From positions 1 to 64,000 of the forward strand of contig JBFOMH010000003.1 of NCBI GenBank assembly GCA_040830765.1: a stretch of 64,000 nucleotides of DNA, given 5' to 3'. This stretch comes from Puniceicoccaceae bacterium (GTDB taxonomy: Bacteria > Verrucomicrobiota > Verrucomicrobiia > Opitutales > Oceanipulchritudinaceae). The notes under the pieces are model-generated. The model was not told the origin of the DNA. It ran no database searches and saw only the letters and a list, made by a program, of their open reading frames with translations. The stretch's first letter is position 1, and every line of letters begins with the position of its first letter. Shown piece after piece: positions 1 to 64,000 of the stretch. A program made the translations under genes and the position numbers.

Positions 1-1
1 C

Positions 2-862
2 AGACTTGTCCTCTTCCGTTCTTATATGGAAGCGGCGCCCGCCCAGATGATGGCGGCGCTGGCCCGTGAGCAGAATTCTCCCGTTGAGGCTTTTTTTGGA
101 AATGCCGGTAAAATCCTCAAAAAAACCCCCTCACCCCGCCTGCAGCTCCTCGACTGGCGGATAGCCTATGCGGATGCGGTTTTGACCCTCTCGGAAAAGG
201 AGGAGGAAGCGGCGACCTTGCTCAGGCGTCTGGCCGATGCCCAGCCTGGGCTGGATTCTGAGGCCGAAATTATCCTGCAGATACCCAGTCTGGAACTTGA
301 GGGAACCATCCCTTCCCCGGGGGAGTTGAGCCGTTCCATACTCGAGAGTGATCCGAGGCTGGCCGAGCGTTTGGCAGCGGTTAGGATAGCCAACGCCTCG
401 GTGGCTGCTGAACGGGCCCGGCGGATTCCCTTCCCCACCTTTATCCAGGGATCCTGGGTCCATGACCAGCGGCGCGATACCGATGAGTGGGAAGCCCGGA
501 TCGGGATTTCCATCCCTGTCTTCTCATGGACCCGGGATGTCGATCCGCGTGAACGGGCGGAAGTCATCCTGGCCGAGCGGGCACTGATTCTTGAGAAAGA
601 GGAACTCCAACAGATGGCGGTGCAGGTTCACCGGGAGTGGCAGGCTGCCAGCAAACGATTCAGCCAGTTGGAGTCAGCCATCCAGCCCATTATGGCGGAA
701 TTGGAAACCACGCTCGCCGACCCGCGGCTTCCTCTTGACCCCGGGGACCGCATCCAGCTCATCGAGGACCAATATCAGCTTCAGCGGGATCTGCTGGAGG
801 CCCGCCTTCAGTTTCAACTGGCTGCCTGGACCTTGCATACGCTGGTCTGGGACTGGAATTGA
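2..862 (+). CDS. TolC-family outer membrane efflux protein (5' partial)
   Basis: Frame open back to window start; helical repeats and 'ANASVAAERARRIP...ARIGISIPVF' pattern typical of OEP proteins. Confidence 0.7.
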   Translation, partial: RLVLFRSYMEAAPAQMMAALAREQNSPVEAFFGNAGKILKKTPSPRLQLLDWRIAYADAVLTLSEKEEEAATLLRRLADAQPGLDSEAEIILQIPSLELEGTIPSPGELSRSILESDPRLAERLAAVRIANASVAAERARRIPFPTFIQGSWVHDQRRDTDEWEARIGISIPVFSWTRDVDPRERAEVILAERALILEKEELQQMAVQVHREWQAASKRFSQLESAIQPIMAELETTLADPRLPLDPGDRIQLIEDQYQLQRDLLEARLQFQLAAWTLHTLVWDWN

Positions 863-958
863 GCGCCAGAGTTCACTTCATACAAGTAGAACAATTGCGT
901 CTCCATGCCCTGAGGAAATAACCTGACAAGTTACCTTCCCTCGCATCATACTGACAGA

Positions 959-1894
959 ATGCAATACCGTACATTGGGAAAAACAGGCTGGGAAGTTAGC
1001 GCCATCTCCATGGGCTGCTGGGGAATCGGGGGTCAATGGGGTCCAGTTGCAGAAAAGGATGCCATTGCCGCCATCGAGGCGGCCCGGGATGCCGGAATTA
1101 ACCTGTTCGACACGGCAGATGCCTATGGCATGGGCCGAAGTGAGGAGATTGTCGGCAAGGTTCTTAAAAACCGGCCGGACACAATCTACATTGCCAGCAA
1201 GGTCGGCAACTGGGGACGACGCTTCGGCGACACCTTTGATTTTACCAGCCACCACAGTGTCATCGAGAGCTGCCATGCCAGCCTCTACCGGTTGAAGACG
1301 GATACCATCGACCTCTACCAATGCCACCTGCAGAAGCCGGACCATCCGGAAATCTTCCTCGAGGCCTTTGAGCAATTGAAGCAGGAGGGCAAGATTCGCG
1401 CCTACGGCATTTCCACCGACTTCATTGAGGGCCTTGAGGACATGAATGCCCATGGCGACTGCGCCACCTGCCAGATCCGTTATTCCATCTTCGACCGGGC
1501 GGCTGAAAAAGCGCTTTTCCCCTACTGCCTTGAAAACAACATCGGTGTCCTCCTCCGTGGCCCCATTGCCATGGGTATCCTGACCGGAAAGTTCTCCCGC
1601 GAAACCAGTTTTGAGGACTCGGTCCGGCAGGGATGGAACAGCGGGGAAGCACATGAACAATTCCTTCGCCGGGTAGCACTGGCTGACGATTTAAAACAGC
1701 TGGTCCGACCGGACCGCTCTCTCCTCGATGTCGCGCTGCAATTCACCCTCGCCCACCCCGCCGTCACCTGTCCCATTCCCGGCATGAAAAATGCCGAACA
1801 GGCCCTCCAGAACATTGCCGCCGGCGAGGGCGAGCTTTCACCGGAAGACCTCCAGGTCATTGACGGGCTTTGCCCGCCCGGTGAAATCGCCTGA
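959..1894 (+). CDS. Aldo/keto reductase
   Basis: MQYRTLGKTGWEVSAISMGCW, FDTADAYG, SKVG, IDLYQCH, PIPG motifs. Confidence 0.95.
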   Translation: MQYRTLGKTGWEVSAISMGCWGIGGQWGPVAEKDAIAAIEAARDAGINLFDTADAYGMGRSEEIVGKVLKNRPDTIYIASKVGNWGRRFGDTFDFTSHHSVIESCHASLYRLKTDTIDLYQCHLQKPDHPEIFLEAFEQLKQEGKIRAYGISTDFIEGLEDMNAHGDCATCQIRYSIFDRAAEKALFPYCLENNIGVLLRGPIAMGILTGKFSRETSFEDSVRQGWNSGEAHEQFLRRVALADDLKQLVRPDRSLLDVALQFTLAHPAVTCPIPGMKNAEQALQNIAAGEGELSPEDLQVIDGLCPPGEIA

Positions 1895-1905
1895 CCTCCA
1901 TCAGC

Positions 1906-4515
1906 ATGAAGTCGTCCCCATTCCGCAGCCTGTGCTGGGCCCTTGTCCTTCTCCCCCTCAACGGGCTTTTCGCAGGGACCACGGTATTTCTCTCCGCTCC
2001 GATGGAAGATTCCATGGTGGCCTTTGCCGCCGCGGAGATTGAGGACGCCCTCTCCGCACGAGGAATATCCTTCAGAATCATTGCCCCGGGAGAGCTTGTG
2101 CCCGATGGGGCAACCATGGTTTTCATGGAAAGCGGTATCGATGATTCCGATACACAGTATTCGCTGAAACCAGAAGGCTTCCGCATCCGCCGTGAGGACA
2201 GTATCATCCACATCCAAGGTTCCGACATGCCCGGGACCCTGTACGGTGGACTGGAACTGGCCGAAATCATCCGCATTGGCGGCCTTGAAGCCGTTAAGGA
2301 CACGGAACAGGAGCCCTACATGGCCATGCGCGGAACGAAATTCAATATTCCCCTAGATGCCCGCAGCCCAAGCTACTCCGATGCCAGCGACGCCGGCCAG
2401 AACAACATCGGGGTAATGTGGGAATTTTCCTTCTGGAAGGACTATATCGATTCCCTCGCCCGCTCCCGTTACAACTACATTTCCTGCTGGAACCTGCATC
2501 CCTTTCCTTCACTGGTCCGGGTGCCGGAGTACCCGGATGTCGCCCTGGCGGATGTCCACCGCTCAACCGTGAACTGGAGGGAGCACTATGACCTGATCGG
2601 GACAGGACTGGATGCCCCGGAGATCCTCGACAACGTCGAGATCATCCACCACCTCTCCATCGAGGAGAAAATCGCTTTCTGGCGGAAAGTGATGGCCTAC
2701 GGCAAGTCGCGGAACGTCGACTTCTACTTCGTCACCTGGAACATCTTCACCAACGGGGTGGATGGCAAATACGGGATTACCGACTCTTTTGAAAACCCGG
2801 TAACGCGCGACTACTTCCGCCAGAGCGTAAAACAGATGTTCCTGACCTATCCCGACCTCAAGGGCATCGGTTTGACAACCGGGGAAAACATGCCCGGTGC
2901 CGGATTCGCGGAGAAGGAGGACTGGGCATTTGCCACCTACGGGCAGGGAATCCTTGATGCTGCGGCCGATCAACCGGGACGGAAGATGGTCCTTATCCAC
3001 CGCCAGCACATGACGGGGGCAAAGGATATTGCCACCCGGTTCCAACCAGTCATTGACCACCCGGATGTGGAATTTCTCTTCAGTTTCAAGTATGCCAAGG
3101 CCCATGTCTACAGCTCCACGGTCCAGACCTACCATCCCGGATTTGTCGAGGACCTTGAGGCAATGGGGGACCTCAAGACCATCTGGACCCTTCGCAACGA
3201 TGATGCTTATTACTTCCAGTGGGCTGCCCCGGACTTTGTCCGCACCTTTATCCGGAATATCCCATATACAGTTTCCGAAGGCTATTATCTCGGTTCCGAC
3301 AACTACATTTGGGGCCGGGACTTCCTCTCCCGGAAAACCGGCTCAGCTCCTTTGATTGACATTGATCGCCACAGGTACCACTGGCTCATCTGGGGCCGTC
3401 TAGGCTACAATCCGGATCTCGGGAATGAGCGCTTCATCGCCATCCTCCAGGCCCGTTACCCTGACGTCGATGCCGAGACCCTCTTCACGGCATGGCAGGA
3501 AGCTTCGATGACCTACCCCAAGACAACAGGATTCCACTGGGGAGCCCTTGATTTCCAGTGGTATATCGAGGGCAGCTTCAGCCGGCCCGATTCAGCCCGC
3601 ACCCCGACCGGTTACCATGATGTCAACCGCTTCATTTCCCTTCCGCCCCATCCGGGAACCGACAATATCGGCATCCCGGAATATGTGGCGGCGGTCCTGG
3701 CAGAAACGGATCCGGAAGGCACCACGCCGCTGGAAGTGGCCCGTCAAATCCACGCCCATGCCGATAGGGCATTGGAACGGCTGGATGACCTCTCCCGGGG
3801 AGGAAGCCCCGATCTCTGGAGGGTCCTCGATGACATCCGCTGCATGGCCTGGCTCGGGAAACACCACGCCTCCAAGATTGAGGCCGCCGTTGCCCTTGCC
3901 CTTTTCCGGAAGACACTTGCCGCGGATGACTACCGGGACGCCATTACCAGACTGCAGGCGGCCGCCGGATGGTGGCGGCACTATGCTTCCGTCGCCCTGT
4001 CCAACTATCATAATCCACTCTGGACCAACCGGGTCGGCCACGTCGACTGGAAGGAGACCTTCCGGTCCGTTCTTTATGACATCGAGGCGCTGGGTGGAGA
4101 AATTGACCTGCCCGACATGCAACCCACCCCGGGCGGCCAAATCCTCGAGGCGGAAGCGGCATCGTTCACCAAATATGCCGTATCCAGCGATCTCGCCGGT
4201 TACACCGGGAAAGGTTACGTCCGGCTGCATCATCACAACATGCCCAGCCCGCTTTTCTGGACCTTTGAGGTGTCGGAAAGCGGCTTCTATGTAGTGGAAT
4301 TCCGCTACCAGAAATCCCGGGGAGGCTCTTCGCCCCTGACTGTACTCGTTGACGGGCAGGAAGCCGCGGAGGTCCCCCTCTGGAGCCAGGGGGCCGGGGA
4401 GTGCTGGGTTTGGGACCGGTGCAGGATTTACCTTGCCAAAGGCAAGCGGACCATGGGGATTCGTTTCAGGGGTCGGATTGCCCTGGACCATGTGAATATC
4501 CTCAATATCAATTAG
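1906..4515 (+). CDS. Secreted glycoside-hydrolase-like protein with C-terminal CBM6/CBM35-like module
   Basis: Signal peptide; GH20/67/115-like N-domain (EGFRI..GSD..GTLYG); C-terminal LEAEAA..GYTGKGYV..LDHV. Confidence 0.65.
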   Translation: MKSSPFRSLCWALVLLPLNGLFAGTTVFLSAPMEDSMVAFAAAEIEDALSARGISFRIIAPGELVPDGATMVFMESGIDDSDTQYSLKPEGFRIRREDSIIHIQGSDMPGTLYGGLELAEIIRIGGLEAVKDTEQEPYMAMRGTKFNIPLDARSPSYSDASDAGQNNIGVMWEFSFWKDYIDSLARSRYNYISCWNLHPFPSLVRVPEYPDVALADVHRSTVNWREHYDLIGTGLDAPEILDNVEIIHHLSIEEKIAFWRKVMAYGKSRNVDFYFVTWNIFTNGVDGKYGITDSFENPVTRDYFRQSVKQMFLTYPDLKGIGLTTGENMPGAGFAEKEDWAFATYGQGILDAAADQPGRKMVLIHRQHMTGAKDIATRFQPVIDHPDVEFLFSFKYAKAHVYSSTVQTYHPGFVEDLEAMGDLKTIWTLRNDDAYYFQWAAPDFVRTFIRNIPYTVSEGYYLGSDNYIWGRDFLSRKTGSAPLIDIDRHRYHWLIWGRLGYNPDLGNERFIAILQARYPDVDAETLFTAWQEASMTYPKTTGFHWGALDFQWYIEGSFSRPDSARTPTGYHDVNRFISLPPHPGTDNIGIPEYVAAVLAETDPEGTTPLEVARQIHAHADRALERLDDLSRGGSPDLWRVLDDIRCMAWLGKHHASKIEAAVALALFRKTLAADDYRDAITRLQAAAGWWRHYASVALSNYHNPLWTNRVGHVDWKETFRSVLYDIEALGGEIDLPDMQPTPGGQILEAEAASFTKYAVSSDLAGYTGKGYVRLHHHNMPSPLFWTFEVSESGFYVVEFRYQKSRGGSSPLTVLVDGQEAAEVPLWSQGAGECWVWDRCRIYLAKGKRTMGIRFRGRIALDHVNILNIN

Positions 4516-4542
4516 AATCGATGTGAATCAACCGAACAACGT

Positions 4543-5427
4543 ATGAAAACTGCCATCACTTCCTCGCTTCTCATTATCTTCTCACTGGCCCTTGAGGCGA
4601 ATGTCTCAGTTATCGCACAAAAGATAGAATCCAAACCCGGGACTGATGCGGAACTGATGGCCAGTGAAATCCTCATGGCTGTTGATACCCGACGTCAGAT
4701 TCCCTTCCTATCACTGACCTTTGGCCCGTTTGACATCGACGAAGCCTATACCATTCAGTCATTCGTCGACGAGGCGTTGGCAGAAAGGCTCGGGCCTGCG
4801 GTCGGATACAAGGTGGCTTATGCCAGTCGCTCCGCGCAGGAACAGTTCGGGGTTGATGAGCCAGCACGAGGAACTTATTTCCTGGCCCATGCCACACCCA
4901 ACGGTTCCACCATCAGGCAAAGTCACTTCATGGAAATCATGGTTGAGACGGAGGTCGCTTTCACAATTGGCCAGACAGTGTGGCGACAGATGGGTTCCGT
5001 CGATGAATTGAAGAAACATGTCCGCTGGATCCACCCCGCCCTCGATTTGGGCGACTTCCGCTATTCCAGGGATGAGGGCAAGCCGACCGTCGCCGATATG
5101 ATTGCCTGCGGGACAGGTGCTCACGGATTCGTTCTCGGTCCGGGAAAGGACCCCGCTTCGATTGAGGCCGGAAACCTTGATCTGCTTCTTGTCAGGAACG
5201 GAGAAACCCTTCGTGAGTCAAAATCCAGTGCGGTCATGGATAACCCGTGGAACAGCCTCCTTTGGTGCGTCAACGACATTATCGCCCGGGGAGGAATCAT
5301 CAAACGGGGAACCGTGATCCTGACCGGAACAGCCGCTCCAGCCTATATGGCAACCGGTGAAGCCATTACCGGAACCTACACCGGTGACTGTGGTCACCTT
5401 GGAAGCGTGACCCTGAACATCGAGTGA
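4543..5427 (+). CDS. 2-keto-4-pentenoate hydratase-like (FAH superfamily) protein with N-terminal signal-like segment
   Basis: AYTIQ, GYKVA, VETEVAF, NPWNSLLW, GTVILTGT motifs. Confidence 0.8.
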   Translation: MKTAITSSLLIIFSLALEANVSVIAQKIESKPGTDAELMASEILMAVDTRRQIPFLSLTFGPFDIDEAYTIQSFVDEALAERLGPAVGYKVAYASRSAQEQFGVDEPARGTYFLAHATPNGSTIRQSHFMEIMVETEVAFTIGQTVWRQMGSVDELKKHVRWIHPALDLGDFRYSRDEGKPTVADMIACGTGAHGFVLGPGKDPASIEAGNLDLLLVRNGETLRESKSSAVMDNPWNSLLWCVNDIIARGGIIKRGTVILTGTAAPAYMATGEAITGTYTGDCGHLGSVTLNIE

Positions 5428-5445
5428 CAGGCCTTGTGCCAGCCA

Positions 5446-5829
5446 CTAGATAAACGGATTGCCCCGTTTGCAGAGTTGCAGGGAGACGCCCCAAGGGTCC
5501 TTCATCATGATCAGGTGGGAGCCATCCGCCAGTTTGTCTTCCTCGAAGAAAGTGGCCCCTGCCGCTTCCAGGCGTGACCGATCGGCTTCCGGGTCCTCGG
5601 AAACCAGTGCCAGGTGCATCAACAAGGGATGCATGGCAGGATAATCCGGGGTCGTCACCTTCGGATTGCGGTAAATTTCGATACAGACCGTCCCAGAATC
5701 ATCCGCCAGGAAGGTCATTTGGGCGCCTTTCGGATTGTGCCGGACAATCCTGAATCCGAGGTGCTTGCAATACCAGTCAGCAGCAGCCACTGGATCCGGC
5801 ATATCCCAGGCAAAGTGTTCAATCTTCAT
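5446..5829 (-). CDS. VOC/glyoxalase family protein
   Basis: IEHFA, WYCKHLGF, HLAL, KDPWG motifs; 127 aa. Confidence 0.85.
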   Translation of the reverse strand: MKIEHFAWDMPDPVAAADWYCKHLGFRIVRHNPKGAQMTFLADDSGTVCIEIYRNPKVTTPDYPAMHPLLMHLALVSEDPEADRSRLEAAGATFFEEDKLADGSHLIMMKDPWGVSLQLCKRGNPFI

Positions 5830-5915
5830 AAGGACTGGAGTCTGTAGGAGGATATCCGGTTGATAAAGAACTTTCCGGCTTCACAAGGACATCTTTTGCC
5901 CGGGCCAATGCTACA

Positions 5916-8900
5916 TCAGTGGATGGTCAGCACTCTCCCCTCCCGAAGCAGAACCGGACCGACAAGGCCAGCGGTCTCGATTGGTGCATCCGGTGGCGGC
6001 GCATGGATGGTCCAGGTCTTCCTCTCCGGTTCGGGCAGGGAGGCATCGTAGGCAAGCCGGTTGCGCCAGGTGTTGGTAACCCTGACCTCGAGGTGGTTTT
6101 CCCCGTCCACCAGACAATCCGTGATCGTGCTCCGGAACGGCGGGGCCCAGAGGGTGTCGAGCAAATGACCGTTGAGTCGAACCTCGGCAATGTTCGCCAC
6201 CCGGCCCAAGTCGAGCAGGACCGGTTTCCTGGAACTGGGCTCGTCGACGGTAAAGGATGTTCGGTAGATCACTGTCCCTGAAAATGACCGGACCGCCGGA
6301 TCCTCCAAGCTGGACCAGGGAGCCAAACGTGAGAGGGTCAATTGTGCGGGGATATCCCATCCCTCAGGGAATGCCAGGGTCCAATCCTTGTCCAGTTCGC
6401 GCATGGTGAGGCCCTCGACCAAGTGCGATTGTCGCCCACTCGATTCCGATTCGATGACATATTCGCCATTTTCCCAGACCACCAGACGGCCTTCCTCATC
6501 CGGAAACCCAACTCCCGGGGGAGCGGGTTGAATCCAGGGCTGGGTCTCATCCTCAATGTCCAACCCGTATGACGGGTATGGCCTGCTGGTATCGGCGATC
6601 GAGGTGTCTGTCGGATCGAGTGCCGCTTGGCCATCCTTCTCAATCCGCCTGGCCACGGAATCGCCCTTTCCCTGATGAAAAACAACAAATACCGAACCAG
6701 CCGCCTCAAGGCTTACCGGAATGGTGGTGAACTGCCCCGTCTGGTGGAAGACGGTTACCGGGGTTGATTCCCCGGTGAGGGGATTCCAGAACTCAGGTCT
6801 GCCGGTTGCCCGGAAGCGCACGTTAGTCCGGACTGGATCTGAGCGCCCGGCAGTGATAAAGTAGATTTCATTCTCCACTGTCCTGCGATGGAACCAGTTT
6901 TCCGGGCGGATACCGGTGACATCCGGCTCGATGCCGAGGTCACTCAGCGTCTCTTGTAGCGATAAACCCCATACCAATCGACCGAGTCCGTGCCGCCGGT
7001 CCCCCTCTTCAGGATTGTCTCCCCACAACTGATGGACAAGCTGGTCAAAGCTTGCGACCGCCTCCTTGCCACCACTGAGACTGGGATTGGAATCGGGAGG
7101 ACCCCCGATAACCGTGGCCCCTGCCTCTATCAACTCCTTCAGCCGGGCCAGGGTGGCCGGTGTCATCCGTTGGCACTGCTCATCGGCCAACCAGATGACC
7201 TTCCATTCCTGCCCCTCGGGAATTCGCAGCCGGCCGTCAACCACCTGCAAGCGGTTGAGCAGGACATCGGCATTTAGGTAGTCGAAACGGTAGCCTTCGG
7301 GAAAGGGGCTATCCTGTCGTGGCTTATGGTCCACCGCGTCGCCAAGGTACCAGAGGACATCTGCCACCGGCTGTCCCTGCTGCAGCAGGTAATGGCAACG
7401 GGCGAGGTAATCCGTAAACAGGGGCATGTAGCGCCACCAGGTCTGGCCACGGATAAAGGGGGTTCCGATGCGACTGCCAAATGAGGTTCCGGGAACCAGG
7501 TCCAGTCGGGGATTGTGGGTGTAAGTGTGGAAAATAAGGTGATTCACCCCGAGGGCGAAGTGACGGTCCGCCTGGTGCTTGAGCATCCACGGATGCTCGT
7601 CCCAGCGAATCCAGACATTTGTAAAGGCCTCCGCCGCCACCACCGGCTTTCCATAAATATGGGCCGCTGAGACAGTTGGATGGATTGGCTTGGTTTCAAA
7701 CCCACCCACGTGGGGATCGTTGGGATGCCAGAACTCGCACATCGGGATATCCGCCTTGCTGTAAAACTGCAGGATATCCCCCGGGGAGATGTCCCCCACA
7801 GCTGTCTCAAAAGAGAGCTTCAGCCCGCGCTCCCGGCCGAGCTCGGACAACCGCCCGAAGTAATTGTCCACCAGGAGGTCGCTGATGGTGGCCCTCCAGT
7901 CGCGAAGGAATCGTTCACTGGTCTTGTGGTCCCCGACGACCCAACCGGCCAGGGCCGGTAACCAACTGCGCAGGGCGTAGCCTCTGCGGTTTTCAAATTC
8001 ACGCTCCAGCGCCGGGGTCCAGGTCTGGGTGTAACATTCCCAGCTGTCGATAAGCATGCCGTCAAGACGCCCTCCAGAAAGCACCCCGTCTTCCTGGGTG
8101 AGGCGGCCAATATAGCCGGCAAAATGCTGCTCCGCCCCCGCCGGGGAAAGCTTGTCACACTCAAATCCCGTTGCCTCCGGTGGCGCCGGCTTGTTCTTGA
8201 TCCCGGTATTGACATGCCCAAACCGGACTACTGTCCAGTTGCCTTCCGGGGCGTTCCAGCGAAGACCTCCTGAGGAGTCCATTTGTCCGCTCAAATCGAT
8301 AATGGAAGCCGGCTCGATCCAGGTCCGGCAGTCCTGTGCCGGGTGCCCTGTGTAATCAAGGCTGCGCAACGCATATCCGGCCTGCCCACGCCAGTCATTA
8401 AGGCGGGCTGATGAATACAATCGCAAATACTCCAGCTGGAGGGGATGTGGACTGACAAAGGAAATGCGATAGGTGCTGGCCTTCGAATCCGGGAATGCCA
8501 GGGACAGGACCATTTCATCCTGCCGGTCCTGCCAGGTTCCCCGGGGCACATCGCGCCGGCCAACCTCAACACGACCCCTTTCGGTAACTGCCTCAAGGAT
8601 TATGGTTGTATCGGGATCAAAGATACGTCGCTTGGCGAGGTGCGACGTCGGGGGCAGCTCAAGGGACCGGATGCTGACCGGTTCAGCAAACTCAACTTCC
8701 ACCCAGACCGGTTCCCCGCCCGGGATAATTTCAACAGGCTCCCCTGTCTCTCCAGAGAGCAGGGCCTCCCATGGCTGGCCGGGAAGGTTGCTCCGTACGG
8801 CGACCGGAGGAAGCGGGTCCGCTTGGTCGTCAAGGGGTGTCGGGAAGGCGAGCACGGCTACATCCTTGAAGTCGCGCCACTCCTCTTCACTGGGTTGCGG

Positions 8901-9365
8901 CAACGGCAGGAGGCACTCCACCAATTCGCCCCCCTTGAAGTCCATACGGCTCCAGATGAGATGCCTCATGGCCTTGTCGGGGGTGATCCAGGGGCCGCCG
9001 GACATCGCCCAACCGGGACAGTTCTGCATCGTGAATTGCAGGCCAAGCCGGTCCGTCTCCCGACCGACATGGGCGATCATCCCATCCCAGGACGGACTGA
9101 GTGTCTGGATCTGAGGCGAAACGCCGGGCCATTCGTTGCCCCTGCCATGGAATAGCTGGATACCCTTGAACCCCGCCCCGGCCACTGCCTCCAAATCCAC
9201 GCTGAGCGCTTCCCGGTTAACGTTCCCCCCAATTAAGTGGAACCAGGTCTCCGGCTGGTACTGGGCATCGGGTCGAGAAAAGAAGTCTTGGACGGGCTCT
9301 GAGGACACAATTGGGGAGGTTAAGGATTGCAGGATCAGGATAATCAGGATTCGCGGATATTGCAT
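5916..9365 (-). CDS. GH106-like glycoside hydrolase (alpha-L-rhamnosidase family)
   Basis: Signal peptide; PETWFHLIGGN, GWAMSGGPW, IDSWE, AEAFT, LDLGRVANIAEVRLNG, VTNTW. Confidence 0.85.
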   Translation of the reverse strand: MQYPRILIILILQSLTSPIVSSEPVQDFFSRPDAQYQPETWFHLIGGNVNREALSVDLEAVAGAGFKGIQLFHGRGNEWPGVSPQIQTLSPSWDGMIAHVGRETDRLGLQFTMQNCPGWAMSGGPWITPDKAMRHLIWSRMDFKGGELVECLLPLPQPSEEEWRDFKDVAVLAFPTPLDDQADPLPPVAVRSNLPGQPWEALLSGETGEPVEIIPGGEPVWVEVEFAEPVSIRSLELPPTSHLAKRRIFDPDTTIILEAVTERGRVEVGRRDVPRGTWQDRQDEMVLSLAFPDSKASTYRISFVSPHPLQLEYLRLYSSARLNDWRGQAGYALRSLDYTGHPAQDCRTWIEPASIIDLSGQMDSSGGLRWNAPEGNWTVVRFGHVNTGIKNKPAPPEATGFECDKLSPAGAEQHFAGYIGRLTQEDGVLSGGRLDGMLIDSWECYTQTWTPALEREFENRRGYALRSWLPALAGWVVGDHKTSERFLRDWRATISDLLVDNYFGRLSELGRERGLKLSFETAVGDISPGDILQFYSKADIPMCEFWHPNDPHVGGFETKPIHPTVSAAHIYGKPVVAAEAFTNVWIRWDEHPWMLKHQADRHFALGVNHLIFHTYTHNPRLDLVPGTSFGSRIGTPFIRGQTWWRYMPLFTDYLARCHYLLQQGQPVADVLWYLGDAVDHKPRQDSPFPEGYRFDYLNADVLLNRLQVVDGRLRIPEGQEWKVIWLADEQCQRMTPATLARLKELIEAGATVIGGPPDSNPSLSGGKEAVASFDQLVHQLWGDNPEEGDRRHGLGRLVWGLSLQETLSDLGIEPDVTGIRPENWFHRRTVENEIYFITAGRSDPVRTNVRFRATGRPEFWNPLTGESTPVTVFHQTGQFTTIPVSLEAAGSVFVVFHQGKGDSVARRIEKDGQAALDPTDTSIADTSRPYPSYGLDIEDETQPWIQPAPPGVGFPDEEGRLVVWENGEYVIESESSGRQSHLVEGLTMRELDKDWTLAFPEGWDIPAQLTLSRLAPWSSLEDPAVRSFSGTVIYRTSFTVDEPSSRKPVLLDLGRVANIAEVRLNGHLLDTLWAPPFRSTITDCLVDGENHLEVRVTNTWRNRLAYDASLPEPERKTWTIHAPPPDAPIETAGLVGPVLLREGRVLTIH

Positions 9366-9385
9366 GGCACTTTGTAGTGGTTTTC

Positions 9386-11536
9386 CTAATGGTTTTCACG
9401 CATTTGACGAGCCTCCAATCGGGCGGCCCGGAAGTCCCTGTCAACATCATCGAGGAACATTCCCCATGAAAATGGCCCTCCGCCAAAAAAGGGGATAAAT
9501 TCATGATTGTGGACCCTGATTTCCCTTGCCAGCATCGCCCACAGCTGGCCGGCGTCACGAAGCTGGGTGGCCGCACGGTCACCAAACTCTGGTTTTCCTG
9601 AGCTACGCATGCGCTGCAGGTCGACGCAGCCCCGGATCTGGCCTGCGCTGAAACGGCCATACCAGGCCCAGCATTCCAGATCCTTCAATTCAACCTGCAA
9701 TCCGGGGGGAAGGTCTTCGAGACGCCGGAACTGGTCAACAAGACGGAGCACCTCGAGGGCGTCCTTTTCAAAAGCTTCCGCACAGGCCAGCGGCGACTTA
9801 TCCAACAATTCCTCCGGTTCGCCGCTCTCCACCCACTCGCGAATATTGATATAGCGGTCCGTGTCGAGGACTGGCCGGTCGAGCATCTGTTCAACACCAA
9901 GAAAAACCGGTCCGCCCATTTGCTCCCACCGGCAGTGCCCCTCCGAGTAAAGGGTTGCATCATGGGTTCCCTTGTAGAAGGAAGCGAATCGCAGTGGCAT
10001 TTTGCTGGCCGTTTTCCATGCCTGCAGAAGCAGGTCCCCGTCGATCCCGGCAAAGCGATCCTCCATGGCAATCGCAAACCAGTCATCCGGCGTCTCCGGA
10101 TCGTAGAGCAGACGTCCCCAGACCAAGTAGTAAAGCCATTGTCGCTCAAATGCGTATTTCCCCATCGCATGCTCACCGGGCCGGCTGATATAATCCGCCG
10201 CTGGTATATAGGTCTCCGAGCCAAGGATATAACCTCCCGTGTGGCTGCGGAATGACTCCCGGAGGTGAGCCCGGACATAGTCCGGATCCCCCCAACGCAG
10301 CACATGAAAGTCCTCGTTACGGATGGTCCAGAGAATGGTGTGCTTTTCCGGTTCTGGATTCCAGTAGGCATCGGTCAGTTCACCACCATGGACATGAAAG
10401 AGCTTGGGCGAAGAGTGGCCATGCGACCAGTTGTATTTAAAGGATACATACACCGGGAACCGAACGCCCTCGAGGAACTCGATCTGTTCGCGGGTGGCCC
10501 GGTCGTTTGCCGCGGAAGTTGAGCCACCTGAGCCCCGGTTGGCGGAAAGAGGTGCTCGATAGAGAAACTTGATGGAACGTTCCGCCTCTCGAAGTCCTTG
10601 AAGAAATGTCCGATCGAGCCAGTCGCGACGCTGATCCGGGCTCATTCCTCCCATCCGTTCACCTAACGTGATGCCCAGGCCGGTCAGATTCGGGTAAGTG
10701 TTGATGACCTCAGTGACCATTTCCCGTGTGTAATCCACAACCAGTTCACTGTCGGTGCCCTCTCCAAGATAACTCTCGAACTCACTCCAGTTGGCTACCT
10801 CATGCGCCCTTGCCAAACCAGGAGGAACGAAGATGTTCCAATTGACCAGAAAGGTCTCGATGCCGCGTTCCTCTGCCAAGGAAAACAAACGCTGCCAAAG
10901 TTGTTGCCACTGGGCCAATTCAGAATCCGGAAGGATATTCGCTTCCGGATAGGAAGGGGATTTTACCATGAGGTGAAACGGATGCAGGCTCCACAGGGTC
11001 AGGGTGTTGAACCGGTTGTCGACCATCATGTCGAGGAAGGTTTCCCAGAAAGCGGGATCGCGACACGTTGCATCGTGCAGGAGGAGATGGTCGCCGGGTC
11101 GGTAAGGCATCCAGGGTAAGTTGAATTTGATCGCCCTGACTCTCACTGGTGGTCGGAAAATTCTCTCCTGCAAGGCCGCCTCAAGGCCCCCGGTTTGCCA
11201 CCTCTCGGCGAGGTCCAGCAATCCATAAAGGATGCCCTTGGGGTCAGTCCCTTCGAGAACGTGACGCCGGCCGGATGCACGGAGCCGGTAACCTTCCTCA
11301 CCCAACTCCAGGCTGAAACGCGTATCGATGCTGATGGTTACCTGATGCCGCCTGTCTTCATCACCGGTTGACTGTAGTTCAAAGATTCCGGGATAGCGCT
11401 CAAGGGCATAGCGAATCGCTGGATGGTCCGCCACTTCAGGGAGAGTGACGCGTATCGGGACCGTCGAATCCAGAGAGCCATGGAGAAGGGGGCAAGCGAC
11501 CAGCAGCGCGAAAAAGGATAAACGGGGTACAGGCAT
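9386..11536 (-). CDS. Secreted glycoside-hydrolase-like protein, paralog of 1906..4515
   Basis: Likely start MPVPRLSFFALL (signal peptide); shares KFN.P, HPF, WNIF, SFKY, WT.RN.D, GY.LGS motifs with 1906..4515. Confidence 0.6.
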   Translation of the reverse strand: MPVPRLSFFALLVACPLLHGSLDSTVPIRVTLPEVADHPAIRYALERYPGIFELQSTGDEDRRHQVTISIDTRFSLELGEEGYRLRASGRRHVLEGTDPKGILYGLLDLAERWQTGGLEAALQERIFRPPVRVRAIKFNLPWMPYRPGDHLLLHDATCRDPAFWETFLDMMVDNRFNTLTLWSLHPFHLMVKSPSYPEANILPDSELAQWQQLWQRLFSLAEERGIETFLVNWNIFVPPGLARAHEVANWSEFESYLGEGTDSELVVDYTREMVTEVINTYPNLTGLGITLGERMGGMSPDQRRDWLDRTFLQGLREAERSIKFLYRAPLSANRGSGGSTSAANDRATREQIEFLEGVRFPVYVSFKYNWSHGHSSPKLFHVHGGELTDAYWNPEPEKHTILWTIRNEDFHVLRWGDPDYVRAHLRESFRSHTGGYILGSETYIPAADYISRPGEHAMGKYAFERQWLYYLVWGRLLYDPETPDDWFAIAMEDRFAGIDGDLLLQAWKTASKMPLRFASFYKGTHDATLYSEGHCRWEQMGGPVFLGVEQMLDRPVLDTDRYINIREWVESGEPEELLDKSPLACAEAFEKDALEVLRLVDQFRRLEDLPPGLQVELKDLECWAWYGRFSAGQIRGCVDLQRMRSSGKPEFGDRAATQLRDAGQLWAMLAREIRVHNHEFIPFFGGGPFSWGMFLDDVDRDFRAARLEARQMRENH

Positions 11537-11666
11537 AGGAATTTGGATAAGGTGTCCTGGGAAAAGGCTCAAGAAGAACAGACTAAAGTGCCAACCCATG
11601 GGTGCCCTACAATTAGGAGTTACCTGCTGGGGTGAAATTCACATGATTCACTATCTGAGAAAGGCC

Positions 11667-13487
11667 TTACATCATCTCAGCGGCAAGGACATGGAGGCGT
11701 CCGGGCTGCTCCAGTTCGAACACCACCGTTATAAAGTCCGCCGACACTGAATCATCCAACGGGATGACGACCTCATGCTGCTGCAGGTCAGGGACAACTG
11801 ATGCCGGGGTCCCGAAAAGCGGGGCAGCTCCCCAGCCGGCAACAGCACTGACAGCACAGTTCGTACTGACCTGGAGGCGCAGGCGGGTACCGTGGGGTCC
11901 CTCAGTCGGTGGAGAATACCGCAAGGTCACACTTTCCCCCGGGGACGTAACATTCAGGCGAGGAGAGTCGGAAGCCCCCGTAAAAAAGCCTCCCGAGACG
12001 ATTCGCCATCCGTTGACCGCAAGATTCGGGTCGTACCTGGGGTTCTGCTTGGGAACGAGCACCCCGTCTGTCCGGAGTCGCTCCTCAAGAAAAGCACTCA
12101 AGCGGGAAACAACCGCGGGATGCTCCGTGGCGAGGTCGACTGTTTCCCCGGGATCCGTCACCAGGTTGTAGAGTTCATAGGTATCTTCAAAGTCGGGCCC
12201 GGCGTGAAAAAAGCGGAAGAGCTTCCATTGGCCGTCACGGGCCCAGACATTGGAAATGTTCCCTGTGGCGAGGACCGTATGGCCAAACATACTGTAGATC
12301 GGGGGCCGCTCGAGGGTGCTCCCATCAAGGGACTCCATCAGGCTGACACCGTCGAGGAGGGCATCTTCAGGAGCCTCGAGGCCAACCATTTCGAGAAGGG
12401 TCGGATAAAAGTCGTAACTAACGGCGATTGTCTCACTGACAGTTTTTTCCGCCGCTTGCCCCGGCCATGAGACGATAAGGGGGACACGTGAACCGCCCTC
12501 ATGGTTGTTCCCCTTCCCCGCTCGCAGGGGATGGTTACTGGTTGGATTAACCCCTTCCGGGCGATTGTACATGTTGCCACCATTGTCGGACGTGAAGATG
12601 ACAATCGTGTCCTCGCGCAGACCGAGTTCATCGAGCACCGCCATGACCTTGCCAACATTGTCATCCAGGGTCTCCATCATGGCCCCCATGATGGCCGACT
12701 TCTGATGCACGGTCTTTTCCGTCAAGGGACGATACTTCTCGACCAGCTCCTCCTTGCCGACGAAGGGGGCGTGGACATCAAAGAACCACAAGGCGAGAAA
12801 GAAAGGCTCATCACGGCTTTCCCGGATAAAGCGGACCGCCTCGTCGCCAATGACATCATCCGCGTGCAGCGGCCCCTCGACCAGTGGCATGTTGGTCACT
12901 TCAGGATCCCAGGGACCGAAAAACCCGGGCGGCGGCGGTCCGGGAAAGCCGCGTCCCCCGACAACAACATCAAATCCGAAGTTTTCCGGAATGTAAGGAT
13001 CGAAACCAAGGTGCCACTTTCCCATGAATCCGGTCCGGTATCCTCCGGCCTTGAGGATTCTGGCAATACTCTGCGAGTCGAGCGGGAGACGGGTCCGCGT
13101 CTGCGGATTGGTCATTGGCAGGCCGACCGCACCAGTCTCCGGAACGACGGGATCCAGCACCACCTCAGGCAGGTGCCCGGCCGGCACGGTCAACCTCAGC
13201 CGCCCCGGCGTCTGACCGGTCAGGATACTGGCCCGCGTCGGGGAACACAGCGGGCTCGCCGAGTAGGCATTGGAGAACCGGACACCCCTTTCCGCGAGGG
13301 CATCCAGATGTGGTGTCTGGTGAAGCTCGCTGCCATAGCAACCAAGGTCCCGCCAGCCAACATCATCCCCCATCATGAAGATGATATTGGGTTGCCGGTC
13401 TGCCGAATGCAGGACGGGCGCAGCCAGGAGCAGGATTAAAAAGAGGGCCCGGAGGCACGCGGAGGAGGATGTTGTTGGATAAGCCAT
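11667..13487 (-). CDS. Formylglycine-dependent sulfatase with C-terminal extension
   Basis: PNIIFMMGDD, CSPTRASILTG (CxPxR), GKWHLG, SDNG. Confidence 0.95.
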   Translation of the reverse strand: MAYPTTSSSACLRALFLILLLAAPVLHSADRQPNIIFMMGDDVGWRDLGCYGSELHQTPHLDALAERGVRFSNAYSASPLCSPTRASILTGQTPGRLRLTVPAGHLPEVVLDPVVPETGAVGLPMTNPQTRTRLPLDSQSIARILKAGGYRTGFMGKWHLGFDPYIPENFGFDVVVGGRGFPGPPPPGFFGPWDPEVTNMPLVEGPLHADDVIGDEAVRFIRESRDEPFFLALWFFDVHAPFVGKEELVEKYRPLTEKTVHQKSAIMGAMMETLDDNVGKVMAVLDELGLREDTIVIFTSDNGGNMYNRPEGVNPTSNHPLRAGKGNNHEGGSRVPLIVSWPGQAAEKTVSETIAVSYDFYPTLLEMVGLEAPEDALLDGVSLMESLDGSTLERPPIYSMFGHTVLATGNISNVWARDGQWKLFRFFHAGPDFEDTYELYNLVTDPGETVDLATEHPAVVSRLSAFLEERLRTDGVLVPKQNPRYDPNLAVNGWRIVSGGFFTGASDSPRLNVTSPGESVTLRYSPPTEGPHGTRLRLQVSTNCAVSAVAGWGAAPLFGTPASVVPDLQQHEVVIPLDDSVSADFITVVFELEQPGRLHVLAAEMM

Positions 13488-13517
13488 TATGTGAAATTCA
13501 ATTGAGACAGTGGCATG

Positions 13518-15185
13518 TCATTTGCCTGCAGTTGATGCTGGCAAGGGAAAGGTGTCTTTCAGGCGCAAAGGCATCGCCGCAGGAACGTACCCCACTCCTG
13601 AGCCCCTGTCTCCCTGAGGTTCGTAGTGCGGGGAAGGAATTGTCGATTCAGGCACATATGCCTGGCCATTGTTGAATTGCAGCCACCAGTTGTCCCATTC
13701 GGCAGCCAGGGCTTTGAGGACTTCGGGATGGGAATGGGCAAGGTCGGTCACCTGCGTCCGATCATCGGCGAGGTAGTACAACTCCCAGCCATTGGCATCA
13801 ACTTCGGCAAGGCGCCAGTCGTTTGTGCGCAGGCCCCGGTTGTCCATGAATTGAAAATACAAGCTCCGGTCATTGTCCCAGTCTTTGTCCATGAGCAGCG
13901 GAACGAGGCTTCGTCCGGCCAGGCCGGATCCAGTTTCAACGGGCTTTGCATCCCTGGCACCCAACTCGACCAGGGTCGGCATGATGTCGATCATGTGGAC
14001 GGCATCATGGGAGATTTGACCCGCTTGAATGACGGCTGGCCACCAGGCAATTGCCCCGGTGCAGACACCCCCTTCATGCTGGCTGATCTTGTAGAGGCGC
14101 ATCGGCGTGTTATTGGCATAGGCCCAACCGCGGCCCGGCTGGTAATTGCTCCCACGGTCGCCGGGCAGAAGATCCCGGGCAATCATTTCCTCATCCAATA
14201 CGGAAAAGGAATCCGAACCATTGTCGCTCATGAAAAGTATCAGGGTGTTCTCCAAATCGCCGGTCTTTTCAAGGCAGGCCAACAACCTTCCGATGTCCTG
14301 GTCCATGATGTCGATCATGGCCGCATAGGTGGCCATCCTCAGGTCCTCAAGGTCCTTTTGCGCAGAAGACAGCGTATTCCAGTCGGGGAGGTTTTGCGGA
14401 TAAGGCGGAAGTTCGATTGCATCACCCATGATCCCCATGGCTTTCTGGCGGGCAAACCGTGCTTCCCGGATCGCCTGCCAGCCATCCAGATACTTCCCGC
14501 GGTACTTCCGGATGGCCTCCCTGGGGGCCTGCAGGGGATTGTGCGGCGCAGTGTAAGCAAGGTACAGAAAGAAGGGCTCGTCCCCGGAAAGGTCATTGTT
14601 TTCCCGGATGAAGCCAATGGCCGCATCCGTAAAGGCCGTGGTGGCATAAAATCCGGAATCAACCTCGCCCAGCGCTTCAAAGCCATCACGGAAATGGTCA
14701 TTGGGGACATAATAATCCGTGACCCCGTTCAGGATGCCGTAGAACCGGTCAAATCCCCGCTCCATTGGATGCCCTTCAAGATGCCACTTGCCCACGGCGT
14801 AGTTCCGGTATCCGGACTCCGCGAGCGCTTCAGGCAAGGTCTTACCGTCTTTGATTCCCCAACCGGCATCGGTGTGCCAGCGCCCGCTCAACAGCGACGT
14901 CCTTGAGGCGACACACATTCCTGCGTTGTAGAAGCTGGTCAACCGCAAGCCTCCCTCGCCGAGCCTGTCGAGGTTGGGGGTTGCGATCTCCCCACCAAAA
15001 CAACCGGCATCGGAGTAACCCATGTCATCGGCGACAATCAGGATGATGTTTGGTCGGGGCCCGGAGACAGTATCACCCTTGGCTGAAACCATCCCAGCAA
15101 CCGCGTTGCAGGTGGTGACAAAGGCGAAGATGAACAGGATGCAGATCTGCCGCCCTGCAGCAGATCCGGAATGGGCTCTATTCAT
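13518..15185 (-). CDS. Arylsulfatase-type sulfatase
   Basis: PNIILIVADDMGYSD, CVASRTSLLSG, GKWHL, YTAPH, SDNG; start placed at MNRAHS. Confidence 0.93.
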   Translation of the reverse strand: MNRAHSGSAAGRQICILFIFAFVTTCNAVAGMVSAKGDTVSGPRPNIILIVADDMGYSDAGCFGGEIATPNLDRLGEGGLRLTSFYNAGMCVASRTSLLSGRWHTDAGWGIKDGKTLPEALAESGYRNYAVGKWHLEGHPMERGFDRFYGILNGVTDYYVPNDHFRDGFEALGEVDSGFYATTAFTDAAIGFIRENNDLSGDEPFFLYLAYTAPHNPLQAPREAIRKYRGKYLDGWQAIREARFARQKAMGIMGDAIELPPYPQNLPDWNTLSSAQKDLEDLRMATYAAMIDIMDQDIGRLLACLEKTGDLENTLILFMSDNGSDSFSVLDEEMIARDLLPGDRGSNYQPGRGWAYANNTPMRLYKISQHEGGVCTGAIAWWPAVIQAGQISHDAVHMIDIMPTLVELGARDAKPVETGSGLAGRSLVPLLMDKDWDNDRSLYFQFMDNRGLRTNDWRLAEVDANGWELYYLADDRTQVTDLAHSHPEVLKALAAEWDNWWLQFNNGQAYVPESTIPSPHYEPQGDRGSGVGYVPAAMPLRLKDTFPLPASTAGK

Positions 15186-15383
15186 GAAGTGAATCAGGTG
15201 GATGGGTGGGGAAAGGTAAATGGGATGGCCCGAAAGCATCCCTCTTGTCGTCGATCACTGGTCTTACACATGGGCATTTCCCAGGCAATGGATCCGTTTT
15301 CAGAATATTATGATTACGCAGCAGACCCGGAAATCGATATGAGGATTGCCATGGATACCAGCCCTGCCTAGGCAAACAGTCTC

Positions 15384-16856
15384 GTGTCAGCCCCAGCCCC
15401 AGTTTCTCCCGAGTCAGGCAATGTGCCCGACAAAGTCATCCCGGTTGATGAACACGTCCCCCTGAAGACGAAGATGCTCTGGGGCGCGGGGGGCCTCGCG
15501 GACAATTTCATGTTCAACACCCTCGTTACGCTGGGCCTGTTGGTCTATGTGGACTTCTACCGGATGGACGCCGTCCTCGCGGGTGTTGCCCTTTTTCTTC
15601 CCCGATTTGTTGATGCCATAACAGATCCCTGGATCGGAAACCTGTCCGACAACACCCACAGCCGCTGGGGCCGACGAAGGCCCTATATCCTTGGCGGGGT
15701 TATTGTCTCCGCCATCCTCCTGCCCTTGCTCTGGACGCCTCCCCTGCTCGAATCGGTGCAGAATGTCTGGTGGCAGAACGCGCCTTTTTTCTATCTCTGC
15801 CTGGTCGGCAGTGCATTGGCCATATCCTACACCTGCTTCGTTGTTCCCTACACCGCACTTGGCTGGGAATTAACCCCCAATTATGATGAGCGGACCCGGG
15901 TCATCTCCTGGCGCATGTACATCGGCCTTTTCGGTAGCCTGACCGTCAGCTGGCTCTACCGGGCTACCCAATTGGACTGGTTTGATAACATTGGCTCGGG
16001 TGCGGTCTGGGTTAGTGTGATCCTTGCCTGGATCGTCCTGGTTACTGGATTGATGCCATTTTTCGGCTGCCGGGAGACCGGAGTCGAACAAAGCCAGGCA
16101 AAAATCAAATTGGTCGAAGCGGTTCGTTATACCCTTACCAACCGGGCCTTCCTCATCCTCTTTGTCGCTTACATCATCATTATCATTTCCCTTTTCTCGG
16201 CCAGCGGGGTCATGCCTTTCCTTTTCATCTACTATGTCTTTGGTGGAGACAAGGTGATGACCGGCAACTATACCGGAATGCTGGGGACGCTGGCTGTCGT
16301 CATGTCCTACCTGAGCATGTTCCTCCTCGCCTACATCTCCACCCGGAGCAGCAAGCGAATCGCCATGCTGACCGGGCTCGGGCTTGCCCTCGCGGGGACC
16401 CTGGCCAACTGGTGGGCCATCCATCCGGACCGGCCATGGGCCCTCTTTGTCGCGGCGGCCATTGCCTTCCTTGGATTGCAGGGTTGCTGGCTCATGGTCG
16501 ACTCCATGGTCGGTGATATCTGTGATGATGACGAACTGGCCTCCGGCCGGAGAAGGGAAGGCATGTTCAGTGCCGTCAAGGGATTCGCGCTCAAGCTGGC
16601 CCAAGCCCTGACCTCCCTGATTGGCGCCGGGCTCCTGGCCCTGTCCGGCTACGACCCGGATATCGCCAATACCACGGGTATCTCCATTGACACCGCCCTG
16701 CGCATGAAGGCCCTGGTCATCGGCTTTCAGTCGTTCGGGCTGCTAATTGCTATCGGTGTGATGGTTTACTACCCCATCACGCGCGCCCGGGCCAACGCGA
16801 CCCGGAAAGCCCTCGAGAAAAAACGGGGCAAGTTGAAGATGGTTGAATCCGTCTAA
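15384..16856 (+). CDS. GPH-family (MelB-like) MFS sugar transporter
   Basis: DAITDPWIGNLSDNTHSRWGRRRPY, PYTALG.EL..YDERT, RREGMF; many TM segments. Confidence 0.9.
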   Translation: MSAPAPVSPESGNVPDKVIPVDEHVPLKTKMLWGAGGLADNFMFNTLVTLGLLVYVDFYRMDAVLAGVALFLPRFVDAITDPWIGNLSDNTHSRWGRRRPYILGGVIVSAILLPLLWTPPLLESVQNVWWQNAPFFYLCLVGSALAISYTCFVVPYTALGWELTPNYDERTRVISWRMYIGLFGSLTVSWLYRATQLDWFDNIGSGAVWVSVILAWIVLVTGLMPFFGCRETGVEQSQAKIKLVEAVRYTLTNRAFLILFVAYIIIIISLFSASGVMPFLFIYYVFGGDKVMTGNYTGMLGTLAVVMSYLSMFLLAYISTRSSKRIAMLTGLGLALAGTLANWWAIHPDRPWALFVAAAIAFLGLQGCWLMVDSMVGDICDDDELASGRRREGMFSAVKGFALKLAQALTSLIGAGLLALSGYDPDIANTTGISIDTALRMKALVIGFQSFGLLIAIGVMVYYPITRARANATRKALEKKRGKLKMVESV

Positions 16857-16950
16857 AGGTCCTCGGTGGCCGGATCCGATGACCTTCCAGTTTCCCTTTG
16901 CCAACGCCCGATTGCCGCTTTATCTTGAAGGTTCTCAATCCACATCTGTC

Positions 16951-17343
16951 ATGAGTTATTACTTCACAACTGAACTGCGCTGCACCTTCGAGGAAGCCAT
17001 CGAAAAGGCCGAGGAGAAACTGAAGGAGAACGGATTCGGGATCCTGTCCGAAATTAACGTCCATGAGAAACTGAAGGAGAAGCTGGATGTCGACTTTCGG
17101 CGATACCGGATCCTCGGGGCCTGCAGTCCCCGGCACGCTTACCGCGCCCTGACCGAGGAAAACAAGATCGGAACCATGCTCCCCTGTAACGTCATCGTCC
17201 AGGAGCACAGCGCTGACCGGATCGAGGTCTCCGCCATCGACCCCATTGCCTCCATGCAGGCCGTCCAGAATCCCAACCTGGCCGATGTTGCCGTCGAAGT
17301 TCAGGCGATGCTGCGCAAGACCATTCGTGAGATCGGAGGCTGA
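16951..17343 (+). CDS. DUF302 domain protein
   Basis: GFGILSEINV, YRILGACSP, MLPCNVIV. Confidence 0.85.
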   Translation: MSYYFTTELRCTFEEAIEKAEEKLKENGFGILSEINVHEKLKEKLDVDFRRYRILGACSPRHAYRALTEENKIGTMLPCNVIVQEHSADRIEVSAIDPIASMQAVQNPNLADVAVEVQAMLRKTIREIGG

Positions 17344-17456
17344 CTTGGCAGCAGCCGTCAGGCCCCATCGGGACCAGCAGTCAATCCGCAGCCAGGGCCC
17401 TTCCTTTTCGCTGGAAGTTTGGCCACTGGTGGATTTAATGTTTTTAGAACCTAACC

Positions 17457-18008
17457 ATGAGCACAGAAGAAAGAACCATTCGCACAGCTGAATTCAACGA
17501 GCGGGTCTGCACCTACTGGTTGTTGAACGGCATCATCCTTTGTATCGTCACGATCGTGGGCATTCCCTTCCTATTGATTTGGGTACCGATCGGTCTGTAT
17601 CTGACCAAGCGCTTCCTCGACCGGATGGAATGCATCCTCACCGAAAAGAACCTCAAGGTCCACAAGGGCATCTTCACCCGGGTTGAGAAGACCATTCCCT
17701 TGGAGAAGATAACCGACCTCGGCCTCGTCCAGGGGCCCATCATGCGCTACTTTGACGTCCATCAACTGACGGTTGAGACGGCCGGCCAGTCGACCGGGGG
17801 ACCGCTGGTTTCCTTGACCGGCATCAAGGACGTGAAGGACTTTCGCGAAACGGTCCTTGCCCAGCGGGACAGCCTGCGCGAAGCCAAGCCAGCCGAGCAG
17901 CCGGCTCCAGCCCCGGCCTCGACCGCTGCGAACGACGGTGCCGTACTCGCCGAAATCCGTGACACGCTGAACAGGATCGAGGACCTGCTGGCCAAGCGTG
18001 ATAGTTGA
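17457..18008 (+). CDS. Bacterial PH-domain (bPH_2-like) membrane protein
   Basis: Two TM helices followed by KGIFTR..TIPLEKITD..QGPIMR..VETAG. Confidence 0.75.
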   Translation: MSTEERTIRTAEFNERVCTYWLLNGIILCIVTIVGIPFLLIWVPIGLYLTKRFLDRMECILTEKNLKVHKGIFTRVEKTIPLEKITDLGLVQGPIMRYFDVHQLTVETAGQSTGGPLVSLTGIKDVKDFRETVLAQRDSLREAKPAEQPAPAPASTAANDGAVLAEIRDTLNRIEDLLAKRDS

Positions 18009-19107
18009 CGGCCAGCACTTCCGGACCATCTGGCCGCATCCGGAGGATGAGCGCTCGATCCGGATCATCGACCAGCGCTTGCTTCCCCATGCCTTTGTCA
18101 TCGAGGACATCTGGAGTGTCGAGGCGATGGCCACTGCTATCCGGGACATGCATGTCCGCGGAGCCGGTTTGATTGGTGCCTCAGCCGGATACGGGATGTA
18201 CCTGGCTGCTATCGAGGCGCGAGGGAAACTCGACTTCATGGAGCACCTGACCGCAGCCGGGGAGCAATTGAAAGCCACCCGGCCGACAGCCGTCAACCTG
18301 GCCTGGGCGGTCGACCGGCAATTGCAGGCCATGGCTGGTGTCTCCACGGCACAGCAGGCAGTGGAAATCGCCCGGGAAACCGCGAAGGCAATCGCCGATG
18401 AGGACGCGGAGTATTGCCGCAATATCGGCCTCCATGGGCTTGAGCTGATAAAAGATATCAGCCAGCGAAAGAGGGGCCACCCGGTAAACATCCTTACGCA
18501 TTGCAATGCCGGATGGCTGGCCTTTGTCGATTACGGTTCCGCAACCGCTCCGATCTATGCCGCCCATGACGCTGGAATCCCCGTCCATGTCTGGGTCGAT
18601 GAAACCCGTCCCCGCAACCAGGGCGCCCAACTGACAGCATGGGAGCTCGGAAAGCATGGGGTCCCCCACACCGTCATCGTCGATAATGCCGGCGGCCACC
18701 TGATGCAGCATGGCCTGGTTGACATGGTTATAACGGGCACCGACCGGACCACCTTTACCGGCGACGTGGCGAACAAGATCGGCACCTACCTCAAGGCATT
18801 GGCAGCCAAGGATAGCGGCATTCCCTTTTATGTTGCACTGCCCTCCTCAACCTTTGATTGGGAAATGGAGGATGGCGTCGCGGAGATTCCCATTGAGCAG
18901 CGGGACGCCACCGAGGTGACCCATGTGCAGGGTGTTCTCGATGGCGAAACAAAACAGGTCCGGATTACCCCGGAACGCTCACCCGCAGCCAACTACGCCT
19001 TCGATGTCACCCCGGCCCGCCTGGTAACAGGCCTGATCACCGAACGCGGAGTCTGCCAGGCAAAGCGGGAGTCGGTGCTGGACCTGTTCCCGGAACAGAG
19101 GCGCTGA
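17998..19107 (+). CDS. mtnA: S-methyl-5-thioribose-1-phosphate isomerase
   Basis: IIDQRLLP, VRGAGLIG, RPTAVNL, LTHCNAG, DETRP, GDVANKIGTY, FDVTP. Confidence 0.95.
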   Translation: MIVDGQHFRTIWPHPEDERSIRIIDQRLLPHAFVIEDIWSVEAMATAIRDMHVRGAGLIGASAGYGMYLAAIEARGKLDFMEHLTAAGEQLKATRPTAVNLAWAVDRQLQAMAGVSTAQQAVEIARETAKAIADEDAEYCRNIGLHGLELIKDISQRKRGHPVNILTHCNAGWLAFVDYGSATAPIYAAHDAGIPVHVWVDETRPRNQGAQLTAWELGKHGVPHTVIVDNAGGHLMQHGLVDMVITGTDRTTFTGDVANKIGTYLKALAAKDSGIPFYVALPSSTFDWEMEDGVAEIPIEQRDATEVTHVQGVLDGETKQVRITPERSPAANYAFDVTPARLVTGLITERGVCQAKRESVLDLFPEQRR

Positions 19108-19113
19108 TGCGCG

Positions 19114-20148
19114 CTACTGGTTCTCCTTGTCGAAGGCAGCGTCGAACGCAACATTGCTGGGGCTGAAGTCGAGCCCGCGGGTAAAGGCGCAGGCCTCTGT
19201 TCCACCATGAACGCGGTCCATGCGGATGTCTTCCCACTCGATGGACAGCGGACCCGTGTAGGCAATGTCGTTCAGTGCCACGATGATGTCCTCAAAAGCG
19301 ATGTCACCCCGCCCCGGGGAACGGAAATCCCAGAAGCGCCGGGCGTCCCCAAAGTCGGTATGGCCGCCAAAGACCCCGACGTCGCCGTTGCCGTGGTCCC
19401 ACCAGGCATCCTTGACGTGCACGTGGAAAATGCGGTCGCTGAAGTCGCGAATGAACTTCACGTAGTCAACACCTTGATACCCAAGGTGGCTCGGGTCGTA
19501 GTTGAATCCAAAGCGCGAGTGGCCGTTGACCGCTTCCAAGGCTCGCTGTGAACTGGCGATATCAAAGGCAATCTCCGTCGGATGCACCTCAAGGGCGAAG
19601 TACACATCTTCCTCTTCGAAAACTTCCAGGACCGGCAGCCAGCGCTTGGCAAAGTCCGAGTAACCGGCCTCAATCTGGCCCGGCTGGACCGGCGGGAAGG
19701 AGTAGAGCAGGTGCCAGATTGACGAGCCTGTGAAGCCGTTGACAACAACCCGCTCAGGAGCCCCTCCGGGACGCGCATTGAAGAACTTGCGGGCCGCCCG
19801 GGCCGTATTCTTCATCTCCTCGGCGGCGCGTTGGCGCACACCTTCGGGATCCCCGTCGCCCCAGATGGCCTCCGAAAGGATTCCCTGGTGGCGCTCGTCG
19901 ATGTTGTCGCAGATCGCCTGGCCAACAAGGTGGGAGCTGATCGAAAGGCAGGTCAGCCCGTTCTTTTCCAGGAGGTCCCACTTGTCCTTGATGTAATCAG
20001 GCTCATTAAGGGCCTTGCCCACGTCAAAGTGGTCCCCCCAGCAGGCAAGTTCAACGCCATCGTAGCCCATCTCATTGACGAGGGGGGCCAGCTCGGCCAG
20101 TGAAAGATCAGCCCATTGGCCGGTGAAGAGTGTTACGGTTCGCGACAT
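19114..20148 (-). CDS. Sugar phosphate isomerase/epimerase (xylose isomerase-like TIM barrel)
   Basis: [42 protein letters not shown]. Confidence 0.9.
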
Positions 20149-20187
20149 GTTTTGTTCCTTTCGATACTAGATAGGTTGCTGTTAAGA

Positions 20188-20889
20188 TTACTTGAGATTT
20201 TCCAAAATTGTAATGGCTTCTTCATTACTGAATTCACGTGCCACCTCGAGTGCGGTCCCCCCATCGGAGGCAATAACCGACGGATCCGCGCCGTTTGCAA
20301 GCAGCAACTCGACCATCGCCTTGCCACCGCTGGCCGCCGCCTCGTGAAGGGGTGTCCCACCCCGCTCGGTCAGGCGCATCGGATTGGCCCCACCGGCGAG
20401 CAGGACTTCCACCACTTCCACCTGGTCCTTGGCCGCAGCATGGTGCATGGGCGCCCAGCCAATATTGTCCCATTGGTCGGGATCCGCCCCGTTTTCCAGA
20501 AGGGAACGGGCCACCTCGGGCAGGTTCCGTTCCACGGCCAGATGCAGGGGCGTCCGCTGGTTGCCATCGGCCTGGTTGACGTCTGTCCCTGATTCGATCA
20601 GGAACAGCGCAATGGCCTCCTTTTTCCTCAGGATGGCCTGATGCAAAGGGGTCAGCTTGGGATGCTCCCCCTTGTTGACTGAAGTCGGCCAGGCGAGAAG
20701 GTGCCGCTGGACGTCGTCAAGGTCTCCCCGGGCAATGGCCTCGTCGATCGTCTTGTAAACCGGCTCGATCATCGCTCCCGGCTGAGGGGGAGCCTCCGCC
20801 ACCAAGAGCGGCGAAGCTGCCAGCCACAAGCCGAGTCCAGCCATAGCCTTTCGGCAGACTGAATAGAACGTGTTTCGACGCGCAGTCAT
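20188..20889 (-). CDS. Exported ankyrin-repeat protein
   Basis: Repeated TPLH.A / GAD motifs; N-terminal hydrophobic signal-like segment. Confidence 0.9.
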   Translation of the reverse strand: MTARRNTFYSVCRKAMAGLGLWLAASPLLVAEAPPQPGAMIEPVYKTIDEAIARGDLDDVQRHLLAWPTSVNKGEHPKLTPLHQAILRKKEAIALFLIESGTDVNQADGNQRTPLHLAVERNLPEVARSLLENGADPDQWDNIGWAPMHHAAAKDQVEVVEVLLAGGANPMRLTERGGTPLHEAAASGGKAMVELLLANGADPSVIASDGGTALEVAREFSNEEAITILENLK

Positions 20890-20903
20890 GATGCCTGCCC
20901 TCC

Positions 20904-22085
20904 TTAAGGAATTGACTTCCAGGCCCCATCGCTGGCGCTTGATTCAACCGCCGCCTGAATAAAGGCGATGCCGTTGCGGCCGTCTTCCACATTGGCGTAA
21001 CGGGATCCGTCGCAGGCAAAGGACTCCCCTGCCTTGTAGGCCCGCACGTCCGCCTCGAATTCGCGATGCAACCGTGCCAAGGCATCATGAAACGCTTCCC
21101 CGTGCCCGGAAGGGAGGGTCGGTGCAGTCATCAGGGCTTCCGGCAAGTCGCCAAGGAATCCGTCATTGGCGGCCACTTCACCGCGCCAGTAGACGCGGTC
21201 CGGTTGTCCGGGAAGCATGACCTTCACCGCCTCCGGTTCCTCCTGCCGCCAGACCAGCGATCCCTTGGTGCCATTCACCTCGATGGCGAGGTCGTTCTTG
21301 TGCCCGATGGCGATCTGGGAAGCCCGGACGAGGGCTTTTCCACCATTATTCAGCTCACAGTAGGTCGTGAAGTGATCATCGAGGGAGCGCCCTTCGACGA
21401 ACAACTCAAGACGCGCCGAAAGCCGTGTCACTTCAAGCCCGGTGACGAACCGCAGTTGCATCAAGGCATGGGTCCCAATGTCACCACCGCAATTGGATGC
21501 ACCGGCCCGCGCCGGGTCCGTTCGCCATTCCGCCTGCTGCACACCGGCCTCCTCGGTCTTGCCGGCCAGCCAGCCCTGTATGTAGCTCGAGTCCACCCAG
21601 CGGACTTCACCGATCAGGCCGCTTTGTACGATGTGACGGCTTAGCAGCGTGCTCCAGTGCCCGAGGTAAGTATGCGCCACCCCAAAGGGCACTCCCTTCT
21701 CCCGGACCGCTGCCACCAACTGGTCAGACTCCTCAAGGGTCAGCGTCAGGGGCTTTTCGCAAAACACCGGAATGCCCGCCTGGGCCGCCTTCAAGGCCGG
21801 ATCGAAGTGGGCGTGATTGGGGGTCACGATGACGATGTAGTCCAGGCGCTCTTCCGGCGGAAGGTTGGCCTGGGCACTAATCATCTCGTCGTAGGTTCCG
21901 TATCCATGGATTGGATACGGCCAATCGGCTGCATCGGTAATGGACGCCTCCGGATTACTGCGCAAGGCGGCAGCGGCAATGCGCCGTGTGCCGTCGAAAT
22001 GAACCGCTTTCTGGTGGGGGTGGGCGAAAAAGGCGCCTCCCCCTCCGCCGACAAGTCCGACTTTTAATGGACTGGGTGATGACAT
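20904..22085 (-). CDS. Gfo/Idh/MocA oxidoreductase
   Basis: VGLVGGG, IVTPNHAH, CEKPL, WRTDP, GDIGTH. Confidence 0.93.
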   Translation of the reverse strand: MSSPSPLKVGLVGGGGGAFFAHPHQKAVHFDGTRRIAAAALRSNPEASITDAADWPYPIHGYGTYDEMISAQANLPPEERLDYIVIVTPNHAHFDPALKAAQAGIPVFCEKPLTLTLEESDQLVAAVREKGVPFGVAHTYLGHWSTLLSRHIVQSGLIGEVRWVDSSYIQGWLAGKTEEAGVQQAEWRTDPARAGASNCGGDIGTHALMQLRFVTGLEVTRLSARLELFVEGRSLDDHFTTYCELNNGGKALVRASQIAIGHKNDLAIEVNGTKGSLVWRQEEPEAVKVMLPGQPDRVYWRGEVAANDGFLGDLPEALMTAPTLPSGHGEAFHDALARLHREFEADVRAYKAGESFACDGSRYANVEDGRNGIAFIQAAVESSASDGAWKSIP

Positions 22086-22111
22086 GAGTGAACTCTCCTC
22101 TTGTGATTAAT

Positions 22112-23668
22112 TCAGTGGGCGGCCTCGCCGATGACCTTCGGCTTGTAGCCTCCCTTGCTTTTGAAATACAGGATCAGGCCGATGTAGCAGACCAGCATGA
22201 AGGCCGGGAAGGTGGCCATCTTGGCCAGGGCCCCCTGCGTTTCCCGTTCGATAACCTCGGTCGCGGCTGCCTTGGCCTCCTCCGGAAGCAGGCCCAGGGC
22301 CTCTGTGTTGACAGCCGTGTAGTGGCCCAGCAGATAGTCGTTTTCCTGGATAACCTGGGCATGAACTGCCGGCATTTCTTCCTCAAGGGCACTTGTTACG
22401 GAGCTCTCCTGGAGGAAGCCGATGAACGGACCGCCGAGAATCCCAACCGTCAACATCCCGATACCGGCAATGGCATTCAGGGTCAGGGCGCCCCCCTTCG
22501 GTGTCTGTTCGGAAACCACACCCAGCATCGTCGGCCAGAAGTAGGTCTTGGCCACCCCGTAGATCGTGGCAGCGACAAAAATGAAGACCAGCCCGGAGGC
22601 GAAGGAAAGGAGATAGAGCCCGACAATCGCCAAGGCCGAACAAATCGCCAGCAGGCCCAGCGGACCAAACTTCTGAATCACCGGACCCGCGTTGAACCGC
22701 AGGACCATCATGATCACCGATGTATAGACCAGCACCCAGGCAGGATCCCACCCGGAGGCCGCCATCGGCTTTTCCATCAAGCCGGAGATCCAGCCATCGG
22801 TTCCCAGTTCAGTAGTGGCTAGTGGCATCATGATGATAACCAGTAGAAGGAGCAGTGGATTACCAATGTGCCGGCTGTAAAAGGCATAGAGGGCGACCGT
22901 TACAATGATCAATCCCCAGGTAACAACGGCTGACCAGCCGAAGACACTGCCCAGCTGGGCGAATATCAGGTAGAAGGCAATAAAGGCTCCCGCAGTCCCA
23001 AACTCCGCCAGCATTTCGCGGTAACTGGCACCGGCGGCCACGCGTTCATTGACCGGAAACCGGGCTTTCGCCAGCATGACCAGGTAGACCACTGCCGGGA
23101 GGAACATCAGCCCGATGACAATCCGCCAGTCGCTCGCCACCGCTCCGCCGAGGGCAATTGTCAGGACGCCGCCGAGGACCAGCCCCCCCGGCCATCCAGC
23201 ATGGAGGATATTGAGCCACTTCGCCTTCTCGTCCTTGAACAGGGTTGCCACGACAGGATTGATAAAGGCTTCCACTGTCCCGTTCCCCAAGCCGAGGATA
23301 ACCGAACCCCAGTAGAGGTAGTTCCATGCCTTTGCCTGGGCAGCGGCAAGGTCCTCCACCACCCCGTTGACCGTCCCGTAGGCCAGCATCGCCAGCACCC
23401 CGAACACGGCATAACAGGCAAAACTGAAGAACATCGCGAAACGGTAGCCAACCCGGTCGATGACCAGGCTGAACAGGATGATGCTAATCGCGAATGGCCA
23501 GATACCGGCACCGAAGAGGACACCGCTCTGGACCTTGTCCAAGCCAAATTGTTCTGGCCAGATCCCACTGTTAATGAGGATTGCCCGGATGATGAAGGCC
23601 ATGGAGGTAGTGATCAGGGCAATAAACGAGCCCCAGAAGATGACTTTATCATTCCTGTCGTGTTTCAT
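22112..23668 (-). CDS. MFS transporter
   Basis: About 12-14 TM segments; GLGNGTVEAFINP, LHAGWPGG, FWPTMLG. Confidence 0.88.
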   Translation of the reverse strand: MKHDRNDKVIFWGSFIALITTSMAFIIRAILINSGIWPEQFGLDKVQSGVLFGAGIWPFAISIILFSLVIDRVGYRFAMFFSFACYAVFGVLAMLAYGTVNGVVEDLAAAQAKAWNYLYWGSVILGLGNGTVEAFINPVVATLFKDEKAKWLNILHAGWPGGLVLGGVLTIALGGAVASDWRIVIGLMFLPAVVYLVMLAKARFPVNERVAAGASYREMLAEFGTAGAFIAFYLIFAQLGSVFGWSAVVTWGLIIVTVALYAFYSRHIGNPLLLLLVIIMMPLATTELGTDGWISGLMEKPMAASGWDPAWVLVYTSVIMMVLRFNAGPVIQKFGPLGLLAICSALAIVGLYLLSFASGLVFIFVAATIYGVAKTYFWPTMLGVVSEQTPKGGALTLNAIAGIGMLTVGILGGPFIGFLQESSVTSALEEEMPAVHAQVIQENDYLLGHYTAVNTEALGLLPEEAKAAATEVIERETQGALAKMATFPAFMLVCYIGLILYFKSKGGYKPKVIGEAAH

Positions 23669-23715
23669 GTTTCCTTTGTTTGAGGTGAGTGAAGGGTTGC
23701 TTTCGTGAAATAAAG

Positions 23716-24516
23716 TTATCCTGCCTTGCGGCGGCCTCGGGTGCGCTCATCGCTGAAACGGCGGCGGTACCGCAAGGGGGTAATCTTCAGCTCCAGGCGG
23801 AAGGCCCGGGTCATGCTGTTCTGATCATTGAAGCCGCACTGCACCGCGATGTCCGCCAGGCTATCATCGCTGTCGCGCAAGCGTTTGCAAGCCGCGTTGA
23901 GACGGGTCTTGCGCAGGTACATGGATGGGGTCAGCCCAAAGGTCTTGCGGAACAGTCGTTCCTGTGAACTCACGGAGATTCCTCCCACCCGGGCCATGTC
24001 GGCGACCGACAACTTCTCCCGGTAATGGGCCCGGACAAAGTCAACGATGCGGTGCATCTCCGGATGGTCCGCATAAACCGCATCGCTGTCGCGGATTCGC
24101 CGTGTCACCCCAGCCAGTCCAAGAATGTCCCCTCCCCGGCCATATAGCGGGACTTTGGTCGTCGACAGCCAGTCCAGTGATCCGTCAGCTGTTGGAACCA
24201 GTTCGATCCGGTTCAGGACCGGCCGACCGGTTTCCATGACCATCCGGTCGTCAGCCAGAAAGGCATCGGCGAGGAAGTCCGGACTGTAGTCATAGTCCGT
24301 CTTCCCGATTAATGCCTCCATATTATCCTCGCCCAGCGTCTCGGCAAAGCTCTGGCTGCCATCCATGAAGCGGCTTTCCCGGTCCTTGATGAAGAGATAA
24401 GCACCCGGTATCTCCTGGAAAAGGTCGACCAGCAGTTGTCCCGGGCGGAGATTCGCGAAAAAGTGTTCGCGCTCCCACCGGGAAGCTTCGGGGAGTTGTC
24501 GGGGAGGTGCTGCCAT
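23716..24516 (-). CDS. AraC-family regulator with N-terminal PAS-like domain
   Basis: FIKDRESRF..GKTDYD..DDRMVM (PAS); C-terminal IAVQCGFNDQNSMTRAFR..TPLRYR. Confidence 0.9.
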   Translation of the reverse strand: MAAPPRQLPEASRWEREHFFANLRPGQLLVDLFQEIPGAYLFIKDRESRFMDGSQSFAETLGEDNMEALIGKTDYDYSPDFLADAFLADDRMVMETGRPVLNRIELVPTADGSLDWLSTTKVPLYGRGGDILGLAGVTRRIRDSDAVYADHPEMHRIVDFVRAHYREKLSVADMARVGGISVSSQERLFRKTFGLTPSMYLRKTRLNAACKRLRDSDDSLADIAVQCGFNDQNSMTRAFRLELKITPLRYRRRFSDERTRGRRKAG

Positions 24517-24549
24517 ACTGACCAGTGGGATCACAACAAAATGACGCAT

Positions 24550-24790
24550 TATGACAAGAGAATTCTTAGATACATTGGATAATTCATTTACACAACTCGC
24601 TTATGAAGCGAGTCTATAATTACATAAGTTCTTCTTATCTAATTATTAATGAATTCTATAAAATTATCCTGCGACTCTATCAAGAAGCCTTATCCTCTCC
24701 TACAACCTAAATATAATTTGACACTTCAGACGGAATTTGAATAAAACCCACCCACCTTCCTGAAGGATACTACCAACCATCAATCCCCAC
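24550..24790. promoter_or_regulatory. AT-rich divergent promoter region
   Basis: Markedly AT-rich non-coding stretch between divergent araC-like and DoxX-like genes. Confidence 0.55.
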
Positions 24791-24797
24791 CTGACGA

Positions 24798-25316
24798 ATG
24801 GAAACAGAAAGCCCTGAAAAGAACGACCTCGGCCGGACCCTGGCCATGCTTCTGGCCCGCCTCTGGCTGGCTCTGCGTTCCCTGCAAACTGGCATCGAGA
24901 AGTTTGCCGGCACGCAATCCAGCGAGACACCGGTAACTATCGACGGTGCCGCCAACACCTACGGACTCACCGAATCCGCCAGCTCCAAGGTCTATGGCAT
25001 CAGTCACTACAGTGGTGTCCCCAAGGCCCTCTATGACAAGTTTGCCGCCGAGCCGCTGATCCCCGGTTGGTTCCTTGGCCTCTATGACATTTTACTCGGA
25101 CCTGCCCTCCTCCTGCTTGGCTTGACCCTCCTTCTCGGGGTTGCGACGCGCCTCTCCCTTTTTGTCATGGGACTGGTCTACACAAGTCTGACCTTTGGCC
25201 TAATTTTGCTCAAGCAGGACGCCGGGGTGGCCTGGCTGGCAGCTCACATCATCCTCATTGTGATGGCCCTGAGTCTTGCGAATCACAACCGGTTCGTTAT
25301 ATTGAAAAAGTGGTAA
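24798..25316 (+). CDS. DoxX-like membrane protein
   Basis: LLARLWLA..GIEKF, LGLTLLLGVATR; about 4 TM. Confidence 0.65.
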   Translation: METESPEKNDLGRTLAMLLARLWLALRSLQTGIEKFAGTQSSETPVTIDGAANTYGLTESASSKVYGISHYSGVPKALYDKFAAEPLIPGWFLGLYDILLGPALLLLGLTLLLGVATRLSLFVMGLVYTSLTFGLILLKQDAGVAWLAAHIILIVMALSLANHNRFVILKKW

Positions 25317-25329
25317 CCCTTTCATCCTG

Positions 25330-26676
25330 ATGAAACCCCTTCCCTCCAGTATTTCCCGACGTTCCTTTCTCACCCGCTCCCTCGGAGCCGGGATTGTTCT
25401 CGGTGCCCCGTCCATCCTCAAGGCGGCCGGCAAGAGCCCATCCGACACCCTGAATGTTGCCATCATTGGATTCGGCAAGCAGGGCCGGGTCCTTTTCGAA
25501 GCCATGTCCAATATTCCGGGCCTCCATTTCCAGGCGGTTTGTGACATCTGGGACTACAATCGCAAAGGTGGCATGGGAAAAGTCCGCGCCTTGCAGGGAC
25601 ATCTTCCCAACGGCTATGTCGATGCCGAAGAGATGCTGTCCAAGGAGAAGGATCTCGATGCAGTGATTGTGGCCACTCCGGACTTCTGGCACTCGCGGCA
25701 TACCGTCATGTGCCTTGAGGCGGGTCTGAATGTCTATTGCGAAAAGATGATGTCCAACACCATCGAGGACGCCCGGGCCATGGTCCACGCCGCCGAGAGG
25801 ACCGGCAAACTCTGCCAGATCGGCCATCAGCGTCGCAGCAACCCTCGCTACCGTTACACCCTGGAGCAACTCCTCCAGCGGCACCAGATTTGCGGCCAGA
25901 TTGTCAATGTGAACGGCCAGTGGAACCGGGCCGTCTCCTCCTCCCAGGACATTGCCTACAAGGAAAGCCTGGCTATTGATCCGGCTGTTCTCAAGAAGTA
26001 TGGCTTCAAGGACATGCACCAGTTCATGAACTGGCGGACTTACCGTGACCTTTCCGGTGGCCCCATTTCCGACCTTGGCGCCCACCAAATCGACATTTTC
26101 AACTGGTACCTCGGTACCGTGCCGAAGCGGGTTTATGCATCAGGCGGTAACGACTTCTTCACCCAGCGGGAGCACTTCGACAACGTCATGGCGATATTCG
26201 ATTACGACACGCCCCAAGGCGGCTGTCGTGCGTTCTACCAGGTGCTGACGACCACCAGTGCGGGCGGTGGCTATTATGAAAGCTTCATGGGGACCGAGGG
26301 GACAATCAACATTTCCGAACGGGCTGCCTACACCAACATCTATCGCGAGTCCGGCTCCACAAAGAGCTGGGAGCCCCTGGTTGAAAAAGGTTACCTCCGG
26401 AAGGCCGCGGCTGCTGCACCTGCCGGTTCCGGCGATGCCGATGCCATTGCCTCCTATGAGTCAGCTGCGCCGGAAGCATTCGCCCTTCCCGGTGAGCTCA
26501 ACAAGCCACCCCACCAGCCCCACCTGGAAAACTTCTTTGCGGCAGTCCGTGGCGAGGAAGGGCTCAACTGTGATGCCCGCCATGCCTTTGAAAGCGAGGC
26601 CCCCATTTACTGGGTCAACCCATCCGCCCTCGATGGTGCACCCGTCAACTTAACACCCGACCACCTATCCGTATGA
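25330..26676 (+). CDS. Tat-exported Gfo/Idh/MocA oxidoreductase
   Basis: SRRSFL twin-arginine signal; IIGFGKQG, ATPDFWH, YCEK, QIGHQRRS, DLGAHQID. Confidence 0.92.
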   Translation: MKPLPSSISRRSFLTRSLGAGIVLGAPSILKAAGKSPSDTLNVAIIGFGKQGRVLFEAMSNIPGLHFQAVCDIWDYNRKGGMGKVRALQGHLPNGYVDAEEMLSKEKDLDAVIVATPDFWHSRHTVMCLEAGLNVYCEKMMSNTIEDARAMVHAAERTGKLCQIGHQRRSNPRYRYTLEQLLQRHQICGQIVNVNGQWNRAVSSSQDIAYKESLAIDPAVLKKYGFKDMHQFMNWRTYRDLSGGPISDLGAHQIDIFNWYLGTVPKRVYASGGNDFFTQREHFDNVMAIFDYDTPQGGCRAFYQVLTTTSAGGGYYESFMGTEGTINISERAAYTNIYRESGSTKSWEPLVEKGYLRKAAAAAPAGSGDADAIASYESAAPEAFALPGELNKPPHQPHLENFFAAVRGEEGLNCDARHAFESEAPIYWVNPSALDGAPVNLTPDHLSV

Positions 26677-27380
26677 AAGTAAAACTCATCTCCCTTTTCA
26701 GTGCCACAGGCGCACTTCTCATTGCCGGTTGCGGCGGCTCCTCCGACAGTGAGTCGGAATCCGTTGCCACCGACGCAGCCGCCCCGGCCGGTGGCTTTGC
26801 CCTGACCACGGAAATCCCGCCGGAATTGATTGAAGGCACCCCCGCCCCGATCAAGGTCCCTAATCTTGTCCAGGCCCCGACAACCGCCCCTACCCTGGTG
26901 GTTCCGGAGGGGACGGTCCTACTCTCCGCCGGCAAGGAAGTAACCGGCAGTGATGACTTCCCGATTATTGGCGAGCTCTTCTATCTCACTGATGGAGATA
27001 AGGAAGCCGGCGAGGGGTACTTCACCGAATTCATGGACGGCCTCCAGTGGGTCCAGATCGACCTCGGTCAAAGCGCGGCTGTCTCCGCTGTCTGGGTCTG
27101 GCATTTCCATTCGCAGAAGCGCGCCTATCATGATGTCATCGTCCAGGTCTCCGACGATCCGGAATTCCAGAGTGGCGTGACGACCCTCTTCAACAACGAT
27201 TATGACAACTCCGCCGGCCTTGGAAAGGGTTCCGACAATCCCTATGTCGAGTCGCGCTTCGGCAAGTTGATTAACGGCAATGGCGCGGTTGGCCAATACG
27301 TCCGCCTTTACAGTGATGGAAATACTTCCAACGACATGAACCACTACATCGAAGTCGAAGTGTTCGGCATCCCCCAATAA
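26673..27380 (+). CDS. Lipoprotein with discoidin/F5-8-like beta-sandwich
   Basis: Lipobox LIAG|C; WVQIDLG, YVRLYS, EVEVFG. Confidence 0.65.
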   Translation: MKVKLISLFSATGALLIAGCGGSSDSESESVATDAAAPAGGFALTTEIPPELIEGTPAPIKVPNLVQAPTTAPTLVVPEGTVLLSAGKEVTGSDDFPIIGELFYLTDGDKEAGEGYFTEFMDGLQWVQIDLGQSAAVSAVWVWHFHSQKRAYHDVIVQVSDDPEFQSGVTTLFNNDYDNSAGLGKGSDNPYVESRFGKLINGNGAVGQYVRLYSDGNTSNDMNHYIEVEVFGIPQ

Positions 27381-27402
27381 GCTGTCACGGAATTTTCATG
27401 AC

Positions 27403-27431
27403 AAAGCCCCGATGCCCATCGGGGCTTTTTT
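27403..27431. terminator. Bidirectional intrinsic terminator
   Basis: aaagccccgat-gccc-atcggggcttt then T run, between convergent genes. Confidence 0.8.
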
Positions 27432-28197
27432 ATGCCTTGTAATGACCTGCCCGCGAACGCCTCCGTATCTTCAACAGGGCGGCCAGCATTCTCCAGGCAT
27501 CCCGTAGGGGATGGACCCGGCCGTTCGCCTTCTCTGTCCAGGTAACCGGCATCTCGACAATCGGGCAGCCAATTTCCCGAAGCGCCAGAAGGAGCTCCGC
27601 ATCGAAAGCAAAGCCGGTTTCCTCCAATTGCGGCCGGACCTTGTGGTAAGCCGCGGCTGAAATCACCTTTGCCCCGCACTGCGAGTCGGCAAACGGTACC
27701 CGCAAAAGGAGGCGGGTCAACCGGGTAAATACATGAAAGGAAAGACTCCGGAAAGCCGGCCGGGTTACCGGTCTCTCCGGCGAATCCCGGCGAATCGCGA
27801 CAACCGCTACTTCTCCTTCCGAGGCCAGGGTTTCCTCAAACATCCGGTTCAAGTCATCCGCGGAGATGGCCCCATCCGCATCGACAAAGGCCAGCCAGGC
27901 AGCTTCCGGAAAGGTGTCCCAGGCATTGCGGATGGCGCCGCCCTTGCGACTGCGGACAGCATGGTGCATCAGTCCCACTGCCGGGTAGACGTCCCGGAAG
28001 GCTTCCACCAATTTCTCAAGGGCTGCCACCTCGTCCTCGGAGGAGCCATCATCGACAACCATCCACCGGACGGGAATGGTTTGTCCCGCCAGCATGGCGG
28101 CAAGCTCAGGTCCAAAAACAGCCAAGCGGGCCGAATCGTTCCAGACCGGTGTCACCAGGACCAACTGTTGTTCGGGCTCTTCCACAACCAGAGGCAT
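27430..28197 (-). CDS. GT2 glycosyltransferase (polyprenol-phosphate sugar synthase-like)
   Basis: VTPVWND, VVDDGS, KGGAIR, FVDADG, DSQCGAK, FAFDAELL. Confidence 0.88.
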   Translation of the reverse strand: MPLVVEEPEQQLVLVTPVWNDSARLAVFGPELAAMLAGQTIPVRWMVVDDGSSEDEVAALEKLVEAFRDVYPAVGLMHHAVRSRKGGAIRNAWDTFPEAAWLAFVDADGAISADDLNRMFEETLASEGEVAVVAIRRDSPERPVTRPAFRSLSFHVFTRLTRLLLRVPFADSQCGAKVISAAAYHKVRPQLEETGFAFDAELLLALREIGCPIVEMPVTWTEKANGRVHPLRDAWRMLAALLKIRRRSRAGHYKA

Positions 28198-28277
28198 CCT
28201 AGGGCGCGCCGCATCCCAAAATCAACGGTAAAGGAGCATTGCAGCAGAAGCGTATTTTGCTCTTACTTCATGGGAAC

Positions 28278-29798
28278 ATGCACCAGCGCTTTCTCATAGC
28301 CTTTGCCTGGATCGTACTTGCCCTGATGGCTGTTTTCATCCGGTTCAACAACCTTCCGGAGCGGCCCGTTCACGCCGATGAGGCAACAGGGGCCCGCATT
28401 CTCGCGCAACGGCTGGAAGAGGGTTCCTACTCCTTCGACCCAACCCACTTCCACGGCCCCCTGCTGACCGCCGCCGCCACCCCCGTTGCCCGGCTGCGGG
28501 ATGAGTCCAGCTGGAAGGAGCTTTCTGAAGCGACCATCCGTATCGTTCCTGCCCTTGCCGGATCCCTCCTGGTGCTGACCCCTCTCCTGCTGCTTCGATG
28601 GATTGGTCACACGGGTGCCCTGGCCGGGGCTCTCCTTCTCGCCACTTCACCACTTCTGGCATATTACAGCCGTATGTTCATCCATGAGATGCTGCTCGCT
28701 CTCGCCGTCCTGCTGGCCATGGCTGCATTCTTCCACCATGTGAAGCAACCTGGCCGCCTCTCAGCTTTCATTGCCGGACTTGCCATGGGACTCATGTGGA
28801 CCGCCAAGGAGACACTTGTCATCACTCTGCTGGCGTGGGGCGTAGCTTTGGTCCCGGCCGCCATGGCTTACTGGGGTCCCCTGTGGATTACTCGGCTTCG
28901 GGAAAGAGTGCCCAGTCTGGGTTGGCTGCTGATTGGTGTCATCCTCACGTCATTACTGTTCTATACTGACTTTTTCAGGAATCCCGCAGGCGCCCTGCAT
29001 TCCATCGAGACCTTCCTCGTCTATGAGACCGTGGCTGGCCATGAAAAGCCGTTCTCCTACTATGCCCACCTTCTGCTTTGGCCAAAGTTCCATGCCGGCG
29101 TCCTATGGTGGGAGGGCGTCATTGGCGTTATGGCACTGGCGGCCGTTTTCCTTCATGGCAAGAAACAGGCCAGCCCGGAACGGAGAAGTTTCGTCATCTT
29201 TCTCGGCATCTCGACTGCCGCCCACTTCATTATTTACAGTCTTATCAGTTACAAGACCCCGTGGCTGATGGTTGTTCCCTGGGCCCATGCCTGCCTCCTT
29301 GCGGGCTGCCTCATGTTGGACCTTTCCTTGATACGCAAACCAATCCGATATGCCGGCATTGGTGGGATGGCCCTGGTTGCCGCCCTGCAACTGCACCAGA
29401 CCCTGCAAGCTAACGGTCGTTTCGCCCAGGATTCACGGAACCCATACGCCTATGTTCCAACCACCCGGGATGCCGTCCGATTGGGCAAATGGCTGGTAGA
29501 CCTTGATGCAAGAATCCAGCCCCAGTCCGTGGAGCCCATCGCTGTTATTGGCAATGGCTATTGGCCACTGCCCTGGTATTTGCGGGAGTTCAGTTCTATC
29601 GGCTACTGGCCACAAGCCGGTGAATTCCTCAAGGACCAGCCTCTGGCCATTGTCCTGCCCGGGCATTTCGAGGTCGTTGAGGACTTGCTTCACGCCACGC
29701 ATACTGCACTGCCCAGAGGCTTGCGACAGGACACCCCGATCATGGTTCACATCCGCAACGACCTGTGGGAGACATGGATGGAGGCGCCGGAGGAATGA
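28278..29798 (+). CDS. TIGR03663/Agl23-like multi-TM GT-C-type protein
   Basis: HADEA, DPTHFHGP, YYSRMFIHE, AKE, YKTPW, WPLPWYLR. Confidence 0.75.
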   Translation: MHQRFLIAFAWIVLALMAVFIRFNNLPERPVHADEATGARILAQRLEEGSYSFDPTHFHGPLLTAAATPVARLRDESSWKELSEATIRIVPALAGSLLVLTPLLLLRWIGHTGALAGALLLATSPLLAYYSRMFIHEMLLALAVLLAMAAFFHHVKQPGRLSAFIAGLAMGLMWTAKETLVITLLAWGVALVPAAMAYWGPLWITRLRERVPSLGWLLIGVILTSLLFYTDFFRNPAGALHSIETFLVYETVAGHEKPFSYYAHLLLWPKFHAGVLWWEGVIGVMALAAVFLHGKKQASPERRSFVIFLGISTAAHFIIYSLISYKTPWLMVVPWAHACLLAGCLMLDLSLIRKPIRYAGIGGMALVAALQLHQTLQANGRFAQDSRNPYAYVPTTRDAVRLGKWLVDLDARIQPQSVEPIAVIGNGYWPLPWYLREFSSIGYWPQAGEFLKDQPLAIVLPGHFEVVEDLLHATHTALPRGLRQDTPIMVHIRNDLWETWMEAPEE

Positions 29799-30625
29799 GT
29801 TCCGAACCCCTCTTCAGTCACGAGGCCATGAACACGACCTTCACCCTGAGAATATCCGGGGAGTCGGAACAGCAGGCCGCCGGGGTGGCAAGGGAGTGTT
29901 TTGAGCATCTTGACTACCTCGAGAACAAGCTCAGTCGCTACCGCGAAGGCAGCGATGTCTGGCAAATCAATCACCTCGCAACAGGTGAATCGCTCTTTCT
30001 CAGTGAAGCCTGCTACGAATGCCTGAGACTTGCCATGGAGGCCAATGAGGCCACCGGAGGCCTGTTTGATGTGACCATCGGGGGCCGTATCGAATTTGCC
30101 AAGTCAGCCAGCGGGGGACAAGCGCCGGAACTCAAGGGGCGCCTCATGCTCAATCCAGACAAGCCATGTCTTCACTGTATGGCTGCAGGACGGGAAATTG
30201 ACCTCGGTGGCATCGGTAAAGGCTTCGCGCTTGATCAAATGAAGGACCTGCTGCTCGATTGGGGCATTGAATCCGCCCTTCTGGCCGCCGGCGCCAGCAC
30301 CCATTTGGCCATGGGGCCCCGGACATGGCCGCTCTCCCTGTCCGGGGATAGCCAGACTGTCTCCTTCCCGTTAACGAACGCCGCCCTCAGCGCGTCCGGG
30401 CTTGCTGTGCAGGGCAGCCATATTCTTGCTCCAGACGGCTCAAGGCCCGACTACACCTTCAAGCGCGTGTGGATCAGCCTCGCCTCCGCCGCTCTCACGG
30501 ATGCCTGGTCGACCGCGGCCATGTTGATGAATCCACCTATTTTAAGGGAACTTCTCCCTCCCGGTGCGCTCTACATGGTGGAGACGAAAGATGCGCTCCT
30601 GGGGAATTTTCAGGGGCTATCTTGA
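29795..30625 (+). CDS. apbE: FAD:protein FMN transferase (ApbE family), no evident signal peptide
   Basis: AMNTTF, LSRYREGSD, GLFDVT, DLGGIGKGFALD, SASG, DAWSTA; ATGA overlap with upstream stop. Confidence 0.85.
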   Translation: MSSEPLFSHEAMNTTFTLRISGESEQQAAGVARECFEHLDYLENKLSRYREGSDVWQINHLATGESLFLSEACYECLRLAMEANEATGGLFDVTIGGRIEFAKSASGGQAPELKGRLMLNPDKPCLHCMAAGREIDLGGIGKGFALDQMKDLLLDWGIESALLAAGASTHLAMGPRTWPLSLSGDSQTVSFPLTNAALSASGLAVQGSHILAPDGSRPDYTFKRVWISLASAALTDAWSTAAMLMNPPILRELLPPGALYMVETKDALLGNFQGLS

Positions 30626-30677
30626 CTCTTATCTGCCTCCGGATATCAATTAATTAAACCGTAAAACAACAATCGTC

Positions 30678-31364
30678 ATGAAAAACATCCTCAAATTCCT
30701 AACTGTAACAACCCTCATGGGCCTGCTCCTTTCTTCAGTGGCATTTGCCAAGAAGGACAACCCGGAGACTACCTTCGACGGCCTTGAGCGGGTCGCCAAG
30801 AGCAAGGCGGACTTGCTGTACGTCCTCCCTGCCGCCGATCTTTCCGGCTACAACCGGGTCATCATCCTGGAACCTGAAATCGCCTTCCGGAAGGACTGGC
30901 AATCAAACCAGAATTCCAGTCGCGGAGCAAACCGCATCAGCAATCGTGATATGGACCGGATGATTAAAGAGGGCCAGAAAATCTTTCTCGATGAATTCTC
31001 CAAGGTTCTGGAAAAGAAAGGTTATGCCACGGCAGAGGAGCCGGATGATGATGTCCTCCTGGTTCGCCCGGCCATTGTTGACCTTGACGTCAAGGCCCCG
31101 GACCCGAACAGGACAAATTCCATGTGGAACCGGGTCTACACCGAAAGTGCCGGAGACGCGACACTGGTAATCGAGCTTTACGATTCCGTGACCAAGCAGA
31201 TTCTCGTCCGTGCCGTTGACCACAAACGTGACATCGGCGATTCCTTCGGTTTCGGCGTGCCCCGGACGCAGCATACCAACATCATGGATGCCAGGGACGC
31301 TTTTGCCAGCTGGGCCCGGATGCTGGCCCGGGGACTCGACATGGCCAAAGAGGCCAAGGATTGA
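30678..31364 (+). CDS. Exported DUF3313-like protein
   Basis: Signal peptide AFA|K; FDGLERV, ATLVIELYDSVT..LVRAVD. Confidence 0.6.
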   Translation: MKNILKFLTVTTLMGLLLSSVAFAKKDNPETTFDGLERVAKSKADLLYVLPAADLSGYNRVIILEPEIAFRKDWQSNQNSSRGANRISNRDMDRMIKEGQKIFLDEFSKVLEKKGYATAEEPDDDVLLVRPAIVDLDVKAPDPNRTNSMWNRVYTESAGDATLVIELYDSVTKQILVRAVDHKRDIGDSFGFGVPRTQHTNIMDARDAFASWARMLARGLDMAKEAKD

Positions 31365-31389
31365 GCCGTAGCGGCAAACAAAAATTTTC

Positions 31390-31422
31390 ATCCGGCGGGG
31401 GGTCATCCCTGCCGGATTTTTT
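31390..31422 (+). terminator. Intrinsic terminator
   Basis: atccggcggg...cctgccggat hairpin followed by T run, between convergent genes. Confidence 0.7.
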
Positions 31423-33772
31423 ATGTCTGCTTCAGGGCAACCAGAAAGGCTGCTACATAGGAGCCGGTTCCAATGGCCCAGACGACACTTTGGCCTAAAT
31501 GCACCGCTGCAAGCACGGCCAGCGGGGCTGCAATGACCGATGTGAATCCATTGATTCCCCACGCCCACGCGATTTGGGGCCGGGAATCACTTAGTTGACT
31601 CAATCCCCACGGAAAGGCTCTGCCCAAGGCATAGGCAAGCGGTCCAAGGGCGACAACAATGAGGATCAGGCTACCAGCACCCGATATTCTCGACATCGGA
31701 GGCACCAGCCACTCAAGGACCGCCCAAGCAGCCAAGATGCACCCAAAAATGGGCAGGAATACCCTGCCAGCCACACCGGCCCCGGAATCCCTGGGCGTTG
31801 AGAAACTGCCCCATCCAGCCCCTGCGAGAAACACGAAAAACACCAGTGCAGCCGAGTATACCGGGTGTCCGACAAAGAGAACACCGCGTTGAAAGGCAGC
31901 CATTTCCAGCGACAGGAATCCCAAGCCCAGCGCCCCGAAGTAGGCCACAATCGACAAGGGTCCGAATGTTGCCTTCCTGCGGGGAAGACGGCCCAGCGGG
32001 AGCAGGATTAATGAAGCGGCAAGGATCGCAGCGACAATAAATTTCATTACCGAGACGAGAACGGACCAATCCAGCCAGATCAGTCCGTTCCGGCCCATTT
32101 CATTCAGCAGCTTCGGCAGCTTGGACCAGCGCATTGTTTTCCAGAAATGGGGCCTGTTGTCGGTGGGAACATTGCGGCTGTACCAGTCCGCTTCCTCAGG
32201 CAATTTGCCCACTCCGGAAAACAGGGCCAGCGCCGCCTCGTGGTAGACGGGCCGATCAAGGATGTGGAAGCGATTTGACTCAGCTGATTCCAGGCCCGGC
32301 AGGATGGAAATGTCAAACGATCCCCGGTGACAGAAGTTCCTTATCATCTCTAACTCCGGTGTACTCAAGCTATCCCGGAATACCATGAACAAGGCCTCTT
32401 CCATGGAACGGACCATCGCCAGGCGGCCCAGCGGATCCGCAATCTCCCGACGCACAAGCGTTGTGCGGATAAGTTCCAGCAAGCGAATCGCGTCCCTGGG
32501 GGGATTGGATAAATGTAGTGGAATGACCAGTACTCCATTTTCCTCCAGGGCCGAGTAGCAGGCTTCCATCCCCTCGACAGTCAGGAGATAATCGACATCC
32601 ACGGCGTCCCCACCCATCGAGGCACCGGTCAAGATAAGAAGACAGAATTCCTCATCGGTCTTATCCACATACTGCCGGGGAAACGAGTGTACCATGCGGG
32701 CACCAGGAAACATTTCCCGCTCGCGGTACAATTGCAGAATCGGTGCACTGCCATCCACAACAGTTATCTCCCGGGAGGGGCCATCCATGGGCAACATCCA
32801 GTCACTGGCCCCAAGGACAGCCACGGAGCCCTCAGGGCGGAGATAAAACGGCAGTGCGACAAGCGTTGATTGTGCGTATCCTGCGTGTTCGGACGCATCA
32901 CCCTTGCGCCAAACGGGTATGACCCTGTCAGCTTCAAGCACGGCCGCATCAACCGGCGGGAGGGGATGCTCCCACTGCACGCTAAGGCCGCGCCCAATGC
33001 GAATGCTCCCGGAGCGCACCACCGTTACGTCCGCCTGGACTCCGGGATGGCGGGAAATGATCTGCGCGTCCGGCAGGTCCAGCAAATAAGCCAGTTGCTT
33101 GAAATCGGAGATCCGAAGCGGGGCAACCCCCGAAAGCAGGACCGAAAGCAGCAGCAGAAAACCACCAAGGCCGATAAGGCCCAAACGGGGTGACCGGGAT
33201 CCCAAAATCCCGAATGCCCCAATGGCAACAAGGAGGCACAACGGAATTATCAGAAGCGCCTCCTCCAGATGAAAGAACGAAAGGACGATCAATGGCAGGA
33301 TGCAGCCAAGAGCGGAACCCAACAAACTGGCTCCATAAAGACGTGGAGTGGCCAAGGGCCAGCGCAGAAAGACCTGGCCAATGGAAACCGCCAGCCCGAG
33401 GAATGGGATAAACGCGATAAAGTCCAGCAGCAGCAACTTGAATAGTTCCCCACCGTCCCAAAGGGCGAACAAAGGCCGAACCAGTATCCAGCGGGGAAGC
33501 TGGAAGGCAGCAACCATGCCACCAGCTCCCAGCAAAAGTCCGGAAAGGAACAGACGGTCGCCCCACTTGACGGCCCGTTGGCCAAGCAGCGTCAATAACG
33601 TTCCAGCCACCCCGAATCCGAGCAGGGCCAAGGCCACTGCCAGCGAGGCGAAGTGATGCCACTGACTGAAGCTGAAGACCCGCAGAAGGATGATTTCCAG
33701 GGAGAGAACAGCCGCGGAGGCAACACCGACAAGCAGGTAATCCGCAAGGCGGGGCGAGCCCTCGCCTTTCAT
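31421..33772 (-). CDS. Multi-TM protein with central spermidine-synthase-like domain
   Basis: N- and C-terminal TM bundles; LLTVEG, PTDNRPHF, LGLGFLSLE, AWGINGFTSV. Confidence 0.7.
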   Translation of the reverse strand: MKGEGSPRLADYLLVGVASAAVLSLEIILLRVFSFSQWHHFASLAVALALLGFGVAGTLLTLLGQRAVKWGDRLFLSGLLLGAGGMVAAFQLPRWILVRPLFALWDGGELFKLLLLDFIAFIPFLGLAVSIGQVFLRWPLATPRLYGASLLGSALGCILPLIVLSFFHLEEALLIIPLCLLVAIGAFGILGSRSPRLGLIGLGGFLLLLSVLLSGVAPLRISDFKQLAYLLDLPDAQIISRHPGVQADVTVVRSGSIRIGRGLSVQWEHPLPPVDAAVLEADRVIPVWRKGDASEHAGYAQSTLVALPFYLRPEGSVAVLGASDWMLPMDGPSREITVVDGSAPILQLYREREMFPGARMVHSFPRQYVDKTDEEFCLLILTGASMGGDAVDVDYLLTVEGMEACYSALEENGVLVIPLHLSNPPRDAIRLLELIRTTLVRREIADPLGRLAMVRSMEEALFMVFRDSLSTPELEMIRNFCHRGSFDISILPGLESAESNRFHILDRPVYHEAALALFSGVGKLPEEADWYSRNVPTDNRPHFWKTMRWSKLPKLLNEMGRNGLIWLDWSVLVSVMKFIVAAILAASLILLPLGRLPRRKATFGPLSIVAYFGALGLGFLSLEMAAFQRGVLFVGHPVYSAALVFFVFLAGAGWGSFSTPRDSGAGVAGRVFLPIFGCILAAWAVLEWLVPPMSRISGAGSLILIVVALGPLAYALGRAFPWGLSQLSDSRPQIAWAWGINGFTSVIAAPLAVLAAVHLGQSVVWAIGTGSYVAAFLVALKQT

Positions 33773-34488
33773 CGCTTCTCCCTGGTCAAGGGAACAAAGC
33801 GAACAGGAAGCATGTTCCTTGTAGTGACAACGCCATCACGATCCTTCTCGACGAGGATCAGGTTTTGCGTCCATCCAGTTTCTCCGACGGGAATAACCAT
33901 GCGACCGCCGGGCTTGAGCTGGGCCAGCAAGGGAGGAGGGATGTGCTTTGCTGCCGCAGTCACGATAATGGCATCGTAAGGTCCGTCCGCCTCGTGTCCG
34001 AAATACCCGTCCTTGTGATGTACGGTTATGTTGCCAAACCCCAGGGTCGCGAGGTCTTCCCGGGCACGCCCGGCAAGGGCGGCTATGATTTCGACACTAA
34101 TCACCTTCTGGACAATCATCGCCAAGACGGCGGCCTGATATCCCGATCCGGTCCCGACTTCCAGGACAACATCTTCCGGCTCCAGTTCCAGCAGTTCCGT
34201 CATTCGGGCAACGATGTACGGTTGGGAAATCGTCTGCCCGTGGCCGATGGGCAGCGGGCGGTCTGCATAAGCACTTCCCCGGAGATTGCGGGGGATCAGC
34301 CGGTGCCGCGGAACGGCCCGCATGGCTTTAAGGACAGCGCTGTCCCGGACTCCCCTGCCCTCTATCTGCCGCGCAACCATGTCTTCACGCCCGGCCTTGA
34401 ATGGCTCCTCTGAGAAGTCGGGCGTTGGCGCGCCGATAAGGTTGAGCCAGGAAATAAGGATCAACAGACTGAAACAGCATCTACGCAT
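33769..34488 (-). CDS. pcm: Protein-L-isoaspartate O-methyltransferase
   Basis: AYADRPLPIGHGQTISQPY, VLEVGTGSGYQAA, PYDAIIVTAA, VRFVPL. Confidence 0.95.
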   Translation of the reverse strand: MRRCCFSLLILISWLNLIGAPTPDFSEEPFKAGREDMVARQIEGRGVRDSAVLKAMRAVPRHRLIPRNLRGSAYADRPLPIGHGQTISQPYIVARMTELLELEPEDVVLEVGTGSGYQAAVLAMIVQKVISVEIIAALAGRAREDLATLGFGNITVHHKDGYFGHEADGPYDAIIVTAAAKHIPPPLLAQLKPGGRMVIPVGETGWTQNLILVEKDRDGVVTTRNMLPVRFVPLTREKR

Positions 34489-34575
34489 GTTGGATTTCTC
34501 CATCAGCATGCTAAAGCATCCCGCTGGCAGGAGCAAGGATTATGGAGAGCAGACTCTCCGGTCACAGGGGATGGC

Positions 34576-35139
34576 TCAAATGCCGGGCCACAACCAGCCG
34601 AACACTCCCGCCGTCAGCAATGAATAAATCAATCCATCCAGCATCGACTTGAGGGTGGAGCTCCACTTTTTGGCATACCAGATTGAGTTCTGCGCCAAGG
34701 CGACGGCATAGCCGATGAAAGCCGTGCAACCAGCAATCTGGAATACCTTCATGTAATGGGCACCTTCCGGCAGCGCCGCTCCGGCAATGTAGGCCGCAAG
34801 GACGCTCACGACGAGGCAATAGATGAACCATTGGGCCAGGCTGGAACCCATGTTCCAGGGACCGTTCTTCATCACGGTCACCAGGGCCACGGGCCCTTCC
34901 TCCATCTTTTTCATGAACGCTTCATCCTTCATCGCATTGCCACTGCTGCAGTGCGGAATCATGTAATCCCCGGGGGGAATGTTGAACTTTCCCAGGGATT
35001 CACGGACATCGTCCTCGGAGGGGACTCCAGAAAAGTCGGACCGGTGATAGGTCAGGAACATGTGGATTGCCCAACTGGCAAAAAATACCAGCACCGTGGA
35101 CACAAGAATCGGTAACCAGAGAGAGAGTATGCTAACCAT
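34576..35139 (-). CDS. Conserved hypothetical membrane protein
   Basis: 187 aa with about 4 TM segments; fills the gap with an upstream GAGG-type RBS. Confidence 0.65.
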   Translation of the reverse strand: MVSILSLWLPILVSTVLVFFASWAIHMFLTYHRSDFSGVPSEDDVRESLGKFNIPPGDYMIPHCSSGNAMKDEAFMKKMEEGPVALVTVMKNGPWNMGSSLAQWFIYCLVVSVLAAYIAGAALPEGAHYMKVFQIAGCTAFIGYAVALAQNSIWYAKKWSSTLKSMLDGLIYSLLTAGVFGWLWPGI

Positions 35140-35290
35140 TTTTACCTCCTTAATAGTGAGTAGTGATTCGAGAAGGTCTCGACAATACCCAGCTCCGGTC
35201 CTGATTCAATGCAATTCCGCAAGCCCGGGTTTGGGATTGCCGGAGAGCTGGTCGGCACTATAGCATCGCACCACTCTCCACGGCTCGAGC

Positions 35291-37111
35291 ATGAAGCGAA
35301 CGCATCCATACGATCCCATTCAGTGGACCTCTCTGTTCCTCATTATCCTGCTTGTAGCCGTCCTCGGTGGTTGCCGTTCACCCGCTGATGTTGCTCCCCC
35401 GCCAAATCCCGGGCCAGCACCCGATATCCAGAGGGACAAGCGGCTGAGCGGAGATAATCCACAAGCCTCGAGGATTCTGGACTCAGCCGCCGAAGAAGCC
35501 GGGTCGCACCGCATCATCCTCCTTGAGTCGGGCGATGACGCCCTGCTGGCAAGGATCCACCTCATTCGTTCAGCCCGTGAATCCATCGACATCCAGACCT
35601 TCATCTGGGTCTATGACCGAAGCGGGCAATGGGTCTACCGGGAACTGCTGGAAGCCGCCCGTCGTGGTGTCAAGGTAAGGCTGCTCATTGACCAGTTCAT
35701 CAATCCCGAGCTACCGGCGGAGGAATACGCTGCCATCGCCACCGCCCATGAAAACCTGGAAATCCGGCTCTTCAGGCCCCTCACTGTAAATGCCATCAAC
35801 CGGCAATGGGACGTCACCCGACGCACCTTCACCCGCTTTGCGACGATGAACCACCGGATGCATCACAAGGTTTTCCTTGTTGACGGGCAGGCGGCCATTC
35901 TCGGCGGACGCAATTACCAGGACGCTTATTTCGACCGGGACTCCACGCTCAGTTTTCGGGATCGGGATGTCCTCGTAATGGGCCCCGCCTGCGACGACAT
36001 CAGCCGCTTTTTCGAACTCTTCTGGCAGCATGAGATGTCCTTCGAGGCAAGCCGGATGAAGGACCTCAAGAAAGCCCTTGAAACGGATGCGGCCCGTTTG
36101 CCGGATTCCCTCGAAGCCCCGCTGGACCCGATATTCCATGAGGACGACCTGCTGGCCAACCTCTATGATTTGAGAGCTATCCGGCCAACATTCAAGGAAT
36201 GGGTGGTCGGCAAAATCGAGTACATCTCCGACAAGCCGATCAAGGTCACTCAATACAGCAATCCGGGATTCCTCAATCCCTTCGCCAGCCTGAGGAATTT
36301 CATCGCCGAGGCAGACACTGAGGTTCTTATCCAGACTCCTTACTCGGTATTTGAGGACCGGACCTACAAGCGGTGGCGCAAGATTCGCAAGCAACGGCCG
36401 GAAGTCCGGGTCTGCCTCTCGACCAACAGTCTCTCATCCGCCGACCACGTCTATGTCGGCAGCATGGCCCTGAAACAGCGGCGGGCACAGATTGAGAGCC
36501 TCGGCATCGAGCTCTACCTTGCCAAGCCGGTTCCCGGGGACATCCGGGAGATGGTCCCTCGCTACGAAACATTGCTCCATGAGTCTGCCTCATCCCTTGA
36601 TCCGGACTGGGAAGAGGATCCGGAAATCATGCAACTGGACATTGAGGGTCCGCGCTTTTGCATCCATGCCAAGACGATGATCTTCGACCGCAAGATCAGT
36701 TTTATCGGCTCGCACAACTTTGATCCCCGTTCCATGAACCTGAACACGGAATGCGGTGTCGTCATCCGGGATGTCGCCTTTTCGCGGTATCTGGCGGAAT
36801 TTTACGACCGGGCGATCCATCCGGACAACAGTTGGGTCGTGGCCCCGAGGGATTTTGCGCCGATCGTCGGGGAAGTGAACAGTTTTATTGGCCTCGTCTC
36901 CACCAGCTTGCCCCTGTTCGACATCTGGCCGCTGGAGCATGTCTCCTGTTATGAAATGCTTGAAGGGGCGGAACCTCTCTCACCCTACGACGAGTCCTTC
37001 CACGAAAGCTATGAGGATGTTGGCCCCTTCCCCGGACTGGACCTTGGACTCGAACCCGTCAAGGTTCGACTCCTGAGGGCCATTGGGGATCCGGCAGTCC
37101 CCCTGATGTAG
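35291..37111 (+). CDS. Phospholipase D family lipoprotein (ClsC/YmdC-like)
   Basis: Lipobox LGG|C; two HKD motifs (HHKVFLVD, HAKTMIFD); GGRN; GSHNFDPRS. Confidence 0.9.
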   Translation: MKRTHPYDPIQWTSLFLIILLVAVLGGCRSPADVAPPPNPGPAPDIQRDKRLSGDNPQASRILDSAAEEAGSHRIILLESGDDALLARIHLIRSARESIDIQTFIWVYDRSGQWVYRELLEAARRGVKVRLLIDQFINPELPAEEYAAIATAHENLEIRLFRPLTVNAINRQWDVTRRTFTRFATMNHRMHHKVFLVDGQAAILGGRNYQDAYFDRDSTLSFRDRDVLVMGPACDDISRFFELFWQHEMSFEASRMKDLKKALETDAARLPDSLEAPLDPIFHEDDLLANLYDLRAIRPTFKEWVVGKIEYISDKPIKVTQYSNPGFLNPFASLRNFIAEADTEVLIQTPYSVFEDRTYKRWRKIRKQRPEVRVCLSTNSLSSADHVYVGSMALKQRRAQIESLGIELYLAKPVPGDIREMVPRYETLLHESASSLDPDWEEDPEIMQLDIEGPRFCIHAKTMIFDRKISFIGSHNFDPRSMNLNTECGVVIRDVAFSRYLAEFYDRAIHPDNSWVVAPRDFAPIVGEVNSFIGLVSTSLPLFDIWPLEHVSCYEMLEGAEPLSPYDESFHESYEDVGPFPGLDLGLEPVKVRLLRAIGDPAVPLM

Positions 37112-37135
37112 CCAATTTTGGCTACAGTTGGCAAT

Positions 37136-37795
37136 TCATTCCAACCCGTCCCGGGCAATGTTCTGGAAGTCCGTCTGGTTGACGAAGCCCTTCTGCATGG
37201 CGTAACGGATCAATTCGACCGTTGAGTGCAGTCCCAACTTGCGCATGATGCGCGCCTTGTGGTTCTGCACGCTGACCGGCCGCAGGTTCAGGCTCTCGGC
37301 AATCCGCTCGTTGGAGGCACCGGCCCCGAAGTAACGGAGCAGTTCCTGTTCCCGCTCGGTCAGGATTTTTGAAAACGCCAGGGGGTCCGTCTTCTGGATA
37401 AGCATGTTCTGCTGCACCGTGGCGGCATAATAGCAATTTCCTTCCCCAAGTTGCTGCACCGCTTTCTTCAGTTCCTCAATGGACTCGGTGTTCTTGTCAA
37501 CGAATCCAAACAGGCCGGTCATGAAGACCCGGTAGAGGGTGTACTCGTCGGTGCGTCCCGAGACACCGAGGATCCGCAGCTTGGGATTGACCTTGAGCAT
37601 GCGGTTGGCCAAGTCCAGACCGCTCCCGTCCGGCAGCTCAATATCGAGAATGGCGACATCCGGATTGTATTTTTCAAAGGCCTTCCACCCATCCTTGATA
37701 GTCTGGCAAGTGGCCACCAGTTCGAATTTTTCGGTCAGGCAATTACTGACCAGATCGATGCCCAGCTTTTGATCTTCAATGATGATGGTTTTCAT
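37136..37795 (-). CDS. NarL/LuxR-family response regulator
   Basis: IIEDQ, LDIELPDGSG, GFVDK; HTH LTEREQE..SNERIAESL..VQNHKARIMRKLG; ATGA overlap with kinase stop. Confidence 0.93.
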   Translation of the reverse strand: MKTIIIEDQKLGIDLVSNCLTEKFELVATCQTIKDGWKAFEKYNPDVAILDIELPDGSGLDLANRMLKVNPKLRILGVSGRTDEYTLYRVFMTGLFGFVDKNTESIEELKKAVQQLGEGNCYYAATVQQNMLIQKTDPLAFSKILTEREQELLRYFGAGASNERIAESLNLRPVSVQNHKARIMRKLGLHSTVELIRYAMQKGFVNQTDFQNIARDGLE

Positions 37796-40700
37796 GACCG
37801 TCTCCATTTCCGCAGTTCCAGTAGCCCTACGTGTATCTCGTCCATGTCACCGTTCTGGGCGGACACTTGTAAGTCACGACATACCTGCTGCATGGCGCGA
37901 TTATTCCGGATCATGGCGAGGGTAGTCAAGCGATGGGCGCATCGACGGAGATTTTCCCACTCGTAGCGGTCTCCGTAAAGGAGGCATTCGTCGATATGTT
38001 TGTAAATTTCCTCCATCACCTCATCGGCGGCTACCATATCGGTGGTGCTGGCGAGCTCCGGCTTGTAATTCTGGATATTGGCCAGACAGTAGGCCAGGCG
38101 GGCAGCTGTCAGTGGCTTGCTGATATAGCCATTCATGCCCGCTTCCTCGCTTTCGCGCTTTTTCTCCCCATCGGTATAGGCCGTTACGGCGACCAGGATA
38201 ACCTCGTCATCAGGATCCTTCTTGCGGTGGCGGCGGGCGATTTCCGGGCCGGTCAACCCGGGAAGGTCCCAATCCAGCAGGGCAAGGTAGTAGTCGTTCT
38301 TCTCCAGCTGTTCGAGGGCATCCCGGCCGTTCTCAGCCTCGTCGCAGGAACAACCAATGGTCTCAAAGAACTCCACCACCGAACGGCGGTTGTAGACCAG
38401 GTCATCCACGACGAGAATCTTTTTACCCTTCAACTGGGCCAGGACCGCCTCCTTGTCGAGCTCGGTGGCTCCCTCGACACGATCGAAGCGCCCCTTGAGG
38501 ACAAAGCGGCAACCGGAAGGTTGATTGTCTTCCAGCCGCAAGTGTCCCCCCATGGCATGGGCGATTTCCTGACAAATGGACAATCCCAGTCCCGTCCCGT
38601 GCTTCCCGCTTTCCACACCGCTTTCACCCCGGTAGAAGCGCTCAAAAATGAATTCGCGTTCGGACTCGTCAATGCCGATGCCCCAGTCGGCAACATACAG
38701 TTCAAGGTCGACTTCATGGTCGGTGATGTTGATGCAGGTGGCTCCAATCTCCACCCGGTCCGACTCCGCGTACTGGAGGGCATTAACCAGCAGGTTGCTC
38801 AAAATCTTGATCATCCAGTTCCGGTCTGTCCGGATGACGACATCAGCCAGTTCCGGGGAAATGACCGTGTTCAGGTTCACCATCTCATGCTGAAGGCTGA
38901 ACTGGTTCTGTTTCACCGAGCTCTCGATCAGGTCGTGGATGGAAACAGGTATGAAGGCCGTCGGGATGTTTTTCTGATCAATGGCCGAAAAGTCGAGGAT
39001 CTCACCCAGCATCCGGTCAACAATGACTCCGAATTCGGTCAGGTCCTTCAAGCGGGGATCATCTCCGGATTCCGGTGGATTCCTGGTCAGGGTCTCGGTA
39101 ATCATGAGAACCCCGTTCAAGGGATTGCGGATGTCATGCGACAAGCCGGCGAGGAAGTTAGTCCGAGCTGCGGTGGCGGCCTCCAATTCCCGTGTCTGTT
39201 TCTTGACCTCGCTTTGCAACCAGAGGTTGGTCCGCTTCAATTGCGCCGAACGCAGGGCGAACAAGCCCCAGAAAAAGAAGAGGGCCGCCACGACCATGAC
39301 TCCCTGGTAGATGGGATTCAAGTACCAGGGCGGGGCGATCCCGAATTGCACCAGCTTGGAGGAGGAAACATTTCCATTCGGGTGCATGGCCCGCAACTCC
39401 ACCGTGAAGTTGCCATGCCCGGCAAACTGCAGGGACGGATCCTGCAAATTGACGTTTCGCCACCGCTGCTCGTTGATGCGGTACTGGACGATGCTGGGAA
39501 TGTCCGGCTCGGAGAAATTCACCTGCAGGTCAATGAAGTGCATGCCGCTGGGAATGGTCCGGTCCTCGATGCGCTTGTCTTCCAGCAGCAGGGCAAACTC
39601 GACCCGGGGTGCCGCCGCTCGGGACAATTCCGGAACCGCATACCAACCGACACCATGCGCCCCGACGATGCCCAGCCGCTCACCCCCACCCATCAGGCCA
39701 ATTGCTTCCCCGGCCTGCTCCAGGAACGGAACGGTCATCATGATGTTGCCGGCGTCGGAATACATGCCGACGGCAAGGTTTCGCGTGGCTGGATCTTCAA
39801 AAAGGACATAGGTATCCTCGCCCGAGTTACTGAGTGACCTGACGGTCCATCCTGGTGCCAGGGGGAAGCGTTCCAGCGATTCACCCCTCCATCGATAGAC
39901 AACCGTCGGGGAGGCCAGCCAGACCGCATTCTCACCCGCCGCATGGGCAATGATGACGTCCTCCATCTTGTAGGGGAGCTCCACTGAGCGCCATCCGGAC
40001 CCTTCCCGGATTAACTGCAGAATCTGCTTGCCCCCGATGAGGGCGTAAAAGCCGGAATCCAATTCTCCAATCAGCTCAATCTGGCGCTCATCCTTGTGAA
40101 TCAGTTCGAGTTCGAATGTGTCGGAAACTGAGTAGATTCCCTCCACCCCAAGGGCAAAGCCCGTTGATTGGCCCCACTTGAAGCTGGATATCGGTTGGGT
40201 GAGCTCTCTTACCGACCAATCTTCTCCATTAAATTCTTCGTAAATATTAACTGCTCCCATCACTGGGAGGCCGTCCTTGTCAACATCCACCCAGCTCGCC
40301 GTCCGCAGGAGTTCACCTTTCTCATAACCATCATTATCCAACCGGATCCAACCCTCATCCAGAAAGAGAAAGCCTGCCTCTTCCCCAGCCAGAAAATGCC
40401 GGACACTGTCCCCTTCCCAAAGCTCCCCGGAAGGGAAAAACTTGGACTCCCTGCTGAAGTCAACCACCCCCACGCCCTTGTCACCAAGCATGGCGATCCG
40501 GGTTTTATCAAGGGCCCGGATCTTGAAAACATCGCCCAGATCCAGCTTTTCATCGCTGCTAACGCTTTCACTGATGCGTTCCAGTGACCGGTTCCATACC
40601 GCCACCCCGAGCGGGTACTCAGTAATGGCGATATAATCGCCAAGACCCGCTGAATTATTGATGCCCTTCTTGAAAAAGTCCCCGTAGTTGGAATTGATAA

Positions 40701-41406
40701 GAACCGGTTCATCGTTCTTCTTTCCCGACCAGTAATATACCCCGAAATTGGTCCCGAAGGTGTACTTCTCCCCGGTCCTTTCGAGCCAGGCGACCAGTTC
40801 TCCGTCCGTCATTTCAATGGGAAGGATAAGTTCCCGGCCTTCGGCCGTTATGCGCCAGATACCAGAACCTGACCCGACATACAAAAACGGATTTTCCGCA
40901 TCGGCATGGTAGACTACCGGCCGGGGATTAAAGGTCTCTTTCCAGTGCTGTCCGACTTGGAACGTATCTGGCTCGATCCATCCAAATCCCTCTGAAGCAA
41001 TATACCACAAACGGTCCAGGTACCACTCCAACGACCATACAAAACCGACTTCAAGGGTTGAGAATCCGACAAGTTTTCCCGATCTGTCGAAGCCGCCAAC
41101 ACCGGCGGAATCAGCAAACCAGAGTGTGTTTCCATTCGGTGAAACGGCGAGTGCGGTAACGCGCCCGGAGGGCCGTATTGTCTCCCACTGGTCACCGCTG
41201 AGCCGATACAATCCCTCCCCTGCGAGCCATATATCATCCGCGAACAGGCTGACATCATGATAGCTTGCCGGCGGCACCGATTCGAGCTTTTCGGCGAAGC
41301 GGTAGGCGGGACCCGTTAATGGATCCGCAATCAGGACGTTGATAAAATTTAATCCAACGAGGAATAGGAACTGTGGAAATATGGATGAAGACATTTTTTT
41401 AAACAT
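37792..41406 (-). CDS. Hybrid sensor histidine kinase (large propeller-like periplasmic sensor, Y_Y_Y-like, TM, HisKA, HATPase, REC, HPt-like)
   Basis: FLAGLSHDIRNPLN, NLLVNA, DWGIGI, GTGLGL, VVDD..LLDWDLP..SKP, C-terminal RCAHRL; start probably 41406 or 41394, not 41562. Confidence 0.92.
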   Translation of the reverse strand: MFKKMSSSIFPQFLFLVGLNFINVLIADPLTGPAYRFAEKLESVPPASYHDVSLFADDIWLAGEGLYRLSGDQWETIRPSGRVTALAVSPNGNTLWFADSAGVGGFDRSGKLVGFSTLEVGFVWSLEWYLDRLWYIASEGFGWIEPDTFQVGQHWKETFNPRPVVYHADAENPFLYVGSGSGIWRITAEGRELILPIEMTDGELVAWLERTGEKYTFGTNFGVYYWSGKKNDEPVLINSNYGDFFKKGINNSAGLGDYIAITEYPLGVAVWNRSLERISESVSSDEKLDLGDVFKIRALDKTRIAMLGDKGVGVVDFSRESKFFPSGELWEGDSVRHFLAGEEAGFLFLDEGWIRLDNDGYEKGELLRTASWVDVDKDGLPVMGAVNIYEEFNGEDWSVRELTQPISSFKWGQSTGFALGVEGIYSVSDTFELELIHKDERQIELIGELDSGFYALIGGKQILQLIREGSGWRSVELPYKMEDVIIAHAAGENAVWLASPTVVYRWRGESLERFPLAPGWTVRSLSNSGEDTYVLFEDPATRNLAVGMYSDAGNIMMTVPFLEQAGEAIGLMGGGERLGIVGAHGVGWYAVPELSRAAAPRVEFALLLEDKRIEDRTIPSGMHFIDLQVNFSEPDIPSIVQYRINEQRWRNVNLQDPSLQFAGHGNFTVELRAMHPNGNVSSSKLVQFGIAPPWYLNPIYQGVMVVAALFFFWGLFALRSAQLKRTNLWLQSEVKKQTRELEAATAARTNFLAGLSHDIRNPLNGVLMITETLTRNPPESGDDPRLKDLTEFGVIVDRMLGEILDFSAIDQKNIPTAFIPVSIHDLIESSVKQNQFSLQHEMVNLNTVISPELADVVIRTDRNWMIKILSNLLVNALQYAESDRVEIGATCINITDHEVDLELYVADWGIGIDESEREFIFERFYRGESGVESGKHGTGLGLSICQEIAHAMGGHLRLEDNQPSGCRFVLKGRFDRVEGATELDKEAVLAQLKGKKILVVDDLVYNRRSVVEFFETIGCSCDEAENGRDALEQLEKNDYYLALLDWDLPGLTGPEIARRHRKKDPDDEVILVAVTAYTDGEKKRESEEAGMNGYISKPLTAARLAYCLANIQNYKPELASTTDMVAADEVMEEIYKHIDECLLYGDRYEWENLRRCAHRLTTLAMIRNNRAMQQVCRDLQVSAQNGDMDEIHVGLLELRKWRRS

Positions 41407-41425
41407 ACTGTAAAAATGGAGCCCT

Positions 41426-41593
41426 ATGAAAAACATCAAACGCATCCTAATACTCGTTGTGGCTATCTGTTTAGCCTCAGTCGGGCTAAATGCACAAGCT
41501 GAAACCGTCAGTAAGAAGGTAATCAAGGATTTGGACTCCAAGAGTTCCGGTTCCATTCTCATGAGTATCTACTGTATCGTCGGCATCAAGTAG
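41426..41593 (+). CDS. Unlisted 55-aa small secreted peptide, candidate RiPP precursor
   Basis: Hand translation: MKNIKRILILVVAICLASVGLNAQA|ETVSKKVIKDLDSKSSGSILMSIYCIVGIK*; Sec-type signal with AxA site; GGAG 4 nt upstream; directly upstream of the YcaO-like gene. Confidence 0.65.
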   Translation: MKNIKRILILVVAICLASVGLNAQAETVSKKVIKDLDSKSSGSILMSIYCIVGIK

Positions 41594-41650
41594 CCCTTAG
41601 GAGTAACGCAACACTGAATACTAACCGTAACGTATAACAAAGGCCTAGAA

Positions 41651-42631
41651 ATGACCACCCTGTCACAGTCAGCAACGCTGCCCGTTCCCTATGATTTGAG
41701 CGCAGCACCCGAATGGTTCCTCAAGAAAGCACGCTTCGCCAAGCGGTTTTTCCTGAATCTTGCCCCCATCCGCTATGCGCTGGCTGCTGAAGAAGGGGGT
41801 CCTATCAGCCAGGTGGAATACGGCCAGGCGGAATACATGGGCCAGCTCTGGCAGCTGTGCCGGGCGACCTTGCAGGAGGATTTCCAGCACCCGATGGGGA
41901 AAAAGCTGGAGTTGTTCTCCTCCGCAGACGGCTCGGGCATGGGGCTGACACGGCTTGAGGCCCGCGCCAAGGCTATCTCCGAAGCCCTCGAACGCTGGGC
42001 CTACACGGAGACCAGTTCCGGACCGGACGCTGTTCTCTATGGATATCCGTATTCCATGAGTACCAAGGGCATGGCCGCCTTTCCCAGTGTTTTCCCGGGA
42101 ATGGCACGCCGCACCGCCATTTCAGAGGCTTTTGAATACTACTCGGTGGACGCGTGGTGGGGAGGCACTCTCAACCACTGGATAATCAATCGGGACGATT
42201 CAACTATCGTCTTCATCAACCAGCCTGAGTTCAAGGGACATATCGCCTTGGCTATCCGGCACCTCGACCTGAACGACTATGTCGCCGCTTACGGGATAGG
42301 ATCGGGTGCTACGGCTGAAGAAGCCGAACTCAAGGCACAACTGGAAGCCTGCCGCTCACAGACCATTCTCGAACGGCGTGATGCGACACCCCACCGTGTC
42401 CGTAACAAGCCCGTCCTGGAAATGGAACAACGCCTGCTCGAGTTCTCTTCGCGCGAAGGCTTTGCCATGGTCAAGGATCGTCTTGCCAGTCGCCCGTGGT
42501 TGCCGGAAATCAAGCCCAACGTCATCTTCGACGGACCGGTCAAGGGACCATGGAATAAGTACGCCCATGTCTGGCGCTACGCACTGGAGCCCTTCCCGAT
42601 TAAGTATCGCCAACGTCAGTTTGTTGCCTGA
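41651..42631 (+). CDS. Short YcaO-like protein
   Basis: GSGMG..EARAKAISEALERW, STKGMAA..ARRTAISEAFE, GIGSG..AELKAQLE resemble the three Glu-containing ATP/Mg motifs of YcaO. Confidence 0.7.
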   Translation: MTTLSQSATLPVPYDLSAAPEWFLKKARFAKRFFLNLAPIRYALAAEEGGPISQVEYGQAEYMGQLWQLCRATLQEDFQHPMGKKLELFSSADGSGMGLTRLEARAKAISEALERWAYTETSSGPDAVLYGYPYSMSTKGMAAFPSVFPGMARRTAISEAFEYYSVDAWWGGTLNHWIINRDDSTIVFINQPEFKGHIALAIRHLDLNDYVAAYGIGSGATAEEAELKAQLEACRSQTILERRDATPHRVRNKPVLEMEQRLLEFSSREGFAMVKDRLASRPWLPEIKPNVIFDGPVKGPWNKYAHVWRYALEPFPIKYRQRQFVA

Positions 42632-42698
42632 CCAGGCACCGCTGCTGCCAATCTGCTGTCAATCTCCACAAACCGTCTTCATCCTAACCACAGGCACA

Positions 42699-43193
42699 AT
42701 GAGCACGCATGAAAGCACTTTCAACTTCCCGTTCATCTCCAACCTGATTTCTGACAAGGCTGGTGAGCGAACGAGCCAATTCCGTAAACAGGCTGTCTCC
42801 ATGAAAGAAAAAGCCCTCTGCCTTGACGACGACCCCCTTTCGCTTCGTCTGGTTGAGCACCTGTTGAAGGAGCGCTACCAGGTTGTTTCCTGTCCCACCA
42901 TTGATGCCGCAGTCAAGGCGGTACGGCGGCACAAGTTCTGCCTCTTCCTGTGCGACTATCATCTCGGGGAGCATTTCACTGGCGCTCGCGCCAACGAAAT
43001 CCTCACCCGGAAATACCGTTTCAATCCAATCCACCGGGTTCTGATCACTTCCTACCCGTCGCCGGAAATTGAAAAGGAGACCCTGGCCAGCGGATTTGAA
43101 AGAGTATTCGCAAAACCGCTACGTCGAGAGTTCCAATCCTATTGCCTGAGCCTTTACCGTCCTCCCCTCAAGAGTGGCATGGCCGTAGGCTGA
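42699..43193 (+). CDS. Single-domain response regulator receiver protein
   Basis: CLDDD, FLCDYHL, LITS, FAKPL; start at 42699 or 42801. Confidence 0.8.
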   Translation: MSTHESTFNFPFISNLISDKAGERTSQFRKQAVSMKEKALCLDDDPLSLRLVEHLLKERYQVVSCPTIDAAVKAVRRHKFCLFLCDYHLGEHFTGARANEILTRKYRFNPIHRVLITSYPSPEIEKETLASGFERVFAKPLRREFQSYCLSLYRPPLKSGMAVG

Positions 43194-43409
43194 ATCCAGC
43201 AAGCGAAGCCCCCGTCATGATTGCCATTACCACCATAGGCCTTCTGGCCAATGGAACCCACCCCGTCCCCCGGGATGGCCACCCGAGACCTCGTACGGTC
43301 CGGAGGGGTTGCCGACCCCTGCCCAAGCCCGCCACTGTCCGCGTCAGGAAGGATCGGGGAGAACGCTAAAATTATTGCCAGCGGGATAAGGAAACGGCTT
43401 CCTTGAAGC

Positions 43410-45599
43410 ATGACTCTCGCTGCCAGACTGACGGCCTTGTTGATTATCGTCGCCGTCACGCCCGACCTCCCGGGCAAACCCAAGCCGGTTCCGGCTACCG
43501 GGCATGGAGTGCCACCGCCTCCGGTTGAGCTGAGCGGATCAAACGACACCCTGCTGCAGGCCAACCTGGCACCTGAGAACCAATATTCGATCGGCAGTCC
43601 CTCCGATGAAGAGCAGGCCATTGTCGAGATGATTAACCGGGCCCGTGCGGATGCCGACGCGGAAGCGCTACGTCTCGCCAATACCACCGACCAGGATGTC
43701 CTGGATGCGATCTGCTTTTTTGGTGTCAACCTGCCGGAGATGATCAACCAGTTCGCTGCCCTCCCCCAGTCCCTTCCCCCGCTTTCCATCCATCCTGAAT
43801 TAACGGATATGGCCCGCCTTCATTCCCAGGACATGTTTGACAATGTTTTCCAGGGCCACACCAGTTCCGGCACTCCCCCCGCTCCCTACTCCGCCGGGGA
43901 CACACTCTCAGACCGTGCTGCCGAGTTCACCTATGCCTACACGACGCTCGGAGAGAATGTTTATGCCTTCGCCAGATCTGATGCCTATGGTCATGCCAGT
44001 TTTGAAATCGACTGGGGATTCGATGCCTTTGGGATGCAAAGCCCACCGGAACACCGGGAAACGATTCATGATGCCCGATTTAAGGAAATTGGAATTGGCA
44101 TTATCAAGGGAACTAATTCGACCGAGTCCCTGACCGTTGGTCCCTTGCTGATGACCCAGGTATTCGGCGAGCCCCAGTCGTCAGGTCCCTTTATTACGGG
44201 CGTCGCCTATTACGACCTCAATGGAAATGGATTTTATGACGCCGGAGAGGGACTTGGCGGATTGACCGTTTCCACCGAGGAAACGACGGCCTGGGCACTG
44301 ACCGCAAACAGCGGGGGTTACTCCATTCCGGTCCCGTCGGATGGCGCCTACACGGTTACATTTTCCGGGTTAGGCATCACGCCCCAGACTACGGTCGTCA
44401 ACGTGGCGTCCGGGGAAAACATCAAGCAGGACTTTGCCATTGGATATGTCCCACCCGTCCTCTCCGGCTCATCCACGCCCTTTACCGGGATCGACAACGA
44501 ATATGCCATATCTCCAACGCCAGGAGCTACTGGCTACTGGTTCAAGGTATATACTGAAAATGTCACTACATGGCTGGAGGGGGCCGAGAACGGTAACACG
44601 GATGTCACGATCCTCAACAGCCCTGAATACGTCGTCATCCAGGGAGAGGTGGTCCGCAACGGGGCCAATGCCTTTCACCTTGCCCATCCGGGAGGCGGAA
44701 GCGACCAGGTCATCACGCTTCAGCATACCATATTTCCAACCGCCAGCAGTGAACTTCGTTTTGGCAGCAAGCTGCAGTATGCAACCTCCTCGCAAACGGC
44801 CAATGTGGACGTATCCACCAACGAAGGAATATCATGGACCAATATTTACCGCCAGACAGGATCCAACTCCAGCGGGGAAGCCGGTTTTGTCTACCGTTTT
44901 GTCCCTCTGGGAAGTTATGCCGGCCAACCGCTGCGGATTCGCTTCCGCTACTCCGTTGAAGGATGCAACCCCTCCATCTACGATGGTATCACCACAAACA
45001 TTGGCTGGATTATCGACGACATTACGGTGGCCAACGCGACCCGCTTGCTCCCGGAAAGCGAATTCATCCTGGGGTCCCCAATAGCGACTTTCAATCCCGC
45101 CACCGCCGGGGAATTCTACCTCACTGCCCGTCCGGTCAACAATTTCAAGGGCTTCCCCTATGGTCCGCTCCTCAAGGTAACATCCGGACCTGCCGGGCCG
45201 CAGGACTTGTGGCGGCTGGATAACTTCCTCCAGGCCGACCTCAATGACTCAGCCAAGGAATCGACAATATGGGGCGACCTCGCTGATCCCGACAAGGATG
45301 GATTGGGCAACTTACTTGAGTACGCCCTGGCGGGTAATCCCAACCTCGCCGATGCCCACATGATTATGCCGCAGTTCGGCCGGTCGGGAGGTGTCCTGAC
45401 GCTCAGTTACACGATGCAACGCTCTGAATTGAGCTACCGCGTCCTGACGAATACGGATCTCCAGGACCAGCCATGGACATCAACCGGGGTCAGCCAGACG
45501 CCGGATCCCGACACCGCGAGCGAAGGCACCCCCATAGAGGCTTCCGTGACCCTCGGCGTTGGTCGCCGTTTCCTGCAGCTTGAGGTGGTTGAGCCCTGA
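43410..45599 (+). CDS. Secreted multidomain CAP (SCP) protein
   Basis: INRARAD, ARLHSQDM, GEN, HRETI, EIGIG; SdrD-like YYDLNGNGFYDAGEG; C-terminal DPDKDG..EYAL tail. Confidence 0.8.
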   Translation: MTLAARLTALLIIVAVTPDLPGKPKPVPATGHGVPPPPVELSGSNDTLLQANLAPENQYSIGSPSDEEQAIVEMINRARADADAEALRLANTTDQDVLDAICFFGVNLPEMINQFAALPQSLPPLSIHPELTDMARLHSQDMFDNVFQGHTSSGTPPAPYSAGDTLSDRAAEFTYAYTTLGENVYAFARSDAYGHASFEIDWGFDAFGMQSPPEHRETIHDARFKEIGIGIIKGTNSTESLTVGPLLMTQVFGEPQSSGPFITGVAYYDLNGNGFYDAGEGLGGLTVSTEETTAWALTANSGGYSIPVPSDGAYTVTFSGLGITPQTTVVNVASGENIKQDFAIGYVPPVLSGSSTPFTGIDNEYAISPTPGATGYWFKVYTENVTTWLEGAENGNTDVTILNSPEYVVIQGEVVRNGANAFHLAHPGGGSDQVITLQHTIFPTASSELRFGSKLQYATSSQTANVDVSTNEGISWTNIYRQTGSNSSGEAGFVYRFVPLGSYAGQPLRIRFRYSVEGCNPSIYDGITTNIGWIIDDITVANATRLLPESEFILGSPIATFNPATAGEFYLTARPVNNFKGFPYGPLLKVTSGPAGPQDLWRLDNFLQADLNDSAKESTIWGDLADPDKDGLGNLLEYALAGNPNLADAHMIMPQFGRSGGVLTLSYTMQRSELSYRVLTNTDLQDQPWTSTGVSQTPDPDTASEGTPIEASVTLGVGRRFLQLEVVEP

Positions 45600-45606
45600 G
45601 GTTTCC

Positions 45607-46767
45607 CTAATTGGGGCTGGCTACAAAACGGATGAGCAGGGCATCATGCTCAAGGGGCAGGAGGATTTGCTCCAGGACGATGGCCCGGCCATCGGAAATC
45701 CGGGTATCCAGGTTGAGAACAGAACCGGCCATTTGCCACGTTTCGCCATCGTGGCTGTAGTGGATATTTAATTCAACTTCCGCACCGAGGTTCCTCCAAT
45801 ATACCAGGGAATATCCATCTTCAGGATCGATCGCCTGGGAGATAGAGGGCCGGCTGCCGGCATCGCTGGGGTCGGATGCGAACAGGTATTCCATCAATTG
45901 CGACCAGCCATCCCTGTCTGTGTCAGCGTTTTCCACTGGCTCCAAGGCATATCCCCCGCTCCAGTCAGCAAAGGAGACAACGGGAACGGTGGCCGGGTTC
46001 ATCACACCAACCGCATCCAAGTCAAATCCGGACGTAATGATCGTTGGATACGGATCATAAATCGCGTAGCCCTCGCAATCCATCCGGGTGCCATCCCCCG
46101 GTATGTCAACCAGGCGGACATACCGGATCGCCTCCATGTTTAAATACGGAAAATTCTCCTCCACCGATTCAGCATAGGCTTCACTGAACCGGTCATAGCC
46201 CTGCAGCAGGGCAGCATGGACCGCGGCGAGCTCGGCCAGGTCAAACGGGGTTCCAAATCCCCCCGCGTGCTTCCCGGCAAATCCCTCGATGTATTCCGGT
46301 TGTAATACCCCGAATGCACCGACGGGCTCCGCAGTCAGGGAGTAATTGGGAAACCGGACAAAATGCAGGCCATCTGAGGAAACCTCCACATAGGCCAATT
46401 CGAGAAATGTCCCGCTGAAGCTGTTTTCAAACACGGCAAAGTCGTAGCCCCCACCATCCCGGATTGAGGGCGTGAATTCCAGGACTGCCGAGCCGCCACG
46501 ACCCAATACGACGACGTCATTCCCGTTCAGAAAAGCCGGACCGAGACCTGCTTCCGGCGTTTTCCACTCCTCAGCCACTTCCTCGCCGTACGTAACCTCG
46601 ATCCCTGTGGCCCAACCCTTGATGACCGGGTCTTGATTCCAGATAGCGACTGTTCCCGGTTCCCCGGCGGCCGGACTGAAGGGAAACACCGGAGCTTCAT
46701 ATCCCAGTGCCAGCGTTGGCGGAAATCCGGTAATGGCCAGCAGCCCAAACTGAAGAAGGTGCCTCAT
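45607..46767 (-). CDS. Cell-surface protein of a type often found beside TonB receptors
   Basis: Signal peptide; [46 protein letters not shown] tail. Confidence 0.65.
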
Positions 46768-46773
46768 ATTGCC

Positions 46774-48801
46774 TTATATGGAGTAATTAAGCCGGATGAA
46801 GGCCTGACGTCCCGGGCCCGGGTAAAAGCCTCCGCTATAGGCGGAAACCGCGTGGTTTCGATCAAACAGGTTGTGAATACCCCCCGACACAACAAATTGG
46901 GGGTGGGGATTCCAGCGGAACATCAGATCCACGATCCCATAGGCGGGAATCCTGCGGAAGGCGTTCGCGAAGTCATTCCCCTGAACCTGTGATGATAAGT
47001 AGCGACCGTGAAGTTGTATTCGCAGGGAATCAACCGGCTTGAACCAGCCGGTGAGCCCACCCTCGTACCGGGGAACAAGTGGCAGCCGCTTTCCTACAGA
47101 CTCGTCCTCGAATTCAGTCCGCACCACGGTGGCATGCATGGAAATGCCGTAGCGGTCTTTTCGATACGCTGCATTCAGCTCCAAACCGCTCCGGACTGTG
47201 TCACCAATATTGATGTTCAGGCGCTCTGACTCGGAAAAGCTGATCTCATCATCCATGCGCAAGTGGAAGACGGTCGCCGAAAGGTGCCAGTTGTCCTCAA
47301 AGCGCTTCAACCCGGCCTCGAAATTATGGCCCGTTTCCGGCTCCAAATTCACGTTGAGGGGATCCCTCAGGGGAAATCCCTGGTAAGAAGCCGTTTCATC
47401 AAGCGCCGGATACCGGTAGACACGGTCCCAGCCGGCCCACAGATTGAGCCCTTGGGACAACTTCTTTACCAGTGAAACCTCAGCCGACCAGCCGGACTTT
47501 GTAATTGTGCCGTCATATGAGGCCTCCTCATCGATATCCGGATTCTCCTGGTATTCGGGATTCGGGAATGTGCCTCGGTTCGTCTCGATAAACGGGTTCA
47601 GCTGATTCTCCTCGTAGCGGACATAGTCATTCGCTGAACGCGCTGTCTCCAGTCGCAACCCTCCCGACAATTCCAGGGTGGAGCTCAACTCCCTTGAAGA
47701 AAACAGGTATCCCCCCACGGTCAGGCGCCCGATATCCGCAAAGGAGCGTAGAATGTCCCCCGCTTCATTCGTATAGTCCCGATGCCGCACCTCATCTCCG
47801 GCAATGTCCAGACCCGTCATCAAGAACCCTTTACCGTCGCCCAGACGGACCCGCGGGGATAGCGTCAACTGGCGTTGGCGGTTGTCCCCAAATCTCCCTT
47901 CCAGGTTGGACTGGCGCTGGCGCTGCAAAACTCCACCGTTCATTTGCCAGCTGCCCCAATCTTCCTGGCCTTCCCCCATCAGGGTCGCCTGCCAGTTCTC
48001 TGCCTCAACCCGCTCCTTGCCTCCGTTGTTGGACTGGCGCGGATTTTCCCGGAACTGCCCATAGGTCAACGGCCCGGGAAATTGGATCGCTGAGTCTCCA
48101 GCCGTAAACCGTCCCCTCCACCTGGGACCACTGGTTCCACCCACATTCCAGGATAGGTGGCCGGTTCGGCTCTCAATATCCGAGTTTTCCCGGTAGCCTT
48201 TGGATTCCATCCAGTCGAGCCCACCCCGCAGGCCCACGGTCCCCAGCGCCTGCTGCAGGGATGCCGATGCCCGGCGTGTGGCATCACTTCCAAATTCTCC
48301 CTCAAGGTTTCCTGCCAATTCGCCCCCAGGTTCCCGGGTGCGCAACTTCACCACTCCGGATACGGCATGGTTCCCATACAAGACCGTCTGCCCCCCACGC
48401 AGGACTTCCACCGTCTCCAACTCCCCCAGCGAAAGGCCCAGCCAGTTAATTCCCCCCATGTCCGGCGGATTGTACACCTGCCCGTCCACCAGTACCAATA
48501 CCCGCAAGCCGCTGTTGTCCCCAAAACCCCTCAGGGCCAGCTGCCCCTCCGCTCCTGTCCCGGTGAATTGGCGAAACCGTACCCCAGCCGCCTGCTCCAA
48601 TACCTGCGGCACGCTCCACGCCCCGCTCGTCTCCAAATCCACCCGCTCCAGACGCACCACGCTCGCCGGTATCTCCATCCCCAGCCCGTCAAAATGCCAC
48701 GCTTCCACCACGTACGGACCCAGCTCCACCACCGGCTCCGCTTCCACCCTCAGAACCGCCAGTAGCAACAGGATTATCCACCTCTGTCCATTTCCCTTCA
48801 C
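46774..48801 (-). CDS. TonB-dependent receptor
   Basis: GGAGG RBS + GTG at 48801; plug LRGFG..LVLVDG..EVLRGG..LYG..GVV; LEPETG; NLFDR..PGRQ..NYSI terminal strand. Confidence 0.9.
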   Translation of the reverse strand: MKGNGQRWIILLLLAVLRVEAEPVVELGPYVVEAWHFDGLGMEIPASVVRLERVDLETSGAWSVPQVLEQAAGVRFRQFTGTGAEGQLALRGFGDNSGLRVLVLVDGQVYNPPDMGGINWLGLSLGELETVEVLRGGQTVLYGNHAVSGVVKLRTREPGGELAGNLEGEFGSDATRRASASLQQALGTVGLRGGLDWMESKGYRENSDIESRTGHLSWNVGGTSGPRWRGRFTAGDSAIQFPGPLTYGQFRENPRQSNNGGKERVEAENWQATLMGEGQEDWGSWQMNGGVLQRQRQSNLEGRFGDNRQRQLTLSPRVRLGDGKGFLMTGLDIAGDEVRHRDYTNEAGDILRSFADIGRLTVGGYLFSSRELSSTLELSGGLRLETARSANDYVRYEENQLNPFIETNRGTFPNPEYQENPDIDEEASYDGTITKSGWSAEVSLVKKLSQGLNLWAGWDRVYRYPALDETASYQGFPLRDPLNVNLEPETGHNFEAGLKRFEDNWHLSATVFHLRMDDEISFSESERLNINIGDTVRSGLELNAAYRKDRYGISMHATVVRTEFEDESVGKRLPLVPRYEGGLTGWFKPVDSLRIQLHGRYLSSQVQGNDFANAFRRIPAYGIVDLMFRWNPHPQFVVSGGIHNLFDRNHAVSAYSGGFYPGPGRQAFIRLNYSI

Positions 48802-48856
48802 GTGACCTCCATACCCCTCATAATGGCACGGGAATGTCAATAAGGAAGGGAGTGTG

Positions 48857-50128
48857 CTATTGGGCACTGGCTCGGATGAACCGGGGGGCACCTGGCTGGA
48901 GGGCATTGGCATCCCTGACGGTGAGGTTCCATGTCCCGTCGCCGTTGGGGGAATTCCCTTCGACAATGACCTCGGCGGGATCGCTGGAGCTCCATGAACC
49001 GTCAAAGGACAGGGAGACACTGGTCCATCCGGCAAGGTCGCTACCCACTTCTACCGTATATTGGAGATCGGGGTCCTCACGGGTAGAGAAGACAGCCTGG
49101 AGGTGGCGCGCTCCGGTCAGCTCCGTCGTCCCGGAAAGCAGGGGTACGGGGTCGGTTGGATCGGAAGGGTCGAGGACAAAGGCGTATTCGGTAAAGTTGT
49201 CCAATCCGTCGCCATCGAAGTCGACAGCCGGACCAGCGACCGCCCAGTCGGTTGTCCCGAAGGCGGAGTTCATCCAGGAGACATACCCCGCCGTGGCGTC
49301 AACGGAGAAAGCAGAAATGGAGGCATCCAGGGAAGCGGCATAGTTCCCGATGTAGGAAAAGCCACTCAAGTTGCGCAGGTCCTCGAAGGCAGGCCGGCTG
49401 TCAATATCCACTGTTCCAATGAACCAGTTGATTCCAATCAGGGTAAGGACACCGCCGACGTCCCGCAGAAGAGGGGCTCCGGAATCTCCAATTTGCAGAT
49501 AAGCTTCGAAAGACACAAAATCCGGATCATCCGGCAGGTCCTGGTAGGCCAGTACAGCCTGATCGACAGTGCCAGAGTCACTGAAGTCCTCAATCCAATC
49601 ATTGAGGATATTCTTCCCCAGCGCCATATCGGTCACCAAAGGGAAGCTGGAAGGGGAACGGCCGACCATGAATGCCTCCTCGCCCGCATGCGAGGAGCTG
49701 AAGAAGCCAGCCGTATTGGCGATGGCCTCATCGGTGAAGGACATGGGAGTGTATCCGGCTGGGACTGGATCGGCCAATACACCCAGCCAGAGATCCGAGT
49801 CTTCAACCCTTTGCCCGGCAATGAGCTGCCTGCTCACAGATTCACCTGAGGGGTCGTTCGATTGATGGAATGTCATCGTACTCCCGATGGCCGGAAAGAA
49901 GTGATTGGCGGAAAGGATAACGTTTCCGCTGACCAGGGTACCCCAGCGCCCGGATTCGTTGAGGCCAATTGCCGAGAGGTCATAGGCAGCCGCGACAAAA
50001 GCCGGGTCGTTGCTGAATCGATCGTTACTGCCGCTGCTAAAGCCTTCAATGACAATGGCAGCCTCTCCCTGAAGACTCCCGCCGAGAAGGGCTCCGAGAA
50101 GCAGCAAAAATGGATTCCGACCAGGCAT
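48857..50128 (-). CDS. Secreted trypsin-like serine protease-fold protein
   Basis: Signal peptide; ILSANHF, SDLWLG, GDSGAPL, LIGIN; DFDGDG..EYAF tail. Confidence 0.7.
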   Translation of the reverse strand: MPGRNPFLLLLGALLGGSLQGEAAIVIEGFSSGSNDRFSNDPAFVAAAYDLSAIGLNESGRWGTLVSGNVILSANHFFPAIGSTMTFHQSNDPSGESVSRQLIAGQRVEDSDLWLGVLADPVPAGYTPMSFTDEAIANTAGFFSSSHAGEEAFMVGRSPSSFPLVTDMALGKNILNDWIEDFSDSGTVDQAVLAYQDLPDDPDFVSFEAYLQIGDSGAPLLRDVGGVLTLIGINWFIGTVDIDSRPAFEDLRNLSGFSYIGNYAASLDASISAFSVDATAGYVSWMNSAFGTTDWAVAGPAVDFDGDGLDNFTEYAFVLDPSDPTDPVPLLSGTTELTGARHLQAVFSTREDPDLQYTVEVGSDLAGWTSVSLSFDGSWSSSDPAEVIVEGNSPNGDGTWNLTVRDANALQPGAPRFIRASAQ

Positions 50129-50301
50129 GATGAATTAGACAGAGAATACAGCTCAACGGTGAGAGACCGATAAGAGATTACTGCAAGGTGTAACATCCAT
50201 CAAGTGCGGCAATCACCCGTCTTAAAGATTAATTTTTCTAATTTAAAACTTGTACTGTTTAAGTTCTGCTAATTAGAACTGATGTCCGGAAGAATCAGCT
50301 C

Positions 50302-51075
50302 ATGAATATATACTACTACCTCTCCTTGATTCCGGAATCCCTGGTGGCCTCGATGCTGCCGCCGGAGGAATTCGGCAATTATTATGCCCTTGGATCGCAC
50401 AAGCGCTCCCGCGGCCAGGCGATCTTCTTCGAGATCGATCCGGAAAAGGCCGGAGACGCTGTCGACATGGAAACAGTGGCCGCCCGCTGCGTCCCGCACG
50501 AGGACGGCAGCCCCCGCAAGTCGACCTACTTGCGGATTTACCGTGCCCTGGAATCGGTTTCCACGGAAGCCCTGGGGCGTCTTTTCCTGACCACGGATGA
50601 CGGCCGGACATTGGCCCTGGAATCCAAGGATTATGAGCCGGAGACGGATCGGACCCCGCACCTCTATCAGGAGATTTGCCCTGTCAATCCCCGGGTCGTC
50701 AGCAAGCTGAATCCTTATGACTTCTGCAAGCGCCTGACCTCGCCGGGTTCCATTCATGTCCCCAGGATTGTCTTTGCCGAGATGAAGCTGGAGGAGCTGG
50801 CCGAGGATCCGGATGCCCCGAAGGTGGAAAACCTCCCCTACGCCAACCTGGATCACCTCCGTGATTGCCTCAAGGAACTGCGGCATACCTATGCCAAGCC
50901 GAACAAGACGGTCATCCGGCACATGAAGACCGACTTTCTATTCCGCACCATCCGTGGCGGATTCTACATCGGGGACCAGGAGTCATTCCTCTATTACCCG
51001 ATACCGAGCATGGAGGAACTGGAAACCGTTCATTACGCATGGTGGCGCTCAGCGCTATCCGGATACGGAGCCTGA
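50302..51075 (+). CDS. Hypothetical cytoplasmic protein with apparent two-fold internal repeat
   Basis: 257-aa ORF co-oriented and 33 bp upstream of hppA. Confidence 0.7.
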   Translation: MNIYYYLSLIPESLVASMLPPEEFGNYYALGSHKRSRGQAIFFEIDPEKAGDAVDMETVAARCVPHEDGSPRKSTYLRIYRALESVSTEALGRLFLTTDDGRTLALESKDYEPETDRTPHLYQEICPVNPRVVSKLNPYDFCKRLTSPGSIHVPRIVFAEMKLEELAEDPDAPKVENLPYANLDHLRDCLKELRHTYAKPNKTVIRHMKTDFLFRTIRGGFYIGDQESFLYYPIPSMEELETVHYAWWRSALSGYGA

Positions 51076-51108
51076 AGCTACCGTTAACCCCCAACCAGGA
51101 AAACAGTA

Positions 51109-53331
51109 ATGAACAACACATTATTCTGGATAACTCCAGCTGCCTCACTGGCTGCGCTCGGTTTCGCGCTCTTCTTTTTCCGCAACATGCTGAAAAGTTC
51201 CGAAGGGACGGAAACCATGGCCACGATCGCCCAGCATGTCCGCACCGGGGCCATGGCGTATTTAAAACAGCAATACAAAATTGTCGGGATATTCTTCATC
51301 CTGATATTCGCCATATTCGCTTATCTGGCTTATGTCCTGCACCTGCAGAACAACTGGGTGCCCTTCGCTTTCATCACCGGCGGATTCTTTTCCGGCCTGG
51401 CTGGATTCTTCGGCATGAAGACGGCCACCTATGCCTCCGCACGCGTCGCCAACGCCGCCCGCGAATCGCTCGACGGTGGCCTCAAGCTGGCCTTCCGCAG
51501 CGGGGCGGTGATGGGCCTCGTCGTCGTCGGCCTCGCCCTGCTCGACATTTCCATTTGGTTCCTCGTCCTTAACAAATGGGTCAGCGCAGCCACTCCGCAG
51601 GAAAAGATGACGATCATTACCACCACCATGCTGACCTTTGGCATGGGGGCCTCCCTGCAAGCCCTCTTTGCCCGGGTTGGGGGTGGTATCTTCACCAAGG
51701 CAGCCGATGTCGGTGCCGACCTCGTTGGCAAGGTGGAAGCCAGTATCCCCGAAGACGATCCCCGCAATGCGGCCACTATTGCTGACAATGTCGGCGACAA
51801 CGTGGGCGACGTTGCCGGTATGGGAGCCGACCTTTACGAATCCTATTGCGGCTCCATTCTCGCTACGGCCGCGCTCGGCGCGGCGGCTTACGCAAACGGG
51901 GATCCGGAACTGCAGTACAAGGCGGTCATCGCACCAATGATCATAGCTGGTATTGGTACGCTCCTCTCGATCATTGGCGTCTACATCGTGCGGACCAAAC
52001 CTGGGGCCCGTCAGCGTGAGCTAATGAGCTCCCTCGGCAAAGCCGTGAACCTCAGCTCGGTGTTGATTGTCATCGCCTCTCTCCTCGTCCTGAGAGCGCT
52101 CGGTGTTCCCAACTGGCTTGGCATCTGGGGCTCCATCGTGACCGGATTGGTTACGGGGATCGTGATCGGCAAGGCGACGGAATATTACACCAGCCACGAG
52201 TACTCCCCCACCCGCTCCATTTCCGAATCGGGAAAGACCGGTCCGGCCACCGTCATCATTTCCGGCATGGGAGTGGGCTTTATCTCCACTGTCATCCCGG
52301 TCTTGGCGGTTGTCACCGGAACCACGCTCGCCTTCTGTTTCGCGGCCGGTGACTGGCATTTCACCACCACCTCGATTAGCCAGGGACTTTACGGAATTGG
52401 CATCGCTGCCGTCGGTATGCTCTCCACCCTGGGGTTGACGCTGGCCACGGATGCCTATGGTCCCATTGCGGACAACGCGGGCGGCAATGCGGAGATGAGT
52501 GGACTGGGGCCGGAAGTACGCGCCCGCACGGACGCCCTCGACGCCCTCGGCAATACAACCGCTGCTACCGGCAAGGGTTTTGCCATCGGTTCCGCCGCCC
52601 TGACCGCCCTTGCTCTCCTCGCCTCTTACATCGAGGAACTGAAAATCGGGCTCATCCACATCCTGCAAAAGGGACAGTCCTTTACCTTCCCCAATGGTAT
52701 CGAATTAACGGATACAGCAAGTGTCCGTGAACTCGACCTGATGCAGTTCATGGATTACTTCGAGGTTACCCTGATGAATCCAAAGGTCCTTATCGGCATT
52801 TTCATCGGTGCCATGATGGCCTTCCTGTTCTGCGGCCTGACCATGAACGCGGTTGGCCGGGCAGCCCAGAAAATGGTCGAGGAGGTACGCCGCCAGTTCC
52901 GCGAAATTGATGGCATCCTGACGGGCAGGGCGGAACCGGATTACGCCCGCTGCGTCGAGATCTCCACCATGGGTGCCCAGCGGGAAATGATCCTGCCCTC
53001 GATGGTGGCGGTACTGGTGCCCGTCATTGTCGGTCTTGTCTTCGGTGTCCCGGGAGTCTTCGGCCTTCTTGCCGGCGGCCTCTCAAGCGGCTTCGTACTG
53101 GCCGTCTTCATGGCCAATTCCGGGGGCGCCTGGGATAATGCCAAGAAGTACGTCGAGGAGGGTCACCTCGGCGGCAAGGGCGGTGACACGCACAAGGCAA
53201 CCGTCATCGGCGATACCGTAGGCGATCCCTTCAAGGATACCTCCGGCCCATCCCTGAACATCCTCATCAAGTTGATGAGCATGGTCTCCATTGTCATGGC
53301 CGGCGTCACCGTCGCCTTCAGTATATTCTAA
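51109..53331 (+). CDS. hppA: K+-dependent membrane-integral pyrophosphatase (probable Na+,H+ type)
   Basis: [54 protein letters not shown]. Confidence 0.95.
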
Positions 53332-54597
53332 TCAGACTTCCAACAACTCGAGATTGAGAGCCTTGGCGTATTCCGGCAGGGTTTCCATCGAAACGGGAAG
53401 CGTTCCATTGAGGCGGTCGACAAAACCGCTCATGAATGGATCCGTTGCTGCCGTTGCTCCGAGGTTCAGGTCCAGTCCAAGCAACTTGCGCCATTCGGCC
53501 TCGCGCCCTTTGCCGTAGTTGCTCAGGGCGGAAGCGTCCGCCTTGCCCTCGATCTGGTCGGCAAGGATATTGCCCAGCATTTCCCCTTCGTGGATGCCGA
53601 TATTCATGCTCTGCATGCCGATGGGACCCGTCAGGTGACTGGCATCGCCGGTCAGCCAGACCCGGTTATTGCCAAAGCTTTCCGCCAGCCGTTTCTCAAA
53701 GCGGACAATCATGCGCCACCGGAAAGGTCCAATGGACCCATCAAACCATGGGGCCCGCTGCTTGATCATCTCGGAGAGCATGCTCGACTCAAGGACACGG
53801 TATCCCTGGTTGCCTACCTGCATGAACAACCGGTCCTTGTCCCGGGAATATTGTTCAGCCGCTGATTCGCCAATTTCGAATCCCCAGCGGTAGTAACCAC
53901 CCGGAAGGGGCCAAAGGACGCTGGTTCCTTCTTCCCCGAAGATGATCCGGACCTCATTGGCATGGTCGTAATTGGACTTGAACTCAAAAACGGCAAAACT
54001 CTGTGTCGGGGCGACCTTCGGAAACTCGATGCCCAGTCGCCGGCGTACCATTGAGAAATGGCCGTCCGCACCGACAACGTAATCCGCGGTCCGTGCAACT
54101 TCCTTGTCGACCTGCCATTCCAAACGAGCCATGGCATAGCCGCTCATGCCCTCGACCAACCGCTCCAACTCGACCTCGACGCCATCCGCGCCCTGCTTGA
54201 GACCCGCCAGCCGGTGGTTCCAGCTGATGTTGACTGAGGCGGCTTCCAGCGGTTCGATTAAGGCAGTTTCCAGATGGTCCTGTCCGACCACCCACAATCC
54301 TTCCTCCTGACCCGGAATCGTGGTCAGGTCGAGGGTGAATCTTGGTTCCGAGTTGTCGCAATAGACGATCTTCTTCACCAGCAGGGAGTTTTCCTCCAGT
54401 TTGCCCGCAACTCCCCATTCCCTGAGCTTCCCGTGGGAATCAGGGTGGAGTGCGAGGGCATAACTGTGGGTTCCAGGTCGGTCGTCGCGCTCTATTAGTT
54501 CAATCGGAACGTTTCTCCTGTGAAGAGCCAGGGCCGTCGCCAATCCGGCAGGCCCTGCCCCGACGATCAGGACTTTGGGGCTCGTTTTCCCTCTCAT
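53332..54597 (-). CDS. FAD-dependent monooxygenase
   Basis: GAGPAG, VGADG, GDASH..P..MNIG. Confidence 0.88.
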   Translation of the reverse strand: MRGKTSPKVLIVGAGPAGLATALALHRRNVPIELIERDDRPGTHSYALALHPDSHGKLREWGVAGKLEENSLLVKKIVYCDNSEPRFTLDLTTIPGQEEGLWVVGQDHLETALIEPLEAASVNISWNHRLAGLKQGADGVEVELERLVEGMSGYAMARLEWQVDKEVARTADYVVGADGHFSMVRRRLGIEFPKVAPTQSFAVFEFKSNYDHANEVRIIFGEEGTSVLWPLPGGYYRWGFEIGESAAEQYSRDKDRLFMQVGNQGYRVLESSMLSEMIKQRAPWFDGSIGPFRWRMIVRFEKRLAESFGNNRVWLTGDASHLTGPIGMQSMNIGIHEGEMLGNILADQIEGKADASALSNYGKGREAEWRKLLGLDLNLGATAATDPFMSGFVDRLNGTLPVSMETLPEYAKALNLELLEV

Positions 54598-54724
54598 TAC
54601 ATTTAATGGTAATCAATGCGTCCACTCGGTCAATGGAATTCACTTCTGTAAAAATTCCTGAGTTGGCGAATCCGGCCCAAATTATTTTGCATCCCGGGTC
54701 AGCATTTCAGATAATTACCGTCCC

Positions 54725-55306
54725 ATGGCACTGGACGAACAGCTTCACCTATCTGTCCACCTGACCCTTCCAGACTGGATCCGGGAGTATAATTCCCTGT
54801 TAGACGAGCCTTTCAACTCGGATGAAGACAAAATGGATCTGGCCATTCGGCTTGCCTCGCGAAATGTCCGCGAAGGCACGGGCGGCCCGTTCGGGGCAGC
54901 TATATTTGAAACCGACAGCGGCCGGGTCATCTCAGTCGGGGTCAACCGGGTAGTCCCCTTGAACAATTCCACGGCCCATGCCGAAATGATGGCCTTTATG
55001 CTGGCGCAGAAACGCCTCCGGAGCTTTCGCCTCGACGCGACCCGACATCATTTCGTCCTTGCTACCAGTGCCCAGCCCTGCGCCATGTGCTACGGGGCCT
55101 GCCCTTGGGCGGGTATCGACCGTCTGATCATCGGAGCCCGACGGGAAGATGTGGAAAGCCTGACCGAGTTTGACGAAGGACCCATGCCCCGTGACTGGAT
55201 TGAAGGCCTCAATCGCCGGGGAATCCATGTAACCCAGGATGTCCTCCGCAAGGAAGCCTGCTCCGTTTTCAGGGACTATCAAAGGTCCCGGGGAGAGACC
55301 TACTGA
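54725..55306 (+). CDS. Zn-dependent nucleoside/nucleobase deaminase
   Basis: GGPFGA, AHAE, PCAMC. Confidence 0.9.
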   Translation: MALDEQLHLSVHLTLPDWIREYNSLLDEPFNSDEDKMDLAIRLASRNVREGTGGPFGAAIFETDSGRVISVGVNRVVPLNNSTAHAEMMAFMLAQKRLRSFRLDATRHHFVLATSAQPCAMCYGACPWAGIDRLIIGARREDVESLTEFDEGPMPRDWIEGLNRRGIHVTQDVLRKEACSVFRDYQRSRGETY

Positions 55307-55318
55307 ATTTGAGTCCGC

Positions 55319-55729
<411 letters not shown>

Positions 55730-55780
55730 GGGTAATATTCCTAAGGGGAACTAAAAAGTGTGCTGTCCAGCAGGGGTGGG

Positions 55781-57397
55781 TCAAGCTTTGGTTGGCGGGC
55801 GCCCGATAAATATCTGCAAGACCAGCAGTGAACCGAAGAAGATTGCCCCCGAAAGAATGGCACCGATGAGCGATCCCCCACTCCATCCAGCCGGCATAAA
55901 GCCCAGCACGGCCGCACCCAGAGCGGCTAAAGCGGCATACGGCAGTTGCGTTCGCACATGGTCCATCGGGTCCAGGTCACAGGCAATCGAGGAGACAATG
56001 GTCGTGTCGCTGATGGGGGAACAGTGGTCCCCGAAGACGGCACCGCTGAAGACGGCGCCAATGACCATGGGGACAAGCTGCAATCCGGCTTCGGTCTCTC
56101 CGGCAACGGCAAAGGCCAGGGGGATGGCCAGTGGCATCAGAAGCCCCATGGTGCCCCAGGAGGTTCCGGTGGTAAAGGCCACCAGGCTGCCGGTCAGGAA
56201 AACAGCCACCGGAAACAGCTCCTCTGGAATGCGCCCTCCCAGCATCTCCCCAAGATAGGCGGCCGCCTCAAGCTCCTTTAAAGTACTGCTGAGCATCCAG
56301 GCCATGATCAGGATCAGGACGGGCTGGAACAACTGGATCATTCCCTCCATGAAAATACCCCCCCGGGAATTTTCTCCCGTTGAGGCCGCTTTCGGGAAAA
56401 AGAGCCAGGCCAAAAAGGCCCCGGTGGCACTCCCGACAATCAGGATGGCGGGGACATTGGCCTCGGAAAACGACAAGGCCAGCTTGTCCAGGGTGAAGGG
56501 GAAAAGAGCTTCGCCCATTCGCTTGGTCCCGTCGGTATAAATCCCGGCAAAAATAATCACCAGCAGGGCCGCCACCGGGATCCAGGCTCGCCACAAGCCC
56601 TCCGGGGCAACGGGCAAGCCGCTCTCCATCGGCGCCTCCCCTCCCCCGGATTCCGCTTTGTAGCTGGCCATCGGCCCGAAGTTCCATTGCCGCCAGATCG
56701 CCACCACCATCAGGATAAGGGCAAACCAGGCATAGTAATTGTGTGGCAGGCTGGCAAAGAACTGCCGGTAGGGATCGGACAGGGCCTCCTGTCCGGCCAG
56801 GGCAAAGCCCTCGCGGATCATCGCCAGTTGGTAGGCGATCCAGGTCGAAATAAAGGCCAGGCAGGCAACTGCCGCACTCGTGGTATCGACAATGTAGGCC
56901 AGCCGAACCTTGCTCACTCCTGCAGACCGGGCCAGCGGCTGGAAAATCCGGCCCACCATGAGGCTGTTGGCCAGGCCGTCAAAAAAGCAGATCAGGCCAA
57001 AGGCCCCCGCTCCTGCCTCCACCTTGCGGCGGGACTGGCCATGGAGCAGGCGAATCAACAGCGCCTGCAGGATACCTCCCTTCTCCAGCAGGTGGACAAA
57101 GCCCCCCAGGAGAAGGGTGAAGACGATTGCGCCGGATTTCCACGGGCTGCTGAAATTGGGCAGGAGGTGGTTTTCCACCAGTTGCATCGGGACCGCCCAG
57201 AGCCGGCCATCGGCCAGCAATATAGCTCCCACCAGCGCACCTCCCAGCAAGCCGGCAAGCACATTGCGGGTCGTGAACACCAGCAGCAGGGCAGCAACGC
57301 TCGGCCAGATGGCACCAAAGGCCAGGCCTGTCCACTCGATTAGGGCGGTGACAACAGCCACTGCTCCAACTAATCCCATGAGGCGCGTTCCCTTCAT
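55781..57397 (-). CDS. NhaC-family Na+/H+ antiporter-like transporter
   Basis: FFDGLAN, LAYIVDTT, GTSWGTM, GDHCSPISDTT, HVRTQLPYA. Confidence 0.88.
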   Translation of the reverse strand: MKGTRLMGLVGAVAVVTALIEWTGLAFGAIWPSVAALLLVFTTRNVLAGLLGGALVGAILLADGRLWAVPMQLVENHLLPNFSSPWKSGAIVFTLLLGGFVHLLEKGGILQALLIRLLHGQSRRKVEAGAGAFGLICFFDGLANSLMVGRIFQPLARSAGVSKVRLAYIVDTTSAAVACLAFISTWIAYQLAMIREGFALAGQEALSDPYRQFFASLPHNYYAWFALILMVVAIWRQWNFGPMASYKAESGGGEAPMESGLPVAPEGLWRAWIPVAALLVIIFAGIYTDGTKRMGEALFPFTLDKLALSFSEANVPAILIVGSATGAFLAWLFFPKAASTGENSRGGIFMEGMIQLFQPVLILIMAWMLSSTLKELEAAAYLGEMLGGRIPEELFPVAVFLTGSLVAFTTGTSWGTMGLLMPLAIPLAFAVAGETEAGLQLVPMVIGAVFSGAVFGDHCSPISDTTIVSSIACDLDPMDHVRTQLPYAALAALGAAVLGFMPAGWSGGSLIGAILSGAIFFGSLLVLQIFIGRPPTKA

Positions 57398-57494
57398 CCT
57401 GCAGGAGAATGGGTGGATGTCGGTGCCCAATCAAGTTTCCATTTTGGTTCCAACGGTTGCAACTTCTCCCGGACCTGTTTGAGTTCTCCCACAA

Positions 57495-58610
57495 ATGCGT
57501 TTCTCCCCTGCAAAGCCCTCCCTTTACGGCATGACTCCCGAGGACCTCAGCGAGGTCCTGCGTGAAGGAGGATTCCCGGCTTTCCGCGTCAAGCAGATCC
57601 TCGGGTGGCTCTACCAGCAGCGCGCGATTAACTTCGGGGAAATGAAAAACCTTCCCAAGGAACTGCTTTCATGGCTCCAGGAACGGTATTGCGTCAGCCC
57701 CAATTCCGTCCTCCTGGTCAAGCGGGCCAGTGATGTTACGGAAAAGCTTCTCATCCAGGGCGAGGACCAGTCGCTGGTGGAGACGGTCCTCATCCGCTAT
57801 CCGCAGCGCGGGGTCGGGAACGACTCCTCCCGCAAGACCATTTGTGTCTCTTCCCAAGTGGGCTGCGCCTACGGATGCAAGTTCTGCGCCTCCGGACTGG
57901 CCGGCTGGAAACGGGACCTTACGGCAGCGGAGATCGTTTCCCAGTTCATCCACGTCTCCCGCTTGGAAGCGGAGCGCGATGGCGACAGTGCCGATCGCAA
58001 CGTACCCCTCGACAATATCGTCTTCATGGGCATGGGCGAACCCCTGGCCAATTACGACAACCTCGTCGCCGCCATCCACACCCTCAACGCGCCGTGGGGC
58101 CTCCACTTCGGCGCCCGCCGCATCACCATTTCCACCTCCGGACTGGTTCCCCAAATCCGCAAGCTGGCCGACGAACCGGTCCAGTTCCGTCTCGCCCTCA
58201 GTCTCCATGGCGCCACCAACGCCGTCCGCGAACAGATCATGCCCATCAACAAGCGCTATCCGCTCGAGGAATTGATCCCCGCGGTCGAGGCCTTCTCCCG
58301 CAAAAAGGGCCGCATGCTGACCCTCGAGTTTATTCTCATCGAGGACGTCAATGACTCCTTCGACCAGGCCCGTGAACTGGCCACCATCGCCAACCGCCTC
58401 CACGCCCACGTCAACCTCATCCCCTACAACCGGGTCGAGGGCCTTCCCTGGAAGCGTCCCAATATCAAGCGCCAACAGGCCTTTGCCCAGATTCTCAAGG
58501 CCGCCCGAGTCTCCCACACCATCCGCAAGGAAAAGGGCCACGACATCGACGCCGCCTGCGGCCAGCTCCGCCTCCAGACCGAGCGCGACCGTGCCGCCGG
58601 GAAGGATTGA
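57495..58610 (+). CDS. rlmN: 23S rRNA m2A2503 methyltransferase (radical SAM)
   Basis: CVSSQVGCAYGCKFC, FMGMGEP, ISTSG, VNLIPYN, DIDAACGQL. Confidence 0.95.
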   Translation: MRFSPAKPSLYGMTPEDLSEVLREGGFPAFRVKQILGWLYQQRAINFGEMKNLPKELLSWLQERYCVSPNSVLLVKRASDVTEKLLIQGEDQSLVETVLIRYPQRGVGNDSSRKTICVSSQVGCAYGCKFCASGLAGWKRDLTAAEIVSQFIHVSRLEAERDGDSADRNVPLDNIVFMGMGEPLANYDNLVAAIHTLNAPWGLHFGARRITISTSGLVPQIRKLADEPVQFRLALSLHGATNAVREQIMPINKRYPLEELIPAVEAFSRKKGRMLTLEFILIEDVNDSFDQARELATIANRLHAHVNLIPYNRVEGLPWKRPNIKRQQAFAQILKAARVSHTIRKEKGHDIDAACGQLRLQTERDRAAGKD

Positions 58611-58661
58611 TCCCCTCGTCCGTTTTTCTCCTTTACACCCAACCCATCATCCTATCATGAT

Positions 58662-59549
58662 TTGATGATGCTTAAAAATCGGCCAATTGGGGAATTGCTG
58701 GCACGGAGTGGACCGGTCATCTCGGTGGAGTTCTTTCCGCCGAAGGATGACACGGGCGGGGAACAGATCGTCGAGACGGCCCGGGCGATCCGGGAGCAGG
58801 TGAATCCCGACTTCGTTTCCATCACCTATGGGGCCGGGGGAACCACCCGGGAACGGACTTTCCGCTATGCCAGCATCCTCAAGGACGAATATGGCTTTGA
58901 AGTGATGCCACACCTGACCTGTGTCGGTTCCAGCAAGGAAGAACTGGTGGATATCATCAAGGGCTACCAGGAGGTGGGCTTCTGCAACATCATGGCATTG
59001 CGGGGCGATCCGCCCAAGGGCGAAAGCACCTTCACCCCGCATCCCGAGGGCCTTCCCCATGCCCAGGATCTGGTCCGGCTGATCCGGGGGGAATTTTCTG
59101 GCTTCAGCATTGGCGTGGCTGGCTATCCAGAGGTCCATCCGGAAGCCCCTTCGGCGGAACGGGATCTCCATTATCTCAAGGAGAAAGTCGACGCTGGCGC
59201 GTCCTTCATCACGACCCAGCTTTTCTACGACAACCGGAATTTCCTTTCCTTTGTCGAGCGCTGCCGGAATGCCGGCATCAAGGTTCCGGTCATCCCCGGC
59301 CTGATGCCGATTCGCTCAGCAAAGCAGGCCAGCCGTTTTTGCCGCGACATCCCGGAGGAGCTGGCAAGTGCGCTGGAAAAGGCGGGCGATGACAAAGCGG
59401 CAATTCGGGAGACGGCCATCGACTGGACCTACGGTCAAATCGTTGATCTGATGGACCATGATGTGAAGGCCTTTCACCTCTACATCATGAACCGCAGCGG
59501 GATGGCGGTTGAGGTTATCAAGCGCCTCCGGGAAGCCGGACGTCTCTAG
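58662..59549 (+). CDS. metF: Methylenetetrahydrofolate reductase
   Basis: SVEFFPPK, ITYGAGG, HLTC, ALRGDPP, AGYPE, ITQLF. Confidence 0.95.
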   Translation: MMMLKNRPIGELLARSGPVISVEFFPPKDDTGGEQIVETARAIREQVNPDFVSITYGAGGTTRERTFRYASILKDEYGFEVMPHLTCVGSSKEELVDIIKGYQEVGFCNIMALRGDPPKGESTFTPHPEGLPHAQDLVRLIRGEFSGFSIGVAGYPEVHPEAPSAERDLHYLKEKVDAGASFITTQLFYDNRNFLSFVERCRNAGIKVPVIPGLMPIRSAKQASRFCRDIPEELASALEKAGDDKAAIRETAIDWTYGQIVDLMDHDVKAFHLYIMNRSGMAVEVIKRLREAGRL

Positions 59550-59552
59550 CTT

Positions 59553-60029
59553 TTAATCGTCCTTGCTCCAGAACTTCCACCACTTGCGCCGCTTCTCCTT
59601 GGCAGTGTCGGAAGCGTTTTCCAGGTCCTTCTGGGGTTGCTCGGCTTTCTTCTCGGCTTGTTTGGCCAATCCCGGCGGCATGTCGCCCTTCTCAGCCTTC
59701 TGGGCCTTTACCTTCGCTTCCTTCCCGGCTCTTTCTTCTGCCTCTTCCCGGGCCTTCTCACGAGCCTCTTCAGCTTTCTCGCGGGCCTTTTCAGCTTCTT
59801 CTTCGGCCTTTTCCCTGGCTTCTTCAGCAGCTTCAGCAGCATCCCTGTCTACCTCGGTGGCCGGTTTTGCTTTCTTGCCGGCCTTTTGTGCATGCTCAGC
59901 CACATCCTCGTGGACCGACTCGCCCATTTCCGCGCGGGCCTTGCCGGGTCCCTTCCCTTCCGGAGGGGCTGCCTGAATCAGGCTGGTGCAAATGAGGGCA
60001 GATAGAAAAATGAGTGCTTTAGATTTCAT
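59553..60029 (-). CDS. Exported low-complexity Ala/Glu/Lys-rich protein
   Basis: Signal peptide IQA|A; repeated (E/K)AREKAEE; PPGLAK; basic-aromatic C-terminus KWWKFW. Confidence 0.7.
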   Translation of the reverse strand: MKSKALIFLSALICTSLIQAAPPEGKGPGKARAEMGESVHEDVAEHAQKAGKKAKPATEVDRDAAEAAEEAREKAEEEAEKAREKAEEAREKAREEAEERAGKEAKVKAQKAEKGDMPPGLAKQAEKKAEQPQKDLENASDTAKEKRRKWWKFWSKDD

Positions 60030-60086
60030 AACCCGCCCAGTCTGTCGAAAGACGCTTACCCTGTCGACAGTCAACTTGCGGCACCT

Positions 60087-61067
60087 TCACTTCCTCGGAT
60101 GAAACTTCTCATGCGCCTCGACGAGTCGTTTGCGGTCGACCCGGGTATAGATCTCAGTGGTTCCGATATCGGCATGGCCCAGCATTTCCTGGATGGCACG
60201 CAGGTCCGCCCCGTTGGAGAGGAGATGGGTGGCGAAGGAATGCCTAAGGAGGTGCGGCTTGACCGGTTTCTTAATCCCTGCCCTCTGGGCGTATTCCTTG
60301 ATCCAATACCAAATCGTCTTGCGGGAAAGGGCTGTCCCGCGGTTGCTCAGGAAAAGGGCACTCCCGGTCTTGGGACGCACCATGGAAGGACGTGCGTTGT
60401 GCAGGTAGCGCTGAATCGCTTCCCCTGCCTGACGCCCCACCGGGACGAGGCGGTCCTTGCCCCGCTTGCCTGCCTCGACGCGTAAGAAGCCATCTTCCAG
60501 ATCGAGGTCCTGCAGGGACAGTTGGCACAGCTCCGTTACCCGCAGGCCACTGCTGTACATCAGCTCAAGAAAGGCACGGTCCCGCAATCCCTGGGCGGAA
60601 TGGCGACTGGGCGCATCTAGGAGGGCATCAACCTCCTCCGGCGAAAGCGTATCTGGCAGTTGACGGGCCAGTTTCGGCCCGCTGACCAGCTCGGTAAAGT
60701 CACTGCCAATCACCTTTTCCGCCAGCAGGAAACGGGCGCAATGTTTGATGGCGCTCAGCTTGCGGGCCAGGGAAGCCGCAGAGTAGTCAGCCCCGTCGAG
60801 CGACTGCAACCAGGCCGAGATATCCTCACCAGCCACGGATTCCCAACCCGACTTCTTCCGTTTTGTAGCGATAAACTGGGCACACTGGCAAAGGTCCCGC
60901 TGGTACCCCTCGACGGTATGCCGCGAGTGTCCCTTTTCCAGCTCGATAAAGACCCCGAAGGCATCAAGCCCATCCGCCAGTCCGGGCGGCAGACTATCAA
61001 TGGCTGAATCAATGGATTCGCTCCATCGCCGCTGCTTCTTCAGGGACATGCTTCGATTAGAGGACAT
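60087..61067 (-). CDS. xerD: Tyrosine recombinase XerD
   Basis: RDRAFLELMYSSGLRVTEL, PHLLRHSFATHLL.GADLRAIQEMLGHADI.TTEIYT. Confidence 0.88.
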   Translation of the reverse strand: MSSNRSMSLKKQRRWSESIDSAIDSLPPGLADGLDAFGVFIELEKGHSRHTVEGYQRDLCQCAQFIATKRKKSGWESVAGEDISAWLQSLDGADYSAASLARKLSAIKHCARFLLAEKVIGSDFTELVSGPKLARQLPDTLSPEEVDALLDAPSRHSAQGLRDRAFLELMYSSGLRVTELCQLSLQDLDLEDGFLRVEAGKRGKDRLVPVGRQAGEAIQRYLHNARPSMVRPKTGSALFLSNRGTALSRKTIWYWIKEYAQRAGIKKPVKPHLLRHSFATHLLSNGADLRAIQEMLGHADIGTTEIYTRVDRKRLVEAHEKFHPRK

Positions 61068-61144
61068 AGGGGGCCCTGCAGCAACCCGAAACAGCCTCAG
61101 GGTTTGCCTTGAAACGTGACTTCAGATGCTATTTCCTGTCCAAA

Positions 61145-62455
61145 ATGAAACTGGATGGACGGGAAAACGACCGGGAGCTCACACCCGCTGACTTGAGGGG
61201 AATCCTCAAGTATGTCCCCCTGTGGCGAAATCATACCTTTGTCATTGCCCTTGATGGATCCGTCATCGAGGAGGAGACCATCAACAACCTCATGTTGCAG
61301 CTGGCGGTCCTCAGCAACCTCGGCATCCGTCTCCTCATTGTCTACGGCATCGGCTCCCAGGTGAAGGGCCTCTCAAAGGAAAAGCGGATCCGCATCTCTG
61401 ACGCCCAGGGCTACGGCCCTACGGACCATGCCACCCTGGAACTGGCCATCGACGCCGCCAACCAGGTCGGGCACCGCATTGAGCGCGGCCTCACCCAGCA
61501 GCGGTTGAAGTGTGTCCGGGTCAATGCCGTCCGGGCGACGGACAAGGGCATTATCCGCGGGGTCAATCAGCTCTTCACTGGCAAGGTGGAGAAGGTTGAT
61601 GCGCGCCTGTTGGCCAAGTTGATGGAACAGGAACTGGTCCCGGTTATTGGCCCGGTAGCCTTTACCAAAGACGGCTCCGAACGGCGCATCAATTCCGACT
61701 CGCTTGCTTCTGAACTGGCCATTGCCCTCCAGGCTTCCAAGTTAATCTACCTGACTCCCTACCCCGGCCTGACCTACAAGGGTCAGCTCCGTCTCAATGC
61801 GGATGTTGGTGAAGTGAAGAAGCTGCTGGACAGCAACAGTGGCATGATTGACGAACCGGTCCGTTCCAAGGCAGCCTATGCCGTCAAGACGATCGAAGGA
61901 GGCATTCCCCGGGCCCACATCATCGACTGCCGCATTCATGACGGGCTGCTCAAGGAGGTTTTCTCAAAAGTGGGCATCGGATCGATGATTCACTCCAATC
62001 CCTACTCCCAGATCCGCCCGGCCCGGAAGAAGGATGTCGGTCCCATCTACGCCCTCACCAAGACAGCCGTCAAGGAAGAGTCCCTTCGTCCGCGGACCCG
62101 CCAAAGTATCGAGGCGGATTTTGCCGATTACTACGTCTACGAAATCGACGAAAGCGTCATCGGGTGTTTCCGCATCACCTCGTTTCCCCGCTCCCGGACT
62201 GTCGAGCTGGGCTCGGTCTTTGTCCATCCTGCCTATCAGGGTCGCCGAATCGGCAAGGCCATGGTGGAATTTGCGGTCAGCAAGGCCAAGGAGGAAGGCA
62301 AGCACCGGATGGTCGCCATGAGCACCCAGACGGCAGCCTTTTTCAAGGACACCTGCGGGTTCGAGCAGGGCACCAACGCCTTGCTTCCCAAGAAACTTCG
62401 CGAAGGCCTTCAGCGCAGTGGCCGCAATTCCCAGGTCTTTCACCTGGAGTTGTAA
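61145..62455 (+). CDS. argA: Amino-acid N-acetyltransferase (AAK + GNAT domains)
   Basis: YVPLWRNHTFVIALDG, LAIALQASKLI, EVFSKVGIGSMI, ELGSVFVHPAYQGRRIG. Confidence 0.9.
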   Translation: MKLDGRENDRELTPADLRGILKYVPLWRNHTFVIALDGSVIEEETINNLMLQLAVLSNLGIRLLIVYGIGSQVKGLSKEKRIRISDAQGYGPTDHATLELAIDAANQVGHRIERGLTQQRLKCVRVNAVRATDKGIIRGVNQLFTGKVEKVDARLLAKLMEQELVPVIGPVAFTKDGSERRINSDSLASELAIALQASKLIYLTPYPGLTYKGQLRLNADVGEVKKLLDSNSGMIDEPVRSKAAYAVKTIEGGIPRAHIIDCRIHDGLLKEVFSKVGIGSMIHSNPYSQIRPARKKDVGPIYALTKTAVKEESLRPRTRQSIEADFADYYVYEIDESVIGCFRITSFPRSRTVELGSVFVHPAYQGRRIGKAMVEFAVSKAKEEGKHRMVAMSTQTAAFFKDTCGFEQGTNALLPKKLREGLQRSGRNSQVFHLEL

Positions 62456-62459
62456 AAGG

Positions 62460-62856
62460 GCCGGTTGGCGGTAAGCCGGATTCTGTTCCCCTACCGAAGC
62501 AGGAGTGGCTCCCATTTGTCTATCCCACCGAAGCGGAATCCCCCGCTTCGTGCCAAGGCACTACGCGGAGGTGCGACTTACCCGGGACCGATGGACGGGC
62601 CGCCCGATCCCCTATTTAGTCTTGCACCAGATTGGGTTTTCCGTGCCCCTTCGGTTACCCTCCGGGCGGTGAGCTCTTACCTCACCTTTTCACCCTTACC
62701 CCAAGACGAGCTCGGGGCGGTATGTTTTCTGTGGCACTGTCCGTCACGCCGGCCTCACGCCCGGCGTGCCCCCGTTTTCACGGGGAATCTTGCCCTGTGG
62801 TGTCCGGACTTTCCTCTACCACCCCGAAAGATGACAGCGGGAGCCCGCCAACCGGT
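62460..62856 (-). ncRNA. rnpB: RNase P RNA, bacterial A type
   Basis: Minus strand has GAGGAAAGUCCGG, GGUAAGGGUGAAA, GUAAGAGC, AACAGAAUCCGGCUUA; ends pair (CCGGUUGGCGG / CCGCCAACCGG). Confidence 0.95.
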
Positions 62857-62898
62857 TAATGGACCAGCCTGCTCAATTCCCACCCCATGGCAACTCCC

Positions 62899-63026
62899 AA
62901 TCTTAATCTCAATCTTAGCCTTAATCTTAATCTTAGTCTTAATCTAATTCCACCGCAGAACCTTTTTCGCCCGTACCCTGATCCGCCGCAAGGAGGGGGA
63001 TTAAGATTAAGATTGAGATTAAGATT
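62899..63026. repeat. Two inverted arrays of AATCTT-like hexamers
   Basis: 8 units aatctt/aatctc/agtctt-type at 62899-62946 and about 5 units aagatt/gagatt at 62997-63026. Confidence 0.9.
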
Positions 63027-63735
63027 ACCTGTCGAAGTAAAGGATGCGGCCGCAGCTGTCGCAGCGGATGAGTTCCTTCCCCTTGCGCGCTTCGGATTCG
63101 ACCTCCCCGGAAACCTTGAGATGGCAGCCAAGGCAACGGCCATCGTCCATCTGAACCACGACCGGCGGGCGCTTAATCTGGCTCTTGACGTACTTGTACT
63201 GCTGCAGCACGCCTGCCTCAATCTCCGCCTCACAGGAAGAAACGGCATTCCGGGCATCCTCCAGTTCAGAGGCAAAGGAATCAAAATTCTGCCTCAACAG
63301 GGCAATGTGCGCCTCCAGGGTCTTTTGCTGTTGCCCGATGTCTTCCCGCGCATGGGATAATTCGACTGTCTTGGCATCAATGGCCTCGAGGACTTCCAGT
63401 TCGGTATCCTCGAGGTCGGAAATCTTGCCCTGCAGGGCCTTGATCTCGTTTTCCAGGGCGGTGTATTCCTCGTTTTTTTTGACCTGCATCTGCTGGGTCT
63501 TGTACTTGACGATGGCCGCCTCGGTCTGCTCCACCTCGCCCTCGAGGTCGAGTCGCCTGACTTCGAGATCGCGGGCTTCGGTTTCCAGGGTGGCAAGCGT
63601 TTCCTGCAGTTTCTTGATGTTGGCCTCCTCGGCCGAAATCTCGCCCGGAATGGCATCCAACTGGCGTTGAATCCCGTCGCAGCGGGAATCACGGTCCTGG
63701 AGAATCAAGAGCTTCTGCAACCATTCAGCCACCAT
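63025..63735 (-). CDS. Coiled-coil protein with C4-type zinc ribbon (CT398/HP0958-like)
   Basis: LLILQDRD, NEEYTALENEI, CLGCH, CDSCGRILY; start MVAEW. Confidence 0.9.
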   Translation of the reverse strand: MVAEWLQKLLILQDRDSRCDGIQRQLDAIPGEISAEEANIKKLQETLATLETEARDLEVRRLDLEGEVEQTEAAIVKYKTQQMQVKKNEEYTALENEIKALQGKISDLEDTELEVLEAIDAKTVELSHAREDIGQQQKTLEAHIALLRQNFDSFASELEDARNAVSSCEAEIEAGVLQQYKYVKSQIKRPPVVVQMDDGRCLGCHLKVSGEVESEARKGKELIRCDSCGRILYFDR

Positions 63736-63844
63736 ATGCTGGCAATGGATGCCTGCCTCGACAAAAATGGCAAACGCAAAACCCCGCCAAAGGGAGGCTT
63801 TTTTGCCGTTGCCGCTTGGGGAGGCGGTTATCCATGATGCGGGA

Positions 63845-64000
63845 ATGATTGGGTTGAACGATGCCTTTATCGAGGGTTCGGTGGACAAACCATCCGCCCG
63901 CGAACTGGTGGAGGCCATCTTTAACAGGGAAGGATTCCTTGAGCACAACCTGCAACTGGACCATCGGCCCCAGCAGGCCGCAATGGCTATCCACACCATC
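63845..64000 (+). CDS. DinG/YoaA-like helicase, N-terminal fragment (3' partial)
   Basis: Hand translation MIGLNDAF...IFNREGFLEHNLQLDHRPQQAAMA.. resembles the Q-motif start of DinG-family helicases. Confidence 0.6.
   Translation, partial: MIGLNDAFIEGSVDKPSARELVEAIFNREGFLEHNLQLDHRPQQAAMAIHTI

Follow-up and report, generated by a model that had tools for sequence, protein, structure and literature searches.

A conserved YcaO–peptide–kinase cassette in Opitutales as a candidate peptide quorum-sensing circuit

Layout and conservation of the locus

The window analyzed here, a 64,000-nucleotide stretch of contig JBFOMH010000003.1 from a Puniceicoccaceae bacterium, contains a divergent locus in which a hybrid kinase and a NarL/LuxR regulator on the minus strand lie head-to-head with a 55-aa peptide, a compact YcaO and a receiver on the plus strand:

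37136..37807, minus strand: NarL/LuxR-type response regulator, receiver plus GerE helix-turn-helix (Pfam Response_reg and GerE)
37792..41406, minus strand: hybrid sensor kinase (start at 41394 or 41406) with HisKA, HATPase, receiver and Hpt-like C-terminus
39322..41325, minus strand: periplasmic sensor region of the kinase, 668 aa, Bacteroides HTCS-like (AF2 and Foldseek)
41338..41357, unstranded: 20-bp dyad, candidate regulator operator, in the kinase signal-peptide codons (column conservation)
41426..41593, plus strand: 55-aa precursor peptide with a hydrophobic, family-specific leader and a tail with Cys50 (leader model, conservation)
41651..42631, plus strand: compact stand-alone YcaO, 326 aa, without E1/RRE partner (fold search)
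42699..43193, plus strand: single-domain receiver, 164 aa (conserved Met start; domain from about residue 35)

All five open reading frames of the head-to-head arrangement described in an earlier note on this DNA are present, and those of the regulator and kinase overlap, by 16 nt if the regulator starts at 37807 or by an ATGA if it starts at Met5 (37795). The kinase runs from a signal peptide through a double β-propeller plus Y_Y_Y-like sensor, a transmembrane helix, HisKA, HATPase and a receiver to an Hpt-like domain, whose histidine could be identified, in agreement with the HPt of the earlier note. Reading the kinase as a 1256-aa ORF was rejected: that start is too early, and the peptide gene would be overlapped.

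How widely is this arrangement kept? A neighborhood census of the best 80 of 262 related loci, counting only loci with enough flank, found the peptide gene at 74 of 76, the divergent kinase at 66 of 69 and the NarL/LuxR regulator at 42 of 47, YcaO being the gene after the peptide in all loci. The kinase was also found at 20/20 loci in a sample of the order and at 8/8 held-out loci, 6/8 of which matched the peptide model. The neighborhood check that the earlier note had proposed for YcaO homologues therefore came out in its favor, upstream peptide and divergent kinase being nearly always there; the stand-alone receiver, present in the window, is limited among homologous loci to the window's own clade, so that a relay to two regulators holds in that clade only. 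Peptide and kinase starts are separated by 17–23 nt in this clade and mostly by <170 nt elsewhere. The same genome carries a second cassette (31% identical), and cassette loci occur in isolate genomes of Horticoccus (L048) and Oleiharenicola (L075). Partial forms also exist: L039 keeps peptide and YcaO while the kinase is absent, and L143 keeps kinase and regulator while peptide and YcaO are absent. Clustering of flanking ORFs placed the peptide and variable ORFs beside ycaO, and found no recurring transporter, protease, immunity, metal, dehydrogenase or TfuA-like genes around the unit. An arrangement kept across the order is more than chance: peptide, maturase, kinase and regulator are clustered, as in agr/ComQXPA-type peptide quorum sensing.

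Enzyme, precursor peptide and sensor

That the enzyme is YcaO-like, as the earlier note had it, is upheld by fold: at E ≤ 0.001, Foldseek gave 40 matches, every one of those listed being a YcaO, and structure comparison gave Z scores of 17.1 to McbD and 16.1 to LynD, with further YcaO proteins at 15.5, 13.9 and 12.1 and the next, unrelated, fold at 6.5. Pfam YcaO (PF02624) scores 23.8 bits, below its gathering cut-off of 25.7, and is matched by 50/52 homologues at E ≤ 0.05 (best 3.8e-11); a YcaO profile run against PDB sequences gave one match, at a not meaningful E of 0.59. The acidic ATP/Mg motifs are intact, with S110, E111, E114, R115, E159 and E162 invariant in 101/101 homologues and E232 in 100/101, and we take the invariant acidic residues to correspond to the published YcaO ATP/Mg-binding residues. 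Position 163 is Tyr in the window and Arg in 91/101 homologues, positions 139/163 being Lys/Tyr in the window's clade and Asn/Arg in most others. In McbD and LynD the C-terminus reaches the active site (PMC6395948); the structure alignment extends to the C-termini of both, and a C-terminal length fixed in 97/101 homologues is what would be expected if the same held here. Fold, ATP/Mg residues and C-terminal alignment are common to McbD, LynD/TruD and the stand-alone bottromycin D proteins (PMC6395948, PMC4603692), whereas the cassette enzyme is about 300 aa, shows 13–14% identity, and has no E1/RRE partner or dehydrogenase, no extra gene cluster for such canonical TOMM partners (E1-like C protein/RRE, dehydrogenase) recurring at the loci. 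Unlike these azoline-forming YcaOs, it has an aromatic C-terminus (FFW in 69/101, W in 81/101) in place of the canonical TOMM Pro-x-Pro tail, and its presumed target residues number one or two.

Across the family, the peptides combine a leader specific to it with a tail that varies and contains Cys, or in some members Thr/Ser. Run against 74,242 genome segments, the leader model returned only the two cassette peptides at E < 0.1, and the peptide model had 0 matches on the opposite strand. Among the 72 aligned peptides, the leader Gly is kept in 71, Ala at +5 in 71 and Asp at +9 in 58. Cys is present at 69/75 loci, the first at a near-constant distance from the leader Gly; two Cys stand 2–4 residues apart in 33/72, 0–18 residues follow the last Cys, and Pro-Cys interchanges with Pro-Thr/Pro-Ser. 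Each core offers one or two Cys, compared with the Cys/Ser/Thr-rich cores of canonical TOMM. Some peptides lack Cys (L032, L119 and L191, the repeats of L119 included), and 10 loci encode a second, Cys-less peptide with the same leader. Tandem core repeats occur in L036, L048, L063, L098 and L188, with identical cores in L048, L098 and L188. Taken together, the Cys/Thr/Ser tails and the tandem repeats of some members point to azoline formation and release of a short core. Secretion via a signal peptide, as claimed earlier, fits the window's peptide (KD 3.58, 15 uncharged residues and an A-x-A site on motif inspection) but not all homologues: a (-3,-1) peptidase site is found in 66/72 and none nearby in 6/72, and in eight peptides of the short type no signal-like h-region is present, the uncharged run being 5–8 residues in 7/8. 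The peptide matched no Pfam family and, among the 72 members, no consistent NCBIfam family; Atlas matches to HEAT repeats, below 0.9, were dismissed.

The sensor region of about 670 aa is modeled as all-β (AF2 pLDDT 92.6), and its top Foldseek matches are BT4673, BT4663 and BT3049; Reg_prop is found in 35/50 sensor homologues and Y_Y_Y in 18/50, the window's own copy matching neither. By its model, the sensor is a Bacteroides-HTCS-like double β-propeller, a family whose solved members include a heparin/heparan-sulphate sensor and which also occurs without peptide or YcaO. The Bacteroides hybrid two-component sensors BT4663, BT4673 and BT3049 share the Reg_prop double propeller, Y_Y_Y, HisKA, HATPase and receiver with the cassette kinase; they differ in carrying a fused AraC output, for which Pfam gave no match here, in place of an Hpt with a separate NarL regulator, and in being linked to a glycan-utilization locus rather than adjoining a peptide locus. 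The Hpt histidine is kept in 67/71 cassette kinases (L078 counted as cassette) and in 2/19 orphan relatives.

Candidate operator, transcripts and co-variation

Every cassette regulator whose alignment covers the phospho-accepting Asp retains it. Upstream of the peptide gene, a NarL-type dyad at -56/-78/-100 from the peptide start occurs at 58/71 loci, a count of best sites falling in three windows that cover 18% of positions. Its shape, TAC-N10-GTA, has the form of the NarL 7-2-7 site (PMC4549865). The window has a variant dyad whose center lies at about -78 relative to the peptide's ATG, the position occupied by the main class of dyads in the family. Across 10 loci, 12/20 of its columns are invariant, compared with 3/34 in the adjoining kinase codons, and in L013 this variant is a perfect palindrome; in the window's clade the variant dyad goes together with a variant recognition helix in the regulator. 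The promoter motif scores 12.0 against 6.7–7.0 for shuffles; since the ycaO coding control (14.8) is inflated by coding conservation, support for the motif consists of the shuffles and the positional clustering. The dyad is probably the regulator's operator, and its placement suggests that the regulator activates the peptide operon. A search of the window's own genome with the clade dyad was unconvincing (sites at ≤19.7, beside sugar genes, versus 34 for the training site), and a sigma-70 scan gave one promoter against 3.3 expected, with none at the divergent junction.

RNA-library contigs from four runs in two studies cover the peptide–ycaO region, one spanning 41498–43264 and two beginning at 41436, and summed depth peaks in bins lying between 41239 and 42339; these contigs carry no strand, level or start information. 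Do peptide and sensor co-vary? With the other genes controlled, peptide-core and sensor distances gave a partial r of 0.018 (p 0.30; 53 loci, coarse whole-domain distances), and in the window's clade the tail is 76–80% identical where the sensor is 42–43% identical. Leader distance correlates with sensor (partial r 0.25) and YcaO (0.23) in Mantel-type comparisons whose kin are not independent. Sensor hypervariability was dropped as a pherotype sign, orphans being alike (at core 0.65, sensor 0.30 in orphans and 0.38 in cassettes).

A possible signaling circuit and its alternatives

We consider it fairly probable that the cassette is an autoinducing-peptide circuit resembling ComQXPA and agr. 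The cytoplasmic YcaO would bind the precursor through its conserved leader and, driven by ATP, cyclodehydrate the tail Cys (Thr/Ser elsewhere) to an azoline. The peptide would then be exported, probably by Sec in the window's lineage, and housekeeping proteases would cut it down to a short core, which might bind the periplasmic double β-propeller of the divergent hybrid kinase, the weakest step of the scheme. By established phosphorelay logic, phosphate would pass from His to Asp to the Hpt His, residues that are all present, and from there to the NarL/LuxR regulator; in the window's clade the additional receiver could serve as a sink or branch. The regulator, acting on the -56/-78/-100 dyads, would switch on peptide–ycaO and close a positive loop. 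Autoinduction calls for such a feedback arm, which the likely operator ahead of the peptide gene would supply; a peptide that is output only would predict an operator there just as well. Against the circuit speak the missing co-variation of peptide core and sensor, the equally fast sensor divergence of orphan kinases, the heparin/heparan-sulphate sensor among the solved relatives, the occurrence of the sensor family without peptide or YcaO, the partial loci L039 and L143, the Cys-less peptides and the short-type peptides without an h-region.

Several other readings have to be weighed. Chance neighbors or a spurious small ORF might be suspected from the sub-threshold Pfam score and the lack of a peptide family, but the neighborhood census refutes this idea, and the conservation counts, the empty opposite strand and the second cassette make its probability negligible. 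A lesser but real possibility is that the circuit, including sensor binding, relay and feedback, is as proposed and the chemistry differs, YcaO producing an amidine, a macrocycle, a (thio)lactone or an ATP-dependent tail cleavage instead of an azoline. Stand-alone YcaOs of both kinds are known, ItfB making an amidine (PMC10352776) and MusD cleaving peptides (PMC10885120), and the aromatic C-terminus, the Cys-less L119 repeats and the Lys/Tyr at 139/163 are compatible with such chemistry; the Cys/Thr/Ser interchange and the variable length past the last Cys, on the other hand, favor local X-Cys cyclodehydration over C-terminal ring closure, and the TfuA of thioamidation is absent from the flanking clusters.

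It is unlikely, in our judgment, that the peptide is instead a regulated effector, with the kinase sensing glycan, envelope or metal stress and YcaO yielding a peptide, periplasmic or secreted, whose role is metal chelation, as in bufferins, or action against competitors. Bufferins/oxazolins are copper-binding products of Sec-signal precursors with Cys motifs, whose signal peptide may also act as the recognition sequence (PMC12452194), and the paired Cys, a carbohydrate-sensing fold and the absent peptide–sensor co-variation agree with an effector, while operator and gene order fit equally. Cores that are short, very variable, often single-Cys and Thr/Ser-substitutable would nevertheless make poor metal ligands, immunity, transport or metal genes do not recur, and a phosphorelay kinase of 1,250 aa that stays head-to-head with an output of two genes order-wide seems more typical of autoinducer loci. 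Decidedly improbable is a peptide that stays in the membrane as an uncleaved helix and tunes its own kinase there or in the periplasm, with YcaO modification as the switch, after the manner of the small membrane modulators MgrB and SafA. Leader conservation beyond signal-peptide needs, the leader–sensor correlation, the six peptides without a nearby cleavage site and the Cys-less second peptides speak for it; identical tandem cores suit released copies, the short-type peptides could hardly span a membrane, and the leaders mostly carry a site that a peptidase could use.

How does the favored autoinducer circuit compare with known systems? Bacillus ComQXPA likewise combines a maturase, a variable peptide, a membrane kinase and a NarL/LuxR regulator (ComP and ComA) without dedicated exporter; the cassette differs in having a YcaO rather than a prenyltransferase, Cys/Thr/Ser rather than Trp, a diderm host, a divergent layout and a double β-propeller hybrid kinase with Hpt. 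Staphylococcal and clostridial agr (AgrBDCA) shares with the cassette a Cys-centered peptide, an amphipathic or hydrophobic leader, divergent transcription and regulator sites, here putative, upstream of the peptide operon, whereas the cassette has no AgrB, an ATP-dependent YcaO, a NarL-type instead of a LytTR regulator and a sensor unrelated to AgrC. Bufferins/oxazolins are Sec-signal Cys precursors modified before export in Gram-negatives, a route that the cassette peptides may share; they depend on an MNIO enzyme with a DUF2063/RRE partner for copper chelation, compared with a lone YcaO here, and the term 'two-component' is absent from the paper describing them (PMC12452194).

Signaling in which membrane kinases respond to modified peptides is textbook knowledge for Gram-positive bacteria, and the literature searched yielded neither a YcaO-matured signal nor a peptide-binding HTCS-type propeller. 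Whatever the function, a partner-free YcaO of roughly 300 aa with many natural substrates is an enzyme subfamily that is new and could be of use to peptide engineers. We regard as evenly balanced the broader proposal of an undescribed peptide quorum sensing throughout Opitutales, diderm members of the PVC group, in which minimal YcaOs would make azoline autoinducers, a glycan-type HTCS propeller would have been repurposed as peptide receptor, a NarL-type regulator would close the loop, and paralogous cassettes, tandem cores and Cys-less decoys may provide several channels per genome. Since just four genes supply the predicted ligand, enzyme, receptor and operator, and isolates carry them, communication among Opitutales is directly testable.

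Cassette anatomy and conservation

All five open reading frames that the earlier note assigned to a peptide signalling system lie where it placed them, and a series of secreted-looking proteins follows.

37136-37807, minus strand: receiver-GerE regulator
37792 (stop) to 41394 or 41406 (start), minus strand: hybrid kinase
41426-41593, plus strand: peptide, 55 aa
41651-42631, plus strand: YcaO-like protein, 326 aa
42699-43193, plus strand: single receiver, 164 aa
within 43410-50128: CAP-domain protein, 729 aa
within 43410-50128: two proteins without a Pfam family, 386 and 423 aa
within 43410-50128: TonB-dependent receptor

In the window, which relatives with names assign to Opitutales, the kinase stop overlaps the regulator start, and about 20-30 nt separate the peptide and kinase starts. 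Away from the window, the secreted-looking series is not conserved next to the cassette. Contigs from RNA libraries cover the operon, coverage that alone is no proof of expression; near-identical contigs to 35000-46000 are also present in RNA libraries that carry the label mollusc metagenome (X1, X3), a hint of a host-associated habitat.

The conserved-neighbourhood check proposed in the earlier note was run on the best 80 of 262 loci in species genomes. It found the peptide in 74 of 76 loci with at least 300 nt upstream, a divergent kinase in 66/69 with 1 kb or more of flank and the regulator in 42/47 with 6 kb or more, figures that are counts rather than tests because kin among the loci are not independent. 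The misses were L061, where a divergent peptide is visible, L072, L029, L039, L012 and L053. An order sample of 20 loci (19 of 25 non-own matches, extended, plus the own paralogue; four duplicates, one match at a contig end and one partial left out) gave the kinase in 20/20, the regulator in 17/19 and a peptide-model match in 12/20; the other eight carry variant peptides of 39-45 aa (seven) or a Cys-less repeat peptide (one). A later held-out set (12 loci minus three duplicates and one truncated) had the kinase in 8/8 and the peptide model in 6/8; the two that the model missed have short candidate ORFs. Regulator and kinase are convergent in 34 of 42 loci and co-oriented in seven, mainly in the window's clade; in some loci the regulator lies beyond ycaO. 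Of the plus-strand run that the earlier note described, the stand-alone receiver is limited to the window's clade. In the flanks of the best 80 of 262, every other ORF cluster is seen in 10 loci at most, so exporter, protease, dehydrogenase and TfuA are not part of the unit.

The YcaO family numbers 495 members at 90% clustering and 354 at 50%, and is present in 25/201 genomes of the order sample and 22/301 of the phylum sample, all 22 from Opitutales. One contig with a Bdellovibrionales label carries a YcaO of the family (L072:7974-8885) and no recognisable peptide or family kinase beside it, a case of transfer or mis-binning. The window's own genome holds a second cassette (G000:C28, about 43637-49368; L002, L003) with a 61-aa peptide, a YcaO 31% identical to the window's, a kinase, a convergent regulator and a general-type dyad; two YcaO copies also occur in genomes G135 and G290.

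The YcaO enzyme and its candidate substrate

The Pfam YcaO match is confined to residues 95-119 and falls below threshold (23.8 bits vs a cut-off of 25.7). The YcaO assignment was nevertheless correct: with an AF2 model (52-sequence alignment, pLDDT 88.6), Foldseek matched YcaO structures, and VIA gave McbD at Z 17.1 (255 aligned, rmsd 3.7), LynD at 16.1, archaeal YcaOs at 15.5 and 13.9 and E. coli YcaO at 12.1, against at most 6.5 for unrelated folds. Among 101 distinct homologues, S110, E111, E114, R115, G140, E159 and E162 never vary and E232 is retained in 100; these residues match the published ATP/Mg motifs. The C-terminus is aromatic, not Pro, and sits at a fixed distance from the last conserved motif (22 in 88/101, 19 in 9/101). 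The model's alignment runs to its last residue, onto the C-termini of McbD and LynD, whose terminal carboxylate enters the active site (PMC6395948).

The iterated peptide model converged on 106 matches, none on the opposite strand. In the own genome, translated in six frames (74,242 segments), its only matches at E<0.1 were the two cassette peptides; the leader is therefore specific to this family rather than typical of signal peptides in general. Of 96 distinct peptides, 72 were selected by hand and aligned, a set without Cys-less second peptides, repeats or partials. In their leaders Gly is present in 71, as is Ala at +5, and 58 have Asp at +9. The first Cys falls mostly about 29-32 residues beyond the leader Gly, and the last is preceded by Pro in 35 or Tyr in 11 and followed by 0-18 residues. 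Cys-bearing peptides occur in 69/75 loci; of the other six, two run off contig ends, one shows the second peptide alone, one is masked, one is frameshifted, and L032 is genuinely Cys-less.

By hhalign, short-type peptides align with long-type ones at a probability of 77% (E 1.9e-5); they lack an h-region. The secreted peptide of the earlier note fits the window's copy and not every homologue. The ends of the short type, Pro-Cys or Pro-Thr, match the long type in position, and some other peptides have Cys-x-Pro-Thr/Ser in place of the long type's Cys-x-x-Pro-Cys. This Cys/Thr/Ser interchange is a cyclodehydration-substrate pattern, from which we infer that the tail residue would be such a substrate rather than part of a disulphide. 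Tandem identical cores (L036, L048 from a Horticoccus isolate, L063, L098 and L188, the last a single-contig genome) suggest that short cores are released from the precursor.

Ten loci (L014, L015, L016, L017, L018, L022, L024, L026, L027, L028) carry, in tandem with the Cys-bearing gene, a Cys-less second peptide that shares its leader, possibly a decoy, inhibitor or second signal. The precursors at L119:8056-8289 and L191 are Cys-less with another type of leader, and L119 has four tandem Pro/Gly-rich repeats; this subclade may therefore use other chemistry.

Sensor kinase and candidate operator

The 668-aa periplasmic part of the kinase is predicted to be all-beta (pLDDT 92.6), with Bacteroides HTCS sensors as its top structural and sequence matches; Reg_prop occurs in 35/50 kinase homologues and Y_Y_Y in 18/50. 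Cassette kinases retain the HisKA His (71/71), the receiver Asp (68/71) and the Hpt His (67/71; three truncated), bearing out at residue level the HPt relay element that had been proposed; the Hpt His is present in only 2/19 orphan relatives. A quick tree of 90 kinases places 16 orphans in a single supported clade, separate from the cassette kinases. Fast divergence of sensor relative to core was ruled out as cassette-specific, as orphan sensors behave likewise.

The own genome's orphan, a related propeller hybrid kinase (L111, G000:C13:110036-113902), lacks peptide, YcaO and Hpt His and adjoins a divergent 1105-aa secreted-looking protein. At L143:7040-9730, a cassette-type kinase and regulator flank an 896-aa ORF where peptide and ycaO would be; by eye it looks like a TonB-dependent receptor, and the kinase groups among cassette kinases in the same tree. 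Kinase ORFs are split or short in the L130, L051, L081 and L012 assemblies (frameshift or decay), and the L051 peptide is frameshifted too.

Upstream of peptide genes, TAC-N10-GTA is the most frequent gapped word (34/81). When a palindromic 18-mer was fitted to the 71 upstream regions, it scored 12.0 and shuffles reached 6.7-7.0; coding DNA of ycaO, a control confounded by coding conservation, scored 14.8. The best sites concentrate around three positions, -56, -78 and -100 relative to the ATG, which are spaced by two helical turns. Of 71 best sites, 58 are no more than 4 nt away from one of these centres; the windows so defined, set with the data already in view, take up 18% of positions. In held-out loci, 5/6 best sites are also near the centres. 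The dyad has the shape of a NarL 7-2-7 site (PMC4549865). The window's clade lacks this motif and has another dyad at 41338-41357 (centre about -78), inside kinase signal codons, with 12/20 columns invariant vs 3/34 adjacent (10 loci). The encoded amino acids change and the symmetry is kept, perfectly in L013. The regulator's recognition helix is distinct there as well, and the two variants count as one evolutionary event.

A search for a wider regulon gave nothing convincing. In the own genome, the general dyad has its highest-scoring match (20.6 bits; L153:2053-2760, G000:C5 near 239269) where an orphan NarL/LuxR regulator gene begins, possibly a downstream cascade.

A proposed autoinducing loop and its alternatives

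The analysis shows genes, folds, catalytic residues, conservation and motif, and infers substrate, chemistry, export, ligand binding and the sign of regulation. We consider it fairly probable that this anatomy is that of an autoinducing loop. YcaO would modify the precursor peptide, the core would be exported and sensed by the kinase propeller, and the phosphorelay would activate the regulator, which would drive peptide-ycaO and close the loop. The absence of co-variation between peptide core and sensor (partial r 0.018, p 0.30, 53 loci) counts against this loop; core distance correlates weakly with YcaO (partial r 0.15), and leader distance correlates with both YcaO (0.23) and sensor (0.25). 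The peptide might instead be a regulated effector of the bufferin type (PMC12452194), which we regard as rather unlikely, or a membrane-bound modulator like MgrB, which is more doubtful still.

We drew on PMC10352776, PMC7298704, PMC10885120, PMC8120280, PMC6395948, PMC4549865, PMC12452194 and PMC4603692, the last of which mentions neither Verrucomicrobia nor Opitutus. Opitutales go unmentioned among the first 20 of 164 matches to one literature search. Searches of open full texts turned up no paper on the cassette. Known peptide quorum sensing (agr and ComP/ComA) follows the same logic as the cassette; however, the cassette's maturase, receptor fold and host envelope are unlike those of each known peptide quorum-sensing family.

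Follow-up and report, generated by a model that had tools for sequence, protein, structure and literature searches.

A conserved module of precursor peptide, YcaO-like enzyme, and hybrid kinase in Opitutales resembles a modified-peptide regulatory circuit

In autoinducing peptide circuits such as those of nisin (NisA/NisK/NisR) and agr (AgrD/AgrB/AgrC/AgrA), the precursor, maturase, kinase, and regulator are encoded together. To our knowledge, almost no cell-cell signaling has been described in the Verrucomicrobiota. E. coli YcaO binds ATP and Mg through acidic motifs comprising E75/E78, E199/E202, and R286/E290, and the azoline-forming (TOMM) cyclodehydratases carry a C-terminal PxPxP motif. 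E. coli YcaO modifies the protein backbone of uL16, according to PMC13063428. The bufferins of Gram-negative bacteria are RiPPs whose precursors carry a Sec signal peptide; conserved Cys residues are converted to heterocycles while the precursor is still cytoplasmic, and export then delivers the product to the periplasm (PMC11626156). Here, we analyze a locus of the Verrucomicrobiota that, from sequence comparisons, looks like an undescribed modified-peptide circuit. The initial annotation knew of no described YcaO-matured signal with such an architecture in this lineage, and our literature search likewise found no description of this module.

The locus lies within a 64,000-nucleotide stretch of DNA (the window) from a Puniceicoccaceae relative. 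A LuxR-type regulator and a hybrid kinase had been annotated there on the minus strand, head-to-head with a plus-strand run encoding a 55-aa secreted peptide, a YcaO-like enzyme, and a stand-alone receiver, and we found all five genes in these positions. The response regulator (37136..37807, minus strand) is of the LuxR/NarL type, with a receiver and a GerE helix-turn-helix (Pfam Response_reg, 62.1 bits; GerE, 60.9 bits), and the hybrid histidine kinase, also on the minus strand, carries Pfam HisKA, HATPase_c, and Response_reg domains. Its longest ORF spans 37792..41562; we placed the start at 41406, giving a gene of 37792..41406 and a protein of 1204 aa, because tblastn alignments of relatives begin at residue 1–2 of that version. 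With this start, the peptide ORF (41426..41593, plus strand) meets the kinase ORF solely in a 5′ extension that is not used. It is followed on the same strand by the genes for the YcaO-fold protein (326 aa; 41651..42631) and the receiver-only protein (42699..43193; Pfam Response_reg, 35.6 bits). Scanning 36900..43600 for sigma-70 promoters and terminators yielded one promoter-like site against 2.9 expected and nothing useful near the peptide gene. Sulfatases are abundant in the window, which additionally encodes a GH106 rhamnosidase.

The signaling unit proposed by the initial annotation presupposed that homologs of the YcaO-like gene are accompanied by an upstream peptide ORF and a kinase, and across the family the peptide ORF, hybrid kinase, and LuxR regulator do co-occur. 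Of the 75 related loci with enough upstream DNA, 73 carry an ORF for a signal-peptide-bearing product immediately before the YcaO-like gene and on its strand. A heuristic called 64 of them, and nine were recognized by eye among its 11 misses; in the other two misses, L026 and L068, no peptide ORF is evident at this place. Among the 51 loci with at least 4.6 kb of upstream sequence, 44 have an adjacent, divergently oriented hybrid kinase ORF and 45 a LuxR regulator upstream of the YcaO-like gene. Kinase matches are still found at five further loci (L020, L048, L074, L077, and L009), and at L036 and L068 the YcaO-like gene has no adjacent kinase. These counts are separate from 181 of the 261 confirmed genome hits and from members beyond the Verrucomicrobiota, such as a 339-aa Pseudomonadota cluster. 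Cultured isolates within the family include Horticoccus sp. (L045) and Oleiharenicola lentus (L071). The arrangement goes far beyond chance, since it recurs in relatives whose YcaO-like proteins are only 31–39% identical, and the peptide, YcaO-like gene, kinase, and regulator are very probably functionally linked. Peptide, presumed maturase, kinase, and regulator are thus encoded together in the manner of agr and nisin loci. A scan of 71 neighboring proteins from 12 loci found no further conserved gene, including any immunity gene, dedicated transporter or exporter, glycan-utilization gene, or outer-membrane export route, and the flanks vary by locus. At the level of gene content, the module is self-contained and conserved in Opitutales.

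The 55-aa ORF is a real gene. Between closely related pairs, its codons evolve under purifying selection (pN/pS 0.05–0.14), with 17 synonymous and 8 nonsynonymous changes between the window and L003, and a profile of the peptide reaches 138 database clusters, all unnamed, with E values down to 2e-15. No Pfam or NCBIfam family covers the window ORF; among 40 aligned peptides, none matched Pfam and NCBIfam gave a single match at chance level. An Atlas look-up returned only scores below 0.9 and therefore no lead. In the window peptide, residues 1–25 have the features of a Sec-type signal peptide, with predicted cleavage between AQA and E, leaving a predicted exported part of 30 aa that contains the invariant Cys50. 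G20, A25, and C50 do not vary across the 40-peptide alignment, in which a conserved leader precedes a hypervariable C-terminal core. The n- and h-regions are consistent with a signal peptide, and 37 of the 40 sequences have a (−3,−1) cleavage site close to A25, the remaining three lacking such a site near the invariant Ala. A core Cys is present in 61 of 64 loci and 119 of 120 database members, and L033, L045, and L059 contain a duplicated core. RiPP precursors are typically short ORFs next to their enzyme that pair a conserved leader with a variable core, and the 73 of 75 loci, the 40-peptide alignment, and the core duplications all display this pattern.

The enzyme gene encodes a compact, stand-alone, cytoplasmic protein. 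Its Pfam YcaO (PF02624) score of 23.8 bits falls under the cut-off of 25.7, and those of relatives lie on both sides of it (34.0, 31.1, 29.0, 25.8, and 24.1–33.0 bits). Searches of PDB sequences with the protein and with its profile matched no YcaO. As modeled by AF2 (pLDDT 86.4, pTM 0.86), the protein has a YcaO fold: Foldseek returned 40 PDB matches at E ≤1e-3, and every match listed, to rank 39, is a YcaO structure (query TM 0.35–0.56). Five glutamates (E111, E114, E159, E162, and E232) are kept in 260–263 of 264 family members. E111/E114/R115 align with E. coli E75/E78/R79 in the Pfam register, and by motif pattern E159/E162 and [KR]228/E232 align with E199/E202 and R286/E290, so that the acidic motifs of YcaO are represented. 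Arg occupies position 163 in 218 of the 264 members; the clade of the window enzyme, which accounts for 37 of them, has Tyr there. We rejected an hhalign comparison with E. coli YcaO (probability 5.6%), which paired the first E-x-x-E-R of the family with the second of E. coli; this alignment is off-register, and we therefore used the Pfam coordinate register.

At ~295–326 aa, the enzymes span positions 1 to ~280 of the 325 in the Pfam profile. The model contains no wHTH-sized N-terminal domain, a YcaO_C domain is lacking, a C-terminal PxPxP of the TOMM kind is not conserved in the family, and neither the window ORFs nor the 71 neighbors from 12 loci include an E1-like, Ocin-ThiF, TfuA, or dehydrogenase partner. 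Our search for longer fused forms found none, which is weak evidence. In a set of 1.84 billion proteins, the family counts 680 representatives at E ≤1e-3. We think it somewhat more likely than not that the YcaO-like enzyme modifies the peptide.

The kinase is organized as a first transmembrane segment (residues 8–27), ~670 periplasmic residues, a second transmembrane segment (699–721), a HisKA domain with H757, an HATPase domain, a receiver with D1045, and a C-terminal region with a near-invariant H1158. The initial annotation had envisaged relay through an HPt domain to two regulators. An HPt-like C terminus bearing H1158 is present; Pfam recognizes it poorly in the window kinase (E 0.03, 15 bits; cut-off 24.6), and relatives exceed the cut-off. 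The second of the two regulators, the stand-alone receiver, is not a core part of the system: a receiver match within 1.1 kb downstream of the YcaO-like gene occurs in 15 of 71 loci, which makes it an accessory of some clades. Where present, an operon-encoded receiver protein fits a regulatory circuit.

An AF2 model of kinase residues 1–700 (pLDDT 89.7) depicts a sensor built of tandem β-propellers and an Ig-like domain. Within the PDB, the model is closest to the periplasmic domains of three B. thetaiotaomicron proteins, BT4673, BT4663, and BT3049 (E 3.5e-22 to 1.5e-19), of which BT4663 is a heparin/heparan sulfate sensor, and the kinases of relatives contain Reg_prop and Y_Y_Y domains. We compared the peptide core with the kinase sensor by partial Mantel test over 39 loci, controlling for the cytoplasmic part of the kinase, and obtained r = 0.07 (p ~0.05), a value in which shared ancestry dominates; the correlation of the peptide with the cytoplasmic part was no weaker than that with the sensor. 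We also considered whether the peptide Cys might form a disulfide with the kinase and rejected this, as 13 kinases share no conserved periplasmic Cys.

The regulator has two possible ATG starts, both overlapping the end of the kinase gene, the second (37795) as an ATGA overlap. Translational coupling of the two genes, asserted in the initial annotation, is accordingly plausible; the overlap itself is there. A candidate operator, an imperfect 21-bp palindrome (41338..41358, no strand assigned), is located within the codons for the first transmembrane segment of the kinase, with its center ~78 nt upstream of the peptide start codon. It is unique in the window and is the most conserved DNA stretch in an alignment of nine close-clade loci; in L010, both arms are changed and the palindrome is perfect. 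Palindromes with at least 8 arm matches were found in 20 of 62 upstream regions vs 56 of 620 shuffles. They are enriched at about −95 to −45 of the peptide gene, and their half-sites differ between subclades. The two-component system probably controls the peptide-YcaO operon, and the regulator would be the binder of the candidate palindrome.

We propose, as a tentative reading whose chance we put a little short of even, that the two-component system drives production of a peptide which, once modified by the YcaO and exported through Sec, feeds back on the periplasmic β-propeller sensor of the kinase. Phosphate would pass from H757 to D1045, to H1158 of the HPt, and on to the LuxR-type regulator, which would bind the ~20-bp palindrome upstream of the divergent operon and switch that operon on. 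The operon would then yield the small Sec-signal precursor and the compact cytoplasmic YcaO. Using ATP, this enzyme would activate the backbone amide at the invariant Cys prior to export, the simplest product being a thiazoline. Such an order of events, cytoplasmic Cys heterocyclization followed by Sec export, has precedent in the bufferins (PMC11626156). Sec and signal peptidase would free a peptide of ~30 aa into the periplasm. Its action on the kinase sensor, possible in our estimation though short of an even bet, would close an autoinduction or feedback loop, and this loop might be quorum-sensing-like, operating between cells, if the peptide also crossed the outer membrane. Points against this reading include the exceptional loci L026, L036, and L068, the sub-threshold Pfam score of the window enzyme, its Tyr in place of Arg163, the lack of a conserved PxPxP, and the PDB sequence searches that matched no YcaO, along with the resemblance of the sensor to glycan-sensing domains and the unspecific peptide-sensor correlation.

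In a stronger version, the tandem-β-propeller hybrid kinase would have as its cognate autoinducer the Sec-exported peptide, bearing at the one invariant Cys a heterocycle made by the YcaO and constituting a pheromone system of diderm Verrucomicrobiota. We judge this version unlikely. A ~30-aa peptide should not pass porins. The signaling claim is weakened by the lack of a conserved outer-membrane export route among the 71 neighbors, by a sensor that folds like the glycan-sensing domains of Bacteroides hybrid two-component systems, by the existence of Sec-exported, Cys-heterocycle RiPPs that are periplasmic effectors (the bufferins, as presented in PMC11626156), by the accessory status of the receiver (15 of 71 loci), and by an unspecific peptide-sensor correlation. 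Were the autoinducer reading true, hypervariable cores and variable sensors would define "pherotypes" across >200 species.

The kinase could instead respond to a different signal in the periplasm (a glycan fragment, for instance, or envelope or metal stress) and switch on the divergent operon, with the Sec-exported, modified peptide serving as a periplasmic or secreted effector (a metal binder like the bufferins, a protectant, or an antimicrobial) and not as the ligand. This is the main rival, with a chance of about one in three, not far behind the feedback reading. A glycan cue would suit the resemblance of the sensor model to Bacteroides domains that include BT4663, the Reg_prop and Y_Y_Y domains of relatives, and the wealth of sulfatases and the GH106 rhamnosidase in the window; yet no glycan-utilization gene is conserved beside the module, and its flanks vary. 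Bufferins illustrate that Sec-exported, Cys-heterocycle RiPPs can be periplasmic effectors (PMC11626156), whereas the core here is hypervariable apart from one Cys, unlike a conserved metal site, and neither immunity nor exporter genes are conserved nearby. The palindrome shows just that the operon is regulated, and the peptide and sensor give no specific co-evolution signal, which sits comfortably with a peptide that is output only; the receiver protein in the operon of some clades does not.

MgrB acts on PhoQ, and a membrane-anchored or periplasmic peptide could regulate the kinase via its Cys in a like manner, unmodified, while the YcaO-like protein serves another substrate, e.g., a protein backbone. 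We find this improbable. The peptide does combine an N-terminal hydrophobic segment with a conserved Cys, 3 of 40 peptides are without a (−3,−1) site near the invariant Ala, and no leader-recognition domain or partner stands beside the enzyme, but the 13 kinases offer no conserved periplasmic Cys. Protein-modifying YcaO enzymes are known (PMC13063428); against another substrate, 73 of 75 loci have the peptide gene immediately before the YcaO-like gene and on its strand, and the peptide's leader/core pattern and core duplications are typical of RiPP precursors. That the ORF is spurious and the neighborhood coincidental is scarcely credible: the ORF is short, without a Pfam or NCBIfam match, and overlaps the longest version of the kinase ORF, but this is contradicted by purifying selection, position and features conserved in 73 of 75 loci, a profile reaching 138 clusters at E values down to 2e-15, and linkage to kinase and regulator in most loci.

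If the proposed reading holds, the module would add to the YcaO enzymes a compact, partner-less clade with a new precursor family, and would be the second case, after bufferins, of a bacterial RiPP exported by the general Sec pathway. It would also be the first candidate for modified-peptide two-component signaling in Verrucomicrobiota and could supply a non-glycan ligand for the Bacteroides-type β-propeller sensor fold.

Each of the closest described systems shares part of this design. With the bufferins, the module has in common a Cys-containing precursor whose signal-peptide features are evident here as well. Bufferins depend on an MNIO (DUF692) enzyme and a DUF2063 partner, not a YcaO, and their precursors are longer, with 4–6 Cys; their function is to bind copper, and they have no dedicated kinase and regulator (PMC11626156). 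Pfam found no MNIO or DUF2063 domain in the window ORFs or in the 71 neighbors of 12 loci. The enzyme shares its fold and E-x-x-E-R motifs with canonical YcaO proteins (PF02624), which include azoline-forming LynD, TruD, and McbD, thioamide-forming archaeal YcaO, and E. coli YcaO, but it is much shorter and is without YcaO_C, a conserved PxPxP, or a partner nearby. Like the Bacteroides hybrid two-component systems BT4663, BT4673, and BT3049, the kinase joins a sensor of tandem β-propellers and an Ig-like domain to HisKA, HATPase, and receiver domains on one chain. Unlike theirs, its chain has no fused AraC output and terminates in an HPt-like end, paired with a separate LuxR-type regulator, and the conserved neighbor is a peptide-YcaO operon rather than a polysaccharide utilization locus. 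In comparison with agr and nisin, the module belongs to diderm Verrucomicrobiota; a YcaO takes the presumed maturase role held there by a lanthipeptide synthetase or AgrB; export would proceed via a Sec signal peptide and involve no dedicated transporter or protease; the hybrid kinase has an HPt and, in the periplasm, a large β-propeller sensor; and the ligand role of the peptide is putative. What it shares with these circuits is the clustering of precursor, maturation enzyme, kinase, and regulator, a candidate operator before the peptide operon, and a precursor with a conserved leader and a variable core.

Five genes make up the locus at 37136..43193, as the initial annotation had proposed. 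On the minus strand lie a LuxR/NarL-type response regulator (37136..37807; Response_reg 62.1 bits, GerE 60.9 bits) and, upstream of it, a hybrid histidine kinase; the two genes overlap, with the second ATG of the regulator and the stop codon of the kinase forming an ATGA overlap. The longest kinase ORF extends up to 41562. Relatives align from residue 1–2 of the version starting at 41406, and we therefore adopted that start (1204 aa). Divergently, on the plus strand, follow a 55-aa peptide ORF (41426..41593), a 326-aa YcaO-like ORF (41651..42631), and a receiver-only protein (42699..43193; Response_reg 35.6 bits). The peptide ORF starts 19 nt past the kinase start codon on the opposite strand (41406..41426). 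Given this spacing, each promoter must lie inside the opposite gene, and an overlap between the 5' ends of the two transcripts is expected. Transcriptional interference or antisense control is possible. The gap widens to ~120 nt in Opitutaceae loci (e.g., L045 and L071).

A genome scan confirmed 261 relatives out of 310 pattern matches, and we analyzed the best 80 loci (L-numbers). The closest homologs carrying a source name belong to Puniceicoccaceae, Oceanipulchritudo, Opitutales, and Opitutaceae, and one Puniceicoccaceae MAG (L001) shares 98% identity across the YcaO-like protein; the window therefore derives from a verrucomicrobial member of the order Opitutales. All 80 loci are labeled as Verrucomicrobiota lineages save two MAGs, "Agromyces" (L009) and "Bdellovibrionales" (L068), whose labels conflict with the Opitutales-type locus that they carry and which are likely mis-binned. 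The peptide sequence of L009 is identical to that of L004.

To score the neighborhood, we counted as a peptide any plus-strand ORF of 35–110 aa that lies in the 600 nt preceding the YcaO-like gene and contains, near its start, a hydrophobic 13-mer free of charged residues. This heuristic found one in 64 of the 75 loci having at least 350 nt of upstream DNA, and inspection of three frames by eye added nine of the 11 misses (L020, L031, L032, L037, L050, L053, L057, L060, and L065), for 73/75; none was evident by this inspection in L026 or L068. The L057 peptide is atypical. In L037, a masked run of N just past the leader motif breaks the ORF, leaving the core unreadable. For 51 loci, 4.6 kb or more of upstream sequence is available. 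Of these, 44 have an intact divergent kinase ORF (at least 700 aa, 5' end within 1.3 kb) and five more (L020, L048, L074, L077, and L009) still show kinase matches; a LuxR-type regulator lies upstream in 45. The predicted conservation of peptide, kinase, and regulator beside the enzyme thus held. Neither histidine kinase nor LuxR regulator was found in the 8-kb flanks of L036 and L068; L036 keeps its peptide ORF despite the missing kinase.

The receiver-only gene, also assigned to the system initially, was found downstream of the enzyme in only 15/71 loci and is an accessory gene, carried by the window's clade plus a few others. A Pfam scan of neighbors, covering 71 of the 89 ORFs listed for 12 loci and excluding distal and antisense ORFs, revealed no other conserved neighbor (no E1-like/ThiF, TfuA, dehydrogenase, MNIO, or peptidase-transporter). 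The genes flanking the window's locus on the plus strand, encoding a 606-aa PLD-like protein (35291..37111) and a 729-aa protein with CAP and CarboxypepD_reg-like domains (43410..45599), have tblastn matches in only 2/80 loci each (L001 and L004, and L001 and L003, respectively), placing them outside the conserved module. Peptide, YcaO-like enzyme, kinase, and regulator very probably form one unit. Elsewhere in the window (5916..15239 and 60087..61067) are genes for a GH106 rhamnosidase, two sulfatases, and MFS sugar transporters, with which a polysaccharide-degrading lifestyle would fit, and a XerC/D-like tyrosine recombinase.

By sequence, the enzyme is a borderline YcaO: the Pfam YcaO model scored 23.8 bits against a cut-off of 25.7, with the match confined to residues 95–119; NCBIfam gave TIGR03604 (E 0.003); and PDB sequence searches with the protein or a 23-sequence profile recovered no YcaO. 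The predicted fold settles the assignment. An AF2 model (pLDDT 86.4), based on an alignment of 23 of the 120 listed homologs (495 at E ≤ 1e-3), gave 40 Foldseek matches in the PDB at E ≤ 1e-3, and all matches listed, through rank 39, are YcaO structures, among them M. kandleri and M. jannaschii YcaO, LynD, TruD, McbD, E. coli YcaO, and 7u58 (query-normalized TM scores against PDB YcaOs, 0.35–0.56). Position 1 of the Pfam profile corresponds to residue 95 of the window's protein and residue 59 of E. coli YcaO, a shared register that equates E111, E114, and R115 with E. coli E75, E78, and R79; motif patterns map E159/E162 to E199/E202 and [KR]228/E232 to R286/E290. We take the E. coli residues E75/E78, E199/E202, and R286/E290 to be those that bind ATP and Mg. 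Across 264 of the 267 collected YcaO-like proteins, those 270–380 aa long, E111 is conserved in 260, E114 in 263, E159 in 260, E162 in 262, E232 in 262, and R309 in all 264, counts that are not independent because many of the proteins are closely related. The family looks catalytically active.

Compared with canonical YcaOs, this family is compact (~295–326 aa), spanning profile positions 1 to ~280 of 325. Its alignment lacks a conserved PxPxP end, the AF2 model has no N-terminal recognition domain, and a search for longer, fused forms gave none, a result of little weight. Position 163 is Arg in 218/264 members and Tyr in the window's clade. These proteins form a discrete family: of 1.84 billion representatives searched with a profile, 680 matched at E ≤ 1e-3, 307 of them at E ≤ 1e-30. 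The compact type may extend outside Verrucomicrobiota. A 339-aa YcaO cluster in the Atlas, in which Pseudomonadota is the commonest phylum, has a score of 0.93 against the enzyme of the window.

The peptide gene encodes MKNIKRILILVVAICLASVGLNAQAETVSKKVIKDLDSKSSGSILMSIYCIVGIK. Comparison with the L003 gene showed 17 synonymous and eight nonsynonymous changes (pN/pS 0.14), and comparison with L004 showed 18 and nine; in such close pairs, the ORF is under purifying selection, and at larger distances synonymous sites are saturated. Only G20, A25, and C50 are invariant in an alignment of 40 peptides (the window's and those of 39 loci having one clear candidate). The N-terminus has the features expected of a signal peptide: one to four Lys/Arg in 39/40, an uncharged stretch of 13–22 residues, and a small-residue (−3,−1) site at −2..+3 of the invariant Ala in 37/40. 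A short conserved motif comes next, in most Opitutaceae [EQ]-x-[FL]-D-P-[LV], followed by a hypervariable stretch and a Cys-bearing end, often P-C or C-x-x-P-C. Core Cys occurs in 61/64 loci (one in 32, two in 19, three to five in 10), the exceptions being L013, whose upstream DNA is cut, L029, and L048. The Cys core is tandemly duplicated within one precursor (L033, 2770..3015; L045, 7764..7988; L059, 7728..7955; proteins P0272, P0284, and P0305), and multi-core precursors also occur among database members. A profile of the 40 peptides matched 138 database clusters at E ≤ 1e-3, all "hypothetical protein" and none with a Pfam domain; Cys follows the leader in 119 of the 120 listed members, and neither Pfam nor NCBIfam holds a family for the peptides. 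The leader is conserved, the Cys core varies, some variants are multi-core, and the gene immediately precedes that of the enzyme; together, these traits are typical of RiPP precursors. In one subclade (L011, L012, L014, L015, L019, L021, L023, L024, and L025), the YcaO-like gene is preceded by two signal-peptide ORFs in tandem: the first ends in a Cys motif, and the second has a very similar leader but no Cys.

In an alignment of the 180 nt preceding the peptide start, taken from nine loci of the close clade, conservation was highest at GTTGATAAAATTTAATCCAAC (41338..41358), a palindrome of ~20 bp that occurs once in the window, within the kinase TM1 codons. At the same position L010 carries a perfect palindrome with both arms altered and different encoded amino acids, which argues that the DNA sequence is constrained in its own right. 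In other subclades, ~20-bp palindromes with differing half-sites lie at about −95..−45 of the peptide start; palindromes in this region occur in L010, L024, L044, L045, L052, L062, L074, and L077, for example of the CTACC-N-GGTAG type in L045, L062, L074, and L077. The best palindrome in −160..−31 had at least eight arm matches in 20/62 loci compared with 56/620 mononucleotide shuffles. Read most simply, the palindrome is a candidate operator that would be bound by a helix-turn-helix dimer, the likeliest such protein being the LuxR-type regulator of the module.

The kinase consists of TM1 (residues 8–27), a periplasmic region of ~670 residues, TM2 (699–721), HisKA with H757, HATPase, a receiver with D1045, and a C-terminal segment in which H1158 is nearly invariant. 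In the window, this segment gives only a weak match to Pfam Hpt (15 bits, E 0.03); relatives' kinases exceed the Hpt cut-off and also carry Reg_prop and Y_Y_Y domains. Residues 1–700, modeled on an alignment of 17 sequences (pLDDT 89.7), begin with a helix, after which nearly the whole model consists of strands. Because the best PDB matches are periplasmic domains of Bacteroides hybrid two-component systems (B. thetaiotaomicron BT4673, BT4663, and BT3049; E 3.5e-22 to 1.5e-19), the predicted sensor fold is a tandem β-propeller plus Ig-like domain. The PDB entry for BT4663 is titled as heparin and heparan sulphate sensing, and to our knowledge the known examples of this fold read glycans. No periplasmic Cys is conserved across 13 kinases.

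These features suggest a mechanism in which phosphate would pass within the kinase from H757 to D1045 to H1158 and then to the LuxR regulator, which probably controls the divergent operon through the candidate palindrome. The cytoplasmic YcaO is predicted, as somewhat more likely than not, to target the invariant Cys of the precursor or a position adjoining it before Sec export, most simply yielding a thiazoline. More tentatively, at somewhat below even probability, the exported peptide would act back on the kinase sensor. The self-contained module, the hypervariability of both peptide core and sensor (mean pairwise distances 0.77 and 0.775; cytoplasmic part of the kinase, 0.635), the lack of immunity or export genes among the 71 neighbor ORFs, and the receiver gene in the operon of some clades favor this feedback. 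The main rival keeps all other steps but makes the peptide an effector, with the kinase sensing something else; we consider it only a little less likely than feedback. The negligible specific co-evolution signal between peptide core and sensor (r = 0.07), a sensor fold known for glycans, the absence of an outer-membrane route among the same ORFs of 12 loci, and the two kinase-less loci (L036 and L068) count against feedback.

In full-text literature, we found no YcaO-peptide-kinase module described for Opitutales or Verrucomicrobiota, in line with the initial annotation; subscription papers or supplements could hold one. Among the papers found, those pairing YcaO with Verrucomicrobiota are general surveys, and those pairing YcaO with two-component systems and quorum sensing are reviews and mining surveys. 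Bufferins undergo Cys heterocyclization in the cytoplasm and then Sec export (PMC11626156), a direct precedent for the order of steps proposed here. Signaling by RiPPs through two-component systems is known, as are Sec export of RiPPs, the chemistry of YcaO enzymes, and propeller sensors; neither their combination nor the compact YcaO clade is.

Follow-up and report, generated by a model that had tools for sequence, protein, structure and literature searches.

The stretch of DNA analysed here, referred to as the window, comprises 64,000 nucleotides from a Puniceicoccaceae bacterium and harbours a peptide/mini-YcaO/kinase locus hosted by marine Verrucomicrobia. The peptide gene P0001 (41426..41593, plus strand) comprises 55 codons and a stop and starts with ATG; ORF listing and translation yielded exactly the sequence quoted in an earlier note on this DNA. 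It resides in a gap of 244 nt (43 % G+C) between the minus-strand gene of a hybrid histidine kinase and a plus-strand YcaO-like gene. The latter encodes a stand-alone mini-YcaO of 326 aa (P0027; 41651..42631, plus strand), which is proposed to be the modifying enzyme. The third gene of the operon codes for a single-domain receiver protein of 164 aa (42699..43193, plus strand; Pfam Response_reg, NCBIfam) and is present in all five related loci (L001 to L005); the listed ORF 42306..43193 is over-extended, and a 164-aa ATG ORF is located at the same place in L002. The divergent hybrid sensor histidine kinase (37792..41406, minus strand; Pfam, NCBIfam, sequence, tblastn) begins with an N-terminal signal/TM segment, continues with a periplasmic part of ~700 aa and, beyond a second TM segment, ends in HisKA, HATPase and receiver domains. 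For 739 aa of its periplasmic part, the Pfam search at E ≤ 5 returned nothing. Downstream of the kinase gene lies that of a LuxR/NarL-type response regulator (37136..37807, minus strand; Pfam Response_reg and GerE, NCBIfam), which is also present in L001, L003 and L004. A siderophore-receptor-like TonB-dependent receptor operon (45607-50128, minus strand) was found in the window, L002 and L005, the three loci with sequence reaching that far, and includes proteins of 386 and 423 aa without any PDB or family match. The two operons are separated by a variable gene, which encodes a CAP-domain protein in three loci (window, L001, L004); L002 has a different ORF at this place.

The peptide ORF is overlapped by a long minus-strand ORF (37792..41562), and the earlier note had held that an over-extended kinase ORF masks a hidden gene. 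This assumption proved sound. Homology of the kinase in tblastn begins at the ATG at 41406 in L001-L004, none being detected upstream of it, and the frame of the 5' extension (41407..41562, minus strand) is interrupted by a stop in L005. Judging from the sequences compared, the extension is spurious and the true kinase start is located at ~41406, placing the starts of kinase and peptide on opposite strands and 19 nt apart in all loci. The length of the peptide ORF is weak evidence for a gene, because shuffling of the gap by dinucleotides yielded a complete ATG ORF of at least 55 aa in 55 of 2000 trials; the deciding evidence is conservation. The peptide has 18 close homologues; an exhaustive phmmer search retrieved five small, more distant ones, and a profile search of public data returned 47 homologues of 46-61 aa (all E ≤ 2.1e-16). 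The ORF is intact and located at the same place in all five related Puniceicoccaceae/Opitutales loci, L002 and L003 being identical in the peptide region, so that four independent sequences stand beside the window. Third codon positions account for 34 of the 56 variable sites of the ORF. Pooled pN/pS amounts to 0.20 in the peptide frame versus 0.42-1.61 in the other five frames, with 0.42 in the frame of the kinase extension, and pairwise dN/dS of the peptide gene ranges from 0.04 to 0.36 in all ten pairs. Frame and Y-C motif persist down to 38-45 % identity, beyond DNA similarity, and the length of the tail changes without frameshift. On these grounds 41426..41593 is taken as a real gene under purifying selection, in agreement with the earlier note, and both comparisons with the antisense frame suggested there (intactness in relatives and substitution pattern) came out in favour of the peptide. 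No second copy was detected in the window or the related loci, and neither Pfam nor NCBIfam contained a match. Matches in the ESM Atlas were restricted to HEAT-repeat look-alikes below 0.9 and taken as noise, and P0023, a repetitive protein of 1513 aa matched by phmmer, was dropped as spurious after sequence inspection.

Two invariant runs in the DNA encoding the signal peptide (17 and 16 nt) rank second and third in length at this locus; part of the conservation may therefore reflect constraint on the level of DNA. When the window, L001, L003 and L004 were aligned over 3.3 kb, the longest invariant run proved to be an element of 25 nt (41337..41361) in the N-terminal codons of the kinase gene, which lies 65 nt ahead of the peptide ATG and is unique in the window. 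The element carries a single substitution in L005, and reads as TGn plus a -10-like hexamer with inverted arms of 5 bp. From its sequence, the element may be considered a candidate promoter and/or operator of the peptide operon. A scan with the two-hexamer sigma-70 consensus predicted no promoter. Two terminator-like sites were found, both inside the YcaO gene and none between the peptide and YcaO genes. The Rfam scan of 41000-42000 (E ≤ 1) returned only two sub-threshold chance matches. RNAalifold analysis of five sequences (41337-41520) revealed 0 of 34 compensatory pairs and a positive covariation term, and hence no evidence for a conserved RNA structure.

Signals for Sec and signal peptidase I are characterized by a positively charged n-region, a hydrophobic h-region of ~10-15 aa and, according to the von Heijne rule, small residues at positions -3 and -1 before the cut. 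Residues 1-25 of the peptide (41426..41500, plus strand), as judged from sequence, hydropathy and an alignment of 48 sequences, display this anatomy: a basic n-region (K2, K5, R6), a hydrophobic run of 15 aa (I7-L21; 9-residue Kyte-Doolittle mean up to 3.76) and a predicted cut after A25 in the motif N-A-Q-A (site A23-Q24-A25, then E26). A25 is invariant (48/48), Q24 nearly so (46/48), and position -3 is occupied by A in 29 and by T in 12 of the 48 sequences. The Sec signal proposed in the earlier note is thereby borne out as a prediction. A lipoprotein (SPase II) signal, which demands a lipobox with an invariant Cys at +1, was rejected: position 15 varies, being Cys in just 24 of 48 sequences, S in 17 and A in five, and is preceded by I or T. 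A Sec signal competes with modification in the cytoplasm, which counts against reading such a peptide as a precursor.

The predicted exported peptide (residues 26-55; 41501..41590, plus strand), delimited from the alignments, comprises 30 aa here and 33-34 aa in most relatives, and contains a single Cys, with no clustering of His, Met or Cys. The composition reported earlier (6 Ser, 1 Thr and 1 Cys among the 30 residues after A-Q-A) was counted correctly; the argument built on a Ser-rich core does not hold, as only Cys50 (48/48) and Ser/Thr47 (46/48) are conserved and the remaining serines vary. D35 and L36 do not vary, and E26 and K30 hardly do. Column entropy delimits a best-conserved block at residues 42-50 (41549..41575, plus strand), with a mean of 0.67 versus 1.94 for the tail; it ends with Y49-C50, the proposed modification site, Y49 being present in 46 of 48 sequences and replaced by W in two. 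The variable tail following it (residues 51-55; 41576..41590, plus strand) may represent a follower peptide. A listing of tails showed 5 aa in the window and 2-10 aa in relatives, mostly Gly-rich and mostly basic, the short form being common to the window, L001 and P0007.

P0027 was compared with the YcaO superfamily by profile and by fold. The Pfam YcaO profile (PF02624) matched residues 95-119 only, with 23.8 bits versus a cutoff of 25.7, and TIGR00702 matched with E 0.06. The YcaO profile did match 37 of 40 mini-YcaO relatives at E ≤ 0.01 (best 3.8e-11). Sequence searches of the PDB with P0027 alone or with its profile returned nothing significant, and only the fold search succeeded: with an AF2 model of pLDDT 86.9, all listed Foldseek matches in the PDB at E ≤ 0.001 were YcaO-domain chains with probability 1.00 and a TM of 0.41-0.53 normalised to the query. 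P0027 is accordingly predicted by its model to adopt the YcaO fold. Invariant in the 40 mini-YcaO sequences are S110, E111, E114, R115, E159, E162, E232, R235 and E259, which include candidates for the acidic and basic residues that bind ATP and Mg in YcaOs. Homologues are mostly named hypothetical protein in their sources, and two YcaO accessory factor. For the larger branch of the mini-YcaO family, with proteins of ~295 aa (33-39 % identity), the profile search revealed no peptide homologue, so that the ancestral substrate of these enzymes may be a different one.

Canonical azoline-forming YcaOs carry a PxPxP C-terminus, as stated in an excerpt of bioRxiv 10.1101/2025.07.11.664356. This motif is absent from the C-terminus of all 40 mini-YcaOs, two of which contain an unrelated internal match. 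The Pfam search of the 49 long ORFs of the window and the receiver ORF detected no E1-like/Ocin-ThiF/RRE partner or dehydrogenase, no TfuA, no MNIO (DUF692)/DUF2063-type gene, no AgrB-like protein and, as the earlier note had remarked, no dedicated exporter or peptidase. With PxPxP and partner proteins missing, the cyclodehydration envisaged in the earlier note is just one among several conceivable reactions. Thioamidation independent of TfuA would be an alternative. The best structural matches were TfuA-independent thioamide YcaOs from M. kandleri (6ci7/6cib) and M. jannaschii (6pe3/6peu), with E 1e-6 and TM 0.44-0.48. The methanogen YcaOs also provided the best, non-significant PDB profile match (E 0.81) and are, like the mini-YcaO, stand-alone and of modest size. 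They differ by a sequence identity of only 12-14 % and by acting on a large enzyme, the substrate of the thioamide-forming methanogen YcaO being McrA, rather than on a co-encoded small peptide.

The YcaO fold is likewise shared with the systems for the linear azol(in)e peptide microcin B17 (McbBCD) and for bottromycin and spyrimidone, McbD (6gos) and LynD (4v1v) being among the Foldseek matches. For bottromycin and spyrimidone, heterocyclisation by YcaO and subsequent removal of a follower peptide are described in an excerpt of the same report (bioRxiv 10.1101/2025.07.11.664356), and follower-peptide RiPPs resemble the present peptide in a Cys near the C-terminus and a short, dispensable-looking tail. 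In contrast to bottromycin, spyrimidone and McbBCD, the present locus lacks PxPxP, an E1/RRE partner, a dehydrogenase and a follower hydrolase gene, and its precursor carries a Sec signal; with 326 aa the enzyme is also smaller than the listed matched YcaO chains (360-753 aa). MusD of muscoride biosynthesis (7u58, rank 32 in the fold search), for which an excerpt of PMC10885120 describes removal of a short C-terminal recognition sequence with ATP, shares the YcaO fold but differs by its 651-aa chain, 11 % identity and its place in a cyanobactin pathway with other enzymes. By conjectural analogy, a MusD-like reaction could take off the variable tail that follows Cys50.

Several lines of evidence tie peptide and enzyme together, as the earlier note had proposed. 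The peptide gene is located upstream of the mini-YcaO gene on the same strand, at a distance of 57 nt in the window and 57-64 nt in all five loci. In the one distant pair checked, peptide and YcaO carry adjacent NCBI locus tags (JJT96_01365 and JJT96_01360). With equal size of the longest contig as proxy for location on the same contig, 16 of 47 peptide clusters agreed with a YcaO homologue (identity ≥ 47 %). A short gene, co-oriented and in conserved co-occurrence with an enzyme gene, is the arrangement expected of a RiPP precursor and the one observed here. The model of the complex between peptide and mini-YcaO scored 0.70 versus 0.00 for the best of three controls; of 157 solved complexes, 116 attained this mark, as did 2 of 215 mismatched pairs, counts which hold only roughly because own alignments were used. 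Runs agreed in at least 85 % of contacts, with a partner pLDDT of at least 75. In the model, peptide residues 38-54 touch the invariant E111, R115, E232, R235 and E259, and the contacts of lowest expected error are those of D35 and L36 with enzyme residues 100-105 and 55-57. To some extent the passing score could stem from a resemblance to YcaO-peptide complexes already solved. The adjacency of the two genes is itself not proof, because YcaOs can act on proteins encoded elsewhere: E. coli YcaO acts on uL16, and YcaOs can target folded proteins not encoded nearby (excerpt of PMC13063428).

The peptide is most likely the dedicated substrate of the mini-YcaO encoded in the same operon. With moderate confidence, we consider it a dedicated RiPP-type precursor which is modified near Cys50, exported via Sec and wired to a two-component system; that a modification takes place, its chemistry, the export and any signalling role are what we infer from the combined evidence. 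The 55-aa precursor would be synthesized in the cytoplasm and bound by the partner-less YcaO via its invariant D35-L36 region and perhaps via the hydrophobic signal segment as well. The enzyme would then use ATP to activate the backbone amide beside the invariant Tyr49-Cys50, with attack by the Cys to form a thiazoline as a first guess and thioamidation or YcaO-driven removal of the variable tail as alternatives. Thereafter the peptide would be exported by Sec and cleaved by signal peptidase I after A-Q-A, releasing ~30 aa into the periplasm. The divergent hybrid kinase, the LuxR-type regulator and the receiver of the operon could be linked to the peptide as regulators of its production or as its sensor.

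The most serious alternative, though an unlikely one, is that of an unmodified small periplasmic peptide directly modulating the adjacent hybrid kinase, with the target of the YcaO residing elsewhere, e.g., in a protein. A small regulator of a sensor kinase is exemplified by MgrB acting on PhoQ. The constant distance of 19 nt between the starts of peptide and kinase, the ~700-aa periplasmic part of the latter, and a peptide with signal sequence and one conserved Cys would all suit such a role, as would the apparent absence of a peptide partner for the wider mini-YcaO clade and the known protein substrates of YcaOs (excerpt of PMC13063428). However, the peptide gene is co-oriented and closely spaced with that of the YcaO rather than the kinase, the complex model with the YcaO passes while its controls remain at 0.00, and a conserved core with variable tail is the typical layout of modified precursors. 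The 15-aa hydrophobic run followed by A-x-A moreover fits a cleaved signal rather than an MgrB-like membrane anchor.

A further comparison concerns the bufferins, which are described in an excerpt of PMC12452194 as RiPP precursors with a Sec signal. In the bufferin and oxazolin systems (MNIO/DUF692), as far as covered by the excerpts considered, and likewise at the present locus, the Sec signal replaces a classical leader, the enzyme gene is immediately preceded by that of the precursor, modification concerns a Cys (here proposed), and a dedicated exporter or leader peptidase is unneeded. Bufferins differ in employing MNIO instead of an ATP-dependent YcaO and in possessing several Cys instead of one; moreover, the present module lacks a DUF2063-type partner and is embedded in a two-component system. 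The peptide could by this analogy be a bufferin- or chalkophore-like metal-binding peptide, periplasmic or secreted, with a thiazoline or thioamide at the modified Cys as ligand and uptake via the TonB-dependent receptor. Binding of copper by Sec-signal RiPPs with modified Cys (excerpt of PMC12452194) and the receptor operon downstream in the window, L002 and L005 agree with this idea. It is nevertheless improbable, as each peptide has one Cys and no His/Met/Cys cluster, the score of the receptor stays under all curated cutoffs, and the variable gene separates its operon from that of the peptide.

Still less probable is an AIP-like quorum signal, in which Cys50 would form a thiolactone or another ring, the tail would be lost and the product would be sensed by the divergent kinase. 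Here, as with AgrD/AIP, a small precursor with one key, invariant Cys and a short, variable C-terminal tail is encoded next to a sensor kinase and regulators. On the other hand, no AgrB-like protein is encoded among the ORFs searched with Pfam, the N-terminus is a predicted Sec signal instead of an AgrD-type amphipathic leader, and the tails are Gly-rich and mostly basic, whereas that of AgrD is acidic. Unlike an AgrC-type membrane sensor, the kinase is of the hybrid type and possesses a large periplasmic domain. We know of no thiolactone formation by a YcaO, and a 30-aa periplasmic peptide would have no evident exit route from the cell in this diderm host. The ATP-dependent stripping of C-terminal residues by the YcaO-type MusD (excerpt of PMC10885120) would provide a precedent for loss of the tail, but the analogy to autoinducing peptides drawn in the earlier note is left unsupported. 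The reading as a chance ORF within a divergent promoter, owing its conservation solely to regulatory sites in the DNA, has next to no probability: the shuffling result, the clustering of the longest invariant DNA runs in this region and the kinase promoter, which must sit inside or beyond the ORF, are compatible with it, but third-position bias and a pN/pS of 0.20 are confined to the peptide frame, frame and Y-C motif are retained where DNA similarity is gone, and tail length varies without frameshift.

The precursor reading favoured here can be extended to a self-contained diderm periplasmic peptide-signalling circuit built on a new, minimal and partner-less YcaO of ~300 aa, for which we see a rather small chance. 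Recognition would involve D-L and the signal peptide, the product would have a ring or thio-modified C-terminus at Tyr-Cys, possibly after clipping of the tail by the mini-YcaO itself, and after Sec export would serve as ligand of the hybrid kinase, with feedback on the operon via the 25-nt element. If true, the circuit would be a first in three respects: as a signal peptide made by a YcaO, as a YcaO RiPP routed through Sec, and as a case of peptide autoinduction in Verrucomicrobiota.

Among the sources of modified peptides, YcaO enzymes are a major one. To our knowledge, the characterised RiPP-type YcaOs compared here act with partner proteins on substrates with classical leader peptides, and their products leave via dedicated transporters. 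The present locus couples a very small, partner-less YcaO to a Sec-signal precursor and is fixed inside a phosphorelay, an arrangement which singles out the peptide as a candidate for a novel type of modified product. It also illustrates that genes of less than 60 aa lying under over-extended neighbours hide functional partners of 'orphan' enzymes. If modification is confirmed, the peptide would represent a new RiPP family in a little-studied phylum, provide a minimal YcaO for studies on RRE-free substrate recognition, and offer a testable case reconciling cytoplasmic tailoring with Sec export.

Judged from sequence comparison, the 55-aa open reading frame at 41426..41593 (+ strand; protein P0001) is a gene. 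Its ATG start and translation agree exactly with those proposed in the earlier note. The ORF sits in a 244-nt gap of 43 % G+C, compared to 50–64 % in the flanking genes, and is overlapped over 137 nt by a minus-strand ORF (37792..41562). Of 2000 dinucleotide-preserving shuffles of this gap, 55 contained a complete ORF with ATG start and 55 aa or more, and ORF size by itself is only suggestive. Among 5.8 billion proteins, a word-indexed search revealed 18 homologues (77–92 % identity, mostly 58 aa), and a profile search 47 relatives, every one at E ≤ 2.1e-16. An exhaustive phmmer search of 1.84 billion cluster representatives yielded six matches at E ≤ 0.001, five of which are proteins of 46–59 aa with the same layout (40–60 % identity); applied without length limit, it returned no fused or longer relative. 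The sixth match, P0023 (1513 aa, repetitive), was dropped as spurious on reading its sequence; it matches the peptide in 13 stretches (31 % identity) and looks like a translated tandem repeat. Among GTDB representative genomes, 33 pattern stretches matched, six of which encode a relative at five distinct loci, all in Puniceicoccaceae/Opitutales MAGs. Where the peptide is called at all, its public annotation is "hypothetical protein".

The ORF is intact in all five related loci compared with the window (L001–L005). Substitution tests were performed on five distinct sequences (window, L001, L003, L004 and L005), L002 being left out because it equals L003 over the ORF. The 56 variable sites are distributed 12/10/34 over codon positions 1/2/3, and Nei-Gojobori dN/dS ranges from 0.04 to 0.36 in all 10 pairs. 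The peptide frame has the lowest pooled pN/pS of all six frames (0.20), as against 1.01 and 1.33 for the other two sense frames and 1.27, 0.42 and 1.61 on the antisense strand. The antisense frame with 0.42 is that of an apparent extension (41407..41562, − strand) of the divergent hybrid sensor histidine kinase, and is interrupted by a stop codon in L005. According to tblastn, kinase homology begins at ATG 41406 in L001–L004 and one residue later in L005; the kinase start is accordingly placed at this ATG or at the second one (41394), from where an N-terminal hydrophobic segment is encoded, as expected for a membrane sensor. The earlier note had held that a peptide frame broken in close relatives alongside a conserved antisense extension would speak against a gene; low pN/pS of the peptide frame, the stop in L005 and the start of kinase homology reveal the opposite. 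At its other end (37792–38100), the kinase carries about 95 helical-looking residues past the receiver domain without Pfam match, which could represent a divergent Hpt domain, with a His in H-x-L-context.

The anatomy of the peptide was derived from 48 aligned sequences. Residues 1–25 comprise K2, K5 and R6, a 15-residue hydrophobic run and N-A-Q-A, i.e. the tripartite layout of a Sec/SPase-I signal; A25 is invariant, Q24 occurs in 46 and A or T at position −3 in 41 of the 48 sequences, so that the Sec-type signal proposed previously is predicted here as well. A lipoprotein reading fails, since the lipobox residue C15 is Cys in only 24/48. The predicted exported part begins with E or D; within it, D35 is invariant and the next residue is L or M. 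Its core closes with Y49-C50 (Y49 in 46 sequences, W in 2; C50 in 48/48) at the end of the best-conserved block (residues 42–50; mean column entropy 0.67). The tail beyond C50 (2–10 residues, entropy 1.94) varies in length and sequence; usually, two hydrophobic residues lead into a Gly-rich stretch, and the end is charged. The short tail of 5 residues seen in the window recurs in L001 and in one metagenomic protein. The six serines, from which a Ser-rich core had been suggested, are not maintained: only position 47 is conserved (S 29, T 17, N 2 of 48).

The peptide gene belongs to a block, the gene order of which is repeated at all loci within the limits of their contigs. The block comprises genes for a LuxR-type response regulator (37136–37807, −), the hybrid kinase (37792–41406, −; N-terminus in 5/5 loci), the peptide, a 326-aa protein (41651–42631, +; 5/5) and a 164-aa receiver protein (42699–43193, +; 5/5). 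The regulator is present in three of the five loci, as L005 begins within the kinase and L002 diverges upstream. The 19-nt spacing of the divergent kinase and peptide starts is identical in all loci, and no terminator-like site was found between the genes for the peptide and the 326-aa protein. The latter is the most conserved gene product of the block (80–98 % identity vs 56–88 % for the full-length kinases of L001, L003 and L004). The listed 295-aa GTG ORF (42306–43193) is over-extended; the receiver gene most likely starts at ATG 42699, as in L002, which provides the receiver fold with a 35-aa N-terminal extension. From about position 9500, the L002 contig, which bears the label "uncultured Agromyces sp.", has the same sequence as the Opitutales locus L003; over 1–9499 it diverges (GTG-rich ORFs, different kinase body) and probably results from chimeric assembly or mis-binning. 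Downstream, a gene for a secreted CAP-domain protein (43410–45599; window, L001 and L004) precedes a minus-strand operon (45607–50128) for a siderophore-receptor-like TonB-dependent receptor, flanked by a 423-aa (upstream) and a 386-aa protein (downstream), neither with a family match; this operon is present in all three stretches reaching that far (window; L002, 13020–17532; L005, 2136–4611). Elsewhere in the window, genes at 5916–15239 for a GH106 alpha-L-rhamnosidase, two sulfatases and an MFS sugar transporter form a cluster of the kind with which marine Verrucomicrobiota typically degrade sulfated polysaccharides, and a tyrosine recombinase (60087–61067, −; Phage_integrase and SAM-like N-terminal domain), most likely of the XerC/D type, is located amid housekeeping genes.

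The 326-aa protein (P0027) matches the Pfam YcaO family over residues 95–119 only, with 23.8 bits just below the cutoff of 25.7. Its family comprises at least 495 proteins of about 293–328 aa, the organism being Verrucomicrobia/Opitutae wherever the source names it. Among 40 aligned members (taken from 120 of the at least 495), 37 match YcaO at E ≤ 0.01 (best 3.8e-11), and S110, E111, E114, R115, E159, E162, E232, R235 and E259 are invariant. The same alignment served to build an AlphaFold2 model (mean pLDDT 86.9), which was compared with the PDB by Foldseek (E ≤ 0.001); the 37 chains among the matches listed are all YcaO-domain structures (TM 0.41–0.53 on the query, 10–14 % identity), including the YcaO proteins of M. 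kandleri, M. jannaschii and E. coli, McbD, LynD/TruD-type heterocyclases and MusD. Azoline-forming YcaOs possess a canonical PxPxP C-terminus, according to bioRxiv 10.1101/2025.07.11.664356, whereas this motif is absent from 40/40 aligned members. These findings mark the protein as a divergent, minimal, partner-less YcaO (mini-YcaO), whose reaction type is unreadable from known motifs. Pfam searches of the window's 49 long ORFs and the receiver ORF detected no ABC exporter, peptidase, E1-like/ThiF, TfuA, nitroreductase-type dehydrogenase, MNIO or AgrB protein. With no AgrB among these ORFs, the suggested likeness of the Cys and short tail to autoinducing peptides does not hold up.

The previously proposed pairing of the peptide with the YcaO-like gene is supported by their adjacency in all five loci and by complex prediction. 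One distant pair with consecutive NCBI locus tags shares 42 % (peptide) and 49 % (enzyme) identity with that of the window. For 16 of the 47 peptide clusters, the longest contig equals in size that of an enzyme homologue, a proxy for a shared contig and no proof; all 16 partners are among the enzyme homologues with at least 47 % identity, and none of the 47 clusters could be size-paired with the 33–39 %-identity branch of the enzyme family. With both alignments, the predicted complex scored 0.70 (best of three controls, 0.00); among solved complexes, 116 of 157 attained the mark for this score, as did 2 of 215 mismatched pairs, counts that are rough because our own alignments were used. Contact agreement between runs was at least 85 %, with a partner pLDDT of at least 75. 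The best run brings peptide residues 38–54 into contact with enzyme residues including the invariant E111, R115, E232, R235 and E259; in it, the lowest-error contacts connect D35/L36 with enzyme residues 100–105 and 55–57, and the signal segment runs along residues 35–46. Since solved YcaO-peptide complexes exist, the pass may partly reflect likeness to them; the model supports, and does not show, binding of the peptide to the mini-YcaO.

Over 3.3 kb aligned between the window, L001, L003 and L004, the invariant run of greatest length is a 25-nt element (41337–41361) within the first codons of the kinase, located upstream of the peptide ATG at a distance of 65 nt. It occurs once in the window, has one change in L005, and its third codon positions are frozen though the kinases are merely 56–58 % identical. 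The element appears to harbour an extended −10-like site and also 5-bp inverted arms, and may serve the peptide operon as promoter or operator. The next longest runs (17 and 16 nt; 41465–41481 and 41489–41504) locate within the signal-peptide codons, likewise with frozen synonymous sites; no conserved RNA structure or covariation accounting for them was found. They might be due to an overlapping promoter of the kinase on the other strand, so that the unusual conservation of the signal peptide may partly reflect constraint on DNA rather than on protein.

We somewhat favour the reading that the peptide is a Sec-exported RiPP-type precursor, which the mini-YcaO would tailor in the cytoplasm at or next to Tyr49-Cys50, followed by export via Sec and cleavage behind A25. 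In a rough ranking of the conceivable chemistry, a thiazoline with Cys as internal nucleophile would come first. A thioamide would be second, because the nearest structures are what we take to be TfuA-independent thioamide-forming enzymes. ATP-driven loss of the variable tail is placed third by analogy with MusD, for which C-terminal tail removal is described (PMC10885120). Bottromycin and spyrimidone offer a precedent for heterocyclisation with subsequent removal of the follower (bioRxiv 10.1101/2025.07.11.664356). Precedent for the proposed route is provided by bufferins, whose Sec-signal precursors are modified before export and whose signal peptide may even belong to the recognition sequence (PMC12452194). 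No description of the peptide/mini-YcaO system was found in the searchable full-text literature, from which subscription journals are largely absent, and the matches listed contained no paper combining YcaO with the names of the taxa concerned.

Taken together, the gene, its Sec-type signal and the YcaO partnership advanced in the earlier note stand, without the Ser-rich and autoinducing-peptide arguments. The module would constitute a YcaO RiPP-like system of putative chemistry, in which the enzyme is minimal, the precursor is routed via Sec and a phosphorelay is built in. Its conserved association with the hybrid kinase, whose periplasmic domain is large, with the LuxR-type regulator and with the operon's receiver protein suggests that the phosphorelay may regulate production of the peptide or that the peptide may serve autocrine sensing.
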